A DNA stretch of 64,000 nt from an uncultured Actinomycetota bacterium (lineage in GTDB: Bacteria; Actinomycetota; Actinomycetes; Mycobacteriales; Pseudonocardiaceae), in assembly GCA_963822695.1 (NCBI GenBank), contig CAWGJH010000010.1:10094-74093 (forward strand), read 5' to 3'. The translations under genes and the position numbers were made by a program. Of this stretch, positions 1 through 64,000 are shown one piece after another (within the stretch, counting starts at the first letter, position 1; every line of letters starts with the position of its first letter). Below the pieces are notes generated by a model. It saw only the letters and a list, made by a program, of their open reading frames with translations, was not told the DNA's origin and made no database searches.

Positions 1-194
1 CCGGTCTTCGCGCCGGGGTGGACCGTGAAGGTCCCGGCCCACAGCTTCTGCGAGCCCGTCCGGTCATGGGTGACTGCGGCCGCGCGGGTCAACCCCGGTG
101 TCTGCGGGGTGTTGGTGTCCAGCGCGTCGCCGGGGATGACCCGCACGCCCTCGGTGCGCCAATCCCGTGGTGCGCCAGGGTTGACTGTCCCCAT
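1..194 (-). CDS. cupin-domain protein, N-terminal part (gene runs off left edge)
   Basis: Minus-strand ATG at 194..192 opens MGTVNPGAPRDWRTEGVRVIPGDALDTNTPQTPGLTRAAAVTHDRTGSQKLWAGTFTVHPGAKT and stays open to the window edge. It looks like a small actinobacterial cupin. Third codon positions are GC-rich. Confidence 0.45.
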   Translation of the reverse strand, partial: MGTVNPGAPRDWRTEGVRVIPGDALDTNTPQTPGLTRAAAVTHDRTGSQKLWAGTFTVHPGAKT

Positions 195-240
195 GCTTTG
201 AGGCTAGTCCGAGAAGCCGTGGCCCGGAACCACAGGGATC

Positions 241-648
241 ATGCGCCACGTTGGTCTGGCAGCGGTCAGACCTCGACGGGCACGGATCATCCCACTGCCT
301 GCGTTGGTCACTGAACGCCTACAAGGCCGGCTGACCGGTGAAGAGGACCCGATGTGGCCGCTGTTCGCAGCAGCCGGCGCAGACGGACGCCCAACGTTCC
401 GGTGGCCAGCGAACGTGCGCCGCAGTATCCGAGTAGTGCGCACGGAGATCGGGCTCGGGTGGATGACCCCACACACCTGGCGGCGCACCTATGCCACAAT
501 TCTCGACGACGAAGTGGGGCTATCGGATCGGCAGAAGGCCGACCTGATGGGGCACGCCAAGATCAGCATGATGAAAGACACCTATGTGCACTGCGGCGAG
601 TTCCACGCCGACGCCGCCGTTTATGTGGACGCTGCCTACGCCGAGTGA
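241..648 (+). pseudogene. tyrosine recombinase/integrase, C-terminal fragment only
   Basis: Carries the catalytic-domain tail HTWRRTYATILDD...LMGHAKISMMKDTYVH (R..H-x-x-R ... LGH ... Y). No N-terminal SAM-like or core-binding part lies upstream in frame. Confidence 0.7.
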
Positions 649-1398
649 GGGACTATGGACGGCTTGGGCTGTTCGGTCCCGGGTGCCGAGCCAGCGCTCT
701 GCAGGGACGGCGCGTTGATACAGCCAGCTGACCGACCTCTGTTTCGCTCGGCAGCACTCACTACTGTACACCCCTGGCGACGCTTAAGGCGAGCAGCCCG
801 ACGGATCTTCCGACGATGAGTTCAAAGTCCACCCGATAGGAGTAGGACTACCTGGCATTTTACGGTGCCTGCCGCTGTGAGTTGGGTACTAGCGGTACTG
901 AACCGCCCAAGCCGGCGAAACCGCAGCTGGTGCTGACGTGCGTCACATCCCCAGCCGTGATCATCACGGTATGATCTTGGATAGCCATCAGTGCTCCATT
1001 CCTGGGGTGTCGGTAAGAACGGCGTCATGAGCCGCAAACGCAACTGTTGTTGCTGGTCACGACACTGATCGTTTGCCACGCTGGGCGCTGTCTGGAGTGC
1101 CAAAGCGCTGCGGTGGCAGGGATGACCAGGCGATATGCCACCGATTGCGGCTCTTGGCAGCAGCTTCCTTACCGACACCCCGACAACCGGCACCGCACAC
1201 AAGGCGTAACTGCCCCAGGCCCCTTCACCACACAGCGGATACGCGACAGTCGATTACGCGAGGTCACCAGTGTCACGTGCCGGGTTCTTTATGAGCGATC
1301 ACACCAGTCGGCGACCAGATCGATGCGGGTCGGTTGCGACGACCCTCTGAATCCGGCAGGGAAGCGACGTGTTCGCCGATGTGCGGCTCGCCAGCGAC

Positions 1399-2278
1399 TC
1401 AACCGAAGAATACCAACGCTTGCCCGAACAGCCTGGCGAGGCTGATGATTACTCCGGCGCAAGCTCCAGTCTTGTAGTCGAAGGAGACGACTTCGTCCCG
1501 CGCGATGCAGTAGAGGTTGCCGTCTGGGCCGAACCGCAATCCCCGAGGGTTGCAGAAGCGGGCCGCCGCATCGGGTTGGAGGATCCTGATGAGGCCGCCG
1601 ATCGCACTGTCGTACTCCCGGACGCTCGAAAGGGCATCCTTGCAGGACACGACGTCCCAAAGGGCCACTCGGAGGACGCCATAATGTTGCCATTCGGAGC
1701 GATCGTGAGATCGAGGGGGCTCAGCTGCGGATCGTCAACCAGAGCTGGGACGACGAGTCTCCCATCCGTACCGAAGACTTTGATCGTTTCCTCCCCGGCA
1801 CCCGAGGGGCCCATGCCCGAGGCGAGGAAGATGCGACCATCAGAATCGAACACAAAACCGCGTGGGAACGCGACAACTCCTGGGGTCAGGAGCGGCTCTG
1901 CGGGCCCGTCCAGGCTTGCCGGTACGGCCATGACTGTGCGGAGCCAACGCGAGCCAACGTAGTAGCGGCCGTCGGGCCCGAAGACTCCACTTCCGGGGTC
2001 GAGCCCGTCGATCGGGCTCCTCTCTCTCTTCGGATCTGTCTCTTCCGGTCAAGGGCGAGGATGCGATCGTTACCGCTGTTCACATAAAGCAGGTCGCCCG
2101 TCGGATCGACGCACAGGCCCCGTGGGTCCGTGATGCGGTTGTCTTCGCAGAAGGTTCCCAACAGGTTGCCGGCGAGGTCAAAGGCGAGGACGGCGCCGTA
2201 GCCGTCGCCGTTGGCGCCCTTTGTACTGGAGACAAGCACACTCATTTGATCAGTGGTGTTCCAGATGGAGGTGTACAT
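1399..2278 (-). pseudogene. NHL/SMP-30-like beta-propeller protein, split over three frames
   Basis: Three overlapping minus ORFs (1886..2278, 1449..1931, 1399..1668) each carry propeller-blade motifs: DPRGLCVDPTGDLLYV, FPRGFVFDSDGRIFLA, NPRGLRFGPDGNLYCI. At least 2 frameshifts are needed to join them. Confidence 0.7.
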
Positions 2279-2529
2279 TCAACCCTGGTAGGCGAGGTCG
2301 GCGGCGGTCAACCCTTCGAGCGCCATCCCCAGAGCGATGCCCTACCACCGTCGGACACGGCCGGTCAACATACGCACCGCTCACCACGATCACCGCCTCG
2401 CGGCCGGCCCAGCCCCCTTAGCGCCAGTTTTCGCAAGATCATTGCTGGACCCGCTGTTCGGCCAGGGGACGACGCTCGTGCCTCCGAGCCGGGAGCGGCG
2501 GTCTTCGAACTGACCAGCCGGCACCGAGC

Positions 2530-3303
2530 TTAGACGTGCGGCTGGCCGGTCGAGGCGCTGGTACCACCGTCCACCGGGAGCACCGCGCCGGTGATGTAAC
2601 CGGCGGCGTCGCTGGCCAGGAACAGGACAGGAGGCGCGACGTCCTCGGGCAGGCCCGCACGGCCCAGGGCGATCCGGTTGACGAACGGCGCCAGCGACTG
2701 CTCGTCGCGCCCGACACCTTCGGTCAGCTCGGTCAGCGTGAACGCCGGCGCTACGGCGTTGAGGCGTACCCCGTACTGGCCCCAGTCCAGGGCCAGGCAG
2801 CGGACGAAGTTGGTGATCGCCGCTTTAGTGGCGTTGTAGGCGGCCTGGCCCCAGTCGCCCCGCTCGCCGGAGACCGAGGAGACGGCGACCAGACTGCCGC
2901 GGGAGTCGGCCAGGTGCGGGAGCGCGGCCTTGGCCAGGTGGAAGAAGGCGTCCACGTTCGTGGCCCGCAGCCGCTGCCACGCCTCGTCGGTGAGCTCGGT
3001 AATCGGCCCGGCCGCATAGTCGGCCGCGTTGCTGACCACAACATCGAGCCGGCCGAACCGGTTGACCACCTGCCGCACTAGCCCGGCCACTTGGGCGCCG
3101 TCGGACACGTCGGCGGGCAGCGCCGCAGCGCGCTCGGCCGGAAACCCTTCCAGCGCCCGCTCCAGACGGTCCTTGCGGCGGCCGGTGATCGCCACCGTGG
3201 CGCCCGCGTCGAGAAAGGCACGCGTGATAGCCAGGCCGATACCGCTGCCTCCGCCGGTGATCAGGACGACAGAGCCAGTGAAGTCGAAGCTCGCATGGTT
3301 CAT
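2530..3303 (-). CDS. short-chain dehydrogenase/reductase (SDR)
   Basis: 257 aa. Has TGGGSGIG cofactor motif, NAA, and the catalytic S...YNATKAA (YxxxK). Confidence 0.9.
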   Translation of the reverse strand: MNHASFDFTGSVVLITGGGSGIGLAITRAFLDAGATVAITGRRKDRLERALEGFPAERAAALPADVSDGAQVAGLVRQVVNRFGRLDVVVSNAADYAAGPITELTDEAWQRLRATNVDAFFHLAKAALPHLADSRGSLVAVSSVSGERGDWGQAAYNATKAAITNFVRCLALDWGQYGVRLNAVAPAFTLTELTEGVGRDEQSLAPFVNRIALGRAGLPEDVAPPVLFLASDAAGYITGAVLPVDGGTSASTGQPHV

Positions 3304-3404
3304 GACGGCCCTCCGCCCCGCTACACGTCAGCCAACAGCCCGTCGGCGCACAGCTCCTGCTTCGAAGACTGTAGACGGGGTCCCGGACTGGTGAGCTCGC
3401 GTAT

Positions 3405-3851
3405 TCAACTGTCGCCAGTTCTTGTGTGGTCACCAGCGGCGTAACGGCTCCAGGTCGCACCGGCGTGTGAGGCGATCTTGGCTGCGGTCACAGGGTGATA
3501 GCCGAGGGCGTCGGCGACGACGGGTGCTGGCATTTCCAGAAGGTGCTGGCGGATGGCGGCCGTGCGGGCGGTGCGGGTGGGCACGCCGAGCTTGTTGACG
3601 AGCGCGGCGAGGCTCTCGGGATGCATCGGCTGCCCTGCCCGGCGGCCGGGGAACAGCCAGCGCGAGTCGGGGTTGGTGGCGGTGTTCATGTTGCCCCGCT
3701 CGCTGATCCAGGCGAGCAGGAGCTGCGCGAACGGGGTGGGGACCGGTGATGGTGGCTCGCCGAGGCGGAGCAGCACCTGGTCCCCGTCGGTGATGACGTC
3801 ATCGACGGTGAGCCGGACGATCCGGCTCAGACGCTCCTCTGCACTTGTCAA
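3405..3851 (-). pseudogene. tyrosine recombinase fragment (C-terminal region, trio-recombinase-like)
   Basis: Sequence RIVRLTVDDVITDGDQVLLRLG...WLFPGRRAGQPMHPESLAALVNKLGVPTRTARTAAIRQHLLEMPAPVVADALGYH. The N-terminal half is missing. The upstream part of the ORF is Arg-rich junk. Confidence 0.55.
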
Positions 3852-3889
3852 GTTGGCGCACCGATGCAGCTCGTGGTCACGCTGTGTGG

Positions 3890-4417
3890 TCAGTGGGGGG
3901 TGAGCAGCTCGTTGGCGATGTCTTCCTGCCGGGTTTGTGATCGCTCGACTTGTTCGATCTTGTCGCGGATGTGCACGAGGTTGAGTTCCAGTGCGTCGAT
4001 TTCTCCGAACCAACCTTGGTCTTGCGCCGTCTGTAGTCGGTTGCGGGCGTTTATCTGGATGTTGACCAGTCGAGGTTTCATCTCCGGTGGAATTTCCAGC
4101 ATGGGACAGCGTAAACAGGCGTGCTCATGAATGCAGGGCGTCGCGTAGGGCATGCGGCAGTGCCCGAGCTCCATGGTGCGTTTACCGAAGTGCTGCTCGA
4201 GCTTGGCCCATTCGGCACTGCTGGGATCGCGGTATTCTTCCGACGGGCGGCCGGCTCGTCGGCGCGCCAGGTGTGCTTGCATGTGTTGAATGACGTCCTG
4301 GGGGCAGATTGCCGTGTATCCTTGTGTGGTGTTCAGATCGATATGTCCGAGGACCTTGGCGGCAATATGAATTGGTAGCCCGCCGGACACGGCGTCGGTG
4401 GCGAATGCCACGTAGTC
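3890..4417 (-). pseudogene. tyrosine recombinase fragment (C-terminal catalytic end with Cys-rich tail)
   Basis: Sequence IHIAAKVLGHIDLNTTQGYTA followed by HCRMPYATPCIHEHACLRCPML and a coiled tail, as in Tn554/Rit-type integrases. No N-terminal domain is present. Confidence 0.6.
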
Positions 4418-4892
4418 AGTCTCGGGGCTTGGGGCAGGAGTTCGGCGCGCAGCGCGCGGGCCGTCTGCGGGTGCAGTTCGATGGTCCACTCCGAGAGCAC
4501 CCGGGCTCGGGGCTCATCGAGCACTCCAGCGTCCATCGCGGCGTGCACTGCGGGCAGCCGGGTCAGCAGGTCATGCGCCAACCAGAACTGCGCGTCAGCG
4601 GCCCGGCGGGTCAGCACCAACGCGGCGCGGATCTCATTCGCGGAGAACTCATCAGGAACAGCCATCCGGCGCACCGGATCGTCAACCGGGCCGACACCAC
4701 ACAGTCCGACCTCGACCATAGCGGCCATCAACTGGGCTCGGTCGTGATTGAGCTGCCGATACCGTGCCTTGAGCACGTGCACGCAATCGAAACCGGTCAG
4801 CCGGGCCAGGTCGATTCCGGACAGCACCTGCTCCAGCTGCGGCCCTGGTGGAATATCCGCCAAGTCCTCCGGAATCACCTGCCGAACCATCA
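4405..4892 (-). pseudogene. DUF222 (13E12-repeat/HNH endonuclease family) N-terminal fragment
   Basis: Sequence PGPQLEQVLSGIDLARLTGFDCVHVLKARYRQLNHDRAQLMAAMVEV...EIRAALVLTRRAADAQFWLAHDLLTRLPAVHAAMDAG. It is truncated where it abuts the integrase fragment, and the HNH part is absent. Confidence 0.6.
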
Positions 4893-4969
4893 CGAACGGC
4901 ACGCTACGACCCGACACCGACAAAGACCGCAGCGATGCACCCGTGTAGGGCGGGCGCCATGATGGGGGC

Positions 4970-5245
4970 ATGACACCGGTGCGGATGACGGCCTGGGTGC
5001 ATGGTCGTGTGCAGGGCGTGGGGTTTCGCTGGTGGGCCCGCTCACGAGCACTCGAACTAGGCTTGGTTGGCCATGCCGCCAACCTGTCCGATGGGCGGGT
5101 CGAGGTGGTCGCGGAAGGCCCGCGCGAGGCCTGTGAGCGGCTGCTCGTCGCGCTGCGCTCCGGGTCTACGCCCGGCCAGGTGAAGCAGGTTACGGAGCGG
5201 TTCACTCACGCCCGGGGCGGTGTCACCGGCTTCGTCGAGCGCTGA
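4970..5245 (+). CDS. acyP: acylphosphatase
   Basis: 91 aa with VHGRVQGVGFRWW...GHAANLSDGRVEVVAEG. Confidence 0.9.
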   Translation: MTPVRMTAWVHGRVQGVGFRWWARSRALELGLVGHAANLSDGRVEVVAEGPREACERLLVALRSGSTPGQVKQVTERFTHARGGVTGFVER

Positions 5246-5411
5246 GCGCCCCTCCTGAGCGAGCGCAACCACCACCCTGCTCGGCACGAGGTTTCCCGAA
5301 AAGGCAGTGTTCGCCGTAGCGAGCCCGGGCTCGGCTGGCGGCCTGGGTACCCTGCTCGGGCATGCGATAACAGGTAACAGTAGGGGAGCAGCAAGGAGGG
5401 TCCAGCGCACC

Positions 5412-8400
5412 GTGCATTTGAAGAGCCTGACGCTGAAGGGCTTCAAGTCCTTCGCCTCGGCTACCACGCTGCGCTTCGAGCCCGGCATTACCTGCGTCGT
5501 GGGTCCCAATGGCTCGGGCAAGTCCAACGTGGTGGACGCGCTGTCCTGGGTGATGGGGGAGCAGGGCGCCAAGGCGCTGCGCGGTGGCAAGATGGAGGAT
5601 GTCATCTTTGCCGGCACCGCCGATCGCCCCCCGCTGGGCCGCGCCGAGGTCACCCTGACCATTGACAACACCGACGGTGCGCTGCCCATCGACTACACTG
5701 AGGTGTCGGTCACTCGGCGGATGTTCCGTGATGGAGCAAGCGAGTACGAGATCAACGGCAGCAGTTGCCGGCTGCTCGACGTCCAGGAGCTGCTCTCGGA
5801 TTCCGGGATCGGCCGTGAGATGCACGTCATCGTCGGTCAGGGCAAGCTCGACTCGATCCTGCAGTCCAAGCCCGAGGATCGCCGCGCGTTCATCGAGGAA
5901 GCTGCGGGCGTCCTCAAGCACCGCAAGCGCAAGGAGAAGGCGCTGCGCAAGCTGGACGCGATGCAGGCCAACCTGACCCGGCTATCCGACCTCACCGCCG
6001 AGCTGCGCCGACAGCTCAAGCCGCTGGGTAAGCAGGCCGAGATCGCCCGGCGGGCTCAGGCCGTGCAGGCCGATCTGCGTGACGCCCGGCTGCGGTTGCA
6101 CGCCGACGACCTGGTGACCCTGCGTGAGGCGTTTGCCAGGGACGAGGCCGATGAGGCTGCGGCCAGGGCCCGCCGGACCGAGGTGGAGAGCGCGCTGGAC
6201 GCGGCCCGCGCTGAGCAGGCCGGCTTGGAGGAACAGCTCGACGCCACAACGCCGAGGCTCTCGGTGGCGCAGGACACCTGGTATCAGCTCTCGGCGTTAG
6301 CCGAGCGGCTGCGCGGCACGGTGCAACTGGCGGTGCAGCGAGCCCGGCACCTCTCCGCTCCCACCGAGCAGCACCGCCCCGGTCGGGACCCCGACGAGCT
6401 GGAGCGCGAGGCTGCGGCTGCGCAGGCTACCGAGGCTGAACTGCACGCGGTGGTGGACGAGGCCAGCACGGCCCTGTCTGGCGCCCTGGACCGCCGCGTC
6501 GAGCTGGAGCAGGCCGTCGCCGACGCCGAGCGGGCGCAGCTGGCTGCGGTCCGCGCCGTCGCCGATCGGCGGGAGGGGCTGGCCCGGCTCGCCGGCCAGG
6601 TCGAGGCGCTTCGGTCCGCGTCAGGCGCTACCGGGGAGGAGATCGAGCGGCTGTCCAGCGCGCTGGCCGCCGCCAGAGAGCGGGCGCAGCGTGCGCAGCG
6701 GGAGTTCGACGAGCTGCAGCACAAGCTTGATGCCCTGCATGCCGGCGAGGTCGGGCTCGACGCGCGGCACGAGGCGGCGTTGGCCGCGCATGCCACCGCC
6801 GCGCGGCGCCGCGCCGAGCTTGCTGCGGCACACCGGGAGGCCGAGCAGCAGCGGGCCTCCTGGCGGGCTCGGGTGGAGGCGCTGTCGATCGGCCTGGCCC
6901 GCAAGGACGGTTCGCAGCCGTTGCTGGCCGCCGGTTTGCCCGGCGTGGTGGGCTCGGTTGCCGCGCTGCTCACCGTGGACGCCGGCGCGGAGGCCGCCGT
7001 GGCAGCCGCCCTGGGTGCCGCGGCGGACGCGCTGGCAGTGTCCGATGTGGACGTTGCGGCCACTGCGCTGTCCCTGTTGCGGGCGCAGGATGCTGGCCGC
7101 GCCGGCCTGCTCGTCGGCGGTGCACCGGCCACGGTGGACCGCTCAACCTGGCCGGAACTGCCGGCCGGTGCGCGGTGGGCGGTGGATCTGGTCCAGGCGC
7201 CGGAGGCCCTGTGCGCCGCGCTACACCGGCTGCTGGAGCGCACTGTGGTGGTCGGCGACGTGGGCGCTGCCCGGGCGCTGGTCGCCGCGGCGCCCACCAT
7301 GCGGGCGGTGACCGTCGACGGCGACGTGCTCGGTGCCGATTGGGCGCAGGGCGGATCGGGTCGCAGCCTGAGCGTCATCGAGGTACAGGCCGCCGTCGAG
7401 GACGGTCAGTCCCGGTTGGCGGAGTCGGAAACGCGCGTCGAGCGGCTGGGCGCTGAGCTCGACGGGGCCAGCGCCGAGGAGGCCGATCGCGCCGAGGACG
7501 TCGACAACACCCTAGCCGCTCTGCACGAGTCGGACGCGCAACTAGCCGCGATCGCCGAGCAACTCGCGCGGCTCGGCCAGGCGGCCCGTTCCGCATCCGA
7601 CGAGGCCGGTCGGCTACACGACCAGCGCGACGAGATGGAGGCGCGGCGGGCCGGCGCGCAGACCAGCCTGGCCGAGCTGGAGGAGCGGTTGCGGCTGGCT
7701 CAGGACGAGGCGGTGGATACCGAACCGGACACCTCGGAACGCGACGAAGCCGTCGCGGCGCTGAGCACCGCGCGCAGCGAGGAGGTCGAGGCGCGGCTGG
7801 CGCTGCGCACTGCCGAGGAGCGTGCCCGGGCGCTGGCCGGTCGGGCCGACGGGCTGCGTCGAAGCGCCCAGGCGGAGCGGGTGGCCCGGCAGCGGGCTGC
7901 CGCCGCGGCGGCAGCCCGGCAACGGGGCGCCGCGATGGCCGCAGAGGTGGTGCAGGCCGGGGAGTTCGCGTTGGGCCGCATCGAGATATCGCTGCAGCGG
8001 GCCGCAGCCGAGCGGGATGCGGTGATCGTCGAGCGGGCTCAATGGGAGCAAGGCCTGGCTGCGGTCCGGAGCCGGGTTCGCCAACTCGTGGGGGAGCTGG
8101 ACAAGCTCACCGACACGGTGCATCGCGACGAGTTGCTGCGCGCTCAGCAGCGGCTGCGTATCGAGCAGCTCGAGACCAAGATTTCCGATGACTTCGGCAT
8201 CGGTCTCGATGACCTCATCGCGGAGTACGGGCCCGCCGTGCCGGTGCCGCCGGCGGCAAGCGAGCTGGCCGAATACGAGACGGTGACGCAGCGCGGCGAG
8301 CAGGTCAGCGCCCCGCAGCCAGCTCCCTACGACCGGGCTTTGCAGACCCGCCGCGCCCAGCGCGCCGAGCGCGATCTCACCCTGCTCGGCAAGGTCAACC

Positions 8401-9017
8401 CGCTGGCGTTGGAGGAGTTCGCCGCGCTCGAGGAGCGCTACAAGTTCCTGTCCACCCAACTGGAAGACCTCAAGGCCACCCGACGCGATTTGCTCACCGT
8501 CATCGCTGAGGTCGACGAGAAGATCCTTGAGGTCTTCACCGAGGCCTTCCACGACGTGGCGCGCGAGTTCGAGACCGTCTTCGCCACGCTATTTCCCGGC
8601 GGGGAAGGAAGGTTACTGCTCACCGAGCCCGACGACATGCTCACCACCGGTATCGAGGTCGAGGCCCGCCCGCCTGGGAAGAAGGTCAAACGCCTGTCGC
8701 TGCTGTCCGGCGGGGAGCGCTCGCTCACCGCGGTGGCCATGCTGGTCGCGATCTTCCGGGCCCGGCCCTCGCCGTTCTACGTGCTCGACGAGGTGGAAGC
8801 GGCGCTGGACGAGACCAACCTCAGCCGCCTGATCGCGCTGTTCGAGCTGTTGCGGGACCGCTCGCAGCTGATCGTGATCACGCACCAGAAAGCGACGATG
8901 GAGGTTGCCGACGCGCTGTACGGGGTCAGCATGCGCGGCGACGGCATCACCACGGTGATCTCGCAGCGGCTGCGCGGCGTCACCGGCTCCGCGGGCGCGG
9001 CCTCACGTGTCAGGTGA
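5412..9017 (+). CDS. smc: chromosome partition protein SMC
   Basis: GTG at 5412 follows AAGGAGG. Starts [14 protein letters not shown]...GPNGSGKSN (Walker A), then long coiled coils and a hinge. C-terminal [18 protein letters not shown]...[12 protein letters not shown]. Confidence 0.97.
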
Positions 9018-9038
9018 CGTCAACGAGGGGATTGTGCT

Positions 9039-10377
9039 GTGTCTGACCCGTCTTCTTACCCGTCGTCACTGCCGTTGACGATGTTGGACGAATCGCTCCT
9101 GCTCCTGCAGGAGACCCGCGCGTCGTGGAACGTGCAGTTCGAGTTAGGCACTGACCATCATCTGGACGAGGCCGGGTTCCGGCAGGCGGTGCTGGCCTGC
9201 TGCCGGCGTCATCCGCTGGCCCGTGCTCGAGTGGCATCGTCCCCGCAGGGCGAGACCGCTTACCGGTGGGACTTTGCCGATGAGGTGGATCTGGATCCGC
9301 TGCGGGTGGTGGATTGTCCGGACAGTGCCGCGCTGGACCGGCTGCGGGCCGAGCTGTACACCCCGCCTATTCCTCTGGCCACTTCCCCGGGGTTTCGCGT
9401 TGTCCTGGCCCGGCGGCCCGGTGGGGATCTAGTGCTGCTGTCGGCCAGTCACATCGTCGCCGACGGAGTCGGTGCCCTGCGTCTGATGCAGACCATCGTC
9501 CGGGCGTACCGGGGTGAGCCGGACCCGCCGGACCCTTTACCGCTGGCCGAGGCCCGCGACCTTGGCTCGTTCCTGGCCCCCAAGACCCGGAGCGAGAAGT
9601 GGGCACGGCAGCTGGAAGGGTTGCGACGAGTTCGCGAGGCGTTCGATCCACCGAGCCGGATCGCGGTCGTCGGCGGCACCGACCGTGCTGGTTTCGGGTT
9701 TGTCTTTCGTACCCTCGATATCGGCGAGACCACAACGCCGGGGTTGATGCAGCGGGCTCCGGGCACGACGATTAACGATGTCCTGGTCGCTGGATTGCAC
9801 CTCACCGTGCAGTCCTGGAACGCCAAGCGCGGCGTGCAAACCGGACGGGTCGGAGTCATGGTGCCGGTCAATGTCCGCCCCGCTCACCGCTTGTGGGACG
9901 TCGTTAGCAACCTCACATCGAACGTCACCGTCTCCACTGTTCCGGATGATCGAGTGGACCTGGCAACCGCGACTACCGCGGTGGCCGAGCAGACCTACCA
10001 GGGTGCGACGAAACAACCGTACTTATGGTTTGTACGATCTTCTCGAAGGCACCAAGAAAGCACCGCTGGTGGTCAAGCGCGCGGTGTCTAGGCTGATACA
10101 CCTGACCGGTAATCGGTTCGTGGACACCGCGATGCTGTCGAACCTGGGCCGCATCCCCGAGCCACCCACCCTCGCCACCAAGCCCGACTCTAGGCCACCG
10201 GAGTTGTGGTTCTCTCCGCCGTGCGACCCTGCCTGCAGCGTTTCTCTCGGCGTGGCCACCAGCGGAGCGCGACTGTCACTGGTCGCCCGTTACCGCTACG
10301 AACAATTCGACGCCGATGCCGCGGCAGAATTCACCGATCTGCTGATATCACAGATCGCCCGCCAGCACAGGTGCTGA
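9039..10377 (+). pseudogene. condensation-domain/acyltransferase (HxxxDG family), frameshifted near 10020
   Basis: ORF 9039..10091 carries SHIVADGVG. The C-terminal part continues in another frame (ORF 9778..10377: ...DTAMLSNLGRIPEPP...LVARYRYEQFD). This is either a true frameshift or a sequence error. Confidence 0.6.
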
Positions 10378-10383
10378 TCGGAG

Positions 10384-10701
10384 TCAGCCGGGCGTGGGCA
10401 GCAGGCCCAGTGCGGTGCCCGATCCGGCGAGGACTTGCGCCACGTGGCGGACCGTGCCATCCCCGCCGCGGGCGAGCACCACAGCGGCGCCAGCGGCCAG
10501 CGCGGCTCTGGCCTGACCGCCACCCGGGTCCTCGACGGTGGCCGAAAGCCACAGCGGTGGCGCCCACCCCAGCTCCGCGCACACTCTGGTGATCTGGGCC
10601 TGAAGCGTCGCCAGGTCGGCGACGTTGCTCGGGTTGACCACCACTGCCGGCAACGGCAACGGGCGGTCCGGCAGCGAGTGCGGCGCCGACTCGGGTTCCA
10701 T
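10384..10701 (-). pseudogene. diacylglycerol/lipid kinase catalytic-domain fragment (first ~105 aa only)
   Basis: AVVVNPSN...VVLARGGDGTVRHV...GTALGLLPTPG, then a stop. Full-length family members are about 300 aa. Confidence 0.6.
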
Positions 10702-10953
10702 AGCCGTTCAAGATAGGAGTTTTTCGGACGTCTCGCTGGACGGCGTCTGGTGGGGGTCGTCCTGGCTGCGCTGCGCTCACTAGGTGGGCACCTGGTGAGC
10801 TGGCGACACGTTCGGGAGTTCCGGGCTTTCTGGGGGCGGCCACGTTAGTGTTCGCGCTGCAACGGTGGCCTCGGGAGCGCTCCCGAGGAGTGGGGGAGCC
10901 CGGTGCTCCGTCTGGAGTCCGGGCAGCAGTCTTCTGACAATAAGGAGCAGTTC

Positions 10954-11589
10954 ATGGTCAATATCGTTTCTGAGCGCAGCGTGTCCGAGCCGCTGCGGGT
11001 GCGGACCGAGCCTTTGGGCGATCACATCGCCGACCCCGGTCCGCTGGGTCTGGCCGGATTCGCGATGACCACCTTCGTGCTCAGCTGCGTCAACGCCGGC
11101 CTGGTCGCCAAGGCGATCGAGCCTGTCGTGCTGCCGCTGGCGCTGTTCTACGGCGGAGGAGTCCAGCTGCTGGCCGGCATGTGGGAGTTCCGCAAGGCAA
11201 ACACCTTCGGCGCGCTGGCGTTCAGTTCTTACGGCGCGTTCTGGTTGTCCTTCGCCGCCTACGCCAAAGTCATCGCTCCGAGCCTGCCCGCTGCGGCTGC
11301 GGCGTCCGCGACCGGGTTGTTCCTGCTGGCCTGGACAATCTTCACCGCCTATATGACGGTAGCGTCACTGCGGGTCTCCGGCGTGGTGGCTGCGGTGTTC
11401 GTCGCCCTACTCGCGACGTTCATCTTCTTGACTATCGGCGCGTACTCGGGTGCTGCCGCCATGACCGGCATCGGTGGCTACCTCGGAATCGTGACCGCTG
11501 CGCTGGCCTGGTACGCCTCCTTCGCTGGGGTCACCAACGTGACGTTCAAGAAGGTTGTGCTGCCGGTCTTCTCGACTGCGGCCCGGTAG
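10954..11589 (+). CDS. GPR1/FUN34/YaaH-family acetate/succinate transporter
   Basis: ATG at 10954 follows AAGGAG. Has NPGPLGLAGFAMTTFVLS and six hydrophobic segments. Confidence 0.8.
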   Translation: MVNIVSERSVSEPLRVRTEPLGDHIADPGPLGLAGFAMTTFVLSCVNAGLVAKAIEPVVLPLALFYGGGVQLLAGMWEFRKANTFGALAFSSYGAFWLSFAAYAKVIAPSLPAAAAASATGLFLLAWTIFTAYMTVASLRVSGVVAAVFVALLATFIFLTIGAYSGAAAMTGIGGYLGIVTAALAWYASFAGVTNVTFKKVVLPVFSTAAR

Positions 11590-11614
11590 CGTGGATGGAA
11601 GCGGGTATGCCTGA

Positions 11615-13105
11615 TTGTGGAGGGCGGCCAGTTACTCTGAGCCGGTGCCCCCCACCCCGCAATCCCCCCGCGCTGCCCTGGTCACGTTGGGCTGCGCCCG
11701 AAACGAGGTCGACTCCGAGGAACTAGCCGGCCGGCTGACCGATGATGGTTGGGAGCTGGTTGACCCTGACGACGGTGTGGCCGACGTGGTGGTGGTCAAC
11801 ACCTGTGGTTTCGTCGCCGCTGCCAAGAAGGACTCCATCGATACCCTGCTGGCTGCTGCGGACACCGGCGCCAAGGTCGTTGCGGTCGGTTGCCTGGCCG
11901 AGCGCTACGGCGCCGAACTGGCGCAGAGCCTGCCGGAGGCCGACGCCGTCTTGGGCTTCGACGCCTACCCGGAGCTGGGTGGTCGGCTGCGCGACGTACT
12001 CGCCGGCCAGCCGGTGCCCGCGCACCAGCCGGTGGATCGCCGCACCCTGTTACCGATCTCCCCGGCGTCCCGGCCGGCGGCCCTTGCTGGCGGTCCCGCG
12101 CTGCCCGGGCACGGCTGGGGGCCTCCGTTTGCGCCCGCCCGCCCGACGCGCCGCCGGCTGGATGACGCCCCGGTAGCCCCACTGAAGATCGCGTCGGGTT
12201 GTGATCGGCGCTGCGCGTTCTGCGCCATCCCTACCTTCCGAGGTGCGTTCGTTTCCCGCCCGGTCAACGAGGTGCTGGCCGAGGCGGCGTGGCTGGCCGG
12301 GTCGGGGGTGCGGGAGCTGGTGTTGGTCAGCGAGAACTCCACGTCTTATGGCAAGGACTTGGGCCGCCCGGGCGCCCTGGAGGAGCTGCTGCGCCGGCTG
12401 GCCGCCATCCCCGGGATCCTGCGCACCCGGGTGTCCTACCTGCAGCCGGCGGAGACCCGCCCCGCGTTGGTGACCACGATCGTCGGCACTCCCGGCGTGG
12501 CCAGCTACTTCGACCTGTCCTTCCAGCACGCCAGCGAGCCGGTGCTACGCCGCATGCGCCGGTTCGGCTCGCGCGAATCCTTCCTGGCCCTGCTGGACCA
12601 GATCCGGCGCCACGCTCCCACCGCCGGAGCGCGCAGCAACGTGATCGTCGGGTTTCCGGGGGAGACCGACGCCGACGTCGCGGAGCTGGAACGTTTTCTC
12701 ACCGAGGCACGGCTGGACGCGGTGGGCGTATTCGGCTACTCCGACGAGGACGGCACTGAGGCCGCCGGCCTGCCCGGGCAGCACGACGAGGCCACCGTCG
12801 CTGAGCGCGTCGCACGGATCAACGGGCTGGTCGAGCAGCTCACCGCGCAGCGCGCCGAGGAGCGGATCGGGGAGACCGTGGACGTGCTGGTAGAGGCAGG
12901 CGCCGGGTCCGATGGATCAGCCGAGACTGTCGGGCGTGCGGAGCACCAGGCACCCGAGGTGGACGGTGAGTGCCTGCTCACCGGCTCGGGAGCGGACTCG
13001 TTCGCGCTCGGCGACATGGTGCGCTGTCGGGTGATCGCCGCCGAGGGTATCGACCTGGTCGTCGAGCCGATGGAGCTGATCGCCCCGGCTGGCGGCGTGC
13101 CGTGA
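11615..13105 (+). CDS. rimO: ribosomal protein S12 methylthiotransferase RimO
   Basis: N-terminal [19 protein letters not shown], radical-SAM [11 protein letters not shown], and a C-terminal TRAM-like region. The start position is uncertain. Confidence 0.85.
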
Positions 13106-13692
13106 CCCCGCCTCCGGTAATCAAAGTCCCGCTGTGGAACCTGGCCAACCTGCTGACTATGTCACGGATGGGGCTTGTGCCGGTGTTCGTGCTCGCCTTA
13201 TTCACCAGGGGTGGTAGCGATCCGGGATGGCGGGTCACCGCAGCGGTGGTATTCGGCGTCGCCTCGCTCACCGACCGGCTCGACGGCGACCTGGCCCGGC
13301 GTCGCGGCCTGATCACCAAGTTCGGCACGATTGCCGATCCGATCGCGGACAAGGCACTCATCGGAGCGGCGCTGGTGGGCCTGAGCATGCTGGGCGAGTT
13401 GGCTTGGTGGATCACCATGCTGATCGCCGTGCGCGAGTTGGGTGTCACTGCGCTGCGTTTCTGGGTCTTGCGGTACGGTGTGATCCCGGCCAGCCGTGGC
13501 GGCAAGGCGAAGGCGTTCGCCCAGGTGGTCGCGATCGAGCTCTACGTGCTCCCGCTCCTGCTGGCGGCACATCCGGTGCGCTGGGCAGCAATGGGCATCG
13601 CGGTGGGGCTCACGGTTATCACCGGCATCGACTATGTGGTGCGGGCACTGAGATTGCGCGCCTCCGGTCGCCGAGCCGTCGCGCTGCCATGA
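13102..13692 (+). CDS. pgsA: CDP-diacylglycerol-glycerol-3-phosphate 3-phosphatidyltransferase
   Basis: The GTG overlaps the rimO stop (GTGA). Has the CDP-alcohol phosphotransferase motif [12 protein letters not shown]....[11 protein letters not shown]. Confidence 0.9.
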
Positions 13693-13831
13693 CCGCCGAT
13701 GTAGGTGTTCCTGCAGTGGCGGCGGCCGTGTCGTTCGCCCACGGCGGACGCCCGGCCAGCCGACTGGTGAGTACGGTAGGGGGCAAGCAAGCCGGTGAGC
13801 GTAGGCCGGCCAACACCCGGGAGGAAACGCG

Positions 13832-14113
13832 ATGATGCTGCTGCGGGAGGCCATCGGCGATCGGCTGCGCCGGACGCGGACCTCGCAGCGCCGCACGCTG
13901 CGCGAGGTGTCCCGGGTGGCCCGGGTGAGTTTGGGCTATCTCTCCGAGGTGGAACGGGGTCGTAAGGAGCCATCCAGCGAACTCCTCGCATCGATCTGTG
14001 ACGCACTGGACCTGCCGCTGGACGAGCTGTTGCGGCGGGTGGCCAACGATCTCGGTCCGGTGTATCTGCCCGAGGTGCCAGATACCCTTGCGGCCGAGCT
14101 GGTTGCGGCCTGA
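13832..14113 (+). CDS. clgR: XRE-family HTH regulator ClgR
   Basis: 93 aa with [33 protein letters not shown]. It sits directly upstream of pspA, as in mycobacteria. Confidence 0.85.
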
Positions 14114-14302
14114 GCTGGCGAAGTGGGGCCAGATCAGGGGTAAACCCTAGTTCTCCCTGGGGGCGGTGGAAGCGCTGCCCCGCACCTGACACCATGGAGT
14201 CAGCACGCGGCTCCATGGGCGGGTTGGGGGCTGGGCGGGTGGGGCGCTGGTCGGGTGCGGCGAAGCCGGGCCCGATTGGTCACGAGGAGAGGCAGCGGAG
14301 AA

Positions 14303-15127
14303 ATGGCCAACCCGTTTGTGAAGGCCTGGAAGTACCTCATGGCGGCGTTCTCGGCCAAGATCGATGAGCACGCCGATCCCAAGATACAGATCCAGCAGGC
14401 CATCGAAGAGGCGCAGCGCCAGCACCAGGCCCTGTCTCGGCAGGCTGCCGCCGTCATCGGCAACCAACGCCAACTGGAGGTCAAGCTCAACCGGCAGCTC
14501 GGCGAGATCGAGAAATACCAATCCTCGGCCAGGCAGGCCCTCGTGCTCGCCGACGAGGCGCGGCGGACGGGTGATGAGGACAAGGCGCGGCAGTACGAGC
14601 AGGCCGCAGAGTCCTTCGCCACCCAGTTGGTGACCGCGGAGCAGTCCGTGGAGGATCTCAAGACGCTGCACGATCAGTCCCTGCAAGCCGCAGGCCAGGC
14701 CAAGCAGGCGGTCGAGCGCAACGCGATGGTGCTGCAGCAGAAGCTCGCGGAGCGATCCAAGCTGCTCACTCAGCTGGAGCAGGCGAAGATGCAGGAGCAG
14801 GTCTCCGCCTCGCTGCAGTCCATGAGCGAGCTGGCCGCGCCGGGCAACACACCCTCCCTCGACGAGGTTCGGGACAAGATCGAGCGCCGCTACGCCAATG
14901 CCCTCGGGGCCGCCGAGCTGGCCAAGAACTCCGTGCAGGGCCGGATGCTCGAAGTGCAGCAATCCACACTGGACATGGCGGGCCGTACCCGGCTTGAGCA
15001 GATCCGCGCCTCGATCAGCGGGACGCCGATCGCGGGTGAGGTCACCGCCGGTGAGCCGGCGTCACAACCTGCCCCGCCGCGGCAGGTCCTGCCTCCGAAC
15101 AGCCAGCCACCGCGTGGGCAGGGCTGA
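14303..15127 (+). CDS. pspA: PspA/IM30-family envelope-stress protein
   Basis: Starts [42 protein letters not shown], followed by long coiled coil. An SD lies upstream. Confidence 0.9.
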
Positions 15128-15128
15128 T

Positions 15129-15944
15129 TTAAGTCTGGGCCAGGTCCGTCGGGATGCGACGTCGTAGCTGGCTGGTGCGCAGCATCCGGGCCAGCAGCAC
15201 GTCGAGGGCCACCGCGACGTCCCGGGCCCCGGGGGTGTCCCAGCGCTGGATCGGCAGCCCGGCGCCTTGCGCGTGTTGCACCGCCGAGCGCTCCGGTAGC
15301 ACAGTAGGGAGCACCAATGGCCCGAAGATCTCCCGCAGTTCGTTGATCCGGTAGTTGTGCTCGCTGGAGCGCACCTGGACCCGGTTGATCACCACGCCCA
15401 GAGGTTGCAGGTCGGGGTTGTGCTCGCGTTCGTGCTGCACGGCCTCGAAGGCACGTTGCACGCCGGCAACCGCGTAGATGGTCGGTTCGGTGACCAGCAG
15501 CGCCCGGTCGGCGGCCACCAGCGCCGAGCGGGTCAGCTGGCCCAGCGAGGGAGGGCAGTCCAGGAGCACCAGCCGGTAGGGCAGATTGTCGGCCATGGTG
15601 TCCAGCTTGGACAGCGCGTGGTCCAGCAGCCCGAGCCCGGCGCGGTCGGGATCCGGCCGGTTGTGCGCCTCGCTCTCCTCCCCACCGACCAGCACATCCA
15701 GGCCCTCACCCCAGGCGCTAGGCGCGATCGCGTTCCTGAGCACCGAGCGTTTCGAATCGGCCAGGACGTCGGCCAGCGTGGACTTCGTCTCGCCGGGCTC
15801 CAGGGTGGAGGTGCAATTGCCCTGCGGGTCAAGGTCTACGACCAAGGTTCGGATCTTCCGCTGCAGGGCAGCCCCGGCCAACCCGAGCACGATGGAGGTC
15901 TTGCCCACCCCGCCCTTGAGGCCGAGTACCGCCACGGTTCGCAC
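15129..15944 (-). CDS. ParA/Soj-like ATPase (orphan)
   Basis: Has the deviant Walker A LGLKGGVGKT and LLDCPPSLG. Confidence 0.85.
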   Translation of the reverse strand: MRTVAVLGLKGGVGKTSIVLGLAGAALQRKIRTLVVDLDPQGNCTSTLEPGETKSTLADVLADSKRSVLRNAIAPSAWGEGLDVLVGGEESEAHNRPDPDRAGLGLLDHALSKLDTMADNLPYRLVLLDCPPSLGQLTRSALVAADRALLVTEPTIYAVAGVQRAFEAVQHEREHNPDLQPLGVVINRVQVRSSEHNYRINELREIFGPLVLPTVLPERSAVQHAQGAGLPIQRWDTPGARDVAVALDVLLARMLRTSQLRRRIPTDLAQT

Positions 15945-16032
15945 CGGGGCAGCTTATGGTGCCCGCGTTCCCCTGATGTTCCCCCGGTGTTCCCCGCCCT
16001 TCCCTGCGGTTGAGCCGTCTAAGGTGCTGCCC

Positions 16033-16767
16033 ATGCGAGCCTGTGCCGTGCACCGAGCATTGGAGGCCGAGGTCGCCGCGGCATGTCAACGGCTGGGCGT
16101 CGCCCCCCGGGTGCTGGACGTGGGCGGTGGCAGCGGCGTCTGGGCCGTGCCCCTGGCCCGATCCGGCTGCCTGGTGACGGTGGTGGAGCCCAACCCCAAT
16201 GCGCTGGCCACGCTGCACCGTCGGGTCGCTGATGCCGGAGTCCAGCACCTGGTGAGGCCGGTGCAGGGGGACGCCGACTCGCTGGCCGACGCTGTTCCGG
16301 CAGCGAGTGCCGACCTCGTGCTCGGGCACGGCGTACTTGAGGTGGTCGAGGATCCCGCCGGGGCAATGCGAGCGTTAGCTGACGCCACTGCCCCCGGCGG
16401 CGCGGTATCGGTCCTGGTGGCTAACCGGTACGCAGCGGTGCTGGTCCGCGCGTTGGCCGGACGGCTGGCGCAGGCCCGCCGTGTGCTTGACGATCCGGAT
16501 GGCAGGCTCGGCGCGGCTGACCCCGTGCTGCGCCGCTTCGATACCGGTGGTCTCATCGCGCTGCTAGCGGCCAGCGGGCTGGGCGTCGAGCTGGTGCAGG
16601 GCGATGGGGTGGTTGCCGACCTGGTGCCTGGCAGCGTGCTGGAGGCCCATCCCGGGGCAGCCGAGGCGCTCGCCGAGTTGGAGCTGTCCGCGGCCGGGCG
16701 GGCACCCCTGCGCGACATCGCCAGCCGCTTACACGCGTTGGCCCGGCGCCCGGCGATAACCGGCTAG
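16033..16767 (+). CDS. class I SAM-dependent methyltransferase
   Basis: Has VLDVGGGSGVWAVPLAR (motif I). The upstream part of ORF 15586..16767 is antisense to parA and was rejected. Confidence 0.75.
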   Translation: MRACAVHRALEAEVAAACQRLGVAPRVLDVGGGSGVWAVPLARSGCLVTVVEPNPNALATLHRRVADAGVQHLVRPVQGDADSLADAVPAASADLVLGHGVLEVVEDPAGAMRALADATAPGGAVSVLVANRYAAVLVRALAGRLAQARRVLDDPDGRLGAADPVLRRFDTGGLIALLAASGLGVELVQGDGVVADLVPGSVLEAHPGAAEALAELELSAAGRAPLRDIASRLHALARRPAITG

Positions 16768-16848
16768 CATGAACGATATCGAACGTGTGTTCGACTAGTC
16801 GGAGGATGTCGTCGGACGGTGTCATTGTGGGGGTCATGAGGGGGTGTC

Positions 16849-18186
16849 ATGGGGCGCAGCGCTGACCTTCCCCGCGCGGACCTCGCACTGCGCGGGGTGG
16901 CCAGTTGTGCTGCCGATCGTGGCTGCCCCGTGCTGCACGTTGACATGGATGCCTTCTATGCCTCAGTCGAGGTTCGCGAACGTCCTGAACTGGCCGGGCG
17001 GCCCGTGGTGGTGGCGGGCGGCAGCAATCCGGCCGGGGACCGTGGCGTCGTGCTCTCAGCGAGTTACCAGGCCCGGGCGTTCGGGGTCCGCTCGGCTATG
17101 CCGGTTGCGCAGGCTCGCCGGCTGTGTCCGCAAGCGGAGTTCGTCTCGCCGCATTTCCCCCGCTATGCGGAGGTCTCTCGCGGCGTGATGGCGCTGTTCC
17201 GTGAGATCACCCCGCTGGTCGAGCCGCTGAGCCTGGATGAGGCCTTCCTCGACGTCGGCGGGTCCGTGCGCAGGCTGGGAATGAGCCCGGCCGGGATCGG
17301 GGAGTGGATCCGCGGCCAGGTCTACGACGCGCACCGGGTGACCTGCTCGGTGGGGGTGGCCCCGAGCAAGTTCCTCGCCAAGCTCGCCTCCGGGTTCTCC
17401 AAGCCGGACGGGCTGCTCGTGGTGCCTGCCGATGGTGCGCTCGAGTTCCTGCATCCGCTGCCGTTGTCCGCGTTGTGGGGAGTGGGCCGGCGCACCGCGC
17501 AGGCGCTGCGCCGGCTGGGGTGCGCCACCGTGGCCGACGTGGCGAGCACGCCACTGCCTGACTTGCGGCGTGCTGTGGGTGTCGCGTGTGCTCAGCACCT
17601 GCACGAGCTCGCCAACGGCCGGGACGAGCGGCACGTGGTGCCCGACGTGCCGGAGAAGTCTGTGGGGGCGGAGGAGACCTTCGCCCAGGATGTGGCTGAC
17701 CGGGTGGTGCTGCGGCGCGAGCTGCTGCGGTTGGTCGATCGCGCCACGGCTGTGCTACGTGGCCGCAGCCTGAGCGGGCGAACCATCGCGCTGAAGATCC
17801 GCTACCCCGATTTCACCACTATTACCCGCTCCCGAACGCTGGCCGATCCGACCGACTCCGTGCCCGAGGTGTTCGCGGTGGTTGCCGACCTGTTGGACGG
17901 TAACCTGCCTTGCGGGGCGGCGGTCCGGTTACTGGGAGTGCGAGTGGAACAGTTGGTCCGGGGCGCGGCGACCGAACAGCTCACCCTGGATGGGGGGAGC
18001 GTGAGGGGGAGTTGGGGGGCGAACCGCACCAGTGCGAACTGGTCGGACGCCGAACGTGCGGCGGACGCCGCGCGGTCCCGGTTCGGCGGTGCCGCCGTGC
18101 GGCTCGCTAGCCTGTTGGAGACGCCAGCGCGGTCCGGTGGCGGGGAAACGCAGCTCTTCCCTGAATCGGGTAACCAGATCGGCTAG
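16849..18186 (+). CDS. dinB: DNA polymerase IV
   Basis: Has VLHVDMDAFYASVE...SLDEAFLDV...GVAPSKFLAKLAS. Confidence 0.9.
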   Translation: MGRSADLPRADLALRGVASCAADRGCPVLHVDMDAFYASVEVRERPELAGRPVVVAGGSNPAGDRGVVLSASYQARAFGVRSAMPVAQARRLCPQAEFVSPHFPRYAEVSRGVMALFREITPLVEPLSLDEAFLDVGGSVRRLGMSPAGIGEWIRGQVYDAHRVTCSVGVAPSKFLAKLASGFSKPDGLLVVPADGALEFLHPLPLSALWGVGRRTAQALRRLGCATVADVASTPLPDLRRAVGVACAQHLHELANGRDERHVVPDVPEKSVGAEETFAQDVADRVVLRRELLRLVDRATAVLRGRSLSGRTIALKIRYPDFTTITRSRTLADPTDSVPEVFAVVADLLDGNLPCGAAVRLLGVRVEQLVRGAATEQLTLDGGSVRGSWGANRTSANWSDAERAADAARSRFGGAAVRLASLLETPARSGGGETQLFPESGNQIG

Positions 18187-18307
18187 TCCATACCGCTGCG
18201 GGCTCGTATCCTCGATGCTAGGAGCCCACGGTAGGCAGCCGGTGGCCGCAGGTACTACCGTCGGGGTCGGACACCGTATCGACAACCGGAGTGCCGGAGG
18301 AGGAGCG

Positions 18308-18700
18308 ATGCCACTCTCCGAGCACGAGCAGCGTCTGCTCGACCAGATTGAGCGCGCGCTCTATGCAGAGGACCCCAAGTTCGCGTCGAACGTGCGGGGA
18401 GCCCGGATGCGCAGCCGGCCTCATCGCCGCCGAATCCAGGGAATCGCGCTTTTCGTGCTGGGCTTGCTGCTCCTTGTCGCTGGTGTCATGCTTCCCTTCC
18501 GCCCGGTCGGGATCCCTGTCGTCAGCGTTCTCGGGTTCCTGGTGATGTTTGCCGGCGCCGTCGTCGCGATCTTCTCTCGCCGCGCTGCTGGGGAGGGTCG
18601 GGGCGCGGGATCGTCGGACCGTTCACCCACCGGGCAAGGTCGCAGCACCCTGGCCCAGCGGATGGAGCAGCGGTTCCGTCGCCGCTTCGAGGAGCATTAG
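18308..18700 (+). CDS. DUF3040 membrane protein
   Basis: Starts MPLSEHEQRLLDQIERALYAEDPKFAS, followed by two TM segments. Confidence 0.8.
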   Translation: MPLSEHEQRLLDQIERALYAEDPKFASNVRGARMRSRPHRRRIQGIALFVLGLLLLVAGVMLPFRPVGIPVVSVLGFLVMFAGAVVAIFSRRAAGEGRGAGSSDRSPTGQGRSTLAQRMEQRFRRRFEEH

Positions 18701-18732
18701 TGTCAGGTCGCCCAGTACCTGTCGCCCAGTAC

Positions 18733-21050
18733 CTAGGGCCGTCTGCGCAGTACTGAGCGTGGTAGCAGCCGGGCCATCCGGCTCAGCGGGGCGCACCGAG
18801 CCAGGCTGGCGCGCACGGCGTCCACGGCGGCGAAGAGCTCACGATCGGTGGTGCCGGACGGGCTGGGACGGCCGACGCTGGCGTACCAGGATCTCTCCAC
18901 CGCACCGACCACGATGCGCAGCCCGGCTCGCCCCGGCTCATCCAGGGCGTGCTCATGGGCCAACCGCTCAGCTGTTGCCCGCACGGTCTCGCTCGCGGGG
19001 GGCACCACCCCGCGGTCCGCGGACTCCGCCAACACCTCCTCCCACGCGGCGGAGACCGCCAGCGGGCCGCCGGCGCCAACCAGGTGCAGCCGCCGGCGGC
19101 GTCGGCCCGCACGCACTCCCAGCGGGGTGAACCCCGCCAGCACACCGAGCCCCAGCAGCCCGGTCACGCGCAGCCCGATCCTGGTGCCGACGCCGATTCC
19201 GGGGTCACTGACGCTGGCCTGCGACGGTGCCGCGACGAGCGGGTCCGGCGCCGGCGTGGCGGACCCGCTCGTCGCGGTCGGCAGCGGTCCACCAGGTGCG
19301 GTGGGGCCAGCAGGCACATAATTCGGCATCACGGTGCGCCCGTCAGACGGGGGAGTCGGGTCGAACGGCAGCCATCCAGCGCCCGGGAACCAGGCCTCCA
19401 CCCAGGCGTGCGCGTCGTCGGTGGTGATCAGCCGGGAGCCGTCGGTGACGGTGCCGGGGGTGAAGCCGACCGCGACCCGGGCCGGTACGTGCAGCGTCCG
19501 CAACATGATTGCCATCGCCGAGGCGAACTGCTCGCAGTAGCCCCGGCGGCTGGTGACCAGGAAATCCACCAGAGCGTCCTCGCTGTTGCCTGGGGCAGTG
19601 TGCAAGTCGTAGCGGAACCCGTTGCTGGGTTGGGTGAACCACCGGTTGAGGGCGACCGTGGCGTCGAACGCCGTCCGGGTGCCCGCGGTGACCTGGGTCG
19701 CCAGCTGGCCCACCCGCTGATCCACTCCGGCGGCGTCGAGGTACCGCGAATCGACGGTGCTGAACGGTGCACCACCAGCGGGGCCCGCTGCGCGGAGCAG
19801 CTGAGGATCCGACGCAGGGAGCACCCCCAACTCGCTGTACGGCCCAGCGCGCTGGCGGTGGGGGGAGAAGATGGTGATCGCGTCGGGGTCGTAGTTCCAG
19901 TCCTGACTGACACCGGCTAGCGCCAGCGGGTAGCCGAAGGCCGGCAGCCAGTTATCCACATAGTTGATCGGCTCGATCTGCACCCGCAGGATGGACCCGG
20001 ATAACGGGGTGGATACCCCGGCGGGCAGTGGCAACCTCTCGGTCCTGTCCTCACTCGCCGGTACCGTGCCGTCCAGCGGGCCCCGCTGCCAGCCCACTCG
20101 GGTGGTGAACCGGCTCAGCGTCAGTGCCCGTAGGTAGGCCCGTGGGTAGACCCGTTGCTCCCCAGCCCCAGCCCCCGGACCCGGAACAGCGCCACGACGT
20201 TTCCGCTGGACAGTTGCCCGCGCAGGGAGGTGAAGGGGTTCAACCCGATCCCGCTTCCTGGCTGGCCAGTGCCAGTGCCAGTACCGGTGCTGGTTGACCG
20301 GCCGGTACCCACCGCGGTCACCGTCGCTCCGACGAGCAGTGCCACCACCATGGCGCCGGTAGTCACCGCGACCGCGGCGGGTGCGGCACCGATGTGCCCG
20401 CCAGAGCCGGCGGATGGCCCCCACACCAGTTGCCGTTGCCGACTGTCGACGGCGAGCAGCAGCGCGAAGCCCAGGGCGCTCAGCGTGAAGCTCCACCAGG
20501 GCAGCAGCCGGTCCGCCGCCGTGGCAGGCACGGTGACCACACACAACAGCACCAGCCCGGCGGAGGCGGGCGCGGCGGCTGAGACGGCCAGGGTGTGCAC
20601 CGCAACGGCGGCCAGTCCGACGGCGACCACCACCAGGCAGAGCAGTTCGGCGCTTTCTGGCAGCGGGGACACGCCGACCCGGATCTGCTGGGCGGCCCGT
20701 GCAAGTAATGCGCGTAGCTGCGCCGCCGCAGTTGGTCCGGGCAGCACGACCAGCCAGCCGCTGGACGTGAATACCGCGGTGACCAGTCCCACCAGCGCGG
20801 CGAGCTGACCGGCCGCGACCACGATCGGTGGCATCCGCAGCCAGCGCAGGAGCACTCCGGCCGTGACCGCAATGGCGGTGGTCAGCACCACAAAGCCCCA
20901 CCAGCGCGGCCCCGCGAGCACGCCGACCAACGAAGTCGCGGCGAGCGCGACAGCCAGCCCGGCGACCGCGGGTGGCAGCACCCGTGCGGTGAACCCGGTC
21001 ACCGGGGCACCTGCAGCTTGCTGCGGGAACTGATACATAACTGGTCCCAC
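18733..21050 (-). pseudogene. transglutaminase-like membrane protein (TgpA-like), frameshift near 20130-20150
   Basis: The N-terminal multi-TM part is in ORF 20121..21050. The remainder is in ORF 18733..21168 (YLRALTLSRF...; catalytic GYCEQFASAMAIMLR...DAHAWVEAWFPGAGWLPFDPTP). The frames change within G-runs (ggggctggggctgggg). Confidence 0.8.
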
Positions 21051-22261
21051 ACCGAGGATGGCGGCTGCTCCGGGCGGGCCACCGCGACTGACCAGCCCGC
21101 CGCGACGAGCAGCCGGGCGGCCTGCGCCGGATTGGGTGCGGCAGCCACACGTGAGTCGTCTCCGGCACTGTTCCAGGCCGCGACGTCCAGCAGCACGGCG
21201 TGGCTGCTCGTGCCGCGCGGGCGGTGCGCCAGCAGCAGTTCGATGACCACCGGTTCGACGGCCCCGAGCACGGCGATCACCTCCTGCCTGCTGGCCATCG
21301 CCGGGCCGCTGGCGAGGTCGTGCTGGTCGGTCGCACGCAGCGCGGCGAGGGCGTCGAGCGCGATGTCGATGGTGTGGTCGGTTCCGTCATCGGCGACAGC
21401 CCGCACCAGGCCGTCGCCGGTGACCAGCCGCACCCGCTGACCGCGCTGCCGTAGATGCACATACACGCTGGCGGCCAGTGACACCGCGTACTCCAGACTT
21501 GAGGTGGGACCGCTGCCCTGATGTGCCGCGTTGCGGTGGTCCAGCAGCACGGTGGCACCGCCGCGCTCCGGCCACTCCTCAACCCGCACCATCAGCTCGT
21601 CTCGCCGCGCCGTGGTGCGCCAGTGCACCTTGCGCAAGTCATCACCTTGCCGGTAACTGCGCACCACCACGGTGTCCTGGCCCGGGCCGACGCCTACTCG
21701 TCCGCCGCCCGCCTCGCCGGCACCCAGCTCACCTCCGGCGGGCAACCCGGTCAGTGGCACCACCATGGGGATCACGACCAGCCGGCTGTGCCCGGCGAGC
21801 GTGCGCTTGTACTCCGCCAGGCCGAGTGGATCGGTGATCCGCGCGATCAGCGGACCCAGCGAGTGCACCCTGCGCTCTACCGGGTGGAGCGGGTAGCTCA
21901 GCGCTACCGCGCCGCGCTGCGGTAGGCGGGCCACTACGGCTCGGCGGGAGCCGCCCAGTGCTGGGGGTACCACGTCCTCGAGCAGCAGCCGGCCGCTCAG
22001 CCCTCCGGTGCCGCGCAGCGTCAGGTGCGCCTGGCACTCGCTGCCGACCGCGATCCGAGATGGCACCAGCTTTCGGTCCGCCCGCAGCCTGAGCTGGGTG
22101 TGCCCGACGATCACGCTGGCCAGTAGCGGAAGCATGATGGCGAAAGCTGCCACCCGTAGCAGGTCCCGTTCGTTGACCAGCACCGCGCACAGCGCCGCCG
22201 TGAGTCCGGCGGCGAGCAGGCAGCGGCCGCGGGTGGTCAGGCCGGCGAGCCGTCCGGGCAC
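20999..22261 (-). CDS. DUF58 protein (MoxR-associated)
   Basis: Two N-terminal TM segments and VRSYRQGDDLRKVHWRTTARRDELMV. Confidence 0.85.
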   Translation of the reverse strand: MPGRLAGLTTRGRCLLAAGLTAALCAVLVNERDLLRVAAFAIMLPLLASVIVGHTQLRLRADRKLVPSRIAVGSECQAHLTLRGTGGLSGRLLLEDVVPPALGGSRRAVVARLPQRGAVALSYPLHPVERRVHSLGPLIARITDPLGLAEYKRTLAGHSRLVVIPMVVPLTGLPAGGELGAGEAGGGRVGVGPGQDTVVVRSYRQGDDLRKVHWRTTARRDELMVRVEEWPERGGATVLLDHRNAAHQGSGPTSSLEYAVSLAASVYVHLRQRGQRVRLVTGDGLVRAVADDGTDHTIDIALDALAALRATDQHDLASGPAMASRQEVIAVLGAVEPVVIELLLAHRPRGTSSHAVLLDVAAWNSAGDDSRVAAAPNPAQAARLLVAAGWSVAVARPEQPPSSVWDQLCISSRSKLQVPR

Positions 22262-23314
<1,053 letters not shown>

Positions 23315-23668
23315 GGCCCGATCCTGACAAGCAGATCTCGCGGGTTCACGTGATCTCTGGACCGCCTTCCGGGTCGCTGGTGTACCGGGGGTCGGTGCAC
23401 GCACACGCTGAGTCGAGTCTGTCAAACATCGTCTGGATGACCACACTGCGGGAGGTGTCGCCGTTCCGCGCCAGAACAGACCAGGGCGGCTCCCCCCACT
23501 TCCCCCCACCCGTGCGCCCCCTGACGCGCCGGAAGCACCCGCGCTGCCTCGCCAGGCAGCGCCTGAGCCGCCGAGCAGCTCGCGCGCCGGGCGGTCACCC
23601 CACTTCTGGATTACGTCCCTGAACTGGTCAGATCATGCAGTGTACGGGAACACGGAGGTTCCTGCGCG

Positions 23669-23720
23669 TTGACAGTGGTGGAAAGTGGGGTACGGTGGTT
23701 GGCAGTGGAGCGGCAGTGGA
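23669..23720 (+). promoter_or_regulatory. candidate dcw promoter with phased MraZ-box array
   Basis: TTGACA at 23669-23674 and TACGGT (TAnnnT) at 23691-23696. GTGG occurs at 23675, 23685, 23695, 23705 and 23716, giving 10/10/10/11-bp phasing about 55 bp upstream of mraZ. Confidence 0.5.
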
Positions 23721-23771
23721 GCTCCATGGCCGGTCCGCAGGGCTGGTGGGCTGGCTGGGGAGGTGGGTGGC

Positions 23772-24203
23772 GTGTTCCTGGGCACGCACACGCCCCGGCT
23801 CGACGACAAGGGCCGGTTGACGTTGCCGGCGAAGTTCCGCGATGCGCTCGCAGGGGGGTTGATGGTCACCAAGGGGCAGGACCACTGCCTTTACATCTTT
23901 CCGCGAGCCGAGTTCGAGGAGATGGCCCGCAAGGTGGCGCAGGCGCCGTTCACCAACGAGGCGGTGCGGGCCTACCAGCGTTACCTGTTCGCCGGCACCG
24001 ACGAGCAACGCCCGGATGGGCAGGGCCGTATCTCGATCGCGGCCGAGCTGCGGCGCTACGCCGGGCTGAGTAAGGACTGCGCGGTGATCGGGGCAATCAA
24101 CCGTTTGGAGATCTGGGATAGCGCGGCGTGGCAGCGCTATCTGGAGGAGCACGAGGAGGCCTACTCCCAGGCGCAGGAGGAGGTGTTGCCTGGCGTGATG
24201 TGA
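23772..24203 (+). CDS. mraZ: transcriptional regulator MraZ
   Basis: GTG at 23772. Starts [23 protein letters not shown], with a second DGQGRISI repeat. Confidence 0.95.
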
Positions 24204-24353
24204 CCCGGTGCCACGAGGCCTCCGCCCGGAGGCGCATCGACCGTGTTCAACACCATCAACGGCGATGCGCAACAACACGGACCAGCAGAGCCCTGACGCA
24301 CCTTCCCCGGCGTCAGGATCTGGCACCGGGCGGAGACCTGGCGGCATCGCGGA

Positions 24354-25520
24354 GTGTTCCAGATACCGCACCGGCGATCCCCGGCTGCGTCGCGCAAGGA
24401 GGTGGGTGTGAGCGGAGGGAGGCTGCTGGTGACTGATCACCCGCCCGGTGACCCTGTGCCATCTCCCGGGCCATCACCCGGGCCACCTTCCGGGTTACCC
24501 CACCATGCTCCCGTCCTGCTGCACCGGTGCCTTGAGCTGCTCGGGCCCGCGTTGGCGGACCGACCGGCCGTGATGCTCGACGCCACGGTGGGTCTCGGTG
24601 GGCACGCGGTCGCGCTGCTCGACGCTCATCCTGCGCTCACCCTGGTTGGCCTCGACCGCGACCCGCAAGCGCTCGCTGTGGCCAGTGACCGGCTGCACGC
24701 ATACTCCAGGCGTACCCATCTGGTGCATGCCGTCTATGCCGAATTGCCCGACGTATTGGCGAGCCTTGGGATCCCGCGCCTCGATGGTGTGCTGTTCGAC
24801 CTGGGGGTGTCCTCACTGCAGCTCGACGCCGTCGAACGCGGCTTCTCCTACGCCCGCGACGCCGTGCTGGATATGCGAATGGATTCCAGTGGCGGGCCTA
24901 CCGCGGCCGACGTGCTCAACGGCTACTCGCAGGCCGATCTCACCCGGGTGCTCCGGGAGTACGGCGAGGAGCGCTTCGCCGGCCGGATTGCCGCTGCGGT
25001 CGTGGCGCAACGGGCACAGCAGCCGCTGGATACCACCGCCCAACTGGTCGAGATCATCTATCAGAGTGTCCCGGCGGCCACCCGCCGGCACGGTGGCCAT
25101 CCCGCCAAGCGGACCTTCCAAGCGTTGCGGATCGAGGTCAACGGCGAGCTAGCGGCGCTGCGTTCGGCGATACCTGCCGCGCTGGGTGCGCTGGCGGTCG
25201 GCGGTCGGCTGGTGGCGATGTCTTACCACTCGCTGGAGGACCGGATCGTCAAACGGGCGCTGTCCCAGCTGACCACCTCTCGCACCCCGGCTGGCCTGCC
25301 GGTCGAGCTACCAGATCACGGACCCCAGCTGCGCGCGTTGACCCGTGGCGCCGAACGCGCTGGCCCGGCCGAGATCGAGGCCAATCCACGGTCAGCATCG
25401 GTGCGATTGCGGGCCGCGCAGCGCATCGCGCCGGTTCCCCAGCGTCGATCCGACCAGGTCCGATCCGACCATGTCAGATCCGACCGGGACGGATCGGACT
25501 GGCCGGAGTCGATCTCGTGA
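24354..25520 (+). CDS. rsmH: 16S rRNA (cytosine1402-N4)-methyltransferase
   Basis: Has [13 protein letters not shown]...DATVGLGGH...[14 protein letters not shown]...[11 protein letters not shown]. The start is uncertain (the long Pro-rich N-terminal stretch may not be translated). Confidence 0.9.
25446..25505 (+). repeat. 15-bp in-frame tandem repeat x4 in rsmH 3' end
   Basis: Units are cgatccgaccaggtc / cgatccgaccatgtc / agatccgaccgggac / ggatcggactggccg, encoding [20 protein letters not shown]. Confidence 0.9.
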
Positions 25521-26131
25521 CGGCTCCCACCCGCACCGCGACCTCGACGCGTGGCCGGACCACCGCGCCCACCCGCCGCCGGGCCACCGGGGCGCCGCGA
25601 GGCCGTTCCCCGGCCGTCGCCCGCGCCTACGCTCGGCGTGCCCAGCGTACCGGGGCCCGCCACCGTGTCCCCGATACCGCGGACGCCGGCCGGACGCCCT
25701 TCGTGCTGCTGGTGATGGTGCTGCTGGGGGTGACGTTGGTATCCACGCTGTGGTTGTCCACGGCCGCCACCGCTGACTCCTACCGCTTGCAGCGCGCCCG
25801 CGAGGATGCCAGGAACCTGGCCGAGCGTTCAGAGAACCTGAGCCGAGAGGTGGCTACTCTGGAGACCGCACCTGAGCTGGCTCGCCGGGCTCGCGAGCTG
25901 GGCATGGTGCCGGCCGGGAACCCGGCCCGGCTGATCGTCCGCCCGGACGGCACCGTCATCCTGATCGGCCAGCCCCGGCGGGCCACCGCACCCGCCCCGC
26001 CGCCGGCGGTAGTACCTGCCCCACCGGCAGCAACACCCGTCCCACCGCCGCCGGCATTACCTGCACCTGCACCCGCGGCAGTACCTGACCAGCCAGCTCC
26101 GCCACGGGCGCCAGTATCGGGCCGTGCCTGA
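25517..26131 (+). CDS. ftsL: FtsL-like cell-division protein
   Basis: Conserved dcw position. One TM segment ([19 protein letters not shown]) followed by coiled coil. GTGA overlap with rsmH. Confidence 0.7.
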
Positions 26132-28001
26132 TGGGCCCATTCCTGACAGGTGCACTGCCTTGGGCACAGTGACCACCGTCCGCACAACCGGGGTGCCTCG
26201 GCACCGCCGGAAACCCGGCTCGCCGGCAGCGGGTCTACGTAACCGGCTGGGGTCGGGTCGGGTGGTACTCGTGCTTGCGCTGGTGGCCGCCGGACTCAGA
26301 CTGGTCGCCGTGCAGGGATTGCAGGCGGCGGAACTGTCCGCACAGGCTGCGAACCAGCGCACCACCGTGCAGACGCTGCCCGCGCAGCGCGGCACGATTA
26401 CTGACCGCAACGGAACGCCGCTGGCGTTCAGCGTGGCGGCCGAGGCTTTGTACGCTCAGCCGAAGCGGATCACTGCCGAGCAGCGCGTGGTCCGGGCCGA
26501 TCCGGACGCGCACAAGCAGGCGATGGCCCGCCGCGTCGCTCAGGTGCTCGGGCCGCTGGTGTCCGAGCAGGAACTCCTGAGCCAACTGCGCAGCGACCGC
26601 ACCACAGTACTGCTGGCACCTTTGGTGACGCCGGCCCAGGCCAGAGCGATCCAGCGGGATTTCCCAGAGATCAGCGCGGAGCACCGGGAAGTCCGGCAGT
26701 ATCCCGGCGGTGAGCTCGCAGCCAACGTCCTGGGGGTGGCGAACTGGCGGGCCGACGAGCGCACAGTGCGGGGGCTAGTCGGCCTGGAGAACTATGCTGA
26801 CACCCTGCTGGCTGGCCGGGACGGTCGCCGGGTGGTGGACACCGCTGAGGGCTCGGACGCGGTCATCCCGGGCAGCGAGCGCGTCGAGCGGCAGCCGATA
26901 CCTGGTTCGGGGCTGGAGCTCACCGTGGACTCCGACCTGCAGTTCACCGTGGCGCAAATACTCGGCGACTATGCCCGGAAATACCACGCCAAAGGGGCCA
27001 GCGCGGTGGTGCTCGACGCGCGCACCGCCGAGGTCTACGCGATGGCCAACGATGTCACCTTCGACCCGAACAACCTCGCGGCGGCGACCCCTGAGTTGCT
27101 GGGCAACCCGGCGGTCTCGGCTCCCTTCGAACCAGGTTCGGTGAACAAGGTGGTCACCGCCGCCGCGGCTATCGAGAACGGCATCGTCACCCCGGACACC
27201 GCGCTGCACGTCCCCGGCGAACTGCGGGTTGCCGACCGGACGGTCCGGGACGCGTGGCCGCACGGCACCTTGAACCTCACGTTCACCGGGGTGCTGGCCC
27301 GCTCCTCTAACGTCGGCGTGTTGCTCACCGCGCAGCGCCTGGGTAAGGACCGCTTTGTGGACATGCTCACGCGGATGGGTCTGGGTCAGCGCACCAACGT
27401 GGGGTTACCAGGGGAAAGCGCGGGCCAGGTGCCACCCGGGGACCGGTGGTCGGGCAGCACATTCGCCAACCTGCCCATCGGTCAAGGCCTGTCGATGACC
27501 GTGCTGCAGATGGCCGGCATGTACCAGGCGATCGCCAACGACGGCGTGCGCATCCCGCCGCGCATCGTCAGCGCAGAGATCGCTCCGGACGGTACCCGGA
27601 CCACGACCCCACGACCAGCCGGTGTCCGGGTGGTCAGCCCGCAGACCGCCCGGACAGTGCGGGACATGCTGCGAGCGGTCGTGCAGGACGAGCCGGGACA
27701 GCGCGGCACCGGCCCGGAAGCGGCGCTGGACGGCTACCAGATCTCCGCCAAGACCGGCACCGCGCAGCAGGTCAACCCCGGCTGTGGCTGCTATAGCAAC
27801 TCGAACTACTGGATCACCTTCGCCGGCATCCTGCCCGCCGACGCCCCGCGCTTCGTGGTCGGGATCATGCTCGATAACCCGGCCGTCGGCAGCGCCGCGC
27901 CGCTGTTCCACGACATCGCCTCCTACCTGGCGGGGCGCTACCAGATCCCGCTGTCCCCCGGACCTAGTCCCGTCGCCACCCTCACTCTCCCCGGGCTCTG
28001 A
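26124..28001 (+). CDS. ftsI: penicillin-binding protein FtsI/PBP3 (class B transpeptidase)
   Basis: Has the SxxK (GSVNK), SxN (RSSN) and KTGT motifs, and an N-terminal TM segment. The start is uncertain. Confidence 0.9.
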   Translation: MPDGPIPDRCTALGTVTTVRTTGVPRHRRKPGSPAAGLRNRLGSGRVVLVLALVAAGLRLVAVQGLQAAELSAQAANQRTTVQTLPAQRGTITDRNGTPLAFSVAAEALYAQPKRITAEQRVVRADPDAHKQAMARRVAQVLGPLVSEQELLSQLRSDRTTVLLAPLVTPAQARAIQRDFPEISAEHREVRQYPGGELAANVLGVANWRADERTVRGLVGLENYADTLLAGRDGRRVVDTAEGSDAVIPGSERVERQPIPGSGLELTVDSDLQFTVAQILGDYARKYHAKGASAVVLDARTAEVYAMANDVTFDPNNLAAATPELLGNPAVSAPFEPGSVNKVVTAAAAIENGIVTPDTALHVPGELRVADRTVRDAWPHGTLNLTFTGVLARSSNVGVLLTAQRLGKDRFVDMLTRMGLGQRTNVGLPGESAGQVPPGDRWSGSTFANLPIGQGLSMTVLQMAGMYQAIANDGVRIPPRIVSAEIAPDGTRTTTPRPAGVRVVSPQTARTVRDMLRAVVQDEPGQRGTGPEAALDGYQISAKTGTAQQVNPGCGCYSNSNYWITFAGILPADAPRFVVGIMLDNPAVGSAAPLFHDIASYLAGRYQIPLSPGPSPVATLTLPGL

Positions 28002-28090
28002 CGCTGGGTCCGCTCCCGATCACGGAGGGCAGCGCCGGTAGCCTTCCTCCCCGCTGGGCCTTCAGCCCCACCCGCACCCGACCCCAGATC

Positions 28091-29683
28091 GTGACTGCTC
28101 CTGTGACTCCCTCGTTGGTCGAGACGCCGCTGCGCCCGTCGCACACCGCGCCGACCCCGGTGACCGCACTCGCCGCACTTGCTGGCGCGACCGTCTCGCG
28201 ACCCCTGGATTCGGGCTCTCTGGAGTGGGCGTCCGATCAGACGCTGGTCACGGGCATCACGCTGCGTGCCCAACAGGCCCTTCCCGGCGACCTGTTTGCG
28301 GCGCTGCCCAGCCTGATACCCGGCCGGCCGCATGGTGCCGACTTCGCCGGCATCGCGTTGAACGCTGGCGCTGTCGCGGTGCTCACGGACCCTGCGGGTG
28401 CACACCGCCCGGCGCTGGCCGCCGCGACCGCCTACCGACCGGAGATCCCGGTGCTGGTCCACCCCGACCCCCGGTCGGTACTGGGCACCCTGTCCGCCCG
28501 CACCTTCGGTGACCCCTCCACCCGGCTGGCGGTGCTCGGGATCACCGGCACCGCCGGCAAGACCACCACGGCATACCTTCTCGAGGCGGGGTTGCGCGCG
28601 GCGGGCGCGCACACCGGCCTGGTCGGCACCGTGCAGGCGCGGATCCGCGAGGCGCTGCTGCCCAGCACGTTCACCACCCCGGAGGCCCCGGACCTGCAGG
28701 CGCTGCTGGCGCTGATGGCCGAACACGGCGTCACCCACGTGCCTATCGAAGTCTCCAGCCATGCGCTGGTGCTGGGCCGGGTGACCGGTACCACCTTCGC
28801 GGTCGGCGCGTTCACCAACCTGTCCCAGGATCATCTGGACTTCCACGCCGACTTCGAGGACTACTTCGCCGCCAAAGCGATGCTGTTCGACGGGCGGGCT
28901 AGCGCCGAGGTGGTGTGCATCGACGACGTCTGGGGGCAGAGGCTGGTCACAGGTGAGACCACGACGGTTTCGTTGAACGGCGACGCCACGTGGCACGCTA
29001 CGGACATCACCGCCCAGCCCTCCGGCAGCCAGGCCTTCCGTGTCCTGGGTCCAGGCGGGTTTGACCAGCGCTTGGGGGTGCGGTTGCCCGGCGCGTTCAA
29101 TGTGACCAACGCGCTGCTTGCGTTGGCCGTCGGCCACACCGCGGGGGCTGACCCGATGCTGCTAGCCCGCGGCATTGCCACCGCCCAGGTGCCCGGTCGG
29201 ATGCAGCGGGTGGACTGCGGCCAGGGGTTCCTCGCTCTGGTCGACTACGCGCACAAGCCTGCTGCGGTGGCCGCGCTGCTCGACGCGGTGCGAGCCCAAG
29301 TCCCCGGGCGGCTGCTGGTGGTCCTGGGCTGCGGGGGAGACCGGGACACGGCCAAGCGCCCGCTGATGGGTGCCGAAGCGGCTCGCCGGGCCGATCTACT
29401 GGTGGTCACCGACGACAACCCGCGTACCGAGGACCCGACGGCGATCCGGGCGTCCATCCTCGCCGGAGTGCGAGGGGTCGCTGGCGCGTCGGTCGTGGAG
29501 ATCGGCGATCGGGCGGAGGCGATCGCCTACGCCCTCACGCGGGCCCGCCCGGGGGATGCCGTGGTCGTCGCGGGCAAGGGCCACGAGACCATGCAAGAGG
29601 TGCACGGCATCAAGCACCCGTTCGTGGACGCGGACGTGCTCGCCAACCTGCTCGCCGACCTGCTCGAGGGGAGCCGCGGGTGA
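28091..29683 (+). CDS. murE: UDP-MurNAc-L-Ala-D-Glu:meso-DAP ligase
   Basis: Has [17 protein letters not shown] and the DAP-specificity motif DDNPRTEDP. Confidence 0.92.
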
Positions 29684-30750
29684 GCACCATCCTGGTCGCC
29701 TCCGGAGTCGCCCTGCTCGCCTCCATTCTGTTCACGCCCTACCTCATCCGGCTGTTCACCCGGCAGGGCTTTGGTCAGGAGATCCGGCAGGAAGGACCCC
29801 AGACTCACCACAGCAAGCGGGGCACGCCCACCATGGGGGGAGTGGCCATTCTGCTGGCGATGTGGAGTGGTTACCTGGTTGCGCATCTCACCGTCACCCG
29901 GCATGACATCACCGCGTCGGCTCTGCTCGTGCTGCTGCTCACCACGGTGCTGGGTGTGGTCGGCTTCCTGGACGACCTGATCAAGGTTCGGCGGCAGCGC
30001 AACCTGGGCCTGAACAAGACCGCCAAACTGGTCGGGCAGCTGGTCGCCGCGGTGTTGTTCGGCATCCTGACGATGGGTTTCCGAGACGGCGATGGCATCT
30101 CCCCGGCATCGACTCACCTGTCGTTCGTGCGGGATGTCGCCGTGGTGTCCTTCGGCGTCGTTGGATTCGTGGTCTTCAGCTACCTGCTGGTGTCTGCCTG
30201 GTCGAACGCGGTGAACCTGGCTGATGGCTTGGACGGGCTGGCGGCGGGGGCGGCGGCGATGGTGCTGGTGACCTATGTGATCGTCTCGTTCTGGCAGTAC
30301 ACCCAGGATTGCACCATCCAGGCCGTGCCCGGCTGCTACACCGTGCGCGACCCGCTCGACGTGGCCGTGGTGGCCGCCGCCGCGGTCGGTGGGTGCATCG
30401 GGTTTCTGTGGTGGAACGCCCCCCCAGCGAAGATTTTCATGGGCGACACCGGGTCGTTGGCCATCGGCGGGCTGCTGGCCGGCCTGTCCGTGGTCACTCG
30501 AACCGAATTGCTCCTCGTCGTGATCGGTGGGCTGTTCGTCGTCGAGGCGCTGTCGGTGGTCATCCAGGTTGCGGTGTTTCGGACTACTCAGCGCCGGCCG
30601 TTCCGGATGGCACCATTTCATCACCACTTCGAGCTCGCCGGATGGCCCGAGACCACTGTCATCATCCGGTTCTGGCTCCTCGCGGCCATCTGCTGTGCGC
30701 TGGGCGCCGGTGTGTTCTACAGCGAGTGGTTGACGGCAGCCGGGGGGTGA
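29680..30750 (+). CDS. mraY: phospho-MurNAc-pentapeptide translocase
   Basis: GTGA overlap with murE. Polytopic protein with [22 protein letters not shown] and MGDTGSLA. Confidence 0.95.
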
Positions 30751-30754
30751 CGGG

Positions 30755-32236
30755 GTGCGTGCACCCATCAGCAATGTTAGTGACCTTTCTGGGGCCCGGG
30801 TGCTCGTGGCCGGGGCGCGGGTCACGGGAATCTCGGCTGCCCGGGTGCTAGTCGAGCTGGGCGCCGAGGTCACCGTCACCGACTCCGCACCCGCCCAGTT
30901 GGCGGCGCTGGCCGGTACCCCGGTGACGAGCGCAGTGCGGCTGGCGCTCGGGCTGGCCGCCCCGCCGCCGGGCACCGACCTGGTGGTGACCAGCCCTGGT
31001 TTCCGGCCGGACGCTCCGCTGTTGGTGGCCGCGCAACGCACCGGCGTGCCGGTGATCGGGGACGTGACGCTGGCCCGCTGGATCGATTGTGCTGTTTCGC
31101 GGCTCGGTGCTGGTTCGGGGCTCGATCGCGCCTCTCGATCCGGGGCCGACCAGACGGCAGCTGAGTGGCTGGTGGTCACCGGCACCAACGGTAAGACCAC
31201 CACGGTGGGGATGCTCGAATCGATCTTGCGCGCCGCCGGGGTGGATGCGGTGGCCTGCGGCAACATCGGGCTCCCACTGCTGGACGCGGTGCGCGCCGGC
31301 CACCGCGTGCTCGCCGTGGAGCTGTCATCGTTCCAGTTGCACTGGTCGCGCGAGCTGACCCCACGGGCCGCCGTGGTGCTCAACGTCTCCGCCGATCACC
31401 TGGACTGGCACGGCTGCCTGGCCGGGTATGCCGCAGCCAAGGGCAGCGTGTACGCCGAGGGCACCACGGCGGTGGTCAACGCCGACGATGAGTGGTCGAC
31501 GCGGCTGGCCGCTGGGCGTAGCGGGGTCGAGTTCACCATCAGTGAGCCAGCAGTTGGCCAATTGGGTGTGGTGGGCGAGGCGCTCGTTGACCGGGCCTTC
31601 GGCGATCCTGCCACTCGGGGTGGCAGCCCTGCCCGTCGGGGAGACAGCACAGTGCTCGCCAGCGTCGCCGACGTCCGGCCGGCCGGCCCACACAACCTTG
31701 CCAACGCGTTAGCCGCCGCGGCGCTGGCCCGCTGCATCGGGGTGGCGGCGCCGGCCATCGCCCAGGGATTGCGGGCCTTCACCCCTGGTGGGCACCGTGG
31801 TGTGCCAGTCGGCGAGCACGCTGGGGTGTGCTACGTCGACGATTCCAAGGCCACCAACCCGCATGCGGCGCGGGCCTCGTTGCTGGCCCGGCACCGGGTG
31901 GTGTGGGTGGCCGGAGGCCTGCTCAAGGGCGTTGACGTAGACGAGCTCGTCATCGACACCCGGGATCGGCTCCTCGGCGCTGTGCTGCTCGGCGCCGACC
32001 GCGCGGCGATCGCCGCCGCGCTGGCGCGACACGCCCCCAACCTCCCGGTGCGGGTGGTGGATTCGAGAGACGATGGCGCCATGATGGAGGTGGTGGCAGC
32101 AGCCGCCGAGCTAGCCAGTCCAGGCAGTGTCGTGCTCCTTGCCCCAGCGGCGGCGTCGATGGATATGTTCACCGACTACGCACATCGGGGCCGGGCGTTC
32201 GCCGCCGCTGTCGCCGCGCTGGGTATCCCCCGGTGA
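30755..32236 (+). CDS. murD: UDP-MurNAc-L-Ala:D-Glu ligase
   Basis: Has VVTGTNGKTTT and DSKATNPHAA. Conserved position after mraY. Confidence 0.9.
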   Translation: MRAPISNVSDLSGARVLVAGARVTGISAARVLVELGAEVTVTDSAPAQLAALAGTPVTSAVRLALGLAAPPPGTDLVVTSPGFRPDAPLLVAAQRTGVPVIGDVTLARWIDCAVSRLGAGSGLDRASRSGADQTAAEWLVVTGTNGKTTTVGMLESILRAAGVDAVACGNIGLPLLDAVRAGHRVLAVELSSFQLHWSRELTPRAAVVLNVSADHLDWHGCLAGYAAAKGSVYAEGTTAVVNADDEWSTRLAAGRSGVEFTISEPAVGQLGVVGEALVDRAFGDPATRGGSPARRGDSTVLASVADVRPAGPHNLANALAAAALARCIGVAAPAIAQGLRAFTPGGHRGVPVGEHAGVCYVDDSKATNPHAARASLLARHRVVWVAGGLLKGVDVDELVIDTRDRLLGAVLLGADRAAIAAALARHAPNLPVRVVDSRDDGAMMEVVAAAAELASPGSVVLLAPAAASMDMFTDYAHRGRAFAAAVAALGIPR

Positions 32237-33621
32237 GTAGCTCCACCCGGCCGCCGGGTACGGCACCGGGTCGGCCGGCGGCCAGTCGGGTGGCGGCCAG
32301 TCGGGTGGCGCATGGGCGGGTGGCGGCCAGTCGGGTCGTAGCTGCCCGCGAGCGGCTCACCGCCTGGTTGGCCCGGCCGCTCACCTCGCTGCACCTGGTG
32401 CTCGCCGTTTTCGGCCTGTTGACCCTGTTCGGTCTGGTGATGGTGCTCTCCGCGTCCACTGTGGAGTCCTACACCAGGGCAGGCTCATCCTATGCGGTGT
32501 TTGTCCAACAACTGGCGTACTGCGGGCTCGGGCTGGTGTTGTTCTGGCTGGGGTTGCGGATGCCGGTGCGGATGCTACGTGGCACCAGTGGACTGTTCTT
32601 GCTGGGGTGTGTGGTGCTGCTGGCCATGGTGCTCAGCCCGTTGGGCGCCGAGATCAACGGCGCGCAGAAATGGCTGCGGCTGGGCCCGCTGTCCCTGCAA
32701 CCCTCCGAGCCCACGAAGCTCGCCCTGGCCCTGTGGGGCGCGCACGTGTTGATCACCAAACGCGCGTTGTTGCGCCAGTGGCGGCACCTGCTGGTCCCGC
32801 TGGTTCCCATGGCCGTCGTCGTCTTCGCACTGGTGATGCTGCAGCCCGATCTGGGTACCACGATCACGCTGGCCATCGTGCTGCTCGCGCTGCTCTGGTT
32901 CGGCGGTGCGCCTGGCGAGCTGTTCGGCGCCATCGCGGTCGCCGCCGTCGCCGGGGCGGTTGTGATGGCCGGCATCGCCGGCTACCGATCAGCGAGAATT
33001 GAGTCCTTCCTGCACCCGGGTGCCGACCCCCAGGGCGCCGCTTACCAGGCCCGCCAGGCGATGTTTTCGCTGGCCGACGGCGGCTGGTGGGGGGTAGGCC
33101 TGGGGCAGGGCAGCGCCAAATGGCACTACCTGCCCAACGCGCATAACGACTTCATCTTCGCGATTATCGGGGAGGAATTGGGCTTTCTGGGCTGCCTGGT
33201 GGTGCTGCTGCTGTTCGGCACGCTGGCCTACGTGGGGATTCGGATCGCCGCGCGCAACACTGATCCGTGGATCAAGCTGGTAGCCGCCACCGTGACAACG
33301 TGGCTGGTCGGTCAGGCCACGATCAACATCGGGTACGTGGTCGGCTTGTTGCCGATTACCGGGATCCCGCTGCCGCTGATCTCTTCGGGGGGCACCTCCA
33401 TTGCCCTGACGATGCTGGCCTTCGGGTTGCTGGCCAACTTCGCCCGGCATGAACCGCAGGCGGTGTCCGCGCTGCGTTACGAGTTCAGCCGTTCTGGACG
33501 TCAGGGTGCGATCTCCCGGTTGCTGCGGTTGCGCCCTCCGGTGCCCTACACTCCCGCGTCCCGGTCACGCACCGCGCCGGGGCCGATCCCGTCCGGTCGT
33601 GGTAGCCGAGGTGGGCTATGA
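32233..33621 (+). CDS. ftsW: peptidoglycan glycosyltransferase FtsW (SEDS)
   Basis: Polytopic SEDS protein with GAQKWLRLG..LQPSEPTKLAL and NDFIFAIIGEELG. GTGA overlap with murD. Confidence 0.9.
   Translation: MSSSTRPPGTAPGRPAASRVAASRVAHGRVAASRVVAARERLTAWLARPLTSLHLVLAVFGLLTLFGLVMVLSASTVESYTRAGSSYAVFVQQLAYCGLGLVLFWLGLRMPVRMLRGTSGLFLLGCVVLLAMVLSPLGAEINGAQKWLRLGPLSLQPSEPTKLALALWGAHVLITKRALLRQWRHLLVPLVPMAVVVFALVMLQPDLGTTITLAIVLLALLWFGGAPGELFGAIAVAAVAGAVVMAGIAGYRSARIESFLHPGADPQGAAYQARQAMFSLADGGWWGVGLGQGSAKWHYLPNAHNDFIFAIIGEELGFLGCLVVLLLFGTLAYVGIRIAARNTDPWIKLVAATVTTWLVGQATINIGYVVGLLPITGIPLPLISSGGTSIALTMLAFGLLANFARHEPQAVSALRYEFSRSGRQGAISRLLRLRPPVPYTPASRSRTAPGPIPSGRGSRGGL
32281..32340 (+). repeat. 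15-bp in-frame tandem repeat x4 in ftsW 5' end
   Basis: Units are gccagtcgggtggcg x2, catgggcgggtggcg and gccagtcgggtcgta, encoding ASRVA ASRVA HGRVA ASRVV. Confidence 0.9.
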
Positions 33622-34424
33622 CTGCGGACTCTGTCGCCCGGGTGGTACCCCGCGCTCGACCGGCGCCGCAGCGCGACGCCGCATTCCGCGCGCCGCAGCG
33701 CCCGGCTGTCCCGCCCACTGCGGTGCAGCCGTCCGGGTCGGCCCGAACCTGGTGGCCCTGGCCGGCCGCCGGGATGGCGATGCTGACCCTGGCTGGTTCG
33801 CTGGCGTGGGTGCTGCTGGGTAGTTCGCTGTTCGACGCCCGCTCCGTGCAGGTGGTGGGCACCGGAGAGCTTTCCGCTGAGGTGGTGCGGGCGGTGGCGG
33901 ACGTGCGACTGGGCACGCCGATGATGTGGCTGGACACCACGGCGATCGAGACCCGGGTAGCTGCGGTGCCGCAGGTGGCGAGTGTCCAGGTGCGGTGCAG
34001 CGTCGATGGCACGGTACGGATCGAAGTCACCGAACGCACCCCGATCGCGGTCGTGCGCCCTGGCAGTGGCGTGCACCTGGTGGACGCCACGGGAACCGAC
34101 TACGCGACGATGCCCGTCGGGCCGCCTGGCCTGCCGGAGTTACGGGTGGCACGAGTCGGGCCCCGGGACAGCGCGACGGCGGCTGCGCTGACGGTGCTGA
34201 CCAGGTTGCCCGAGTGGCTGCGCGTCCAGGTTCGCTCGATAGCCGCGAAGTCTCCGGCCGACGTCGTGCTGGGACTGGACACCGGGCGGAGAGGCACTGC
34301 GCGGGAGGTGCGGTGGGGTGGTGTGGAGGAGAGTGACCGCAAGGCGGCGGTGCTCGGCCCGCTACTGACCCAACCCGGCAAGATCTACGACGTCTCCAGC
34401 CCCACCTTGCCGACCATCGCCTGA
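33618..34424 (+). CDS. ftsQ: cell-division protein FtsQ
   Basis: ATGA overlap with ftsW. One TM segment, then a POTRA-like region: VQVVGTGELSAEVVRAVADVRLGTPMMWLDTTAIETRVAAVPQVASVQV. Confidence 0.85.
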   Translation: MTADSVARVVPRARPAPQRDAAFRAPQRPAVPPTAVQPSGSARTWWPWPAAGMAMLTLAGSLAWVLLGSSLFDARSVQVVGTGELSAEVVRAVADVRLGTPMMWLDTTAIETRVAAVPQVASVQVRCSVDGTVRIEVTERTPIAVVRPGSGVHLVDATGTDYATMPVGPPGLPELRVARVGPRDSATAAALTVLTRLPEWLRVQVRSIAAKSPADVVLGLDTGRRGTAREVRWGGVEESDRKAAVLGPLLTQPGKIYDVSSPTLPTIA

Positions 34425-35556
34425 GTCGCGAGTAGTTGTCGGGATCGTATGGTGTCGTGGGTGAGGACGATGCTGTGGCGGGGGACGGTGGCCAAGGCGT
34501 CGCGGGTGCGTGCCCAGATCTGGTGGCGGTGGTCGGGGGGGTGATCCGGGTCAGGCGAAGGAAGTCGAGGTAGCGGTCGTCGTGGTCGGGGTCGAAGAAG
34601 TCGCTGGTGGTGACGGTGCGCGAGGAGGCGTCGAGGCGGGGTTCGCCGTCGGGGTCAAGACGAGGGAAGATCAGTGCGGTGGCGGTGGCGGAGCGGGTGA
34701 GTTGCAGGCCGAGCCAGTCGGTGAGTTGGTGCGGGAATAGTTGGGTTTTGAGCTCGCGGCCGTGAGAGTCGCGCAGTGGGCTGGTGTGGCCGTTGAGGAT
34801 GGCGGTGGTGACGGCGGGGTCGACGGTGGGGTGCAGGTGCTGCCCGGCGGCAAGCTGAGTGCGCACGCCGTCGAGGAGGCCATGGGCGTGCAGCAGCCCG
34901 AGTCCGAGCGCCGCGGCGGCGGGCCAGGGCAGCAGGGCCCGGGTGGCGGGGTGCAGGAAGACCCGGTCGTTGGCCAGAAGCTGGTGGCCCTGCGTGGTGA
35001 GCAGTAGCGCGGTGGTGGTCTTGCCGGCGCCTTTGGGTCCAAGCGCGAGGGTGGCGTCATTGTCGCGGACGGCGGCGCTGGCGTGCATGATGGCCCACCC
35101 ATCGGCTTCGAGCTGGGCTCGGATGAGTTCGCGGGTGATGCGGGCGGCGGCCAGGCATAGGCCGAGGGACATGGTGGCGGTGAGGGTGAGCCGGGTGCGG
35201 CAGGTGTCGGTCTCGTAGGCGACCTGCTCAGCGGGATCGACCGCACAGACGGTGTTGTCGGTGTTGTCAGCGACGTGGAGGGGGTTGCGAGCAAACTCAA
35301 TGATCCGGTGGGGCCGGGTGTTGAGGCTGTCCTGGGCGGCGGCGAAGCGGTCGGGATCGACGTGACAGTGGAGCACGGGGCCACTGGTGTCGGCCGCTGA
35401 GGTGGTGGGTCGCACGGTCCACCAGCAGCCGAAGTACTGGGTGATCCAGTCGGTGACGGCGGGGGCGTCGCTGATGACGAGAACGGTGGCGGGTCCGGCA
35501 CTGACCAGCACGACGTGCGGCGGGATTGAGGTAGGCACGGCTCGCTTCCTTGTCAA
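34385..35556 (-). CDS. HPr-kinase-like P-loop protein (HprK-related kinase family), C-terminal frame ambiguous
   Basis: Has IMHASAAVRDNDATLALGPKGAGKTTTALLLTTQGHQLLANDRVFL. As written, the ORF runs on to 34027, antisense through ftsQ, with a Pro/Ser/Arg-rich tail. A 1-nt change in the G7 run at 34535-34541 gives ...ITPPDHRHQIWARTRDALATVPRHSIVLTHD... ending at TAG 34385. Confidence 0.55.
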
Positions 35557-35558
35557 TT

Positions 35559-44178: not shown

Positions 44179-44934
44179 ATGAACGCGCTGCACAGGCTGA
44201 AGGCTTACTTCGGCATGGTCCCCGCCGAGGAGTTCGACGCAGCGGAGTTCGATGACTATCACCCGGGCTACCGCTCCGGTTACCCGGAGCCGGTCAATGG
44301 CAGCCAGGGCTATGACCCCCAGAACTATGATCCCCAGAACTATGATCTAGAGTGTGGATCGGGGTTTGATAGAGCCACAGCGAACGCTGGCTTCGCCACC
44401 CGGGCTGGGCATCATGCGGCGCCCAGGATGCACCCCACCCGCTGCCCTTCCCGGGCCACGGAGCCTCATACCGCTGCGTCCCCAGTGACCGACCCCTGGG
44501 CCGCCGCACAGGCTCCGGTGCGCGGCTCGCTGGCCATCGATACGGTGGCCATCAATACCCCGTCAACGGCCCGCCAACCGGTCGTACCGCAACGTGTCAC
44601 GCCGGTGCCGCGAACCGCCCCGCTCGCCGAAGATCCGCTCGGAGACGACGGCGGGCACCCGCTGGCCCGCATCGTCACGTTGCACCCGCACAACTACAAC
44701 GAGGCCCGGCCCATCGGGGAACGCTACCGCGAGGGCAATCCGGTGATCATGAATCTGACCGCGATGGAGGACCGAGATGCCAAGCGGCTCGTCGACTTCG
44801 CGGCTGGGCTGGCCTTCGCGCTGCGCGGCTCGATCGACAAGGTCACCAACAAGGTTTTCCTCCTCTCGCCACCCAACGTCGACGTGTCTGCCGAGGACAG
44901 ACGCCGGATCGCCGAAGGTCGCTTTTTCAACTAA
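44179..44934 (+). CDS. sepF: cell-division protein SepF
   Basis: Starts MNALHRLKAYFGMVP. The C-terminal domain reads YNEARPIGERYREGNPVIMNLTAMEDRDAKRLVDFAAGLAFALRGSIDKV. Confidence 0.9.
   Translation: MNALHRLKAYFGMVPAEEFDAAEFDDYHPGYRSGYPEPVNGSQGYDPQNYDPQNYDLECGSGFDRATANAGFATRAGHHAAPRMHPTRCPSRATEPHTAASPVTDPWAAAQAPVRGSLAIDTVAINTPSTARQPVVPQRVTPVPRTAPLAEDPLGDDGGHPLARIVTLHPHNYNEARPIGERYREGNPVIMNLTAMEDRDAKRLVDFAAGLAFALRGSIDKVTNKVFLLSPPNVDVSAEDRRRIAEGRFFN
44311..44355 (+). repeat. 15-bp in-frame tandem repeat (about 2.7 units) in sepF linker
   Basis: Units are tatgacccccagaac / tatgatccccagaac / tatgatctagagtgt, encoding YDPQN YDPQN YDLEC. Confidence 0.85.
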
Positions 44935-44990
44935 CGCGGTCTAGGGGACCCGGTTCACCGCCGCTTAGCTACCGGTGGCAGAGTGTCGCC

Positions 44991-45281
44991 GTGGATGTGG
45001 TCCGTTGGGTCGTTTACTACCTGCTCTTCTTCTTCTGGCTGCTGCTCACGGCGCGTATCGTAGTGGAGCTTGTTCGCACCTTTGCACGCAGCTGGCAGCC
45101 GGTCGGGGGGGTAGCGATCGCCCTGGAGTCGGTCTATACCATGACCGATCCGCCGGTCCGGGCGCTCCGGCGGGTGATCAAGCCCATCCGGATCGGAGGT
45201 GTCGGGTTGGACCTGTCCATTATGCTTCTGCTGTTCGTGGTGCTCATACTGATGCGCGTGGTGGAGCCGATGAGGTTCTAG
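44991..45281 (+). CDS. yggT: YggT-family membrane protein
   Basis: 96 aa, two TM segments, TDPPVRALRRVIKPI motif, in the conserved position. Confidence 0.85.
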   Translation: MDVVRWVVYYLLFFFWLLLTARIVVELVRTFARSWQPVGGVAIALESVYTMTDPPVRALRRVIKPIRIGGVGLDLSIMLLLFVVLILMRVVEPMRF

Positions 45282-45363
45282 CGGCCCCTGGGTTCGGGGC
45301 GTGACGCCCCAAGATGTCCCCCTAGCATGTACATAGTCGTCGAGGAGTGCGTGAGGTGATCCG

Positions 45364-46155
45364 ATGCCGTTGACCCCCGCCGACGTTCACAACGTCGCGT
45401 TCAGTAAGCCGCCGATCGGCAAGCGGGGCTACAACGAGGACGAGGTGGACGCCTTCCTCGACCTGGTTGAAGCCGAGCTGGCCCGGTTGATTGAGGAGAA
45501 CAACGAGCTTCGCAACCAGGTTGAGCAGCTCGATCAGCAGCTGCGCGCTGCGCCGGTGGACACCGGGCGTAACCTTCGTACGCTGGAGCCTCCTCGGCCG
45601 GTGATGGCTCCAGTGCCGCCGCCGATGAGGGAGCAGACGTCCTCGGGTGGCGATCATCACGTCCAAGCCGCCAAGGTGTTGGGTCTGGCCCAGGAAATGG
45701 CGGACCGGTTGACCGGCGAGGCCAAGGCCGAGGCGGACGGGATGTTGGGCGAGGCCCGCACCAAGTCCGAGCAGCTGCTCTCCGATGCGCGGGCAAAGGC
45801 CGACGGCATGGTCAACGAGGCCAGAGGCCGATCCGAGACCCTGCTCAATGACGCCCGTACCAGAGCCGAGACCCTGGACCGGCAGTCCCGCGAGAAGGCT
45901 GTGTCGCTGGAGCGCGATGCGGCACGCAAGCACACCGAGATCATCGGTTCGATCAGCCAGGAGAAGAGCATCCTGGAGAAGAAGATCGACGAACTGCGCA
46001 CGTTTGAGCGTGAGTACCGCACCCGCTTGAAGACCTACCTGGAGTCGCAACTCCGGGAACTCGATGGGCGTGGATCTGCCGCGCCAGCAGACGCGGTGCG
46101 CACTCAGGGCTTTGTCACGTCCGGGTTCGGTGCGCGTGCCGAAGCCGGTAGCTGA
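45364..46155 (+). CDS. divIVA: DivIVA/Wag31 polar growth determinant
   Basis: Starts [46 protein letters not shown], followed by coiled coil. Confidence 0.97.
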
Positions 46156-46165
46156 CGCGCTCGAC

Positions 46166-46717
46166 GTGTGTGTCACTGCGCTGCTCCTAGCAGCAGTAGG
46201 ACTGATCGTTGTCGCACTCAGCACCGGTCATGCTGGGCTGGCGTGGGGATCGGTTGCGCTGAGCGTCGTGGCTGCGGCACTGATTCTCAGGCGTTGGCGG
46301 CGGTCCTGGTTGCAACGCCAGGACACGCCTGAGGATGAGCTGGTTCTCCCGCTGGAGGACGAGTCCATCGATACCCAGTTGGGCGAACAACCGTTGCACT
46401 CCGTGTCGGTGACCGGAAGCCAGGAGGCTCAGCCGGGCTCGGCGTCTGCCGATAAGGACGCCCAGCCCGGTGAGGAAGATACCGACGCTGCGGACCTGCT
46501 GGTGGTGTACGAGCTGATCGACGAGGTGCTGGTGGTTGATGAACACCCGCGCTACCATCTTGCATGTTGCCGGTTGCCCGACCACACGCGCGTCGATCGG
46601 TTGCCGGTGCGCGAGGCGAGGGAGCTGGGTTTCACGCCGTGTGCCCGCTGTCGGCCGGATACCACGCTTGCCCGCAAGCACCGGGCCGCCCGCGCGGCGA
46701 CCACTGGGAGCAGTTGA
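46166..46717 (+). CDS. membrane protein with C-terminal Cys motif (conserved divIVA neighbour)
   Basis: The start is uncertain. One or two TM segments, an acidic linker, then VVDEHPRYHLACCRLPDH...GFTPCARCRPD. Confidence 0.55.
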   Translation: MCVTALLLAAVGLIVVALSTGHAGLAWGSVALSVVAAALILRRWRRSWLQRQDTPEDELVLPLEDESIDTQLGEQPLHSVSVTGSQEAQPGSASADKDAQPGEEDTDAADLLVVYELIDEVLVVDEHPRYHLACCRLPDHTRVDRLPVREARELGFTPCARCRPDTTLARKHRAARAATTGSS

Positions 46718-46727
46718 GTTCGCAGCA

Positions 46728-47537
46728 GTGTCCCAGCACCCAACGTCCCAGCACCCACACCCACTGACGAGCCCTGCAGCAGCTCGTTGGCGTGAGCTGC
46801 TGCAGGCTCGGGCAATTCCCGCCGAGATCCTGGCCGCCGCCCCGAGAGACCCGAGCCGACATGATCCTGCCCGGTTCGTGGCGTCGGTGACCCCGAGGGA
46901 CACCCCGTCGCGTCGCGCCGCGTTGCAGTTGCTGGGGCCTGATGGCGGAACCGTTCTCGATGTCGGGTGTGGTGCAGGTGCCGCCGGACTCGCCCTGGTG
47001 CCCAAGGTGTCGCACCTGACCGGGGTCGATCACGCTGACGACATGCTGCGCGCATTCGAGCGGGCCTGCGAGCAGCGCGGGTTGGCGCATCGCAGCGTGC
47101 ACGGCCCGTGGCCGCAAGCGGCGGCTGATGCAGGCATCGCCGATGTGGTGGTCAGCCACCACGTGGGCTACAACACCCTCGACTTGGTGCCCTTCGTCGT
47201 CGCGCTCGGCGCCGCCGCCCGCCGCGGGGTTGTCGTCGAGCTGCACGCCGTGCATCCGGGGGCCTGGCTGGATCCGTTGTGGTTGCGCTTTCATGGGTTG
47301 CGCCGCCCGCCGCCCGCCACCGCCGACGACGTGCTGGCCTTGTTTGCCGAGGTGGGGATACACCCCGAGGTCCAGCGCTGGACCCGAACCGCCCAATCTC
47401 GCAATCCCGAGGCGGAGCTCGACTTCTCGATGCGGAGGCTGTGCCTGCCTGCCGAGCGCCGGGGCGAGGTCGCCGAGGCGGTGGCGAGGTTGGGCCCGCG
47501 GCACCGCGACCTGGTCACGATCTCCTGGTCCGGCTGA
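46728..47537 (+). CDS. class I SAM-dependent methyltransferase
   Basis: Has GGTVLDVGCGAGAAGLAL (motif I). The start is uncertain. Confidence 0.75.
   Translation: MSQHPTSQHPHPLTSPAAARWRELLQARAIPAEILAAAPRDPSRHDPARFVASVTPRDTPSRRAALQLLGPDGGTVLDVGCGAGAAGLALVPKVSHLTGVDHADDMLRAFERACEQRGLAHRSVHGPWPQAAADAGIADVVVSHHVGYNTLDLVPFVVALGAAARRGVVVELHAVHPGAWLDPLWLRFHGLRRPPPATADDVLALFAEVGIHPEVQRWTRTAQSRNPEAELDFSMRRLCLPAERRGEVAEAVARLGPRHRDLVTISWSG
46731..46760 (+). repeat. 15-bp tandem duplication at methyltransferase 5' end
   Basis: Units are tcccagcacccaacg / tcccagcacccacac. Confidence 0.8.
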
Positions 47538-47564
47538 CCCGTTAGCCTGCGGGACAATCCGGGC

Positions 47565-49043
47565 GTGAACGGGGTGGAGTTCGCGCTCGGGGCGGGGGCG
47601 GCGGTGTTGCTGCTGGCTGTGTTCGCCGTGCGGGTCTCCACCCGGCTCGGGCTGCCGTCGTTGCTGCTCTATCTGGCTATCGGCCTGCTGATCGGCGAGT
47701 CCGGCCTGGTCATCGATTTCTCCGATGCGCCGCTCACCGCCGCTCTGGGCATTGCCGGCCTGGTACTGATCCTGGCCGAGGGTGGTCTCACCACTCGCTG
47801 GTCGGTGATTCGCCCAGCGCTGGCCTGGGGGATCGCGCTGGCCACCGTGGCGGTCGGGGTGAACATCGCTATCACCGGATGGGCGCTGCACCTGTTGCTG
47901 CGTCTGGACTGGCGCACGGCGCTGCTGTGGGGCGCGGTGTTGTCCTCGACCGATGCGGCCGCAGTCTTCAGCGTGTTGCGGGCGCTGAAGGTGCCGCCCC
48001 GGCTGGCGGGCGCGCTTGAGATGGAGTCGGGCATCAACGACGCGCCGGTCTACATCGTGGTGGTGCTACTCGCGGCGGGCGACCCGCTGCGCTGGTGGAC
48101 GCCCCTTCTGGTCGGCTACGAGCTGCTCGTCGGCGCTGTGGTGGGGGTGGCGCTGGGGATCGCGGGAGCATGGGCGCTGCGCCGGGCGGCGTTGCCCGCG
48201 ACCGGTCTCTACCCGCTGGCGACCATCGCGGTCTGCGTGCTCGCCTTCGCCGCCGGACAAGGTCTGCACGCCTCGGGGTTCCTGGCGACCTACCTGGCCG
48301 GGCTGGTGCTCGGCAACGCTCACCTGCCGCACCGCGGAGATACTCTCTCCTTCGCCGAGGGTCTGGGCTGGCTCGCCCAGATCGCCCTGTTCGTGCTGCT
48401 GGGTCTCTACGCCTCGCCGGCTCGCTTGCCCGGTGTGCTGATCCCGGCGCTGGTCGCCGGGGCGGTGCTGGTCGTGCTGGCGCGTCCGTTGTCGGTGGCG
48501 CTCGCCCTGACACCGTTGCGGGTGCCCTGGCGGGAGCAGGTTTTTCTGTCGTGGTCGGGGTTGCGTGGTGCGGTACCCATTGTGCTGGCGTTGATCGCGC
48601 TCACCAGAGGCTTCCCGGGGGCCGGGCGGCTGGTGGACGTGGTGTTCGTCCTGGTTGTGCTGCTCACCGTGGTGCAGGGTGTCACGCTGCCGCTGGTCGT
48701 GCGGTGGCTGGGACTGTCCTGCCCGGAGCAGAGTTGGGACATGGAGGTCGACTCCGCTGCATTGGACGAGATGGACGCTGAGCTGCTCCAGATCCGGGTG
48801 CCCCGGCCCTCGCGGCTGCACGGTGTCTACCTCTGGGAGCTGAGGCTCCCCATCGGGGCGGTGGTCAGCCTGGTGGTGCGCAACGGGAACGGGTTCACCC
48901 CCCAACCGACCACCCGGCTGGAGGAGGGCGACCAGCTGTTGATCGTCACCACGGCTGGCAACCGGGATAAGGCTGAGCAGCGGATCCGAGCAGTGCACCG
49001 GGCCGGTCGGCTGGCCCGGTGGCGTGGGGAGACCGGCGTCTGA
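47565..49043 (+). CDS. K+/H+ antiporter (CPA1/NhaP2-like) with C-terminal TrkA-C domain
   Basis: About 11 TM segments, ESGINDAP, and a C-terminal RLPIGAVVSLVVRNG...GDQLLIV. Confidence 0.85.
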   Translation: MNGVEFALGAGAAVLLLAVFAVRVSTRLGLPSLLLYLAIGLLIGESGLVIDFSDAPLTAALGIAGLVLILAEGGLTTRWSVIRPALAWGIALATVAVGVNIAITGWALHLLLRLDWRTALLWGAVLSSTDAAAVFSVLRALKVPPRLAGALEMESGINDAPVYIVVVLLAAGDPLRWWTPLLVGYELLVGAVVGVALGIAGAWALRRAALPATGLYPLATIAVCVLAFAAGQGLHASGFLATYLAGLVLGNAHLPHRGDTLSFAEGLGWLAQIALFVLLGLYASPARLPGVLIPALVAGAVLVVLARPLSVALALTPLRVPWREQVFLSWSGLRGAVPIVLALIALTRGFPGAGRLVDVVFVLVVLLTVVQGVTLPLVVRWLGLSCPEQSWDMEVDSAALDEMDAELLQIRVPRPSRLHGVYLWELRLPIGAVVSLVVRNGNGFTPQPTTRLEEGDQLLIVTTAGNRDKAEQRIRAVHRAGRLARWRGETGV

Positions 49044-49075
49044 GGACCGGACCGGCGGTTGGTCACAATGGCGAC

Positions 49076-49705
49076 ATGAACCCATCGCAGCATGCCGAGG
49101 AATCGGCCGCCGGCGACCAGGACATCTCCGAGGTGTCGCCGGGCCGTCGCCGGACCGGCTTGCTGGCCACTACCGCCACTGTCACGCTCTTGCTGGACGT
49201 GCTGAGCAAGATCCTTGCGGTGATGATCCTGGAGGGCCATCGGCCGGTGGAGCTGTTGGGCGGCGCGCTGTACCTCGTGGTCTACCGCAACTCGGGTGCG
49301 GCGTTCTCGATGGCGACCGGGTTGACCTGGCTGCTGTCGCTGATCGCTCTAGGCGTCGTCGTGATGATCCTCCGGCTGGCGCCCCGGCTGCGCAGCGCCG
49401 GTTGGGCCCTCGGGCTCGGGCTGGTGCTGGGAGGTGCGCTGGGCAATCTGGTGGACCGGCTGCTGCGCGCCCCTGGTCCGCTGCGCGGGCACGTGGTGGA
49501 CTTCCTGTCGCTGCTGGCGCCGGATGGCAGCGTGTGGCCGGTGTTCAACCTGGCAGACTCGGCGATCGTGTGCGGTGGTGTGCTGCTGGTCCTGCTCGCC
49601 GCCACCGGTCGGGACTTCGACGGCACCCATGTCCATCGACGGTCCGGCTGTCCTGAATCTGGCTGTCCTGAATCCGGCGGTACTGGATTTGGGGCCCCAG
49701 AATGA
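49076..49705 (+). CDS. lspA: lipoprotein signal peptidase II
   Basis: Has [10 protein letters not shown]...[10 protein letters not shown]...VVDFL....[11 protein letters not shown]. Confidence 0.9.
49646..49690 (+). repeat. 15-bp in-frame tandem repeat x3 in lspA 3' end
   Basis: Units are ggctgtcctgaatct / ggctgtcctgaatcc / ggcggtactggattt, encoding [15 protein letters not shown]. Confidence 0.85.
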
Positions 49706-50631
49706 ATGCTGTCCGGACGCTGCCGGTGCCTGAGGGGCTTGAGGGTATGCGCGTGGACGCCGGGCTGGCACGGTTGCTGGGGCTGTCTCGAACAGCGGTG
49801 GCTGGGCTGACCGAGGCCGGTGCGGTGCTGGTAGACGGCAGCCCGGTGGGCAAATCTGACCGCCTGGCTGCGGGCAGCTGGCTTGAGGTGACCCTGCCCG
49901 ATCCTCAGCGCCCCGCCGCGGTAATGGCCGAGCCAGTGACCGGGCTGCGGGTGCTGTACGAGGATGCCGACCTGGTGGTGGTGGACAAGCCGGTCGGGGT
50001 GGCCGCGCACCCCAGCCCGGGCTGGACCGGACCCACCGTGCTCGGAGGGCTCGCTGCGGCTGGAATCCAGGTGGCTACGTCGGGCTCGGCCGAGCGCCAC
50101 GGCGTGGTGCACCGGCTGGACGTGGGCACCAGCGGCCTGATGACGGTCGCCAAGTCGCAGCGCGGCTACTCGGCGCTGAAGCGGGCGTTCCGGGATCGCA
50201 CTGTCGCCAAGCACTACCGGGTGCTGGTGCAGGGCCACCCGGATCCCACTCGAGGCACCATCGACGCCCCGATCGACCGGAGCCCCAAGCACGACTGGCG
50301 TTTTGCCGTGGTGGCTGGTGGCAAGCCGTCGGTGACGCACTACGAGGTGATCGAGGCGTTCCCGGCTGCCTCGCTGTGTGAGGTGAACCTGGAGACAGGT
50401 CGCACGCACCAGATCCGGGTGCACTTCGCCGCGCTGCGGCACCCATGTTGTGGGGACCTCACCTACGGTGCGGACCCCGCACTGGCGCAGCGGCTCGGGT
50501 TGGACAGGCAGTGGCTGCACGCCGCGCGGTTGGGTTTCCCACACCCCGCTGACGACCGCTGGGTGGAATTCACCAGCCCGGATCCGGACGACCTGCGCCG
50601 CGCGCTGGACGTGCTGGCCGCGCAGGCGTAA
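49702..50631 (+). CDS. rluD: RluA/RluD-family 23S rRNA pseudouridine synthase
   Basis: S4-like N-terminus, [11 protein letters not shown], and [13 protein letters not shown] overlap with lspA. Confidence 0.88.
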
Positions 50632-50794
50632 TGGATCGGCATATCGTTCGGGTGGCGGCAGTTACGCGCTCATCGAAAGAGCCGACGGTCAGCGGGTCGC
50701 GTCCCGTTTCCGGCGTGTCTCGGCCGAACCCCTCCAACACCGACAGGGGCCCACGTGCTTGAATAGCCACATGCGCATGGCCTAACTTCGCTTC

Positions 50795-51160
50795 ATGCCC
50801 GACGTACCGCCGGCCAACTCAGCGGCGCCGGGGGCCGGTGGACCGAGGGCACTAGCCGACGCTGCCGAGCTGTTCAAGGTGCTCGGCGCGGAAGTTCGCC
50901 TGGCAATCGTGGTCGAACTCGCCAAGGCGCCGCGGTCGGTGCAGGAGCTCGTCGACACTCTCGGGGTGCGTCAGCCGCTGGTATCCCAGCACCTGCGGGT
51001 GCTGCGGTCAGCCCGGCTGGTCACTGCCGAACGCTGCCACCGCCAGCGGTTATACCGGCTCGTGGACGAGCACGTGCGCCAGATCGTCACCGACGCCCTG
51101 CAACACGCCCTCGAGCATCCCTGTAAAAAAAGCGGCTCAAGCCGCGTGCGTGCACGTTGA
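50795..51160 (+). CDS. ArsR/SmtB-family metal-responsive repressor
   Basis: Has LFKVLGAEVRLAIVVELAKAPRSVQELVDTLGVRQPLVSQHLRVLRSARLV. A CATGCGCATG palindrome lies at 50770-50779, just upstream. Confidence 0.85.
   Translation: MPDVPPANSAAPGAGGPRALADAAELFKVLGAEVRLAIVVELAKAPRSVQELVDTLGVRQPLVSQHLRVLRSARLVTAERCHRQRLYRLVDEHVRQIVTDALQHALEHPCKKSGSSRVRAR
51125..51145 (-). terminator. intrinsic terminator of the Cys-rich gene (embedded in the arsR 3' end)
   Basis: The minus strand reads GCGGC-TTGA-GCCGC followed by T7. The TGA stop of the Cys-rich gene sits in the loop. Confidence 0.6.
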
Positions 51161-51462
51161 ACACGCGCAGTCCGCGCACGTGCAGTTGTTGCAGGCGTCT
51201 GCGCAGTGCTCACATTGACACATGGCGTGGTTGCAACTCGGGCAGTCGCAATCCGCGCAGTCGCACACGGCGCAGGAGTCCGAGCAATTCGCGCAACTGC
51301 AGGCGCTGCACTCGTCGTAGTGCACCCCCTTATCGGTGCGATGCTCGCGGTGAACGTGGCCGTCATGCAGATAGTCAACATGGTCGCCGTGCAGCACTGA
51401 TTCGTGTCCGCACCCTGGGCCGTGGGTGTGGCTGTGGTGCTCTGCCTGCGTGTGCTTCATCG
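51137..51462 (-). CDS. His-rich / Cys-rich metal-binding (metallothionein-like) protein
   Basis: ATG at 51462 follows GGAGAGGGAGG. The N-terminal part is HHSHTHGPGCGHESVLHGDHVDYLHDGHVHREH. The C-terminal 57 aa contain 19 Cys in CxC/CxxC arrays. Confidence 0.75.
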
Positions 51463-51591
51463 TAGTCAAGGTGCCTCCCTCTCCGGCGAACCATCTCATG
51501 CTTATATGCGCAGCTACGAATGTCAAGAGCGCAGGCGTGTGGCGGTCGGCGGACGGGGTTCGCTACCGCCGGTGCTCGGACTGATGGACGC

Positions 51592-51918
51592 TCAGCCCGG
51601 CTCACCGCGGCGCTTGCGATGGAGCACCCACGCCAGGTCCACCAACGCGATCACCGCCAGCACCGCGAGCACCACGCCGAACGCCACCAGTTTCGCCTTG
51701 ATCATAACCACTGCGGCCACGGTGCAGAGCACCAGGCCAAAACCGGCCAGCACCGCCCGCAAGGTCAGTGCGCTGCGGGCCGGCGCAGCCCCGCCGAATC
51801 CCGCAGTCGGGTCGTGGTAGCCGGGCAGCCCCCGTTCGTAGTCGCCCCTGGTACGGCGGCGCGGGTGTGGGTTCGGCTGCTGAGACGTGTGTCCTCCGGA
51901 TGGATCCCGGTTCGTCAC
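51592..51918 (-). CDS. small two-TM membrane protein
   Basis: GTG at 51918 follows AGGGAGGAGCAG. Two hydrophobic helices and a basic tail, HRKRRGEPG. Confidence 0.55.
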   Translation of the reverse strand: MTNRDPSGGHTSQQPNPHPRRRTRGDYERGLPGYHDPTAGFGGAAPARSALTLRAVLAGFGLVLCTVAAVVMIKAKLVAFGVVLAVLAVIALVDLAWVLHRKRRGEPG

Positions 51919-52076
51919 CTGCTCCTCCCTGGGGCACGTAAGGGGCGTACCCGCCTCCCAGGCGTACCCACGGTGAACGGGGCAGAAAACGTCGGGCCAG
52001 CACCCCTGGCTGCGCCCGGCAGCGCCTCGGCAAGCGGACGACAAGCACATGATCTGGGTGAGGGGGGTATGGGCGG

Positions 52077-52912
52077 CTATGTCGCGCCGAGCACACCGTG
52101 CGGGTCGAGAACGAACTCTTAGGTACGCCCTGGTCGAACTCCTGATAACCCCGCGGTGCATCGTCCAAGGTGATCACGGTGGCGTTGACGTTCTTGGCGA
52201 TCTGTACCCGATCATTAAGGATCGCCATCATCAGCTCGCGTTGATAACGCATGGCAGGGCATTGTCCGGTGGCGAACGAGTGCGCCTTGGCCCAGCCGAC
52301 GCCGAACCGCAGGGACAGCGCTCCCCGCTGCGCATGGGGGTCACTGGCTCCGGGATCCTCCGTGACGTACAGCCCGGGAATGCCGATGGCGCCGCCGGCC
52401 CGAGTAACGTCCATCGCGGCGTTGAGCACCGTCGCCGGTGCCTCGCGCCCGTCTCTGCCACCACGCGCCTCGAATCCGACCGCATCGACCCGACCGTAGC
52501 GTCCACCTCGGCAACGCCGAGGATCTGCTCGATCTGGTCGGGCAACGGGCGTCTTGCGCTCCTTGCAGTTACGGCATCGGCCACAGGCCACGTGAAAAGG
52601 AACCGATACCAGATCACCCACGGCGACGAACTCGACGTCGCGGCCCTTCTCGACCACCTCTCCGGTGATTTCATGACCCAGCACCAAGCCTAGCGGTGCG
52701 GTCGTCCGGCCCCGCACCATGTGCTGGTCACTGCCACAGATGTTGGTGGCGAGGATCTTCACGATCACCCCGTGCGGGCACTGCCGTCACGCATTCGCGG
52801 GGGGGGGGGGGGGCACGTCAGGACCAGGCTTGAGCACGAACTCGGGGTAGTCGATGGACTCCACCGAGACCTTGCCAGGTCCCTGATACACGACTCCACG
52901 GTTACTGGCCAC
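52077..52912 (-). pseudogene. fdhA: glutathione-independent formaldehyde dehydrogenase (FdhA-like Zn-ADH), decayed
   Basis: The N-terminus is VASNRGVVYQGPGKVSVESIDYP. There is an in-frame TGA at 52787-52789 before CPHGVIVKILATNICGSDQHMVRGRTT. The central ~170 aa (Rossmann part) are missing. A 1-nt deletion near the end disrupts GVPK(K)FVLDPHGVLGAT*. Confidence 0.8.
52799..52813. repeat. G15 homopolymer (C15 on the coding strand, encodes PPPPP)
   Basis: Uninterrupted run of 15 G inside the fdhA remnant. Confidence 0.95.
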
Positions 52913-53484
52913 CTGCGTCAGCTCCCTCCCGGCCCACCGGCCACCATAGCTTGCCGCCCTAAAGTGGCAAACCCGCCGTGGTAAGGCTTCGTCCTGCGGG
53001 GTCGGCTTAGACGTCCGCACTGGTGTTCCCAGGCTGAGGTACACCCAGTGCGGAACACCCCGGGACAGCAGAGCAGGTGAGTCTCGCGGTCCGAAAAACA
53101 GCTGGACGGAGCTCACCGCAGGTGAACGAGACACGACCGCAGTCACTTCGATCACAACGCGTCATGGCGGCGGCGCGATTTTGCGCCCAGGCAAGGGCGT
53201 ACGCAACGCACACTCATCGGCATGAGCGGACGTTGCGGCGCATCGGAGATTCTCACAACTGACCAGATGTAAAAGTTCTGCGAGAGGCCGTGTTCGACTT
53301 CTGTCCGCCCAGGTCGCGATTCCAAAAACACCTCTCAAAATTATCACATCCTTCGAGGGAGTTCTGACTCGAATCCGCGAGTAGTGGTGCGACACGGGTC
53401 GTGAGAGGGGAATAGGTGCCCTGTGGCCTGGGATGATGATGCTGTCAAGGACATGATCACTCGGGTTGGAAGGACACCTATCTG

Positions 53485-53691
53485 GTGGGCAGGTTACGTG
53501 GTGGGGAGCGGGTTTGTGATCGGGGTTATTCGGTGGGTGAGTTGCTGGTGGGCTTGGCTGCGGCCCAGTTGACGGGAGAAGATCATCTCATCGGCCTGGA
53601 TCGGCATCGTGCGGAGGCGGTGGGTCAGGAGTTGATCGATCTGGATACCTTCTCAGGTCCGCCTACCTCAAGCCGGATTCCCAACCATTGA
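53485..53691 (+). mobile_element. IS1380-family transposase N-terminal remnant
   Basis: DRGYSVGELLVGLAAAQLTGEDHLIGLDRHRAEAVGQEL resembles the IS1380 N-terminal region. Only about 60 aa remain. Confidence 0.45.
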
Positions 53692-53812
53692 CATCGCTGT
53701 CACCGTGGGAATCAACAATCTCCATAGTAGGATCATCATGGATGAGCATCGCGGGGGCGATCGCAAGCAGTATTCCAACAATGAGGGTCAACAAGGCTAC
53801 GACAAGGGGCAT
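53663..53812 (-). CDS. possible 49-aa hydrophobic peptide
   Basis: GAGAGGAGATGTT precedes the ATG. The peptide is MPLVVALLTLIVGILLAIAPAMLIHDDPTMEIVDSHGDSDVNGWESGLR. It has AT-richer codons than the host genes and lies in IS debris. Confidence 0.3.
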   Translation of the reverse strand: MPLVVALLTLIVGILLAIAPAMLIHDDPTMEIVDSHGDSDVNGWESGLR

Positions 53813-54232
53813 AACATCTCCTCTCGACTCTCCGTAACTCCTGTGGACATAGATCCAAATTCAGGAATCATCGTTCGAGCCCTGTGATGGCGAAAAGTTA
53901 TCCGAACAGGTAACCGGTGTGGCCTGGTGGTACACGGTGCCGCTCATTCGCGGCCTAGACTCCACCCGTCAGACGTGTGCTGTCTTCATGCGCAGTGATG
54001 ACCTTCGCTACGTCTTTCAACGGCACCCCCGTCGCGACGCTGCGGGTGGCGGCTGCCTTCACCGAACGGGTCGTCGCGATCTGATCAAACCACGGGAACG
54101 GATACCAGCCTGGCACCGCTTCGCACGGGCTGTGTGAGGCCTGGTGCGGTTTCAGATGTCGCCGAGGTGCCCCGCTCTCCACCCCCGGTATCACCGGATC
54201 CAGACCGCACACCCCCACCCGACGATGATCCG

Positions 54233-54665
54233 GCTGCCAGTGTCAGCAAGCAGCTGGAGCGCATCAAGTGGTTCCTGTGGCACGGCAACCCTACCGTGCC
54301 CTGCAGATCATCGAGGACCTGGCGGTCGATCTCGACATCGACGGGCCCAGCGTCTCCCAGACCAAGCTACTCAGGGCGGTGCGCGAGTTCGGCGTCTACC
54401 TCGCCGCCAACACCGGGCGCATCCCCAACTACGGGGAGCGTCACCGCACCAGGGAGACCATCTCCACCTCGTTCGTCGAGTCCACGGTCAACCAAGTGAT
54501 GAGCAAGCCTGGTCAAAAAGCAGCAGATGCGCTGGAACCCCCTCGGTGCCCATCTGCTCCTGCAAATCCGCACCCGGATCCTCAACAACACCCTCACCGA
54601 CGACTACCGGCGCTGGTACCCCCCATTTCACCCACACCACCGATCAACAGAAGCTGGCCGCGTAG
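54233..54665 (+). mobile_element. ISKra4-family transposase C-terminal remnant (three frames)
   Basis: QLERIKWFLWHGN / YRALQIIEDLAVDLD...LLRAVREFGVYLAANTGRIPNYGERHRTRETISTSFVESTVNQVMSK / MRWNPLGAHLLLQIRTRILNNTLTDDYRRWYP. Confidence 0.65.
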
Positions 54666-54728
54666 CTCCCCCATTAATCCCGCTCTCCGTTATGATGCAG
54701 GCACCGACGCCGTCGAGGGGAGACTGTC

Positions 54729-56030
54729 GTGCTGGCACTGCGGCGCGTTGTGCACGAGATTCACTCCATCGAGATCGGTTCCGCCACCCGGTACGCGCAG
54801 CACCAGCTCGTGGTGGGCCGGGACCAGTCCCAGGCGCTGTTCGCTGATCCAGCCCTGGAGTCGGCACGGGTGCACGTCGCGGTACCGGGAGACCGGACTC
54901 GGATCGTTGCGCCGCTCGACGTCGTGGAGCCGCGCACGAAGGGATCGGGAGGGGCACTCGGCGGGGGAGTGTTTCCTGGCTGGATGGCGCCGGTGAACCG
55001 CAAGCGCGGGGGCGACACCCACGTGCTGCGCGGGGCCGCGGTGCTCGCCGCCGGATACCTGCCCCGTAACCAGGAGGGCCTGATCGACATGTCCGGCCCG
55101 GCCGCACAGCGCTCTCCGGTCGCCCGGACGAACAACGTCGTGATCGAATTCGACCGCGCTGACGGTGCCTCCTGGCAGGACGCCGAGGTTGCGGTGCGCC
55201 GTGGGCTGCTGCGCCTGGCCGTGCACCTCGCCGACGCCGCTGTCGATGCCCCGCCCGACGCGATCGAAGAACTGGCACCCCCGCACCGTCCGGGAACGCC
55301 CACCGGCGGTCTGCCCCGCGTCGGTGTGATCACCAACTTGCAGACCCAGGGAGCGTTCAAGGATGTCTTCGTCTACGGGCGCAGCATGGCCGGCAGCCTG
55401 CCGACCTTGTTCGATCCGACCGAGATCGAGGACGGGGCCGTGGTCAGCGGTCAGTACGGGCACCCGGCGCTGCGCAATCCCACCTACCTGCACCAGAACC
55501 ATCCGGTGATCGCCGAACTCCGCGCCCGCGATGGCCAGGACTTGTGCTTCGCGGGAGTGGTGCTGTGCCCGGAGCCGGTCGAACTGGCCGACAAAGAACT
55601 GGTCTCCGCGCATGCCGCCTGGCTGTGCCGCGCCGCTGGCTTCGACGCCGCCATCGTGACCAAGGAAGGCGCAGGCAACGCCGACAACGACCTGATGTTG
55701 AAGGTTGACGCGCTGGAGGCTGACGGCCTGACCGCGGTTGCGCTGTACGCCGAGTTGTCCGGTGCTGACGGCACCGGTCCACCGCTGGTGGCCGGTCCCC
55801 GAAGGGGCGCGGTGGTCAGTACCGGTAACTACGATCAGCGGGTGAAGTTGCCGGCGGTCGAGCGGGCTTTGGGGGGCGCTCGATTGGGCATCGCTGATGC
55901 GGACGCGACCGCGGCGGTCGAGGTGCCGACCGCCGCGATCCTGAGTGCCCTGAGCCCGCTGGGCGCCGGGTGGCTCACCTGCCGTTCGGAGCAGCAGTGG
56001 GCCGGCCAGCTGTGGGGAGGCGCGGCCTGA
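54729..56030 (+). CDS. glycine/sarcosine/betaine reductase component B non-seleno subunit (GrdE/GrdG/GrdI family)
   Basis: 433 aa with VVEPRTKG...GGVFPGW...THVLRGAAVL...QEGLIDMSG...NLQTQGAFKDVFVYG...NPTYLHQNHPVIAEL...IVTKEGAGNADNDLML. Stop/start overlap (ATGA) with the next gene. Confidence 0.75.
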   Translation: MLALRRVVHEIHSIEIGSATRYAQHQLVVGRDQSQALFADPALESARVHVAVPGDRTRIVAPLDVVEPRTKGSGGALGGGVFPGWMAPVNRKRGGDTHVLRGAAVLAAGYLPRNQEGLIDMSGPAAQRSPVARTNNVVIEFDRADGASWQDAEVAVRRGLLRLAVHLADAAVDAPPDAIEELAPPHRPGTPTGGLPRVGVITNLQTQGAFKDVFVYGRSMAGSLPTLFDPTEIEDGAVVSGQYGHPALRNPTYLHQNHPVIAELRARDGQDLCFAGVVLCPEPVELADKELVSAHAAWLCRAAGFDAAIVTKEGAGNADNDLMLKVDALEADGLTAVALYAELSGADGTGPPLVAGPRRGAVVSTGNYDQRVKLPAVERALGGARLGIADADATAAVEVPTAAILSALSPLGAGWLTCRSEQQWAGQLWGGAA

Positions 56031-57352
56031 TGCGCATCGTGCACTACGTCAATCAGTTCTATGCGGGGCTCGGTGGCGAGGAGGCGGCGGGTATCGGCCC
56101 CCGGGTACTCGACGGGATGGTGGGCCCTGGGCGGTTGCTGGCCCAGTTGCTCAATGCCGAGCACCAGGACGAATACCAGATTGTGGCCACGATCGTGTGC
56201 GGCGACGACTACGCCGCCTCTCACACCGCCGTCGTCGAGGAGTTGCTCGGGATGGCGCGTGCGGCCGGCGCCGAACTGCTGGTTGCTGGGCCCGCCTTCG
56301 GCAGCGGACGCTACGGGCTGGCGTGCGCCCGGCTGGTCGCCGCCGCCGACGCCGCTGGGTTGCCGGCGCTGGCCTCACTGCACCCCGACAACCCCGGCAT
56401 CTCTGACGCGGGGGCCGCACCAGTCGTGGCCGCGGGTACCACCAGCCGACAGATGCGGCCGACATTGCAGACGGTCGCCACCGCAATCGCGAAGCTGGCC
56501 ACCGGCGCGAAGCTGACGGTGGCGGACGGCCGAGTCGCCCGGGTCGCCCGGATCGGCCAACTGGTCGAGCAGCGCGCCGCGGCGCGGGCAGTCGGGCTCG
56601 TGCTGCGCCGCCTCGCCGGCGACCGGGAGAGCACCGAAGTCCCCATCGGTGGGTTCGACGTGGTCGCTCCATCGGCACCGGTCAACAAGGCGGCCAGCGC
56701 GACCATCGCGCTGGCCACCGAGGGTGCCGTGGTGCCAGCCGGCAACCCAGATCGGCTCGAGGCAGCCCGCGCCACCCGCTGGTTGCGCTACCAGATCGAG
56801 GGGGTCGACTCGCTGGCTGCCGGTGAGTGGGAGTCCGTGGACGGCGGCTTCGCCACCACCGCCGCCAATGCCGACCCGAACCGGATCCTGCCCCTGGACA
56901 CCGCCCGCACCCTGGAGCGCGAGGGCGCGATCGGCCGGCTGCACAACGAATTTCTGGTCACGGTGGGCAACGGCACGCAGGTGGACACCGCGCGGCGCTT
57001 CGGCGTCGAGTGGGCCGCGGAGCTGCGCAAGGCGGGCGTGCAGGCGGCGATCCTGACCGCCACTTGAGGCACCGGGACGCGTTGCGGGTCAGCGCTTGCC
57101 AAGGAGCTGGAGCGGGCTGGCATCCCCACGGCTCTGATCACCAACCTCGTGACGATCGCTGAGCAGGTCGGCGCGCCGCGGATCGTGCCGGGTCGCGGCA
57201 TCCCCTACCCGTCGGGCGATCCGAACCTGCCGCCACCTGCCGAGCGGGCCTGGCGGCGGCGACTGGTGCAACGGGCACTGGACGCGGTCGCGACCGCGGT
57301 CGAACGCCCCATGATCTTCGAAGTCGATGCTGCGGAGGAGACCCATGCCTGA
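56030..57352 (+). CDS. selenoprotein B of glycine/sarcosine/betaine reductase (GrdB/F/H family), UGA=Sec at 57065-57067
   Basis: Starts MRIVHYVNQFYAGLGGEE, then reaches ...AAILTAT-TGA-GTGTRCGSALAKELERAGIPTALITNLVTIAEQVGAPRIVPGRGIPYPSGDP..., in frame through the TGA to 57352. The U-x-x-C-x-x-C-like context is typical of GrdB. The ORF track splits the gene at this codon. Confidence 0.8.
57068..57100 (+). promoter_or_regulatory. candidate bacterial SECIS hairpin for the GrdB-like UGA
   Basis: The GCGUU(57079-83)/AGCGC(57091-95) stem starts 11 nt after the UGA and has a 7-nt loop, GCGGGUC. An outer GGCA/UGCC helix is at 57068-71/57097-100. Confidence 0.4.
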
Positions 57353-58772
57353 AGCCGCCGTGGTCCGCGCCGCCAGCCTCGTACTCGCCCATACCCCGGG
57401 CCTCGCCCGGCACGGCTCCAAGCCGATGCGTACCCTCGCTGGCGAAGACAAGCTGACGGCCAGCTTCCTGGCGAACCTGCGCAACTTCGACGATGCCGTC
57501 AACTACCCGCCGCACCAGGCGTTTCTGGGCGCCTGCCACCCTCGTGAGCTGCCGTCCCGTCCGTGGGTCGGGGCTGACTGGCCCGGCGCGGACCGCTTCG
57601 CGCCGTTCGGCGAACTGATGCCGGAGGAGGAGTTCCTCGGGTTGATGGCCGCAGTCGACGAGTTCGACCTGCTGGTGCTCACCCCGGAGGTCGCCGAGCG
57701 GGCCGCCAAGCGGTTGGCTGAGCATCCGCTGGCGGCGCGCCTGGACCTGGGGCGGATCTCCGCGGCGACCGGGGATGTCGCCGCTGCCGTGGCGAGCGGC
57801 GCCCTGCCGGTGCACCTGGCGCCCGACTGTCTCGCTGGCGCGCTGCGCGTGGCGCACGCCGAGGACGAGTCATTGGCCGCGCACGTGCTGATGGAGAACC
57901 TGGCCTGCAAGGCCACCGGCGCGCTGGCGCTGCTGCACCTGCTGCACGACCACGGTCTCGACCGAGCGGCCATCGGCTACACGATCTCCTGCTCGGAGGA
58001 GGCCGTCGGCGACCGCTACCAGCGCGGCGGGGGCAACATGGGCAAGACGATCGCGTCGGTAGCCGGCTTGAGTGAGTCCTCCGGTGCGGACGTCAAAAAT
58101 TTCTGCGCGGCGCCGATTCCCGCACTGGTGATCGCCGCCAGCCTCGTGGCGGCAGGAGTGGTCGAGCAGGTCGTGGTTGTCGCCGGAGGTTCACTACCCA
58201 AACTGGGAATGAAATTCGAGGGACACCTGCGCCACGGTCTGCCCGTGCTGGAAGATGTGATCGGCGGCGCCGCAATTCTGGTGACCGCCGACGACGGCAT
58301 CTCACCTCGAATCCGGCTCGACGCCGTCGGGCGCCACCGGGTGTCCTCGGGCGGCGGCGGTGCGCAGATCCTGAACGACCTGGCCGTGCGGCCGCTAGAG
58401 GCGATCGGCGCGCGCATGCTGGACATCGACGACTACGCCACCGAGCTGCACAATCCGGAGATCACCGAGCCGCAGGGTTCGGGAGACGTCGCGGCGCGCA
58501 ACTACCGTACGATCGCGGCGCTGGCCGCCCGCCGCAAGGAGATCGCCCGCGACGGCATTGAACCGTTTGTCGCGCAGCGTGGCATGCCGGGCTACGCGCC
58601 CACCCAGGGTCACATTGCGTCAGCGGTGTGTTACCTACCCCATGCCCTGAGCCGGCTGACGTCGGGACCGGCCGACCGGGTGTTGCTGCTCGCCAAGGGC
58701 AGCCTGTTCCTCGGGCGGATGAGCCAACAGTCCGATGGCATGAGCGTGCTGCTGGAACGCAATGGAGGCTGA
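57345..58772 (+). CDS. grdC: glycine reductase complex component C, beta subunit (GrdC)
   Basis: Has AASLVLAHTPGL...NYPPHQAFLG...FGELMPEEEFLGLM...ISCSEEAVGDRYQRGGGNMGKTIA...GMPGYAPTQGHI...KGSLFLGRM. An alternative ATG is at 57327. Confidence 0.75.
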   Translation: MPEAAVVRAASLVLAHTPGLARHGSKPMRTLAGEDKLTASFLANLRNFDDAVNYPPHQAFLGACHPRELPSRPWVGADWPGADRFAPFGELMPEEEFLGLMAAVDEFDLLVLTPEVAERAAKRLAEHPLAARLDLGRISAATGDVAAAVASGALPVHLAPDCLAGALRVAHAEDESLAAHVLMENLACKATGALALLHLLHDHGLDRAAIGYTISCSEEAVGDRYQRGGGNMGKTIASVAGLSESSGADVKNFCAAPIPALVIAASLVAAGVVEQVVVVAGGSLPKLGMKFEGHLRHGLPVLEDVIGGAAILVTADDGISPRIRLDAVGRHRVSSGGGGAQILNDLAVRPLEAIGARMLDIDDYATELHNPEITEPQGSGDVAARNYRTIAALAARRKEIARDGIEPFVAQRGMPGYAPTQGHIASAVCYLPHALSRLTSGPADRVLLLAKGSLFLGRMSQQSDGMSVLLERNGG

Positions 58773-58775
58773 CAC

Positions 58776-59114
58776 ATGGCTGTGCTGGATGCGACGAGAG
58801 AGAACTTCGACGAGCTCGTCGGGTCAGGTGTGGTGCTCGTGGATGTGTGGGCGGAAAGCTGCCGTCCGTGCGTGGTGCTGGGGCCACACATGGAGAGCAT
58901 CGCGAGTGGGAACCCAGATCTGACCGTGGTCAAGCTGGATGCCAGCAAAGCGCGGCGGCTGTGCATGTCACTGCAGGTGCGTGGACTTCCCACGATCCTG
59001 CTGCTCCACGACGGCCAGGAGGTGGCCCGGATTTCCGAGCCCAGCCTCACAGTAGAGCAGGTGGATACGTGGCTGACCACGGCGTTAGCCGAGTTACCCA
59101 CAAAGGAGGCATGA
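58776..59114 (+). CDS. trxA: thioredoxin with CRPC active site
   Basis: 112 aa with VLVDVWAESCRPCVVLGPHM...RGLPTILL. Confidence 0.85.
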   Translation: MAVLDATRENFDELVGSGVVLVDVWAESCRPCVVLGPHMESIASGNPDLTVVKLDASKARRLCMSLQVRGLPTILLLHDGQEVARISEPSLTVEQVDTWLTTALAELPTKEA

Positions 59115-59576
59115 ATGTTCGACGGCAAGCAGGTCATCGCGATCGGGGAACGCGACGGGATTTCGGGGACGGCGATTGCGACCTGCGTCCAGGCGGCGGG
59201 TGCCCCGGTGGCCTATGTCGCCACCGAATGCTTCGTTTGAACCGCCGCCGGCGCCATGGACCTGTCCACCCAGGAGACGATCAAGCGCCTGGTCAACGAG
59301 CACGGCGCAGATGCGCTGCTCGTCCTGCTCGGCGCCCCGGACGCGGAAAGCGCCGGGATCGCCGCCGAGACGGTGGTGCTCGGTGATCCGAGTTGGGCAG
59401 GACCGCTGGCCGGGGTCCAGTTGGGCCTCCCCGTATACCACATCCTCGAAGACGAGCCCCGCGCCGCAATCCCCACCGAGGTGTGGGAAGAGCAGGTCGG
59501 GCTGATGATCGACGTGCTGGAGGTGGACGCCATCGCCGACGCCGTGCGTGAGTTTCGGGAGCAGGTTCCCTCGTGA
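59115..59576 (+). CDS. grdA: selenoprotein A (GrdA), UGA=Sec at 59238-59240
   Basis: [78 protein letters not shown]... The [13 protein letters not shown] motif is the GrdA hallmark. The reading frame is continuous with ORF 59256..59576. Confidence 0.85.
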
Positions 59577-59795
59577 GTGAGCGCGGGGCAAACCGTGGTC
59601 CTGGACGCGGATCAGCATCGCCGCTTCTGGACCTCGGCCGCCGGCACTGACCCCACCAGCTCAGCACTACCTCCCACGGTTTGCTCCGCTCTCGTCAACA
59701 GCGTGGGCGGGCTGGCCTGCACCACCCGCACGTGGTCCTCGGACCGACCAGTGGATCCCATGTCGTCGAGGAGCAGCACGAACCGGGATCACGTT

Positions 59796-60296
59796 TTAGT
59801 GTGGTTGCTGGGCCTCTGTGTCGGGCGCGCTGGTGGTGTGTTCGAGGTGGGCGATGTGTTGGTGGGCGGCAGCGGTCAAGGGCATGTTCTGGTCGAGTAG
59901 TTCGCGCACTCGGGTGGCCAGGGTGAGTTCGGCACGGCTGTAGCGGCGTTGTCCGCCGGCGGAGCGGCTGGGGGTGAGCAGTCCGGCGGCGTCGAGGCTG
60001 CGCAGGAACGCGGGTTGCACCCCGAGAAGGTCGGCGGCCAGGCCGATGGTGTAGGCCGGGTAGTCGGCGTCATCGAACTTGCCCGGTGGGTGTGGCGATC
60101 TTGTCACCTGGTCTCCGAGGGACGAAGGGGCACTGGCAGGCGAAGCGGAGAACGGCTGCCAGTGCCCCAGGGATACGGCGCCGTCCCGGTGACACCGACC
60201 AGGACGGATGGGCTCTCCTGAGGCGGCGGTAGCCTGCGGGTTATCGCTGCGGCCCGGAGACTCCGGGCTGGCGGTCGCGATGCGGGAGAGCAACAC
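59796..60296 (-). CDS. MerR-family regulator (HspR-like), divergent from hsp20
   Basis: Has YTIGLAADLLGVQPAFLRSLDAAGLLTPSRSAGGQRRYSRAEL. The start is uncertain (the N-terminal ~70 aa are low complexity). Confidence 0.75.
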   Translation of the reverse strand: MLLSRIATASPESPGRSDNPQATAASGEPIRPGRCHRDGAVSLGHWQPFSASPASAPSSLGDQVTRSPHPPGKFDDADYPAYTIGLAADLLGVQPAFLRSLDAAGLLTPSRSAGGQRRYSRAELTLATRVRELLDQNMPLTAAAHQHIAHLEHTTSAPDTEAQQPH

Positions 60297-60666
60297 ACCG
60301 TCGCCACCGAGGACAGGTACGCCGGTATCACCTCCTCGCGAAGGAGCAACCCCTATGTGACCACATGGTGAACTTTAGATTATTCAACACATGTTGTCTA
60401 CTCCGGATCCCGGGTTCATGCGAGCGGAAGGCGGCTGACGGCCGCACCTGCGTGGCTCCATTCGGACGGTAGAGATCACGCGACGTGGCAGGACTGGGGA
60501 CCAATTCAGTCCGTCGCCACCGCCCAGCTTGGACGGCATCGCTTAGAAACTCTCCAGAGACGGGCATAAATTTACATCCGTAGATGGTGTGAGTAATATC
60601 GAGACACCGCGATAGCAGTGCGTACTTGTAGCGTCGTGCAGACGCCACGGAAGGAGAGAACCCACG

Positions 60667-61098
60667 ATGCTGATGCGTACCGACCCGTTCCGGGAGCTGG
60701 ACCGCATGGCTCAGCAGCTGTTCGGTGCCAATGGCACCAGCGCGCGTCCGGCGGTGATGCCGATGGACGCCTACCGGGACGGTGAGCAGTTCGTCGTGCA
60801 CTTCGACCTGCCCGGGGTGGACCCGTCCTCGATCGACCTCGACGTGGAACGCAACGTGCTCACCGTCAAGGCCGAGCGCACCCCTACCTATGCGGAGAAC
60901 GTCGAGGTGCAGGTCGCTGAGCGGCCCCGCGGGGTGTTTTCCCGCCAGCTGTTTTTGGGTGACACCCTCGACGCCGATCGGATCGAGGCCAGCTACGACG
61001 CCGGGGTGTTGACTCTGCGCATTCCCATCGCCGAGAAGGCCAAACCCCGCAAGATCGAGATCACCGGGGGTAACTCGCCCAAGAAGATCAACTCCTGA
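60667..61098 (+). CDS. Hsp20/alpha-crystallin small heat-shock protein
   Basis: Has [41 protein letters not shown]...[16 protein letters not shown]. Confidence 0.92.
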
Positions 61099-61551
61099 CC
61101 CTGGACCGCTCACAGCCCAGCGGATCCACTTGTCGGCGGGGTCTGTCCGCAACGTGCGCGGTAGACCCCGCTGGCAGGCAACCCACCACAGACGACAACA
61201 ACGGCTTTCGCACCAGCGACGCCGGCGACGCTCCGGGCCAGTGCCGGGTACCGCCCCGCAAGGCACACCACGACAGGGCCCGCGTCAGAGCAGCGCCAGG
61301 CCGATAAACCCGGGGTCGCTGACAGCGGCTGAGCGCTCGACGGAAACCTGGCGATGCCCTGCTTGACAGCGCTGACCGCAGGTGTTAGACATTGCGCTGG
61401 CAATAACAGTGGACAGTCCAAAAGCGCCCGCACGAGGCGATGCAAGGGCAGGACATCAGGGAACGCAGGAGGTTGAGGAACGGTCGAGAGGAGGTGGTCG
61501 CCGCGACATTTCGGTGTACATCGCAATCAAGACAGCTTCATTCCCTCCCCC

Positions 61552-61580
61552 GGGGCCCGGCCGAGCGGCCGGGCCCCTTT
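61552..61580 (+). terminator. perfect 11-bp GC hairpin followed by TTT
   Basis: GGGGCCCGGCC-GAGC-GGCCGGGCCCC-TTT, lying 110 nt upstream of the decayed lipid-kinase gene. Confidence 0.45.
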
Positions 61581-61689
61581 CCCTGGGCACCCACCCGGCG
61601 TTGACTGAGCCGTTCCGCAATGGCTGCAGGCTGTACGTGGGGCGTTGTATGTAATGAGCAATCCGCCAAGTAAATGGTAAACCTCGTCG

Positions 61690-62500
61690 ATGGGTTATAC
61701 ATCCATCACCGTGATCCTTAACCCGGCGGCAGGTTCGGGTACCCACCAGCCCCGTGTCCGTCGGGCCGCGCAGGACCGGCAGATCGATGTCCGTGAGATG
61801 CACGCGGGTGACGAAGCTGGTGCCCTGGCGCGGGAAGCAGCCGACGACGGTGCCCAGGTGCTGATCGCGGCGGGGAGAGACGGAACGCTCAGCGCCGTCG
61901 CGGGAGTGGCAGCCCAGCACGATATCCCCTTGGTCGTCGTTCCCTGCGGCACCCGCAACCACTTCGCCAAGGACTGCGGGGCCGCCACCATCAACCCGGT
62001 AGGCCAGCTCGCATCGACGTCGGCACGGTCAACGGCCGGGTGTTCCTCGACAACGTCTCGGTCGGCTTCTATGCCACCATGGTGCGCGATCCGCAGTACC
62101 GGCAGCGCCGGATCCGGGTCGCGGCGCGGTACGCACAGCGTGCCCTGCTCTGGGTGGGTGACGCGCATCGCTGCGCACCGCAGTACCTCACCGGGTCGTC
62201 ACCCCGGAACAAGTGCTGGCGGTTCTGTACCATCCGTCCCGGTGCGTTACGGCTGCTGCAACCCTGCGCGAATACACCAGCGCAACGGCAGTTCTTCCGG
62301 CGATGGTGACCTCACCGAGCCACTCGATTCGAGGAGCGTCGAGCAGACCCGCCGCCAACTTGCCAACTTCGAAGTCCGCGGTCTCAGTGAGGGGGGAGCA
62401 GATGGCGGCGTACCGGCCCGACCCGGATCCATGGTTGGAGGGCGTCGGTGGCGCTTGTTCGTCGGTGGACGGGGATCGGGACCGCGCTCCAGCTCGACGC
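61690..62500 (+). pseudogene. diacylglycerol/lipid kinase (DAGK_cat family), spread over three frames
   Basis: ITVILNPAAGSG...LIAAGRDGTLSAV...LVVVPCGTRNHFAKDCG (frame 1), then RIDVGTVNGRVFLDNVSVGFYATMVRDPQYR (frame 0), then the remainder in frame 2. The 425-aa ORF is mostly out-of-frame read-through. Confidence 0.65.
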
Positions 62501-62809
62501 CCCAGTACCGGCCGGGTCGGTGCGCGCCTGGGCCGTTCGGGCATGATCATAGGCGGCGCGCTGGGTGGGGTCGCGGAGCACGGCGTAGGCGTGGAGCACC
62601 TCAGCGAGGCTGGGCAAGGCGAGCTGGCCGGGCTGTTGGTCGGCGTGGTGCTGTCGGCGAGTGTCGGGGTGGAGCTGGCGCAGCCGCCGCCGGTAGGCGC
62701 TGGCCAGCTCGCCGAGCTCCGCGTCCGGTGAGACCCCCAGGACTGCATAGAGGTCTGCGGCTCGCTGGTGCGCGCCACGGGGGTCCGGCGGCGGGGAGGA
62801 GGGTGGCAT
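62384..62809 (-). CDS. J-domain (DnaJ-like) protein
   Basis: Has DLYAVLGVSPDAELGELASAYRRRLRQLHPD...AYAVLRDPTQRAAYD (HPD motif). Confidence 0.75.
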   Translation of the reverse strand: MPPSSPPPDPRGAHQRAADLYAVLGVSPDAELGELASAYRRRLRQLHPDTRRQHHADQQPGQLALPSLAEVLHAYAVLRDPTQRAAYDHARTAQARTDPAGTGASSWSAVPIPVHRRTSATDALQPWIRVGPVRRHLLPPH

Positions 62810-63004
62810 GGGGTGCTCTTGTGGTATTCGGTGCTGAGTCTCGCTGTCGGTTCATTGTCTCCTGCGACTCCGGTGAGCGCACCGGCGACCGGTATCGTCC
62901 CGTCGCGGTGGGGGCGGTGGCCGGCAGTCTGGTCCGTCAGGAGGTCGCTGGTTGGGTTGACCGTTGAGCGATGGGTTGATCCGCGCCGACCGCATCGTCG
63001 GTGT

Positions 63005-63387
63005 TCAGTGCCACCCCACTCGCCCTTGACGGGGAACGGAGCCGGTGGCTTTTAGACGTTGTTCTCGAAGTGGCCGTCGGCGCTGGCGTTGGTGGGACCC
63101 ACTTGAGGGGAGTTCGTCGATCTCGATGTCCGCAGCCAGCGCACGCAGCAGCGCGGGGTCACTGGTCAGCACCGGCATCCCCCGGTTTCGAGCGGTCCAC
63201 GCCGCATGGCCCGCAGCCAGACAGTCAGGCTTGCCGGCCTTGGCCAGCACCGCCGCCACCTGGCGGGCCTCATTGCGGGTGAGATCAACGACAACCGTGA
63301 TCAGCAGATCGACGCGATGTAGGGACGGCCAGAAACGAACCCAAGGAGAGGGGTGGAATCCAGAACCACCCCACCGACAGCGCTCAC
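63005..63387 (-). pseudogene. vapC: PIN-domain toxin VapC-like, one frameshift
   Basis: The GTG at 63387 overlaps the vapB stop (GTGA). It gives VSAVGGVVLDSTPLLGFVSGRPYIASIC*, then the sequence continues in another frame: LLITVVVDLTRNEARQVAAVLAKAGKPDCLAAGHAAWTARNRGMPVLTSDPALLRAL. Confidence 0.6.
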
Positions 63388-63647
63388 GAAGCGTGGACCT
63401 GTGGATCATTTCCCTCTAGCCCGAGGAGGTGGCGTGCCCACGCATGGTGCTTTGCCTGCAGAGTCACACCCCGCTCGGCGTACAGGCGTGTCAGCCGCTC
63501 CAGCGCGGCGTCCTTGTCGAGTTGCGCCCGGACTGCCTTGCTGACATAAGCCGAGATGCTCGCCGCGTCGCCCTCGCCCGCCAGCCGCCGAAGCCGTTCC
63601 GCCTGCTCGACCGGCAGCGTCACCGTCACCCGCTCCGTGGTACGCAT
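63384..63647 (-). CDS. vapB: RHH/CopG-type antitoxin VapB-like
   Basis: 87 aa starting MRTTERVTVTLPVEQAERLRRLAGEGDAASISAYVSKAVRAQL. Confidence 0.75.
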   Translation of the reverse strand: MRTTERVTVTLPVEQAERLRRLAGEGDAASISAYVSKAVRAQLDKDAALERLTRLYAERGVTLQAKHHAWARHLLGLEGNDPQVHAS

Positions 63648-64000
63648 ACCGAAAGACTACTCAGCGCATACCAAGCGCCTCGAATCGGGAGTTGAGCAGT
63701 GGATGGTCAATGTGCTGTGGAGTTCCCGCGTCACCGCATTACCGTTCGGGCGGCAACCCGGTGACGAGGAAGCTGACCCGGCAGGTCGAGAAAGCTACCC
63801 GGCCGCCGATACAGGTTCCTCGTCGATGTCTGCCGCGATGCCGGCCACGTCCCGTAGGCTATCGACGAGTCTTTCCCGCCGGCTACCAGTGCCCACAGGA
63901 CACCGAGGAACTCGCCGCTGCGCCCTCGCCCATGGCCGCGCTCACCCTCGATGACTACGTCGCCCACACACTCCAGATCGTGCGCAGGGTCGCCGTGCAC

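What the first reader, a model, noticed from the sequence alone, without database searches (positions are those of the whole stretch)
54729..59576. Selenoprotein glycine/betaine-reductase-like operon with two in-frame UGA codons in an actinobacterium
Five coupled genes: GrdE/I-like, GrdB/H-like, GrdC, thioredoxin and GrdA.

Both predicted selenoproteins are split by the ORF track at TGA but read through in frame into strongly conserved sequence:
- GrdA: ...[18 protein letters not shown]..., UGA at 59238-59240
- GrdB-like: ...ILTAT-U-GTGTRCGSALAKELERAGIP..., UGA at 57065-57067

A hairpin starts 11 nt after the GrdB UGA, which is SECIS-like spacing.

Grd systems are best known from Stickland-fermenting Clostridia and other anaerobes. 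Finding one next to an aerobic-type actinobacterial backbone suggests horizontal acquisition and a Sec-dependent reductive metabolism in this lineage.
Basis: partly seen in the sequence, partly recalled or inferred. Interest (0 to 1): 0.8.

Follow-up and report, generated by a model that had tools for sequence, protein, structure and literature searches.

The report
Actinobacterial selenoprotein Grd-type reductase cassette
A five-gene cassette in a soil Pseudonocardiaceae genome encodes a glycine-reductase-type enzyme with two selenocysteine (UGA) codons; it is a real, conserved variant that lacks several hallmarks of the classical clostridial enzyme, so its substrate and end product are unknown.

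Summary
Window 54729-59576 holds five translationally coupled genes: GrdE-like, selenoprotein-B-like, GrdC, thioredoxin and GrdA. In-frame TGAs sit at 57065-67 and 59238-40.

**Evidence for selenocysteine**
- TGA is invariant at both sites in 78/78 and 63/63 related loci.
- The post-TGA frames are under purifying selection.
- The strongest synonymous-site constraint in each gene lies just after its TGA.
- A 6-bp hairpin starts 11 nt after the GrdB TGA, matching the hairpin at the same place in three classical GrdB/GrdH genes compared.
- tRNA-Sec or selA/selB/selD lie within 10 kb of the cassette in 16 of 80 relatives, including the closest. None is in this window, so this genome's machinery is unverified.

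**Not a classical glycine reductase**
- The GrdE-like subunit lacks the Asn-Cys pyruvoyl-forming site.
- Selenoprotein B has UxxGxxC, not UxxCxxC.
- No grdD accompanies grdC here or in any of the 80 relatives; trxB appears in only one.
- All substrate-specific model scores fall far below cut-off.

The clade appears in 262 species-level genomes. The best 80 are all uncultured Actinomycetota, mostly Pseudonocardiaceae and Solirubrobacterales. Recent transfer from Clostridia is not supported, but the cassette sits in different genomic sites.

Verdict: new variant of a known kind, moderately interesting.

The parts
54654..59585 (+). Conserved five-gene cassette block: the extent of nucleotide similarity to the closest relatives
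   Evidence: blastn against L001 gives 95.5% identity over 54654-59585. L005, L003, L002 and L004 give 90.6-95.0% over nearly the same span. Nothing outside the block matches.
54729..56030 (+). GrdE-like subunit of component B, non-processed type (no Asn-Cys pyruvoyl-forming site)
   Evidence: PF09338 scores 321 bits. NCBIfam GrdG scores 234 bits against a cut-off of 780, and FarE 123 against 675. The site reads SGQYGHPALRN, versus SGNCVSACDKN in classical GrdE and SGSFMPCSSKW in GrdI. Q-[Y/F] is found in every related locus that covers the site.
56030..57352 (+). Selenoprotein-B-like subunit (GrdB family) read through one UGA; motif U-G-T-G-T-R-C
   Evidence: TIGR01918 scores 395 bits (cut-off 65). 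It falls below the GrdB (364/602), GrdF (389/800) and GrdH (355/775) cut-offs. The read-through translation is conserved. dN/dS of the post-UGA segment is 0.04-0.39.
57065..57067 (+). In-frame UGA (Sec codon) of the selenoprotein-B-like gene
   Evidence: TGA in 78 of 78 related loci, with UGTGTRCG invariant.
57079..57095 (+). SECIS-like hairpin GCGUUG-CGGGU-CAGCGC, 11 nt after the UGA
   Evidence: RNAalifold consensus. All six pairs are canonical in 74 distinct sequences, and one pair occurs as U-A, U-G or C-G. It has the lowest synonymous codon entropy of 396 windows: 0.029 against 0.983 +/- 0.232. A homologous hairpin, CGUUGC-GGN-GCAACG, sits at the same place in the classical GrdB/GrdH genes of Enterococcus, Acetoanaerobium and Photobacterium.
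57345..58772 (+). GrdC (component C beta subunit); no grdD follows
   Evidence: NF040746 scores 543 bits, cut-off 450. The FCAAP cysteine is kept. The roughly 25-35-residue C-terminal tail and two cysteines of classical GrdC are absent. GrdD is absent from the window and from all 80 loci.
58776..59114 (+). Thioredoxin with a WAESCRPC active site
   Evidence: PF00085 scores 62 bits. The best NCBIfam match is the clostridial TrxA type at 74 bits, below its cut-off of 140. The CxPC motif is conserved across loci.
59115..59576 (+). GrdA selenoprotein A read through one UGA (C-F-V-U)
   Evidence: NF040748 scores 204 bits, cut-off 130. dN/dS of the post-UGA segment is 0.07-0.22.
59238..59240 (+). 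In-frame UGA (Sec codon) of grdA
   Evidence: TGA in 63 of 63 related loci, with TECFV-U-T invariant.
59253..59285 (+). Stretch under synonymous constraint after the grdA UGA; candidate SECIS whose structure is not settled
   Evidence: Codons 47-57 are the lowest of 126 windows: 0.238 against 0.788 +/- 0.242. Only a short CCUG...CAGG core plus GA/UC pairs is conserved.
54268..54665 (+). Frameshifted C-terminal remnant of an ISKra4-family transposase, abutting the upstream end of the cassette (context, not part of the enzyme)
   Evidence: NF033572 scores 73.5 bits, matching model positions 317-422 of 422, on the stitched frames. The ORFs are listed.

Best explanation
This is a functional, selenocysteine-dependent reductase cassette of the glycine/sarcosine/betaine-reductase (Grd) family. 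It belongs to a distinct clade confined, as far as seen, to uncultured soil Actinomycetota.

**Shown**
- Both UGAs are recoded in the lineage.
- The five genes form one conserved, tightly coupled unit.

**Inferred, by analogy with the Andreesen mechanism**
1. The GrdE-like/GrdB-like pair binds a substrate of the X-CH2-COO- type.
2. The selenol of the B subunit displaces X and takes the carboxymethyl group.
3. The carboxymethyl group passes to the Sec of GrdA (CxxU).
4. GrdC takes it over as an acyl-thioester while GrdA is left as a Se-S form.
5. The cassette's own CRPC thioredoxin re-reduces GrdA.

**Substrate**
The GrdE-like subunit has Gln-Tyr where classical GrdE has the Asn-Cys that becomes the pyruvoyl group. 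The enzyme therefore probably does not bind its substrate as a Schiff base. That argues against glycine or sarcosine and for a substrate with an intrinsically good leaving group. Candidates are a betaine-type onium compound or a halo- or otherwise activated acetate, as in GrdI/GrdH and FarE/FarB.

**End product**
grdD is never linked to the cassette, so the last step is open. It may be acetate or acetyl-CoA rather than acetyl phosphate, or GrdD may be encoded elsewhere in the genome.
For: - Family assignments of all five proteins.
- Operon order conserved in nearly all 80 loci.
- TGA invariant at both Sec sites, 78/78 and 63/63.
- TGA is also the ordinary stop of all five cassette genes and of 19 of 22 backbone genes, so recoding must be context-dependent.
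- dN/dS is 0.04-0.39 downstream of the UGAs, as in the rest of the operon.
- The strongest synonymous constraint in each gene lies right after its UGA.
- The GrdB hairpin is conserved and homologous to that of classical GrdB/GrdH.
- tRNA-Sec lies within 10 kb in 10 loci. selA/selB/selD appear in 16 loci and are the most frequent neighbours. This includes selB plus tRNA-Sec directly after grdA in the closest relative, L001.
- The Asn-Cys site is absent clade-wide.
- The literature states that GrdI and FarE, which also lack the processing cysteines, are not proproteins (PMC10838667).
Against: - No sel gene or tRNA-Sec lies in the 64-kb window, and the rest of this genome could not be reached. 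Sec decoding is therefore inferred for this genome, not shown.
- The cassette here sits among decayed genes: an ISKra4 remnant, and broken ADH-like and DAGK-like ORFs.
- The grdA SECIS could not be defined structurally, and Rfam gives no SECIS match.
- Substrate and product are inference only. No transporter or regulator is consistently linked that would hint at a substrate.
- grdD might exist elsewhere in these genomes.
Confidence: 0.75

Rival explanations
1. It is an ordinary glycine (or sarcosine) reductase used for Stickland-type energy conservation. GrdD and TrxB are simply encoded elsewhere, and acetyl phosphate is the product.
For: GrdA and GrdC pass their equivalog cut-offs. The best B-subunit scores are to the sarcosine models GrdG/GrdF. 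Classical organisms share one A/C set among several B components (PMC10838667).
Against: The Asn-Cys pyruvoyl site needed to bind primary and secondary amines is replaced by Gln-Tyr/Phe in every member. GrdB, GrdF, GrdH and GrdG scores are about half or less of their cut-offs. grdD directly follows grdC in all three classical references but is absent from the window and from 80 of 80 loci. GrdC lacks the C-terminal tail and two cysteines of classical GrdC.
Confidence: 0.15
2. In this particular genome the cassette is a dead passenger. The Sec machinery has been lost, the UGAs act as stops, and only truncated proteins are made.
For: No sel genes or tRNA-Sec are in the window. The cassette is flanked by a transposase remnant and broken genes. 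dN/dS against the closest relative (0.22-0.38) is somewhat higher than against more distant ones.
Against: All five reading frames are intact, including 94 and 111 codons after the UGAs. The SECIS-like hairpin is intact, with only a U-G wobble. dN/dS remains well below 1, and higher ratios for very close pairs are expected anyway. In most relatives too (64 of 80 loci) the sel genes are not within 10 kb, so their absence from the window says little.
Confidence: 0.07
3. The UGAs are read through by something other than Sec insertion, such as a suppressor tRNA or a Cys or Trp insertion.
For: None specific. It remains only because no labelling data exist.
Against: TGA is the normal stop in the same operon and in the backbone genes. 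tRNA-Sec with anticodon UCA, together with SelA, SelB and SelD, is physically linked to the cassette in relatives. The Sec positions are those of experimentally established GrdA and GrdB selenoproteins (Kreimer & Andreesen 1995, cited in PMC13188914).
Confidence: 0.02

Closest known systems
Glycine reductase complex of Acetoanaerobium (Clostridium) sticklandii / Eubacterium acidaminophilum (GrdE-GrdB, GrdA, GrdC-GrdD, TrxA-TrxB)
   Same: - GrdA with CxxU and GrdC both pass their equivalog cut-offs.
- A GrdB-family selenoprotein carries Sec at the same position.
- The SECIS hairpin sits at the same place.
- A dedicated thioredoxin is encoded in the cluster.
   Different: - No Asn-Cys processing site in the GrdE-like subunit.
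- UxxGxxC instead of UxxCxxC.
- No grdD anywhere in the clade's loci, and trxB in only one of 80; neither is in this window.
- A shorter GrdC lacking two conserved cysteines.
- Only 37-41% protein identity.
- The hosts belong to actinobacterial orders known mainly as aerobes, not Stickland fermenters.
Betaine reductase GrdI/GrdH (e.g. the Enterococcus gilvus pCR1A cluster, L081)
   Same: The alpha-type subunit lacks the processing cysteine and is presumably not a proprotein, so no Schiff-base chemistry is expected (PMC10838667).
   Different: - The GrdH model scores 355 against a cut-off of 775.
- The motif at the site differs (SGQYGHPAL against SGSFMPCSS).
- GrdH keeps UxxCxxC.
- The classical cluster has grdD, trxB and a BCCT betaine transporter, none of which is linked here.
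Fluoroacetate reductase FarE/FarB of Synergistota (Cloacibacillus porcorum MFA1)
   Same: It is a Grd-family component B that departs from the canon in the same two places: FarE has no processing cysteines, and FarB has lost the CxxC next to Sec (PMC10838667). It shows the family acts on non-amine X-CH2-COO- substrates.
   Different: The FarE model scores only 123 bits against a cut-off of 675. Here one of the two cysteines is retained (GxxC). The phylum and habitat differ.

Membership tests
Grd (glycine/sarcosine/betaine reductase) complex, broad family | Selenoprotein A (GrdA) with a CxxU motif | tested here: met
   NF040748 scores 203.6 bits, cut-off 130. PF04723 scores 199 bits. The motif C-F-V-U is present.
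Grd complex, broad family | Selenoprotein B family member with Sec in the (S/A)T-U-GT context | tested here: met
   TIGR01918 scores 395.5 bits, cut-off 65.45. The context is TAT-U-GTGTRCG.
Grd complex, broad family | Component C beta subunit GrdC | tested here: met
   NF040746 scores 543.3 bits, cut-off 450.
Grd complex, broad family | Component C alpha subunit GrdD adjacent to grdC | tested here: not met
   tblastn with E. gilvus GrdD gives no hit in the window (E <= 0.01) or in any of 80 related loci with flanks of up to 10 kb (E <= 1e-3). grdD follows grdC in all three classical references. Genome-wide absence could not be tested.
Grd complex, broad family | SECIS element downstream of each UGA | tested here: inconclusive
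   For the GrdB-like gene the feature is met: a conserved hairpin 11 nt after the UGA, homologous to the classical one. For GrdA there is only strong synonymous constraint and a weak candidate stem. No Rfam SECIS family matches.
Grd complex, broad family | Sec-insertion machinery (selA, selB, selC, selD) in the same genome | not testable with these tools
In relatives, tRNA-Sec is present in 10 loci and sel genes in 16 loci next to the cassette.
Glycine reductase proper (GrdE/GrdB) and sarcosine reductase (GrdG/GrdF) | Proprotein alpha subunit with an Asn-Cys cleavage site that yields a pyruvoyl group | tested here: not met
   The window has SGQYGHPALRN where A. noterae and Photobacterium GrdE have SGNCVSACDKN. 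Q-[Y/F] occurs in every related locus that covers the site.
Glycine reductase proper / sarcosine reductase / betaine reductase | Substrate-specific NCBIfam model passed at its cut-off | tested here: not met
   GrdB 364.5 against 602.2. GrdF 388.6 against 800. GrdH 354.9 against 775. GrdG 233.6 against 780.
Classical selenoprotein B | UxxCxxC motif | tested here: not met
   U-G-T-G-T-R-C, invariant in 78 loci. Classical references have U-G-T-C-T-R-C.
Fluoroacetate reductase (FarE/FarB) | FarE equivalog model | tested here: not met
   NF053623 scores 122.6 bits, cut-off 675.
D-proline reductase (PrdA/PrdB) | PrdA / PrdB equivalog models | tested here: not met
   TIGR04480 scores 35.7 against 700. 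TIGR04483 scores 77.2 against 300.

The most novel reading that the evidence does not exclude
The cassette is a previously uncharacterised type of Grd enzyme: GrdD-independent and pyruvoyl-independent. It would give widespread, nominally aerobic soil Actinomycetota (Pseudonocardiaceae, Solirubrobacterales and relatives) a thioredoxin-driven reductive C-X cleavage of an unknown X-CH2-COO- substrate, ending in acetate or acetyl-CoA rather than acetyl phosphate. Together with the frequently adjacent selD-selC-selA-selB genes it would form a relocatable 'selenium island'. In that reading the Grd proteins, rather than formate dehydrogenase, are the main reason these lineages keep the Sec-decoding trait.
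Probability: 0.3. Interest if true: 0.7.

Novelty: new variant of a known kind. Interest (0 to 1): 0.55.

Why it matters
Grd-type selenoenzymes are textbook markers of strictly anaerobic amino-acid fermenters. This work shows a compact, conserved variant in at least 262 species-level genomes. The best 80 are all uncultured soil or groundwater Actinomycetota.

Several features point to different chemistry at both ends of the reaction:
- the variant is often physically linked to the Sec-insertion genes;
- the carbonyl cofactor site is missing;
- grdD, the gene for the acetyl-phosphate-forming subunit, is not linked to it.

If the variant is active, three things follow. Selenium availability becomes relevant to the physiology of abundant soil actinomycetes. 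There may be an unrecognised reductive sink, possibly for osmolytes such as betaine or for activated acetates, under oxygen limitation. And gene callers would be systematically truncating two proteins in these genomes: all of the top 120 database homologues of the B subunit end at the UGA.

Separately, most sequence diversity in the GrdE superfamily lacks the pyruvoyl site. The characterised enzymes are therefore a small corner of the family.

Tried and rejected
- **Reaching the rest of the source contig (131,798 bp) to look for sel genes.** Exact-product look-ups with GrdC (two start sites), the truncated B subunit P0001, Hsp20, the RHH protein and a 5'-end ORF all returned 'not on record'.
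- **Plasmid origin.** There was no megablast match to PLSDB.
- **Rfam.** There was no SECIS or riboswitch match at gathering threshold over the window, nor at E <= 10 over the operon.
- **Single-sequence folding.** The regions after the UGAs fold no better than shuffled sequence, so the SECIS case rests on comparative data.
- **PDB by sequence.** There was no solved homologue of either B subunit.
- **Flanking repeats or target-site duplications.** None brackets the cassette; only an inverted repeat just after grdA was found.
- **Sigma-70 promoter and terminator scan of the operon.** Nothing above background.
- **A linked transporter or regulator that could hint at the substrate.** Apart from an ABC-transporter-like family downstream in 10 of 80 loci, only the sel genes recur across synteny groups.
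- **Literature.** Searches for Grd in Pseudonocardia, Solirubrobacter or Actinomycetota found nothing specific. The 2006 report of Grd in 'Actinobacteria' refers to Symbiobacterium.
- **Recent transfer from Clostridia.** Rejected on composition, identity and taxonomic tracking.


Full report
**1. What is in the sequence**

Five genes lie on the + strand:
- a GrdE-like gene, 54729-56030;
- a selenoprotein-B-like gene, 56030-57352, interrupted by TGA at 57065-57067;
- grdC, 57345-58772;
- a thioredoxin gene, 58776-59114;
- grdA, 59115-59576, interrupted by TGA at 59238-59240.

Start and stop codons overlap or abut (TGATG, ATGCCTGA, TGAATG), so the genes are translationally coupled.

Profile searches give these assignments:
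- PF09338: 321 bits.
- TIGR01918 'glycine/betaine/sarcosine/D-proline family reductase selenoprotein B': 395 bits.
- NF040746 (GrdC): 543 bits, above its cut-off of 450.
- PF00085 (thioredoxin).
- NF040748 (GrdA): 204 bits, above its cut-off of 130.

**2. Are the UGAs read through?**

Database homologues of the B subunit are numerous: 2,389 clusters at E <= 1e-20. Every one of the top 120 ends at 341-350 residues or fewer, that is, at or before the UGA. They have been truncated by gene callers.

A scan of one genome per species (185,579 species) found 262 genomes with a relative, and I fetched the best 80 loci. The results are as follows.
- The order GrdE-like, B-like, GrdC, Trx, GrdA recurs in essentially all loci that extend far enough.
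- The codon at the Sec position is TGA in 78 of 78 B-like genes and 63 of 63 grdA genes, never a Cys codon. The surrounding peptides UGTGTRCG and TECFV-U-T are invariant, while overall protein identity falls to 61%.
- The reading frames after the UGAs (94 and 111 codons) evolve with dN/dS of 0.04-0.39, like the pre-UGA parts and like grdC and trx.
- TGA is also the ordinary stop codon of all five cassette genes and of 19 of 22 backbone genes. The code is therefore not reassigned, and recoding has to be local.

**3. Recoding signals**

*GrdB-like gene.* Eleven nucleotides after the UGA lies the hairpin 57079-GCGUUG-CGGGU-CAGCGC-57095.
- On its own it is not unusually stable.
- RNAalifold recovers it as the only consensus structure.
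- All six pairs are canonical in 74 distinct sequences. One pair appears as U-A, U-G and C-G.
- The six codons that form it (ACG CGU UGC GGG UCA ACG) are fixed, although CGU, GGG and UCA end in A, U or a less favoured base in genes whose third positions are about 85% G+C.
- Their mean synonymous codon entropy is 0.029 bits against a gene mean of 0.983 +/- 0.232. This is the lowest of 396 windows.
- Classical GrdB/GrdH genes from Enterococcus, Acetoanaerobium and Photobacterium have a homologous hairpin (CGUUGC-GGN-GCAACG) at the same codons.

*grdA.* Codons 47-57 (59253-59285) are the most synonymously constrained stretch of the gene: 0.238 against 0.788 +/- 0.242, the lowest of 126 windows. 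I could only find a short conserved CCUG/CAGG core. That SECIS is inferred, not defined. Rfam has no match.

**4. Sec machinery**

The window contains no tRNA and no SelA, SelB or SelD homologue; the best tblastn E-value is 0.16. The remaining window genes are housekeeping. I could not reach the rest of the contig.

The relatives are informative.
- ARAGORN finds tRNA-Sec (anticodon UCA) within 10 kb of the cassette in 10 loci.
- SelA, SelB or SelD are present in the flanks of 16 loci.
- Their identities are confirmed above the NCBIfam equivalog cut-offs: SelA 412 against 268, SelB 274 and 283 against 242, SelD 389 against 125.
- Arrangements include selC-selA-selB-cassette (L053) and selD-selC-selA-selB placed upstream of the cassette on the opposite strand, divergently (L075).
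- In the closest relative, L001 (95.5% nucleotide identity over the cassette), selB starts 200 nt after grdA and tRNA-Sec follows.
- The sel genes are the most frequent neighbours of the cassette across otherwise unrelated contexts.

Sec decoding in the lineage is therefore well supported. For this genome it is a strong inference.

**5. How it differs from classical Grd**

I retrieved three classical clusters for comparison:
- Enterococcus gilvus: trxB-trx-grdA-grdC-grdD-grdI-grdH-BCCT.
- Acetoanaerobium noterae: trxB-trx-grdE-grdA-grdB-grdC-grdD.
- A Photobacterium cluster.

The differences are these.
- **(i) No pyruvoyl-forming site.** Classical GrdE has SGN|CVSACDKN, whose Cys becomes the pyruvoyl group. 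The window protein has SGQYGHPALRN, and every relative that covers the site has Q-Y or Q-F. GrdI has SGSFMPCSSKW. According to PMC10838667, GrdI and FarE, which lack these cysteines, are not proproteins.
- **(ii) Altered Sec motif.** Selenoprotein B has U-x-x-G-x-x-C instead of U-x-x-C-x-x-C. The same paper says the CxxC protects the Sec from oxidation and that FarB has lost it.
- **(iii) No grdD.** It directly follows grdC in all three references. It is absent from the window and from all 80 loci.
- **(iv) trxB is almost never linked.** It is seen in one locus only.
- **(v) A reduced GrdC.** It keeps the FCAAP cysteine but lacks the roughly 25-35-residue C-terminal tail and two cysteines (GCVK, EACGD) shared by the classical proteins.
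- **(vi) Scores far below cut-off.** Scores against the substrate-specific models (GrdB, GrdF, GrdH, GrdG, FarE, PrdA, PrdB) are about half or less of the cut-offs.

An exhaustive search of 1.84 billion representative proteins puts the GrdE-like subunit in a small clade of its own, with representatives at 46-62% identity before a drop to 40% or less. It also shows that only about eight of roughly 130 full-length representatives carry SGNC. Most have an aromatic residue at that position. The characterised pyruvoyl enzymes are thus a minority of the superfamily.

**6. Host, context and origin**

*Host.* FtsZ, DivIVA, a K+/H+ antiporter and Hsp20 from the window fall in 90%-identity clusters with proteins named from Pseudonocardiaceae/Pseudonocardiales MAGs. 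The window carries the dcw cluster plus SepF, DivIVA, LspA and RluD. The host is therefore an uncultured Pseudonocardiaceae-type actinomycete.

*Distribution.* All 80 best loci are MAGs from soil, peat, groundwater and similar sources. They are named Pseudonocardiaceae, Pseudonocardiales, Mycobacteriales, Sporichthyaceae, Egibacteraceae and Solirubrobacterales. Identity falls in roughly that order.

*Origin.* The cassette's GC (0.68-0.72) and GC3 (0.83-0.85) match the backbone. Recent import from Clostridia is therefore not supported.

*Relocation.* Nucleotide similarity to the five closest relatives (90.6-95.5%) covers 54654-59585 only. It starts at most 75 nt upstream of the first start codon and ends 9 nt after the last stop. 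The flanks are unrelated, and across the 80 loci the flanks fall into several synteny groups and many singletons.

*Local setting.* In the window the cassette abuts a frameshifted ISKra4-family transposase remnant. It lies in a stretch with a broken ADH-like gene, lower GC, a MerR/Hsp20 pair, a truncated DAGK-like gene and an RHH-domain protein with an adjacent PIN-like ORF. The cassette evidently relocates within the lineage. I found no bracketing repeats that would explain how.

**7. Mechanism and rivals**

*Best explanation (0.75).* This is a live Sec-dependent Grd-family reductase. Its component B works without a pyruvoyl cofactor, on a substrate with a good leaving group, as betaine and fluoroacetate reductases do. 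GrdA, reduced by the cassette's CRPC thioredoxin, carries the carboxymethyl group to GrdC. The fate of the acyl group is open because GrdD is not linked. The steps are inferred from the Andreesen mechanism as summarised in PMC13188914 and PMC9908766. Only the recoding and the gene content are shown.

*Rivals.*
- A classical glycine or sarcosine reductase with grdD elsewhere (0.15). The missing Asn-Cys site and the low model scores argue against it.
- A dead passenger in this genome (0.07). Intact frames, an intact hairpin and dN/dS below 1 argue against it.
- Non-Sec read-through (0.02).

**8. Novelty**

NCBI's pipeline already names the truncated proteins 'family reductase selenoprotein B' in Pseudonocardiales MAGs, so the genes are not unseen.

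I found no paper describing a Grd system in Pseudonocardiaceae, Solirubrobacterales or other Actinomycetota. The searches returned none. The 2006 survey's Grd-bearing 'Actinobacteria' entry is Symbiobacterium, and a 2026 selenoproteome review does not mention Actinobacteria or Actinomycetota.

The combination of features makes this a new variant of a known kind:
- a non-pyruvoyl alpha subunit;
- UxxGxxC;
- no linked grdD or trxB;
- linkage to the sel genes;
- restriction to uncultured members of groups generally regarded as aerobic.

Interest is moderate (0.55). The finding is a solid lead for enzymology and soil selenium biology, but it is not a new principle.

Noticed in passing
window 26124-42628: The dcw cluster looks reduced and interrupted. 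Only one Mur ligase gene lies between the PBP gene and mraY. ftsQ (33618-34424) directly follows ftsW, with no murG or murC. About 7 kb separates ftsQ from ftsZ (41348). That gap holds a 538-aa protein with a CdiA_C toxin domain on the minus strand (36582-38195) and has a GC-skew spike at 34-36 kb.
   Followed up: partly
window 51602-54700 and 61690-62964: The cassette sits among decayed genes. An ADH-like ORF matches Pfam only in its first ~75 residues. A DAGK-like ORF matches only in its first ~110 residues and then runs into low-complexity sequence. GC is 61% at 52-54 kb. An ISKra4 transposase remnant lies at 54268-54665.
   Followed up: partly
window 59579-59598 / 59674-59693: A 20-nt inverted repeat, 90% complementary with arms 75 nt apart, begins 3 nt after the grdA stop. 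This is where similarity to the closest relative ends. It could be a terminator or a junction scar.
   Followed up: no
L018, L020, L027, L049 (also L014); L007 and L009: Some loci have only the GrdE-like/B-like pair, with no grdC-trx-grdA in up to ~9.7 kb downstream. One MAG (JBOHHF) has both such a pair (L018, next to selA/selB) and a full cassette (L058). Another MAG (Centralia_MAG_342) has two full cassettes. This suggests several component-B paralogues per genome, as in classical Grd organisms.
   Followed up: partly
proteins P0195-P0344: Among about 130 full-length representatives of the GrdE superfamily, only about eight carry the SGNC pyruvoyl site. Most have N/x followed by Tyr or Phe. 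Three representatives (P0197, P0232, P0291) are 774-798 aa long and may be GrdE-GrdB fusions or merged gene calls.
   Followed up: partly
L075 6891-7919 (minus strand): The SelD next to the Solirubrobacteraceae cassette has Cys, not Sec, at its active-site position (HGAGCGCK). In that locus the Grd proteins, not SelD, are the selenoproteins linked to the sel genes.
   Followed up: no
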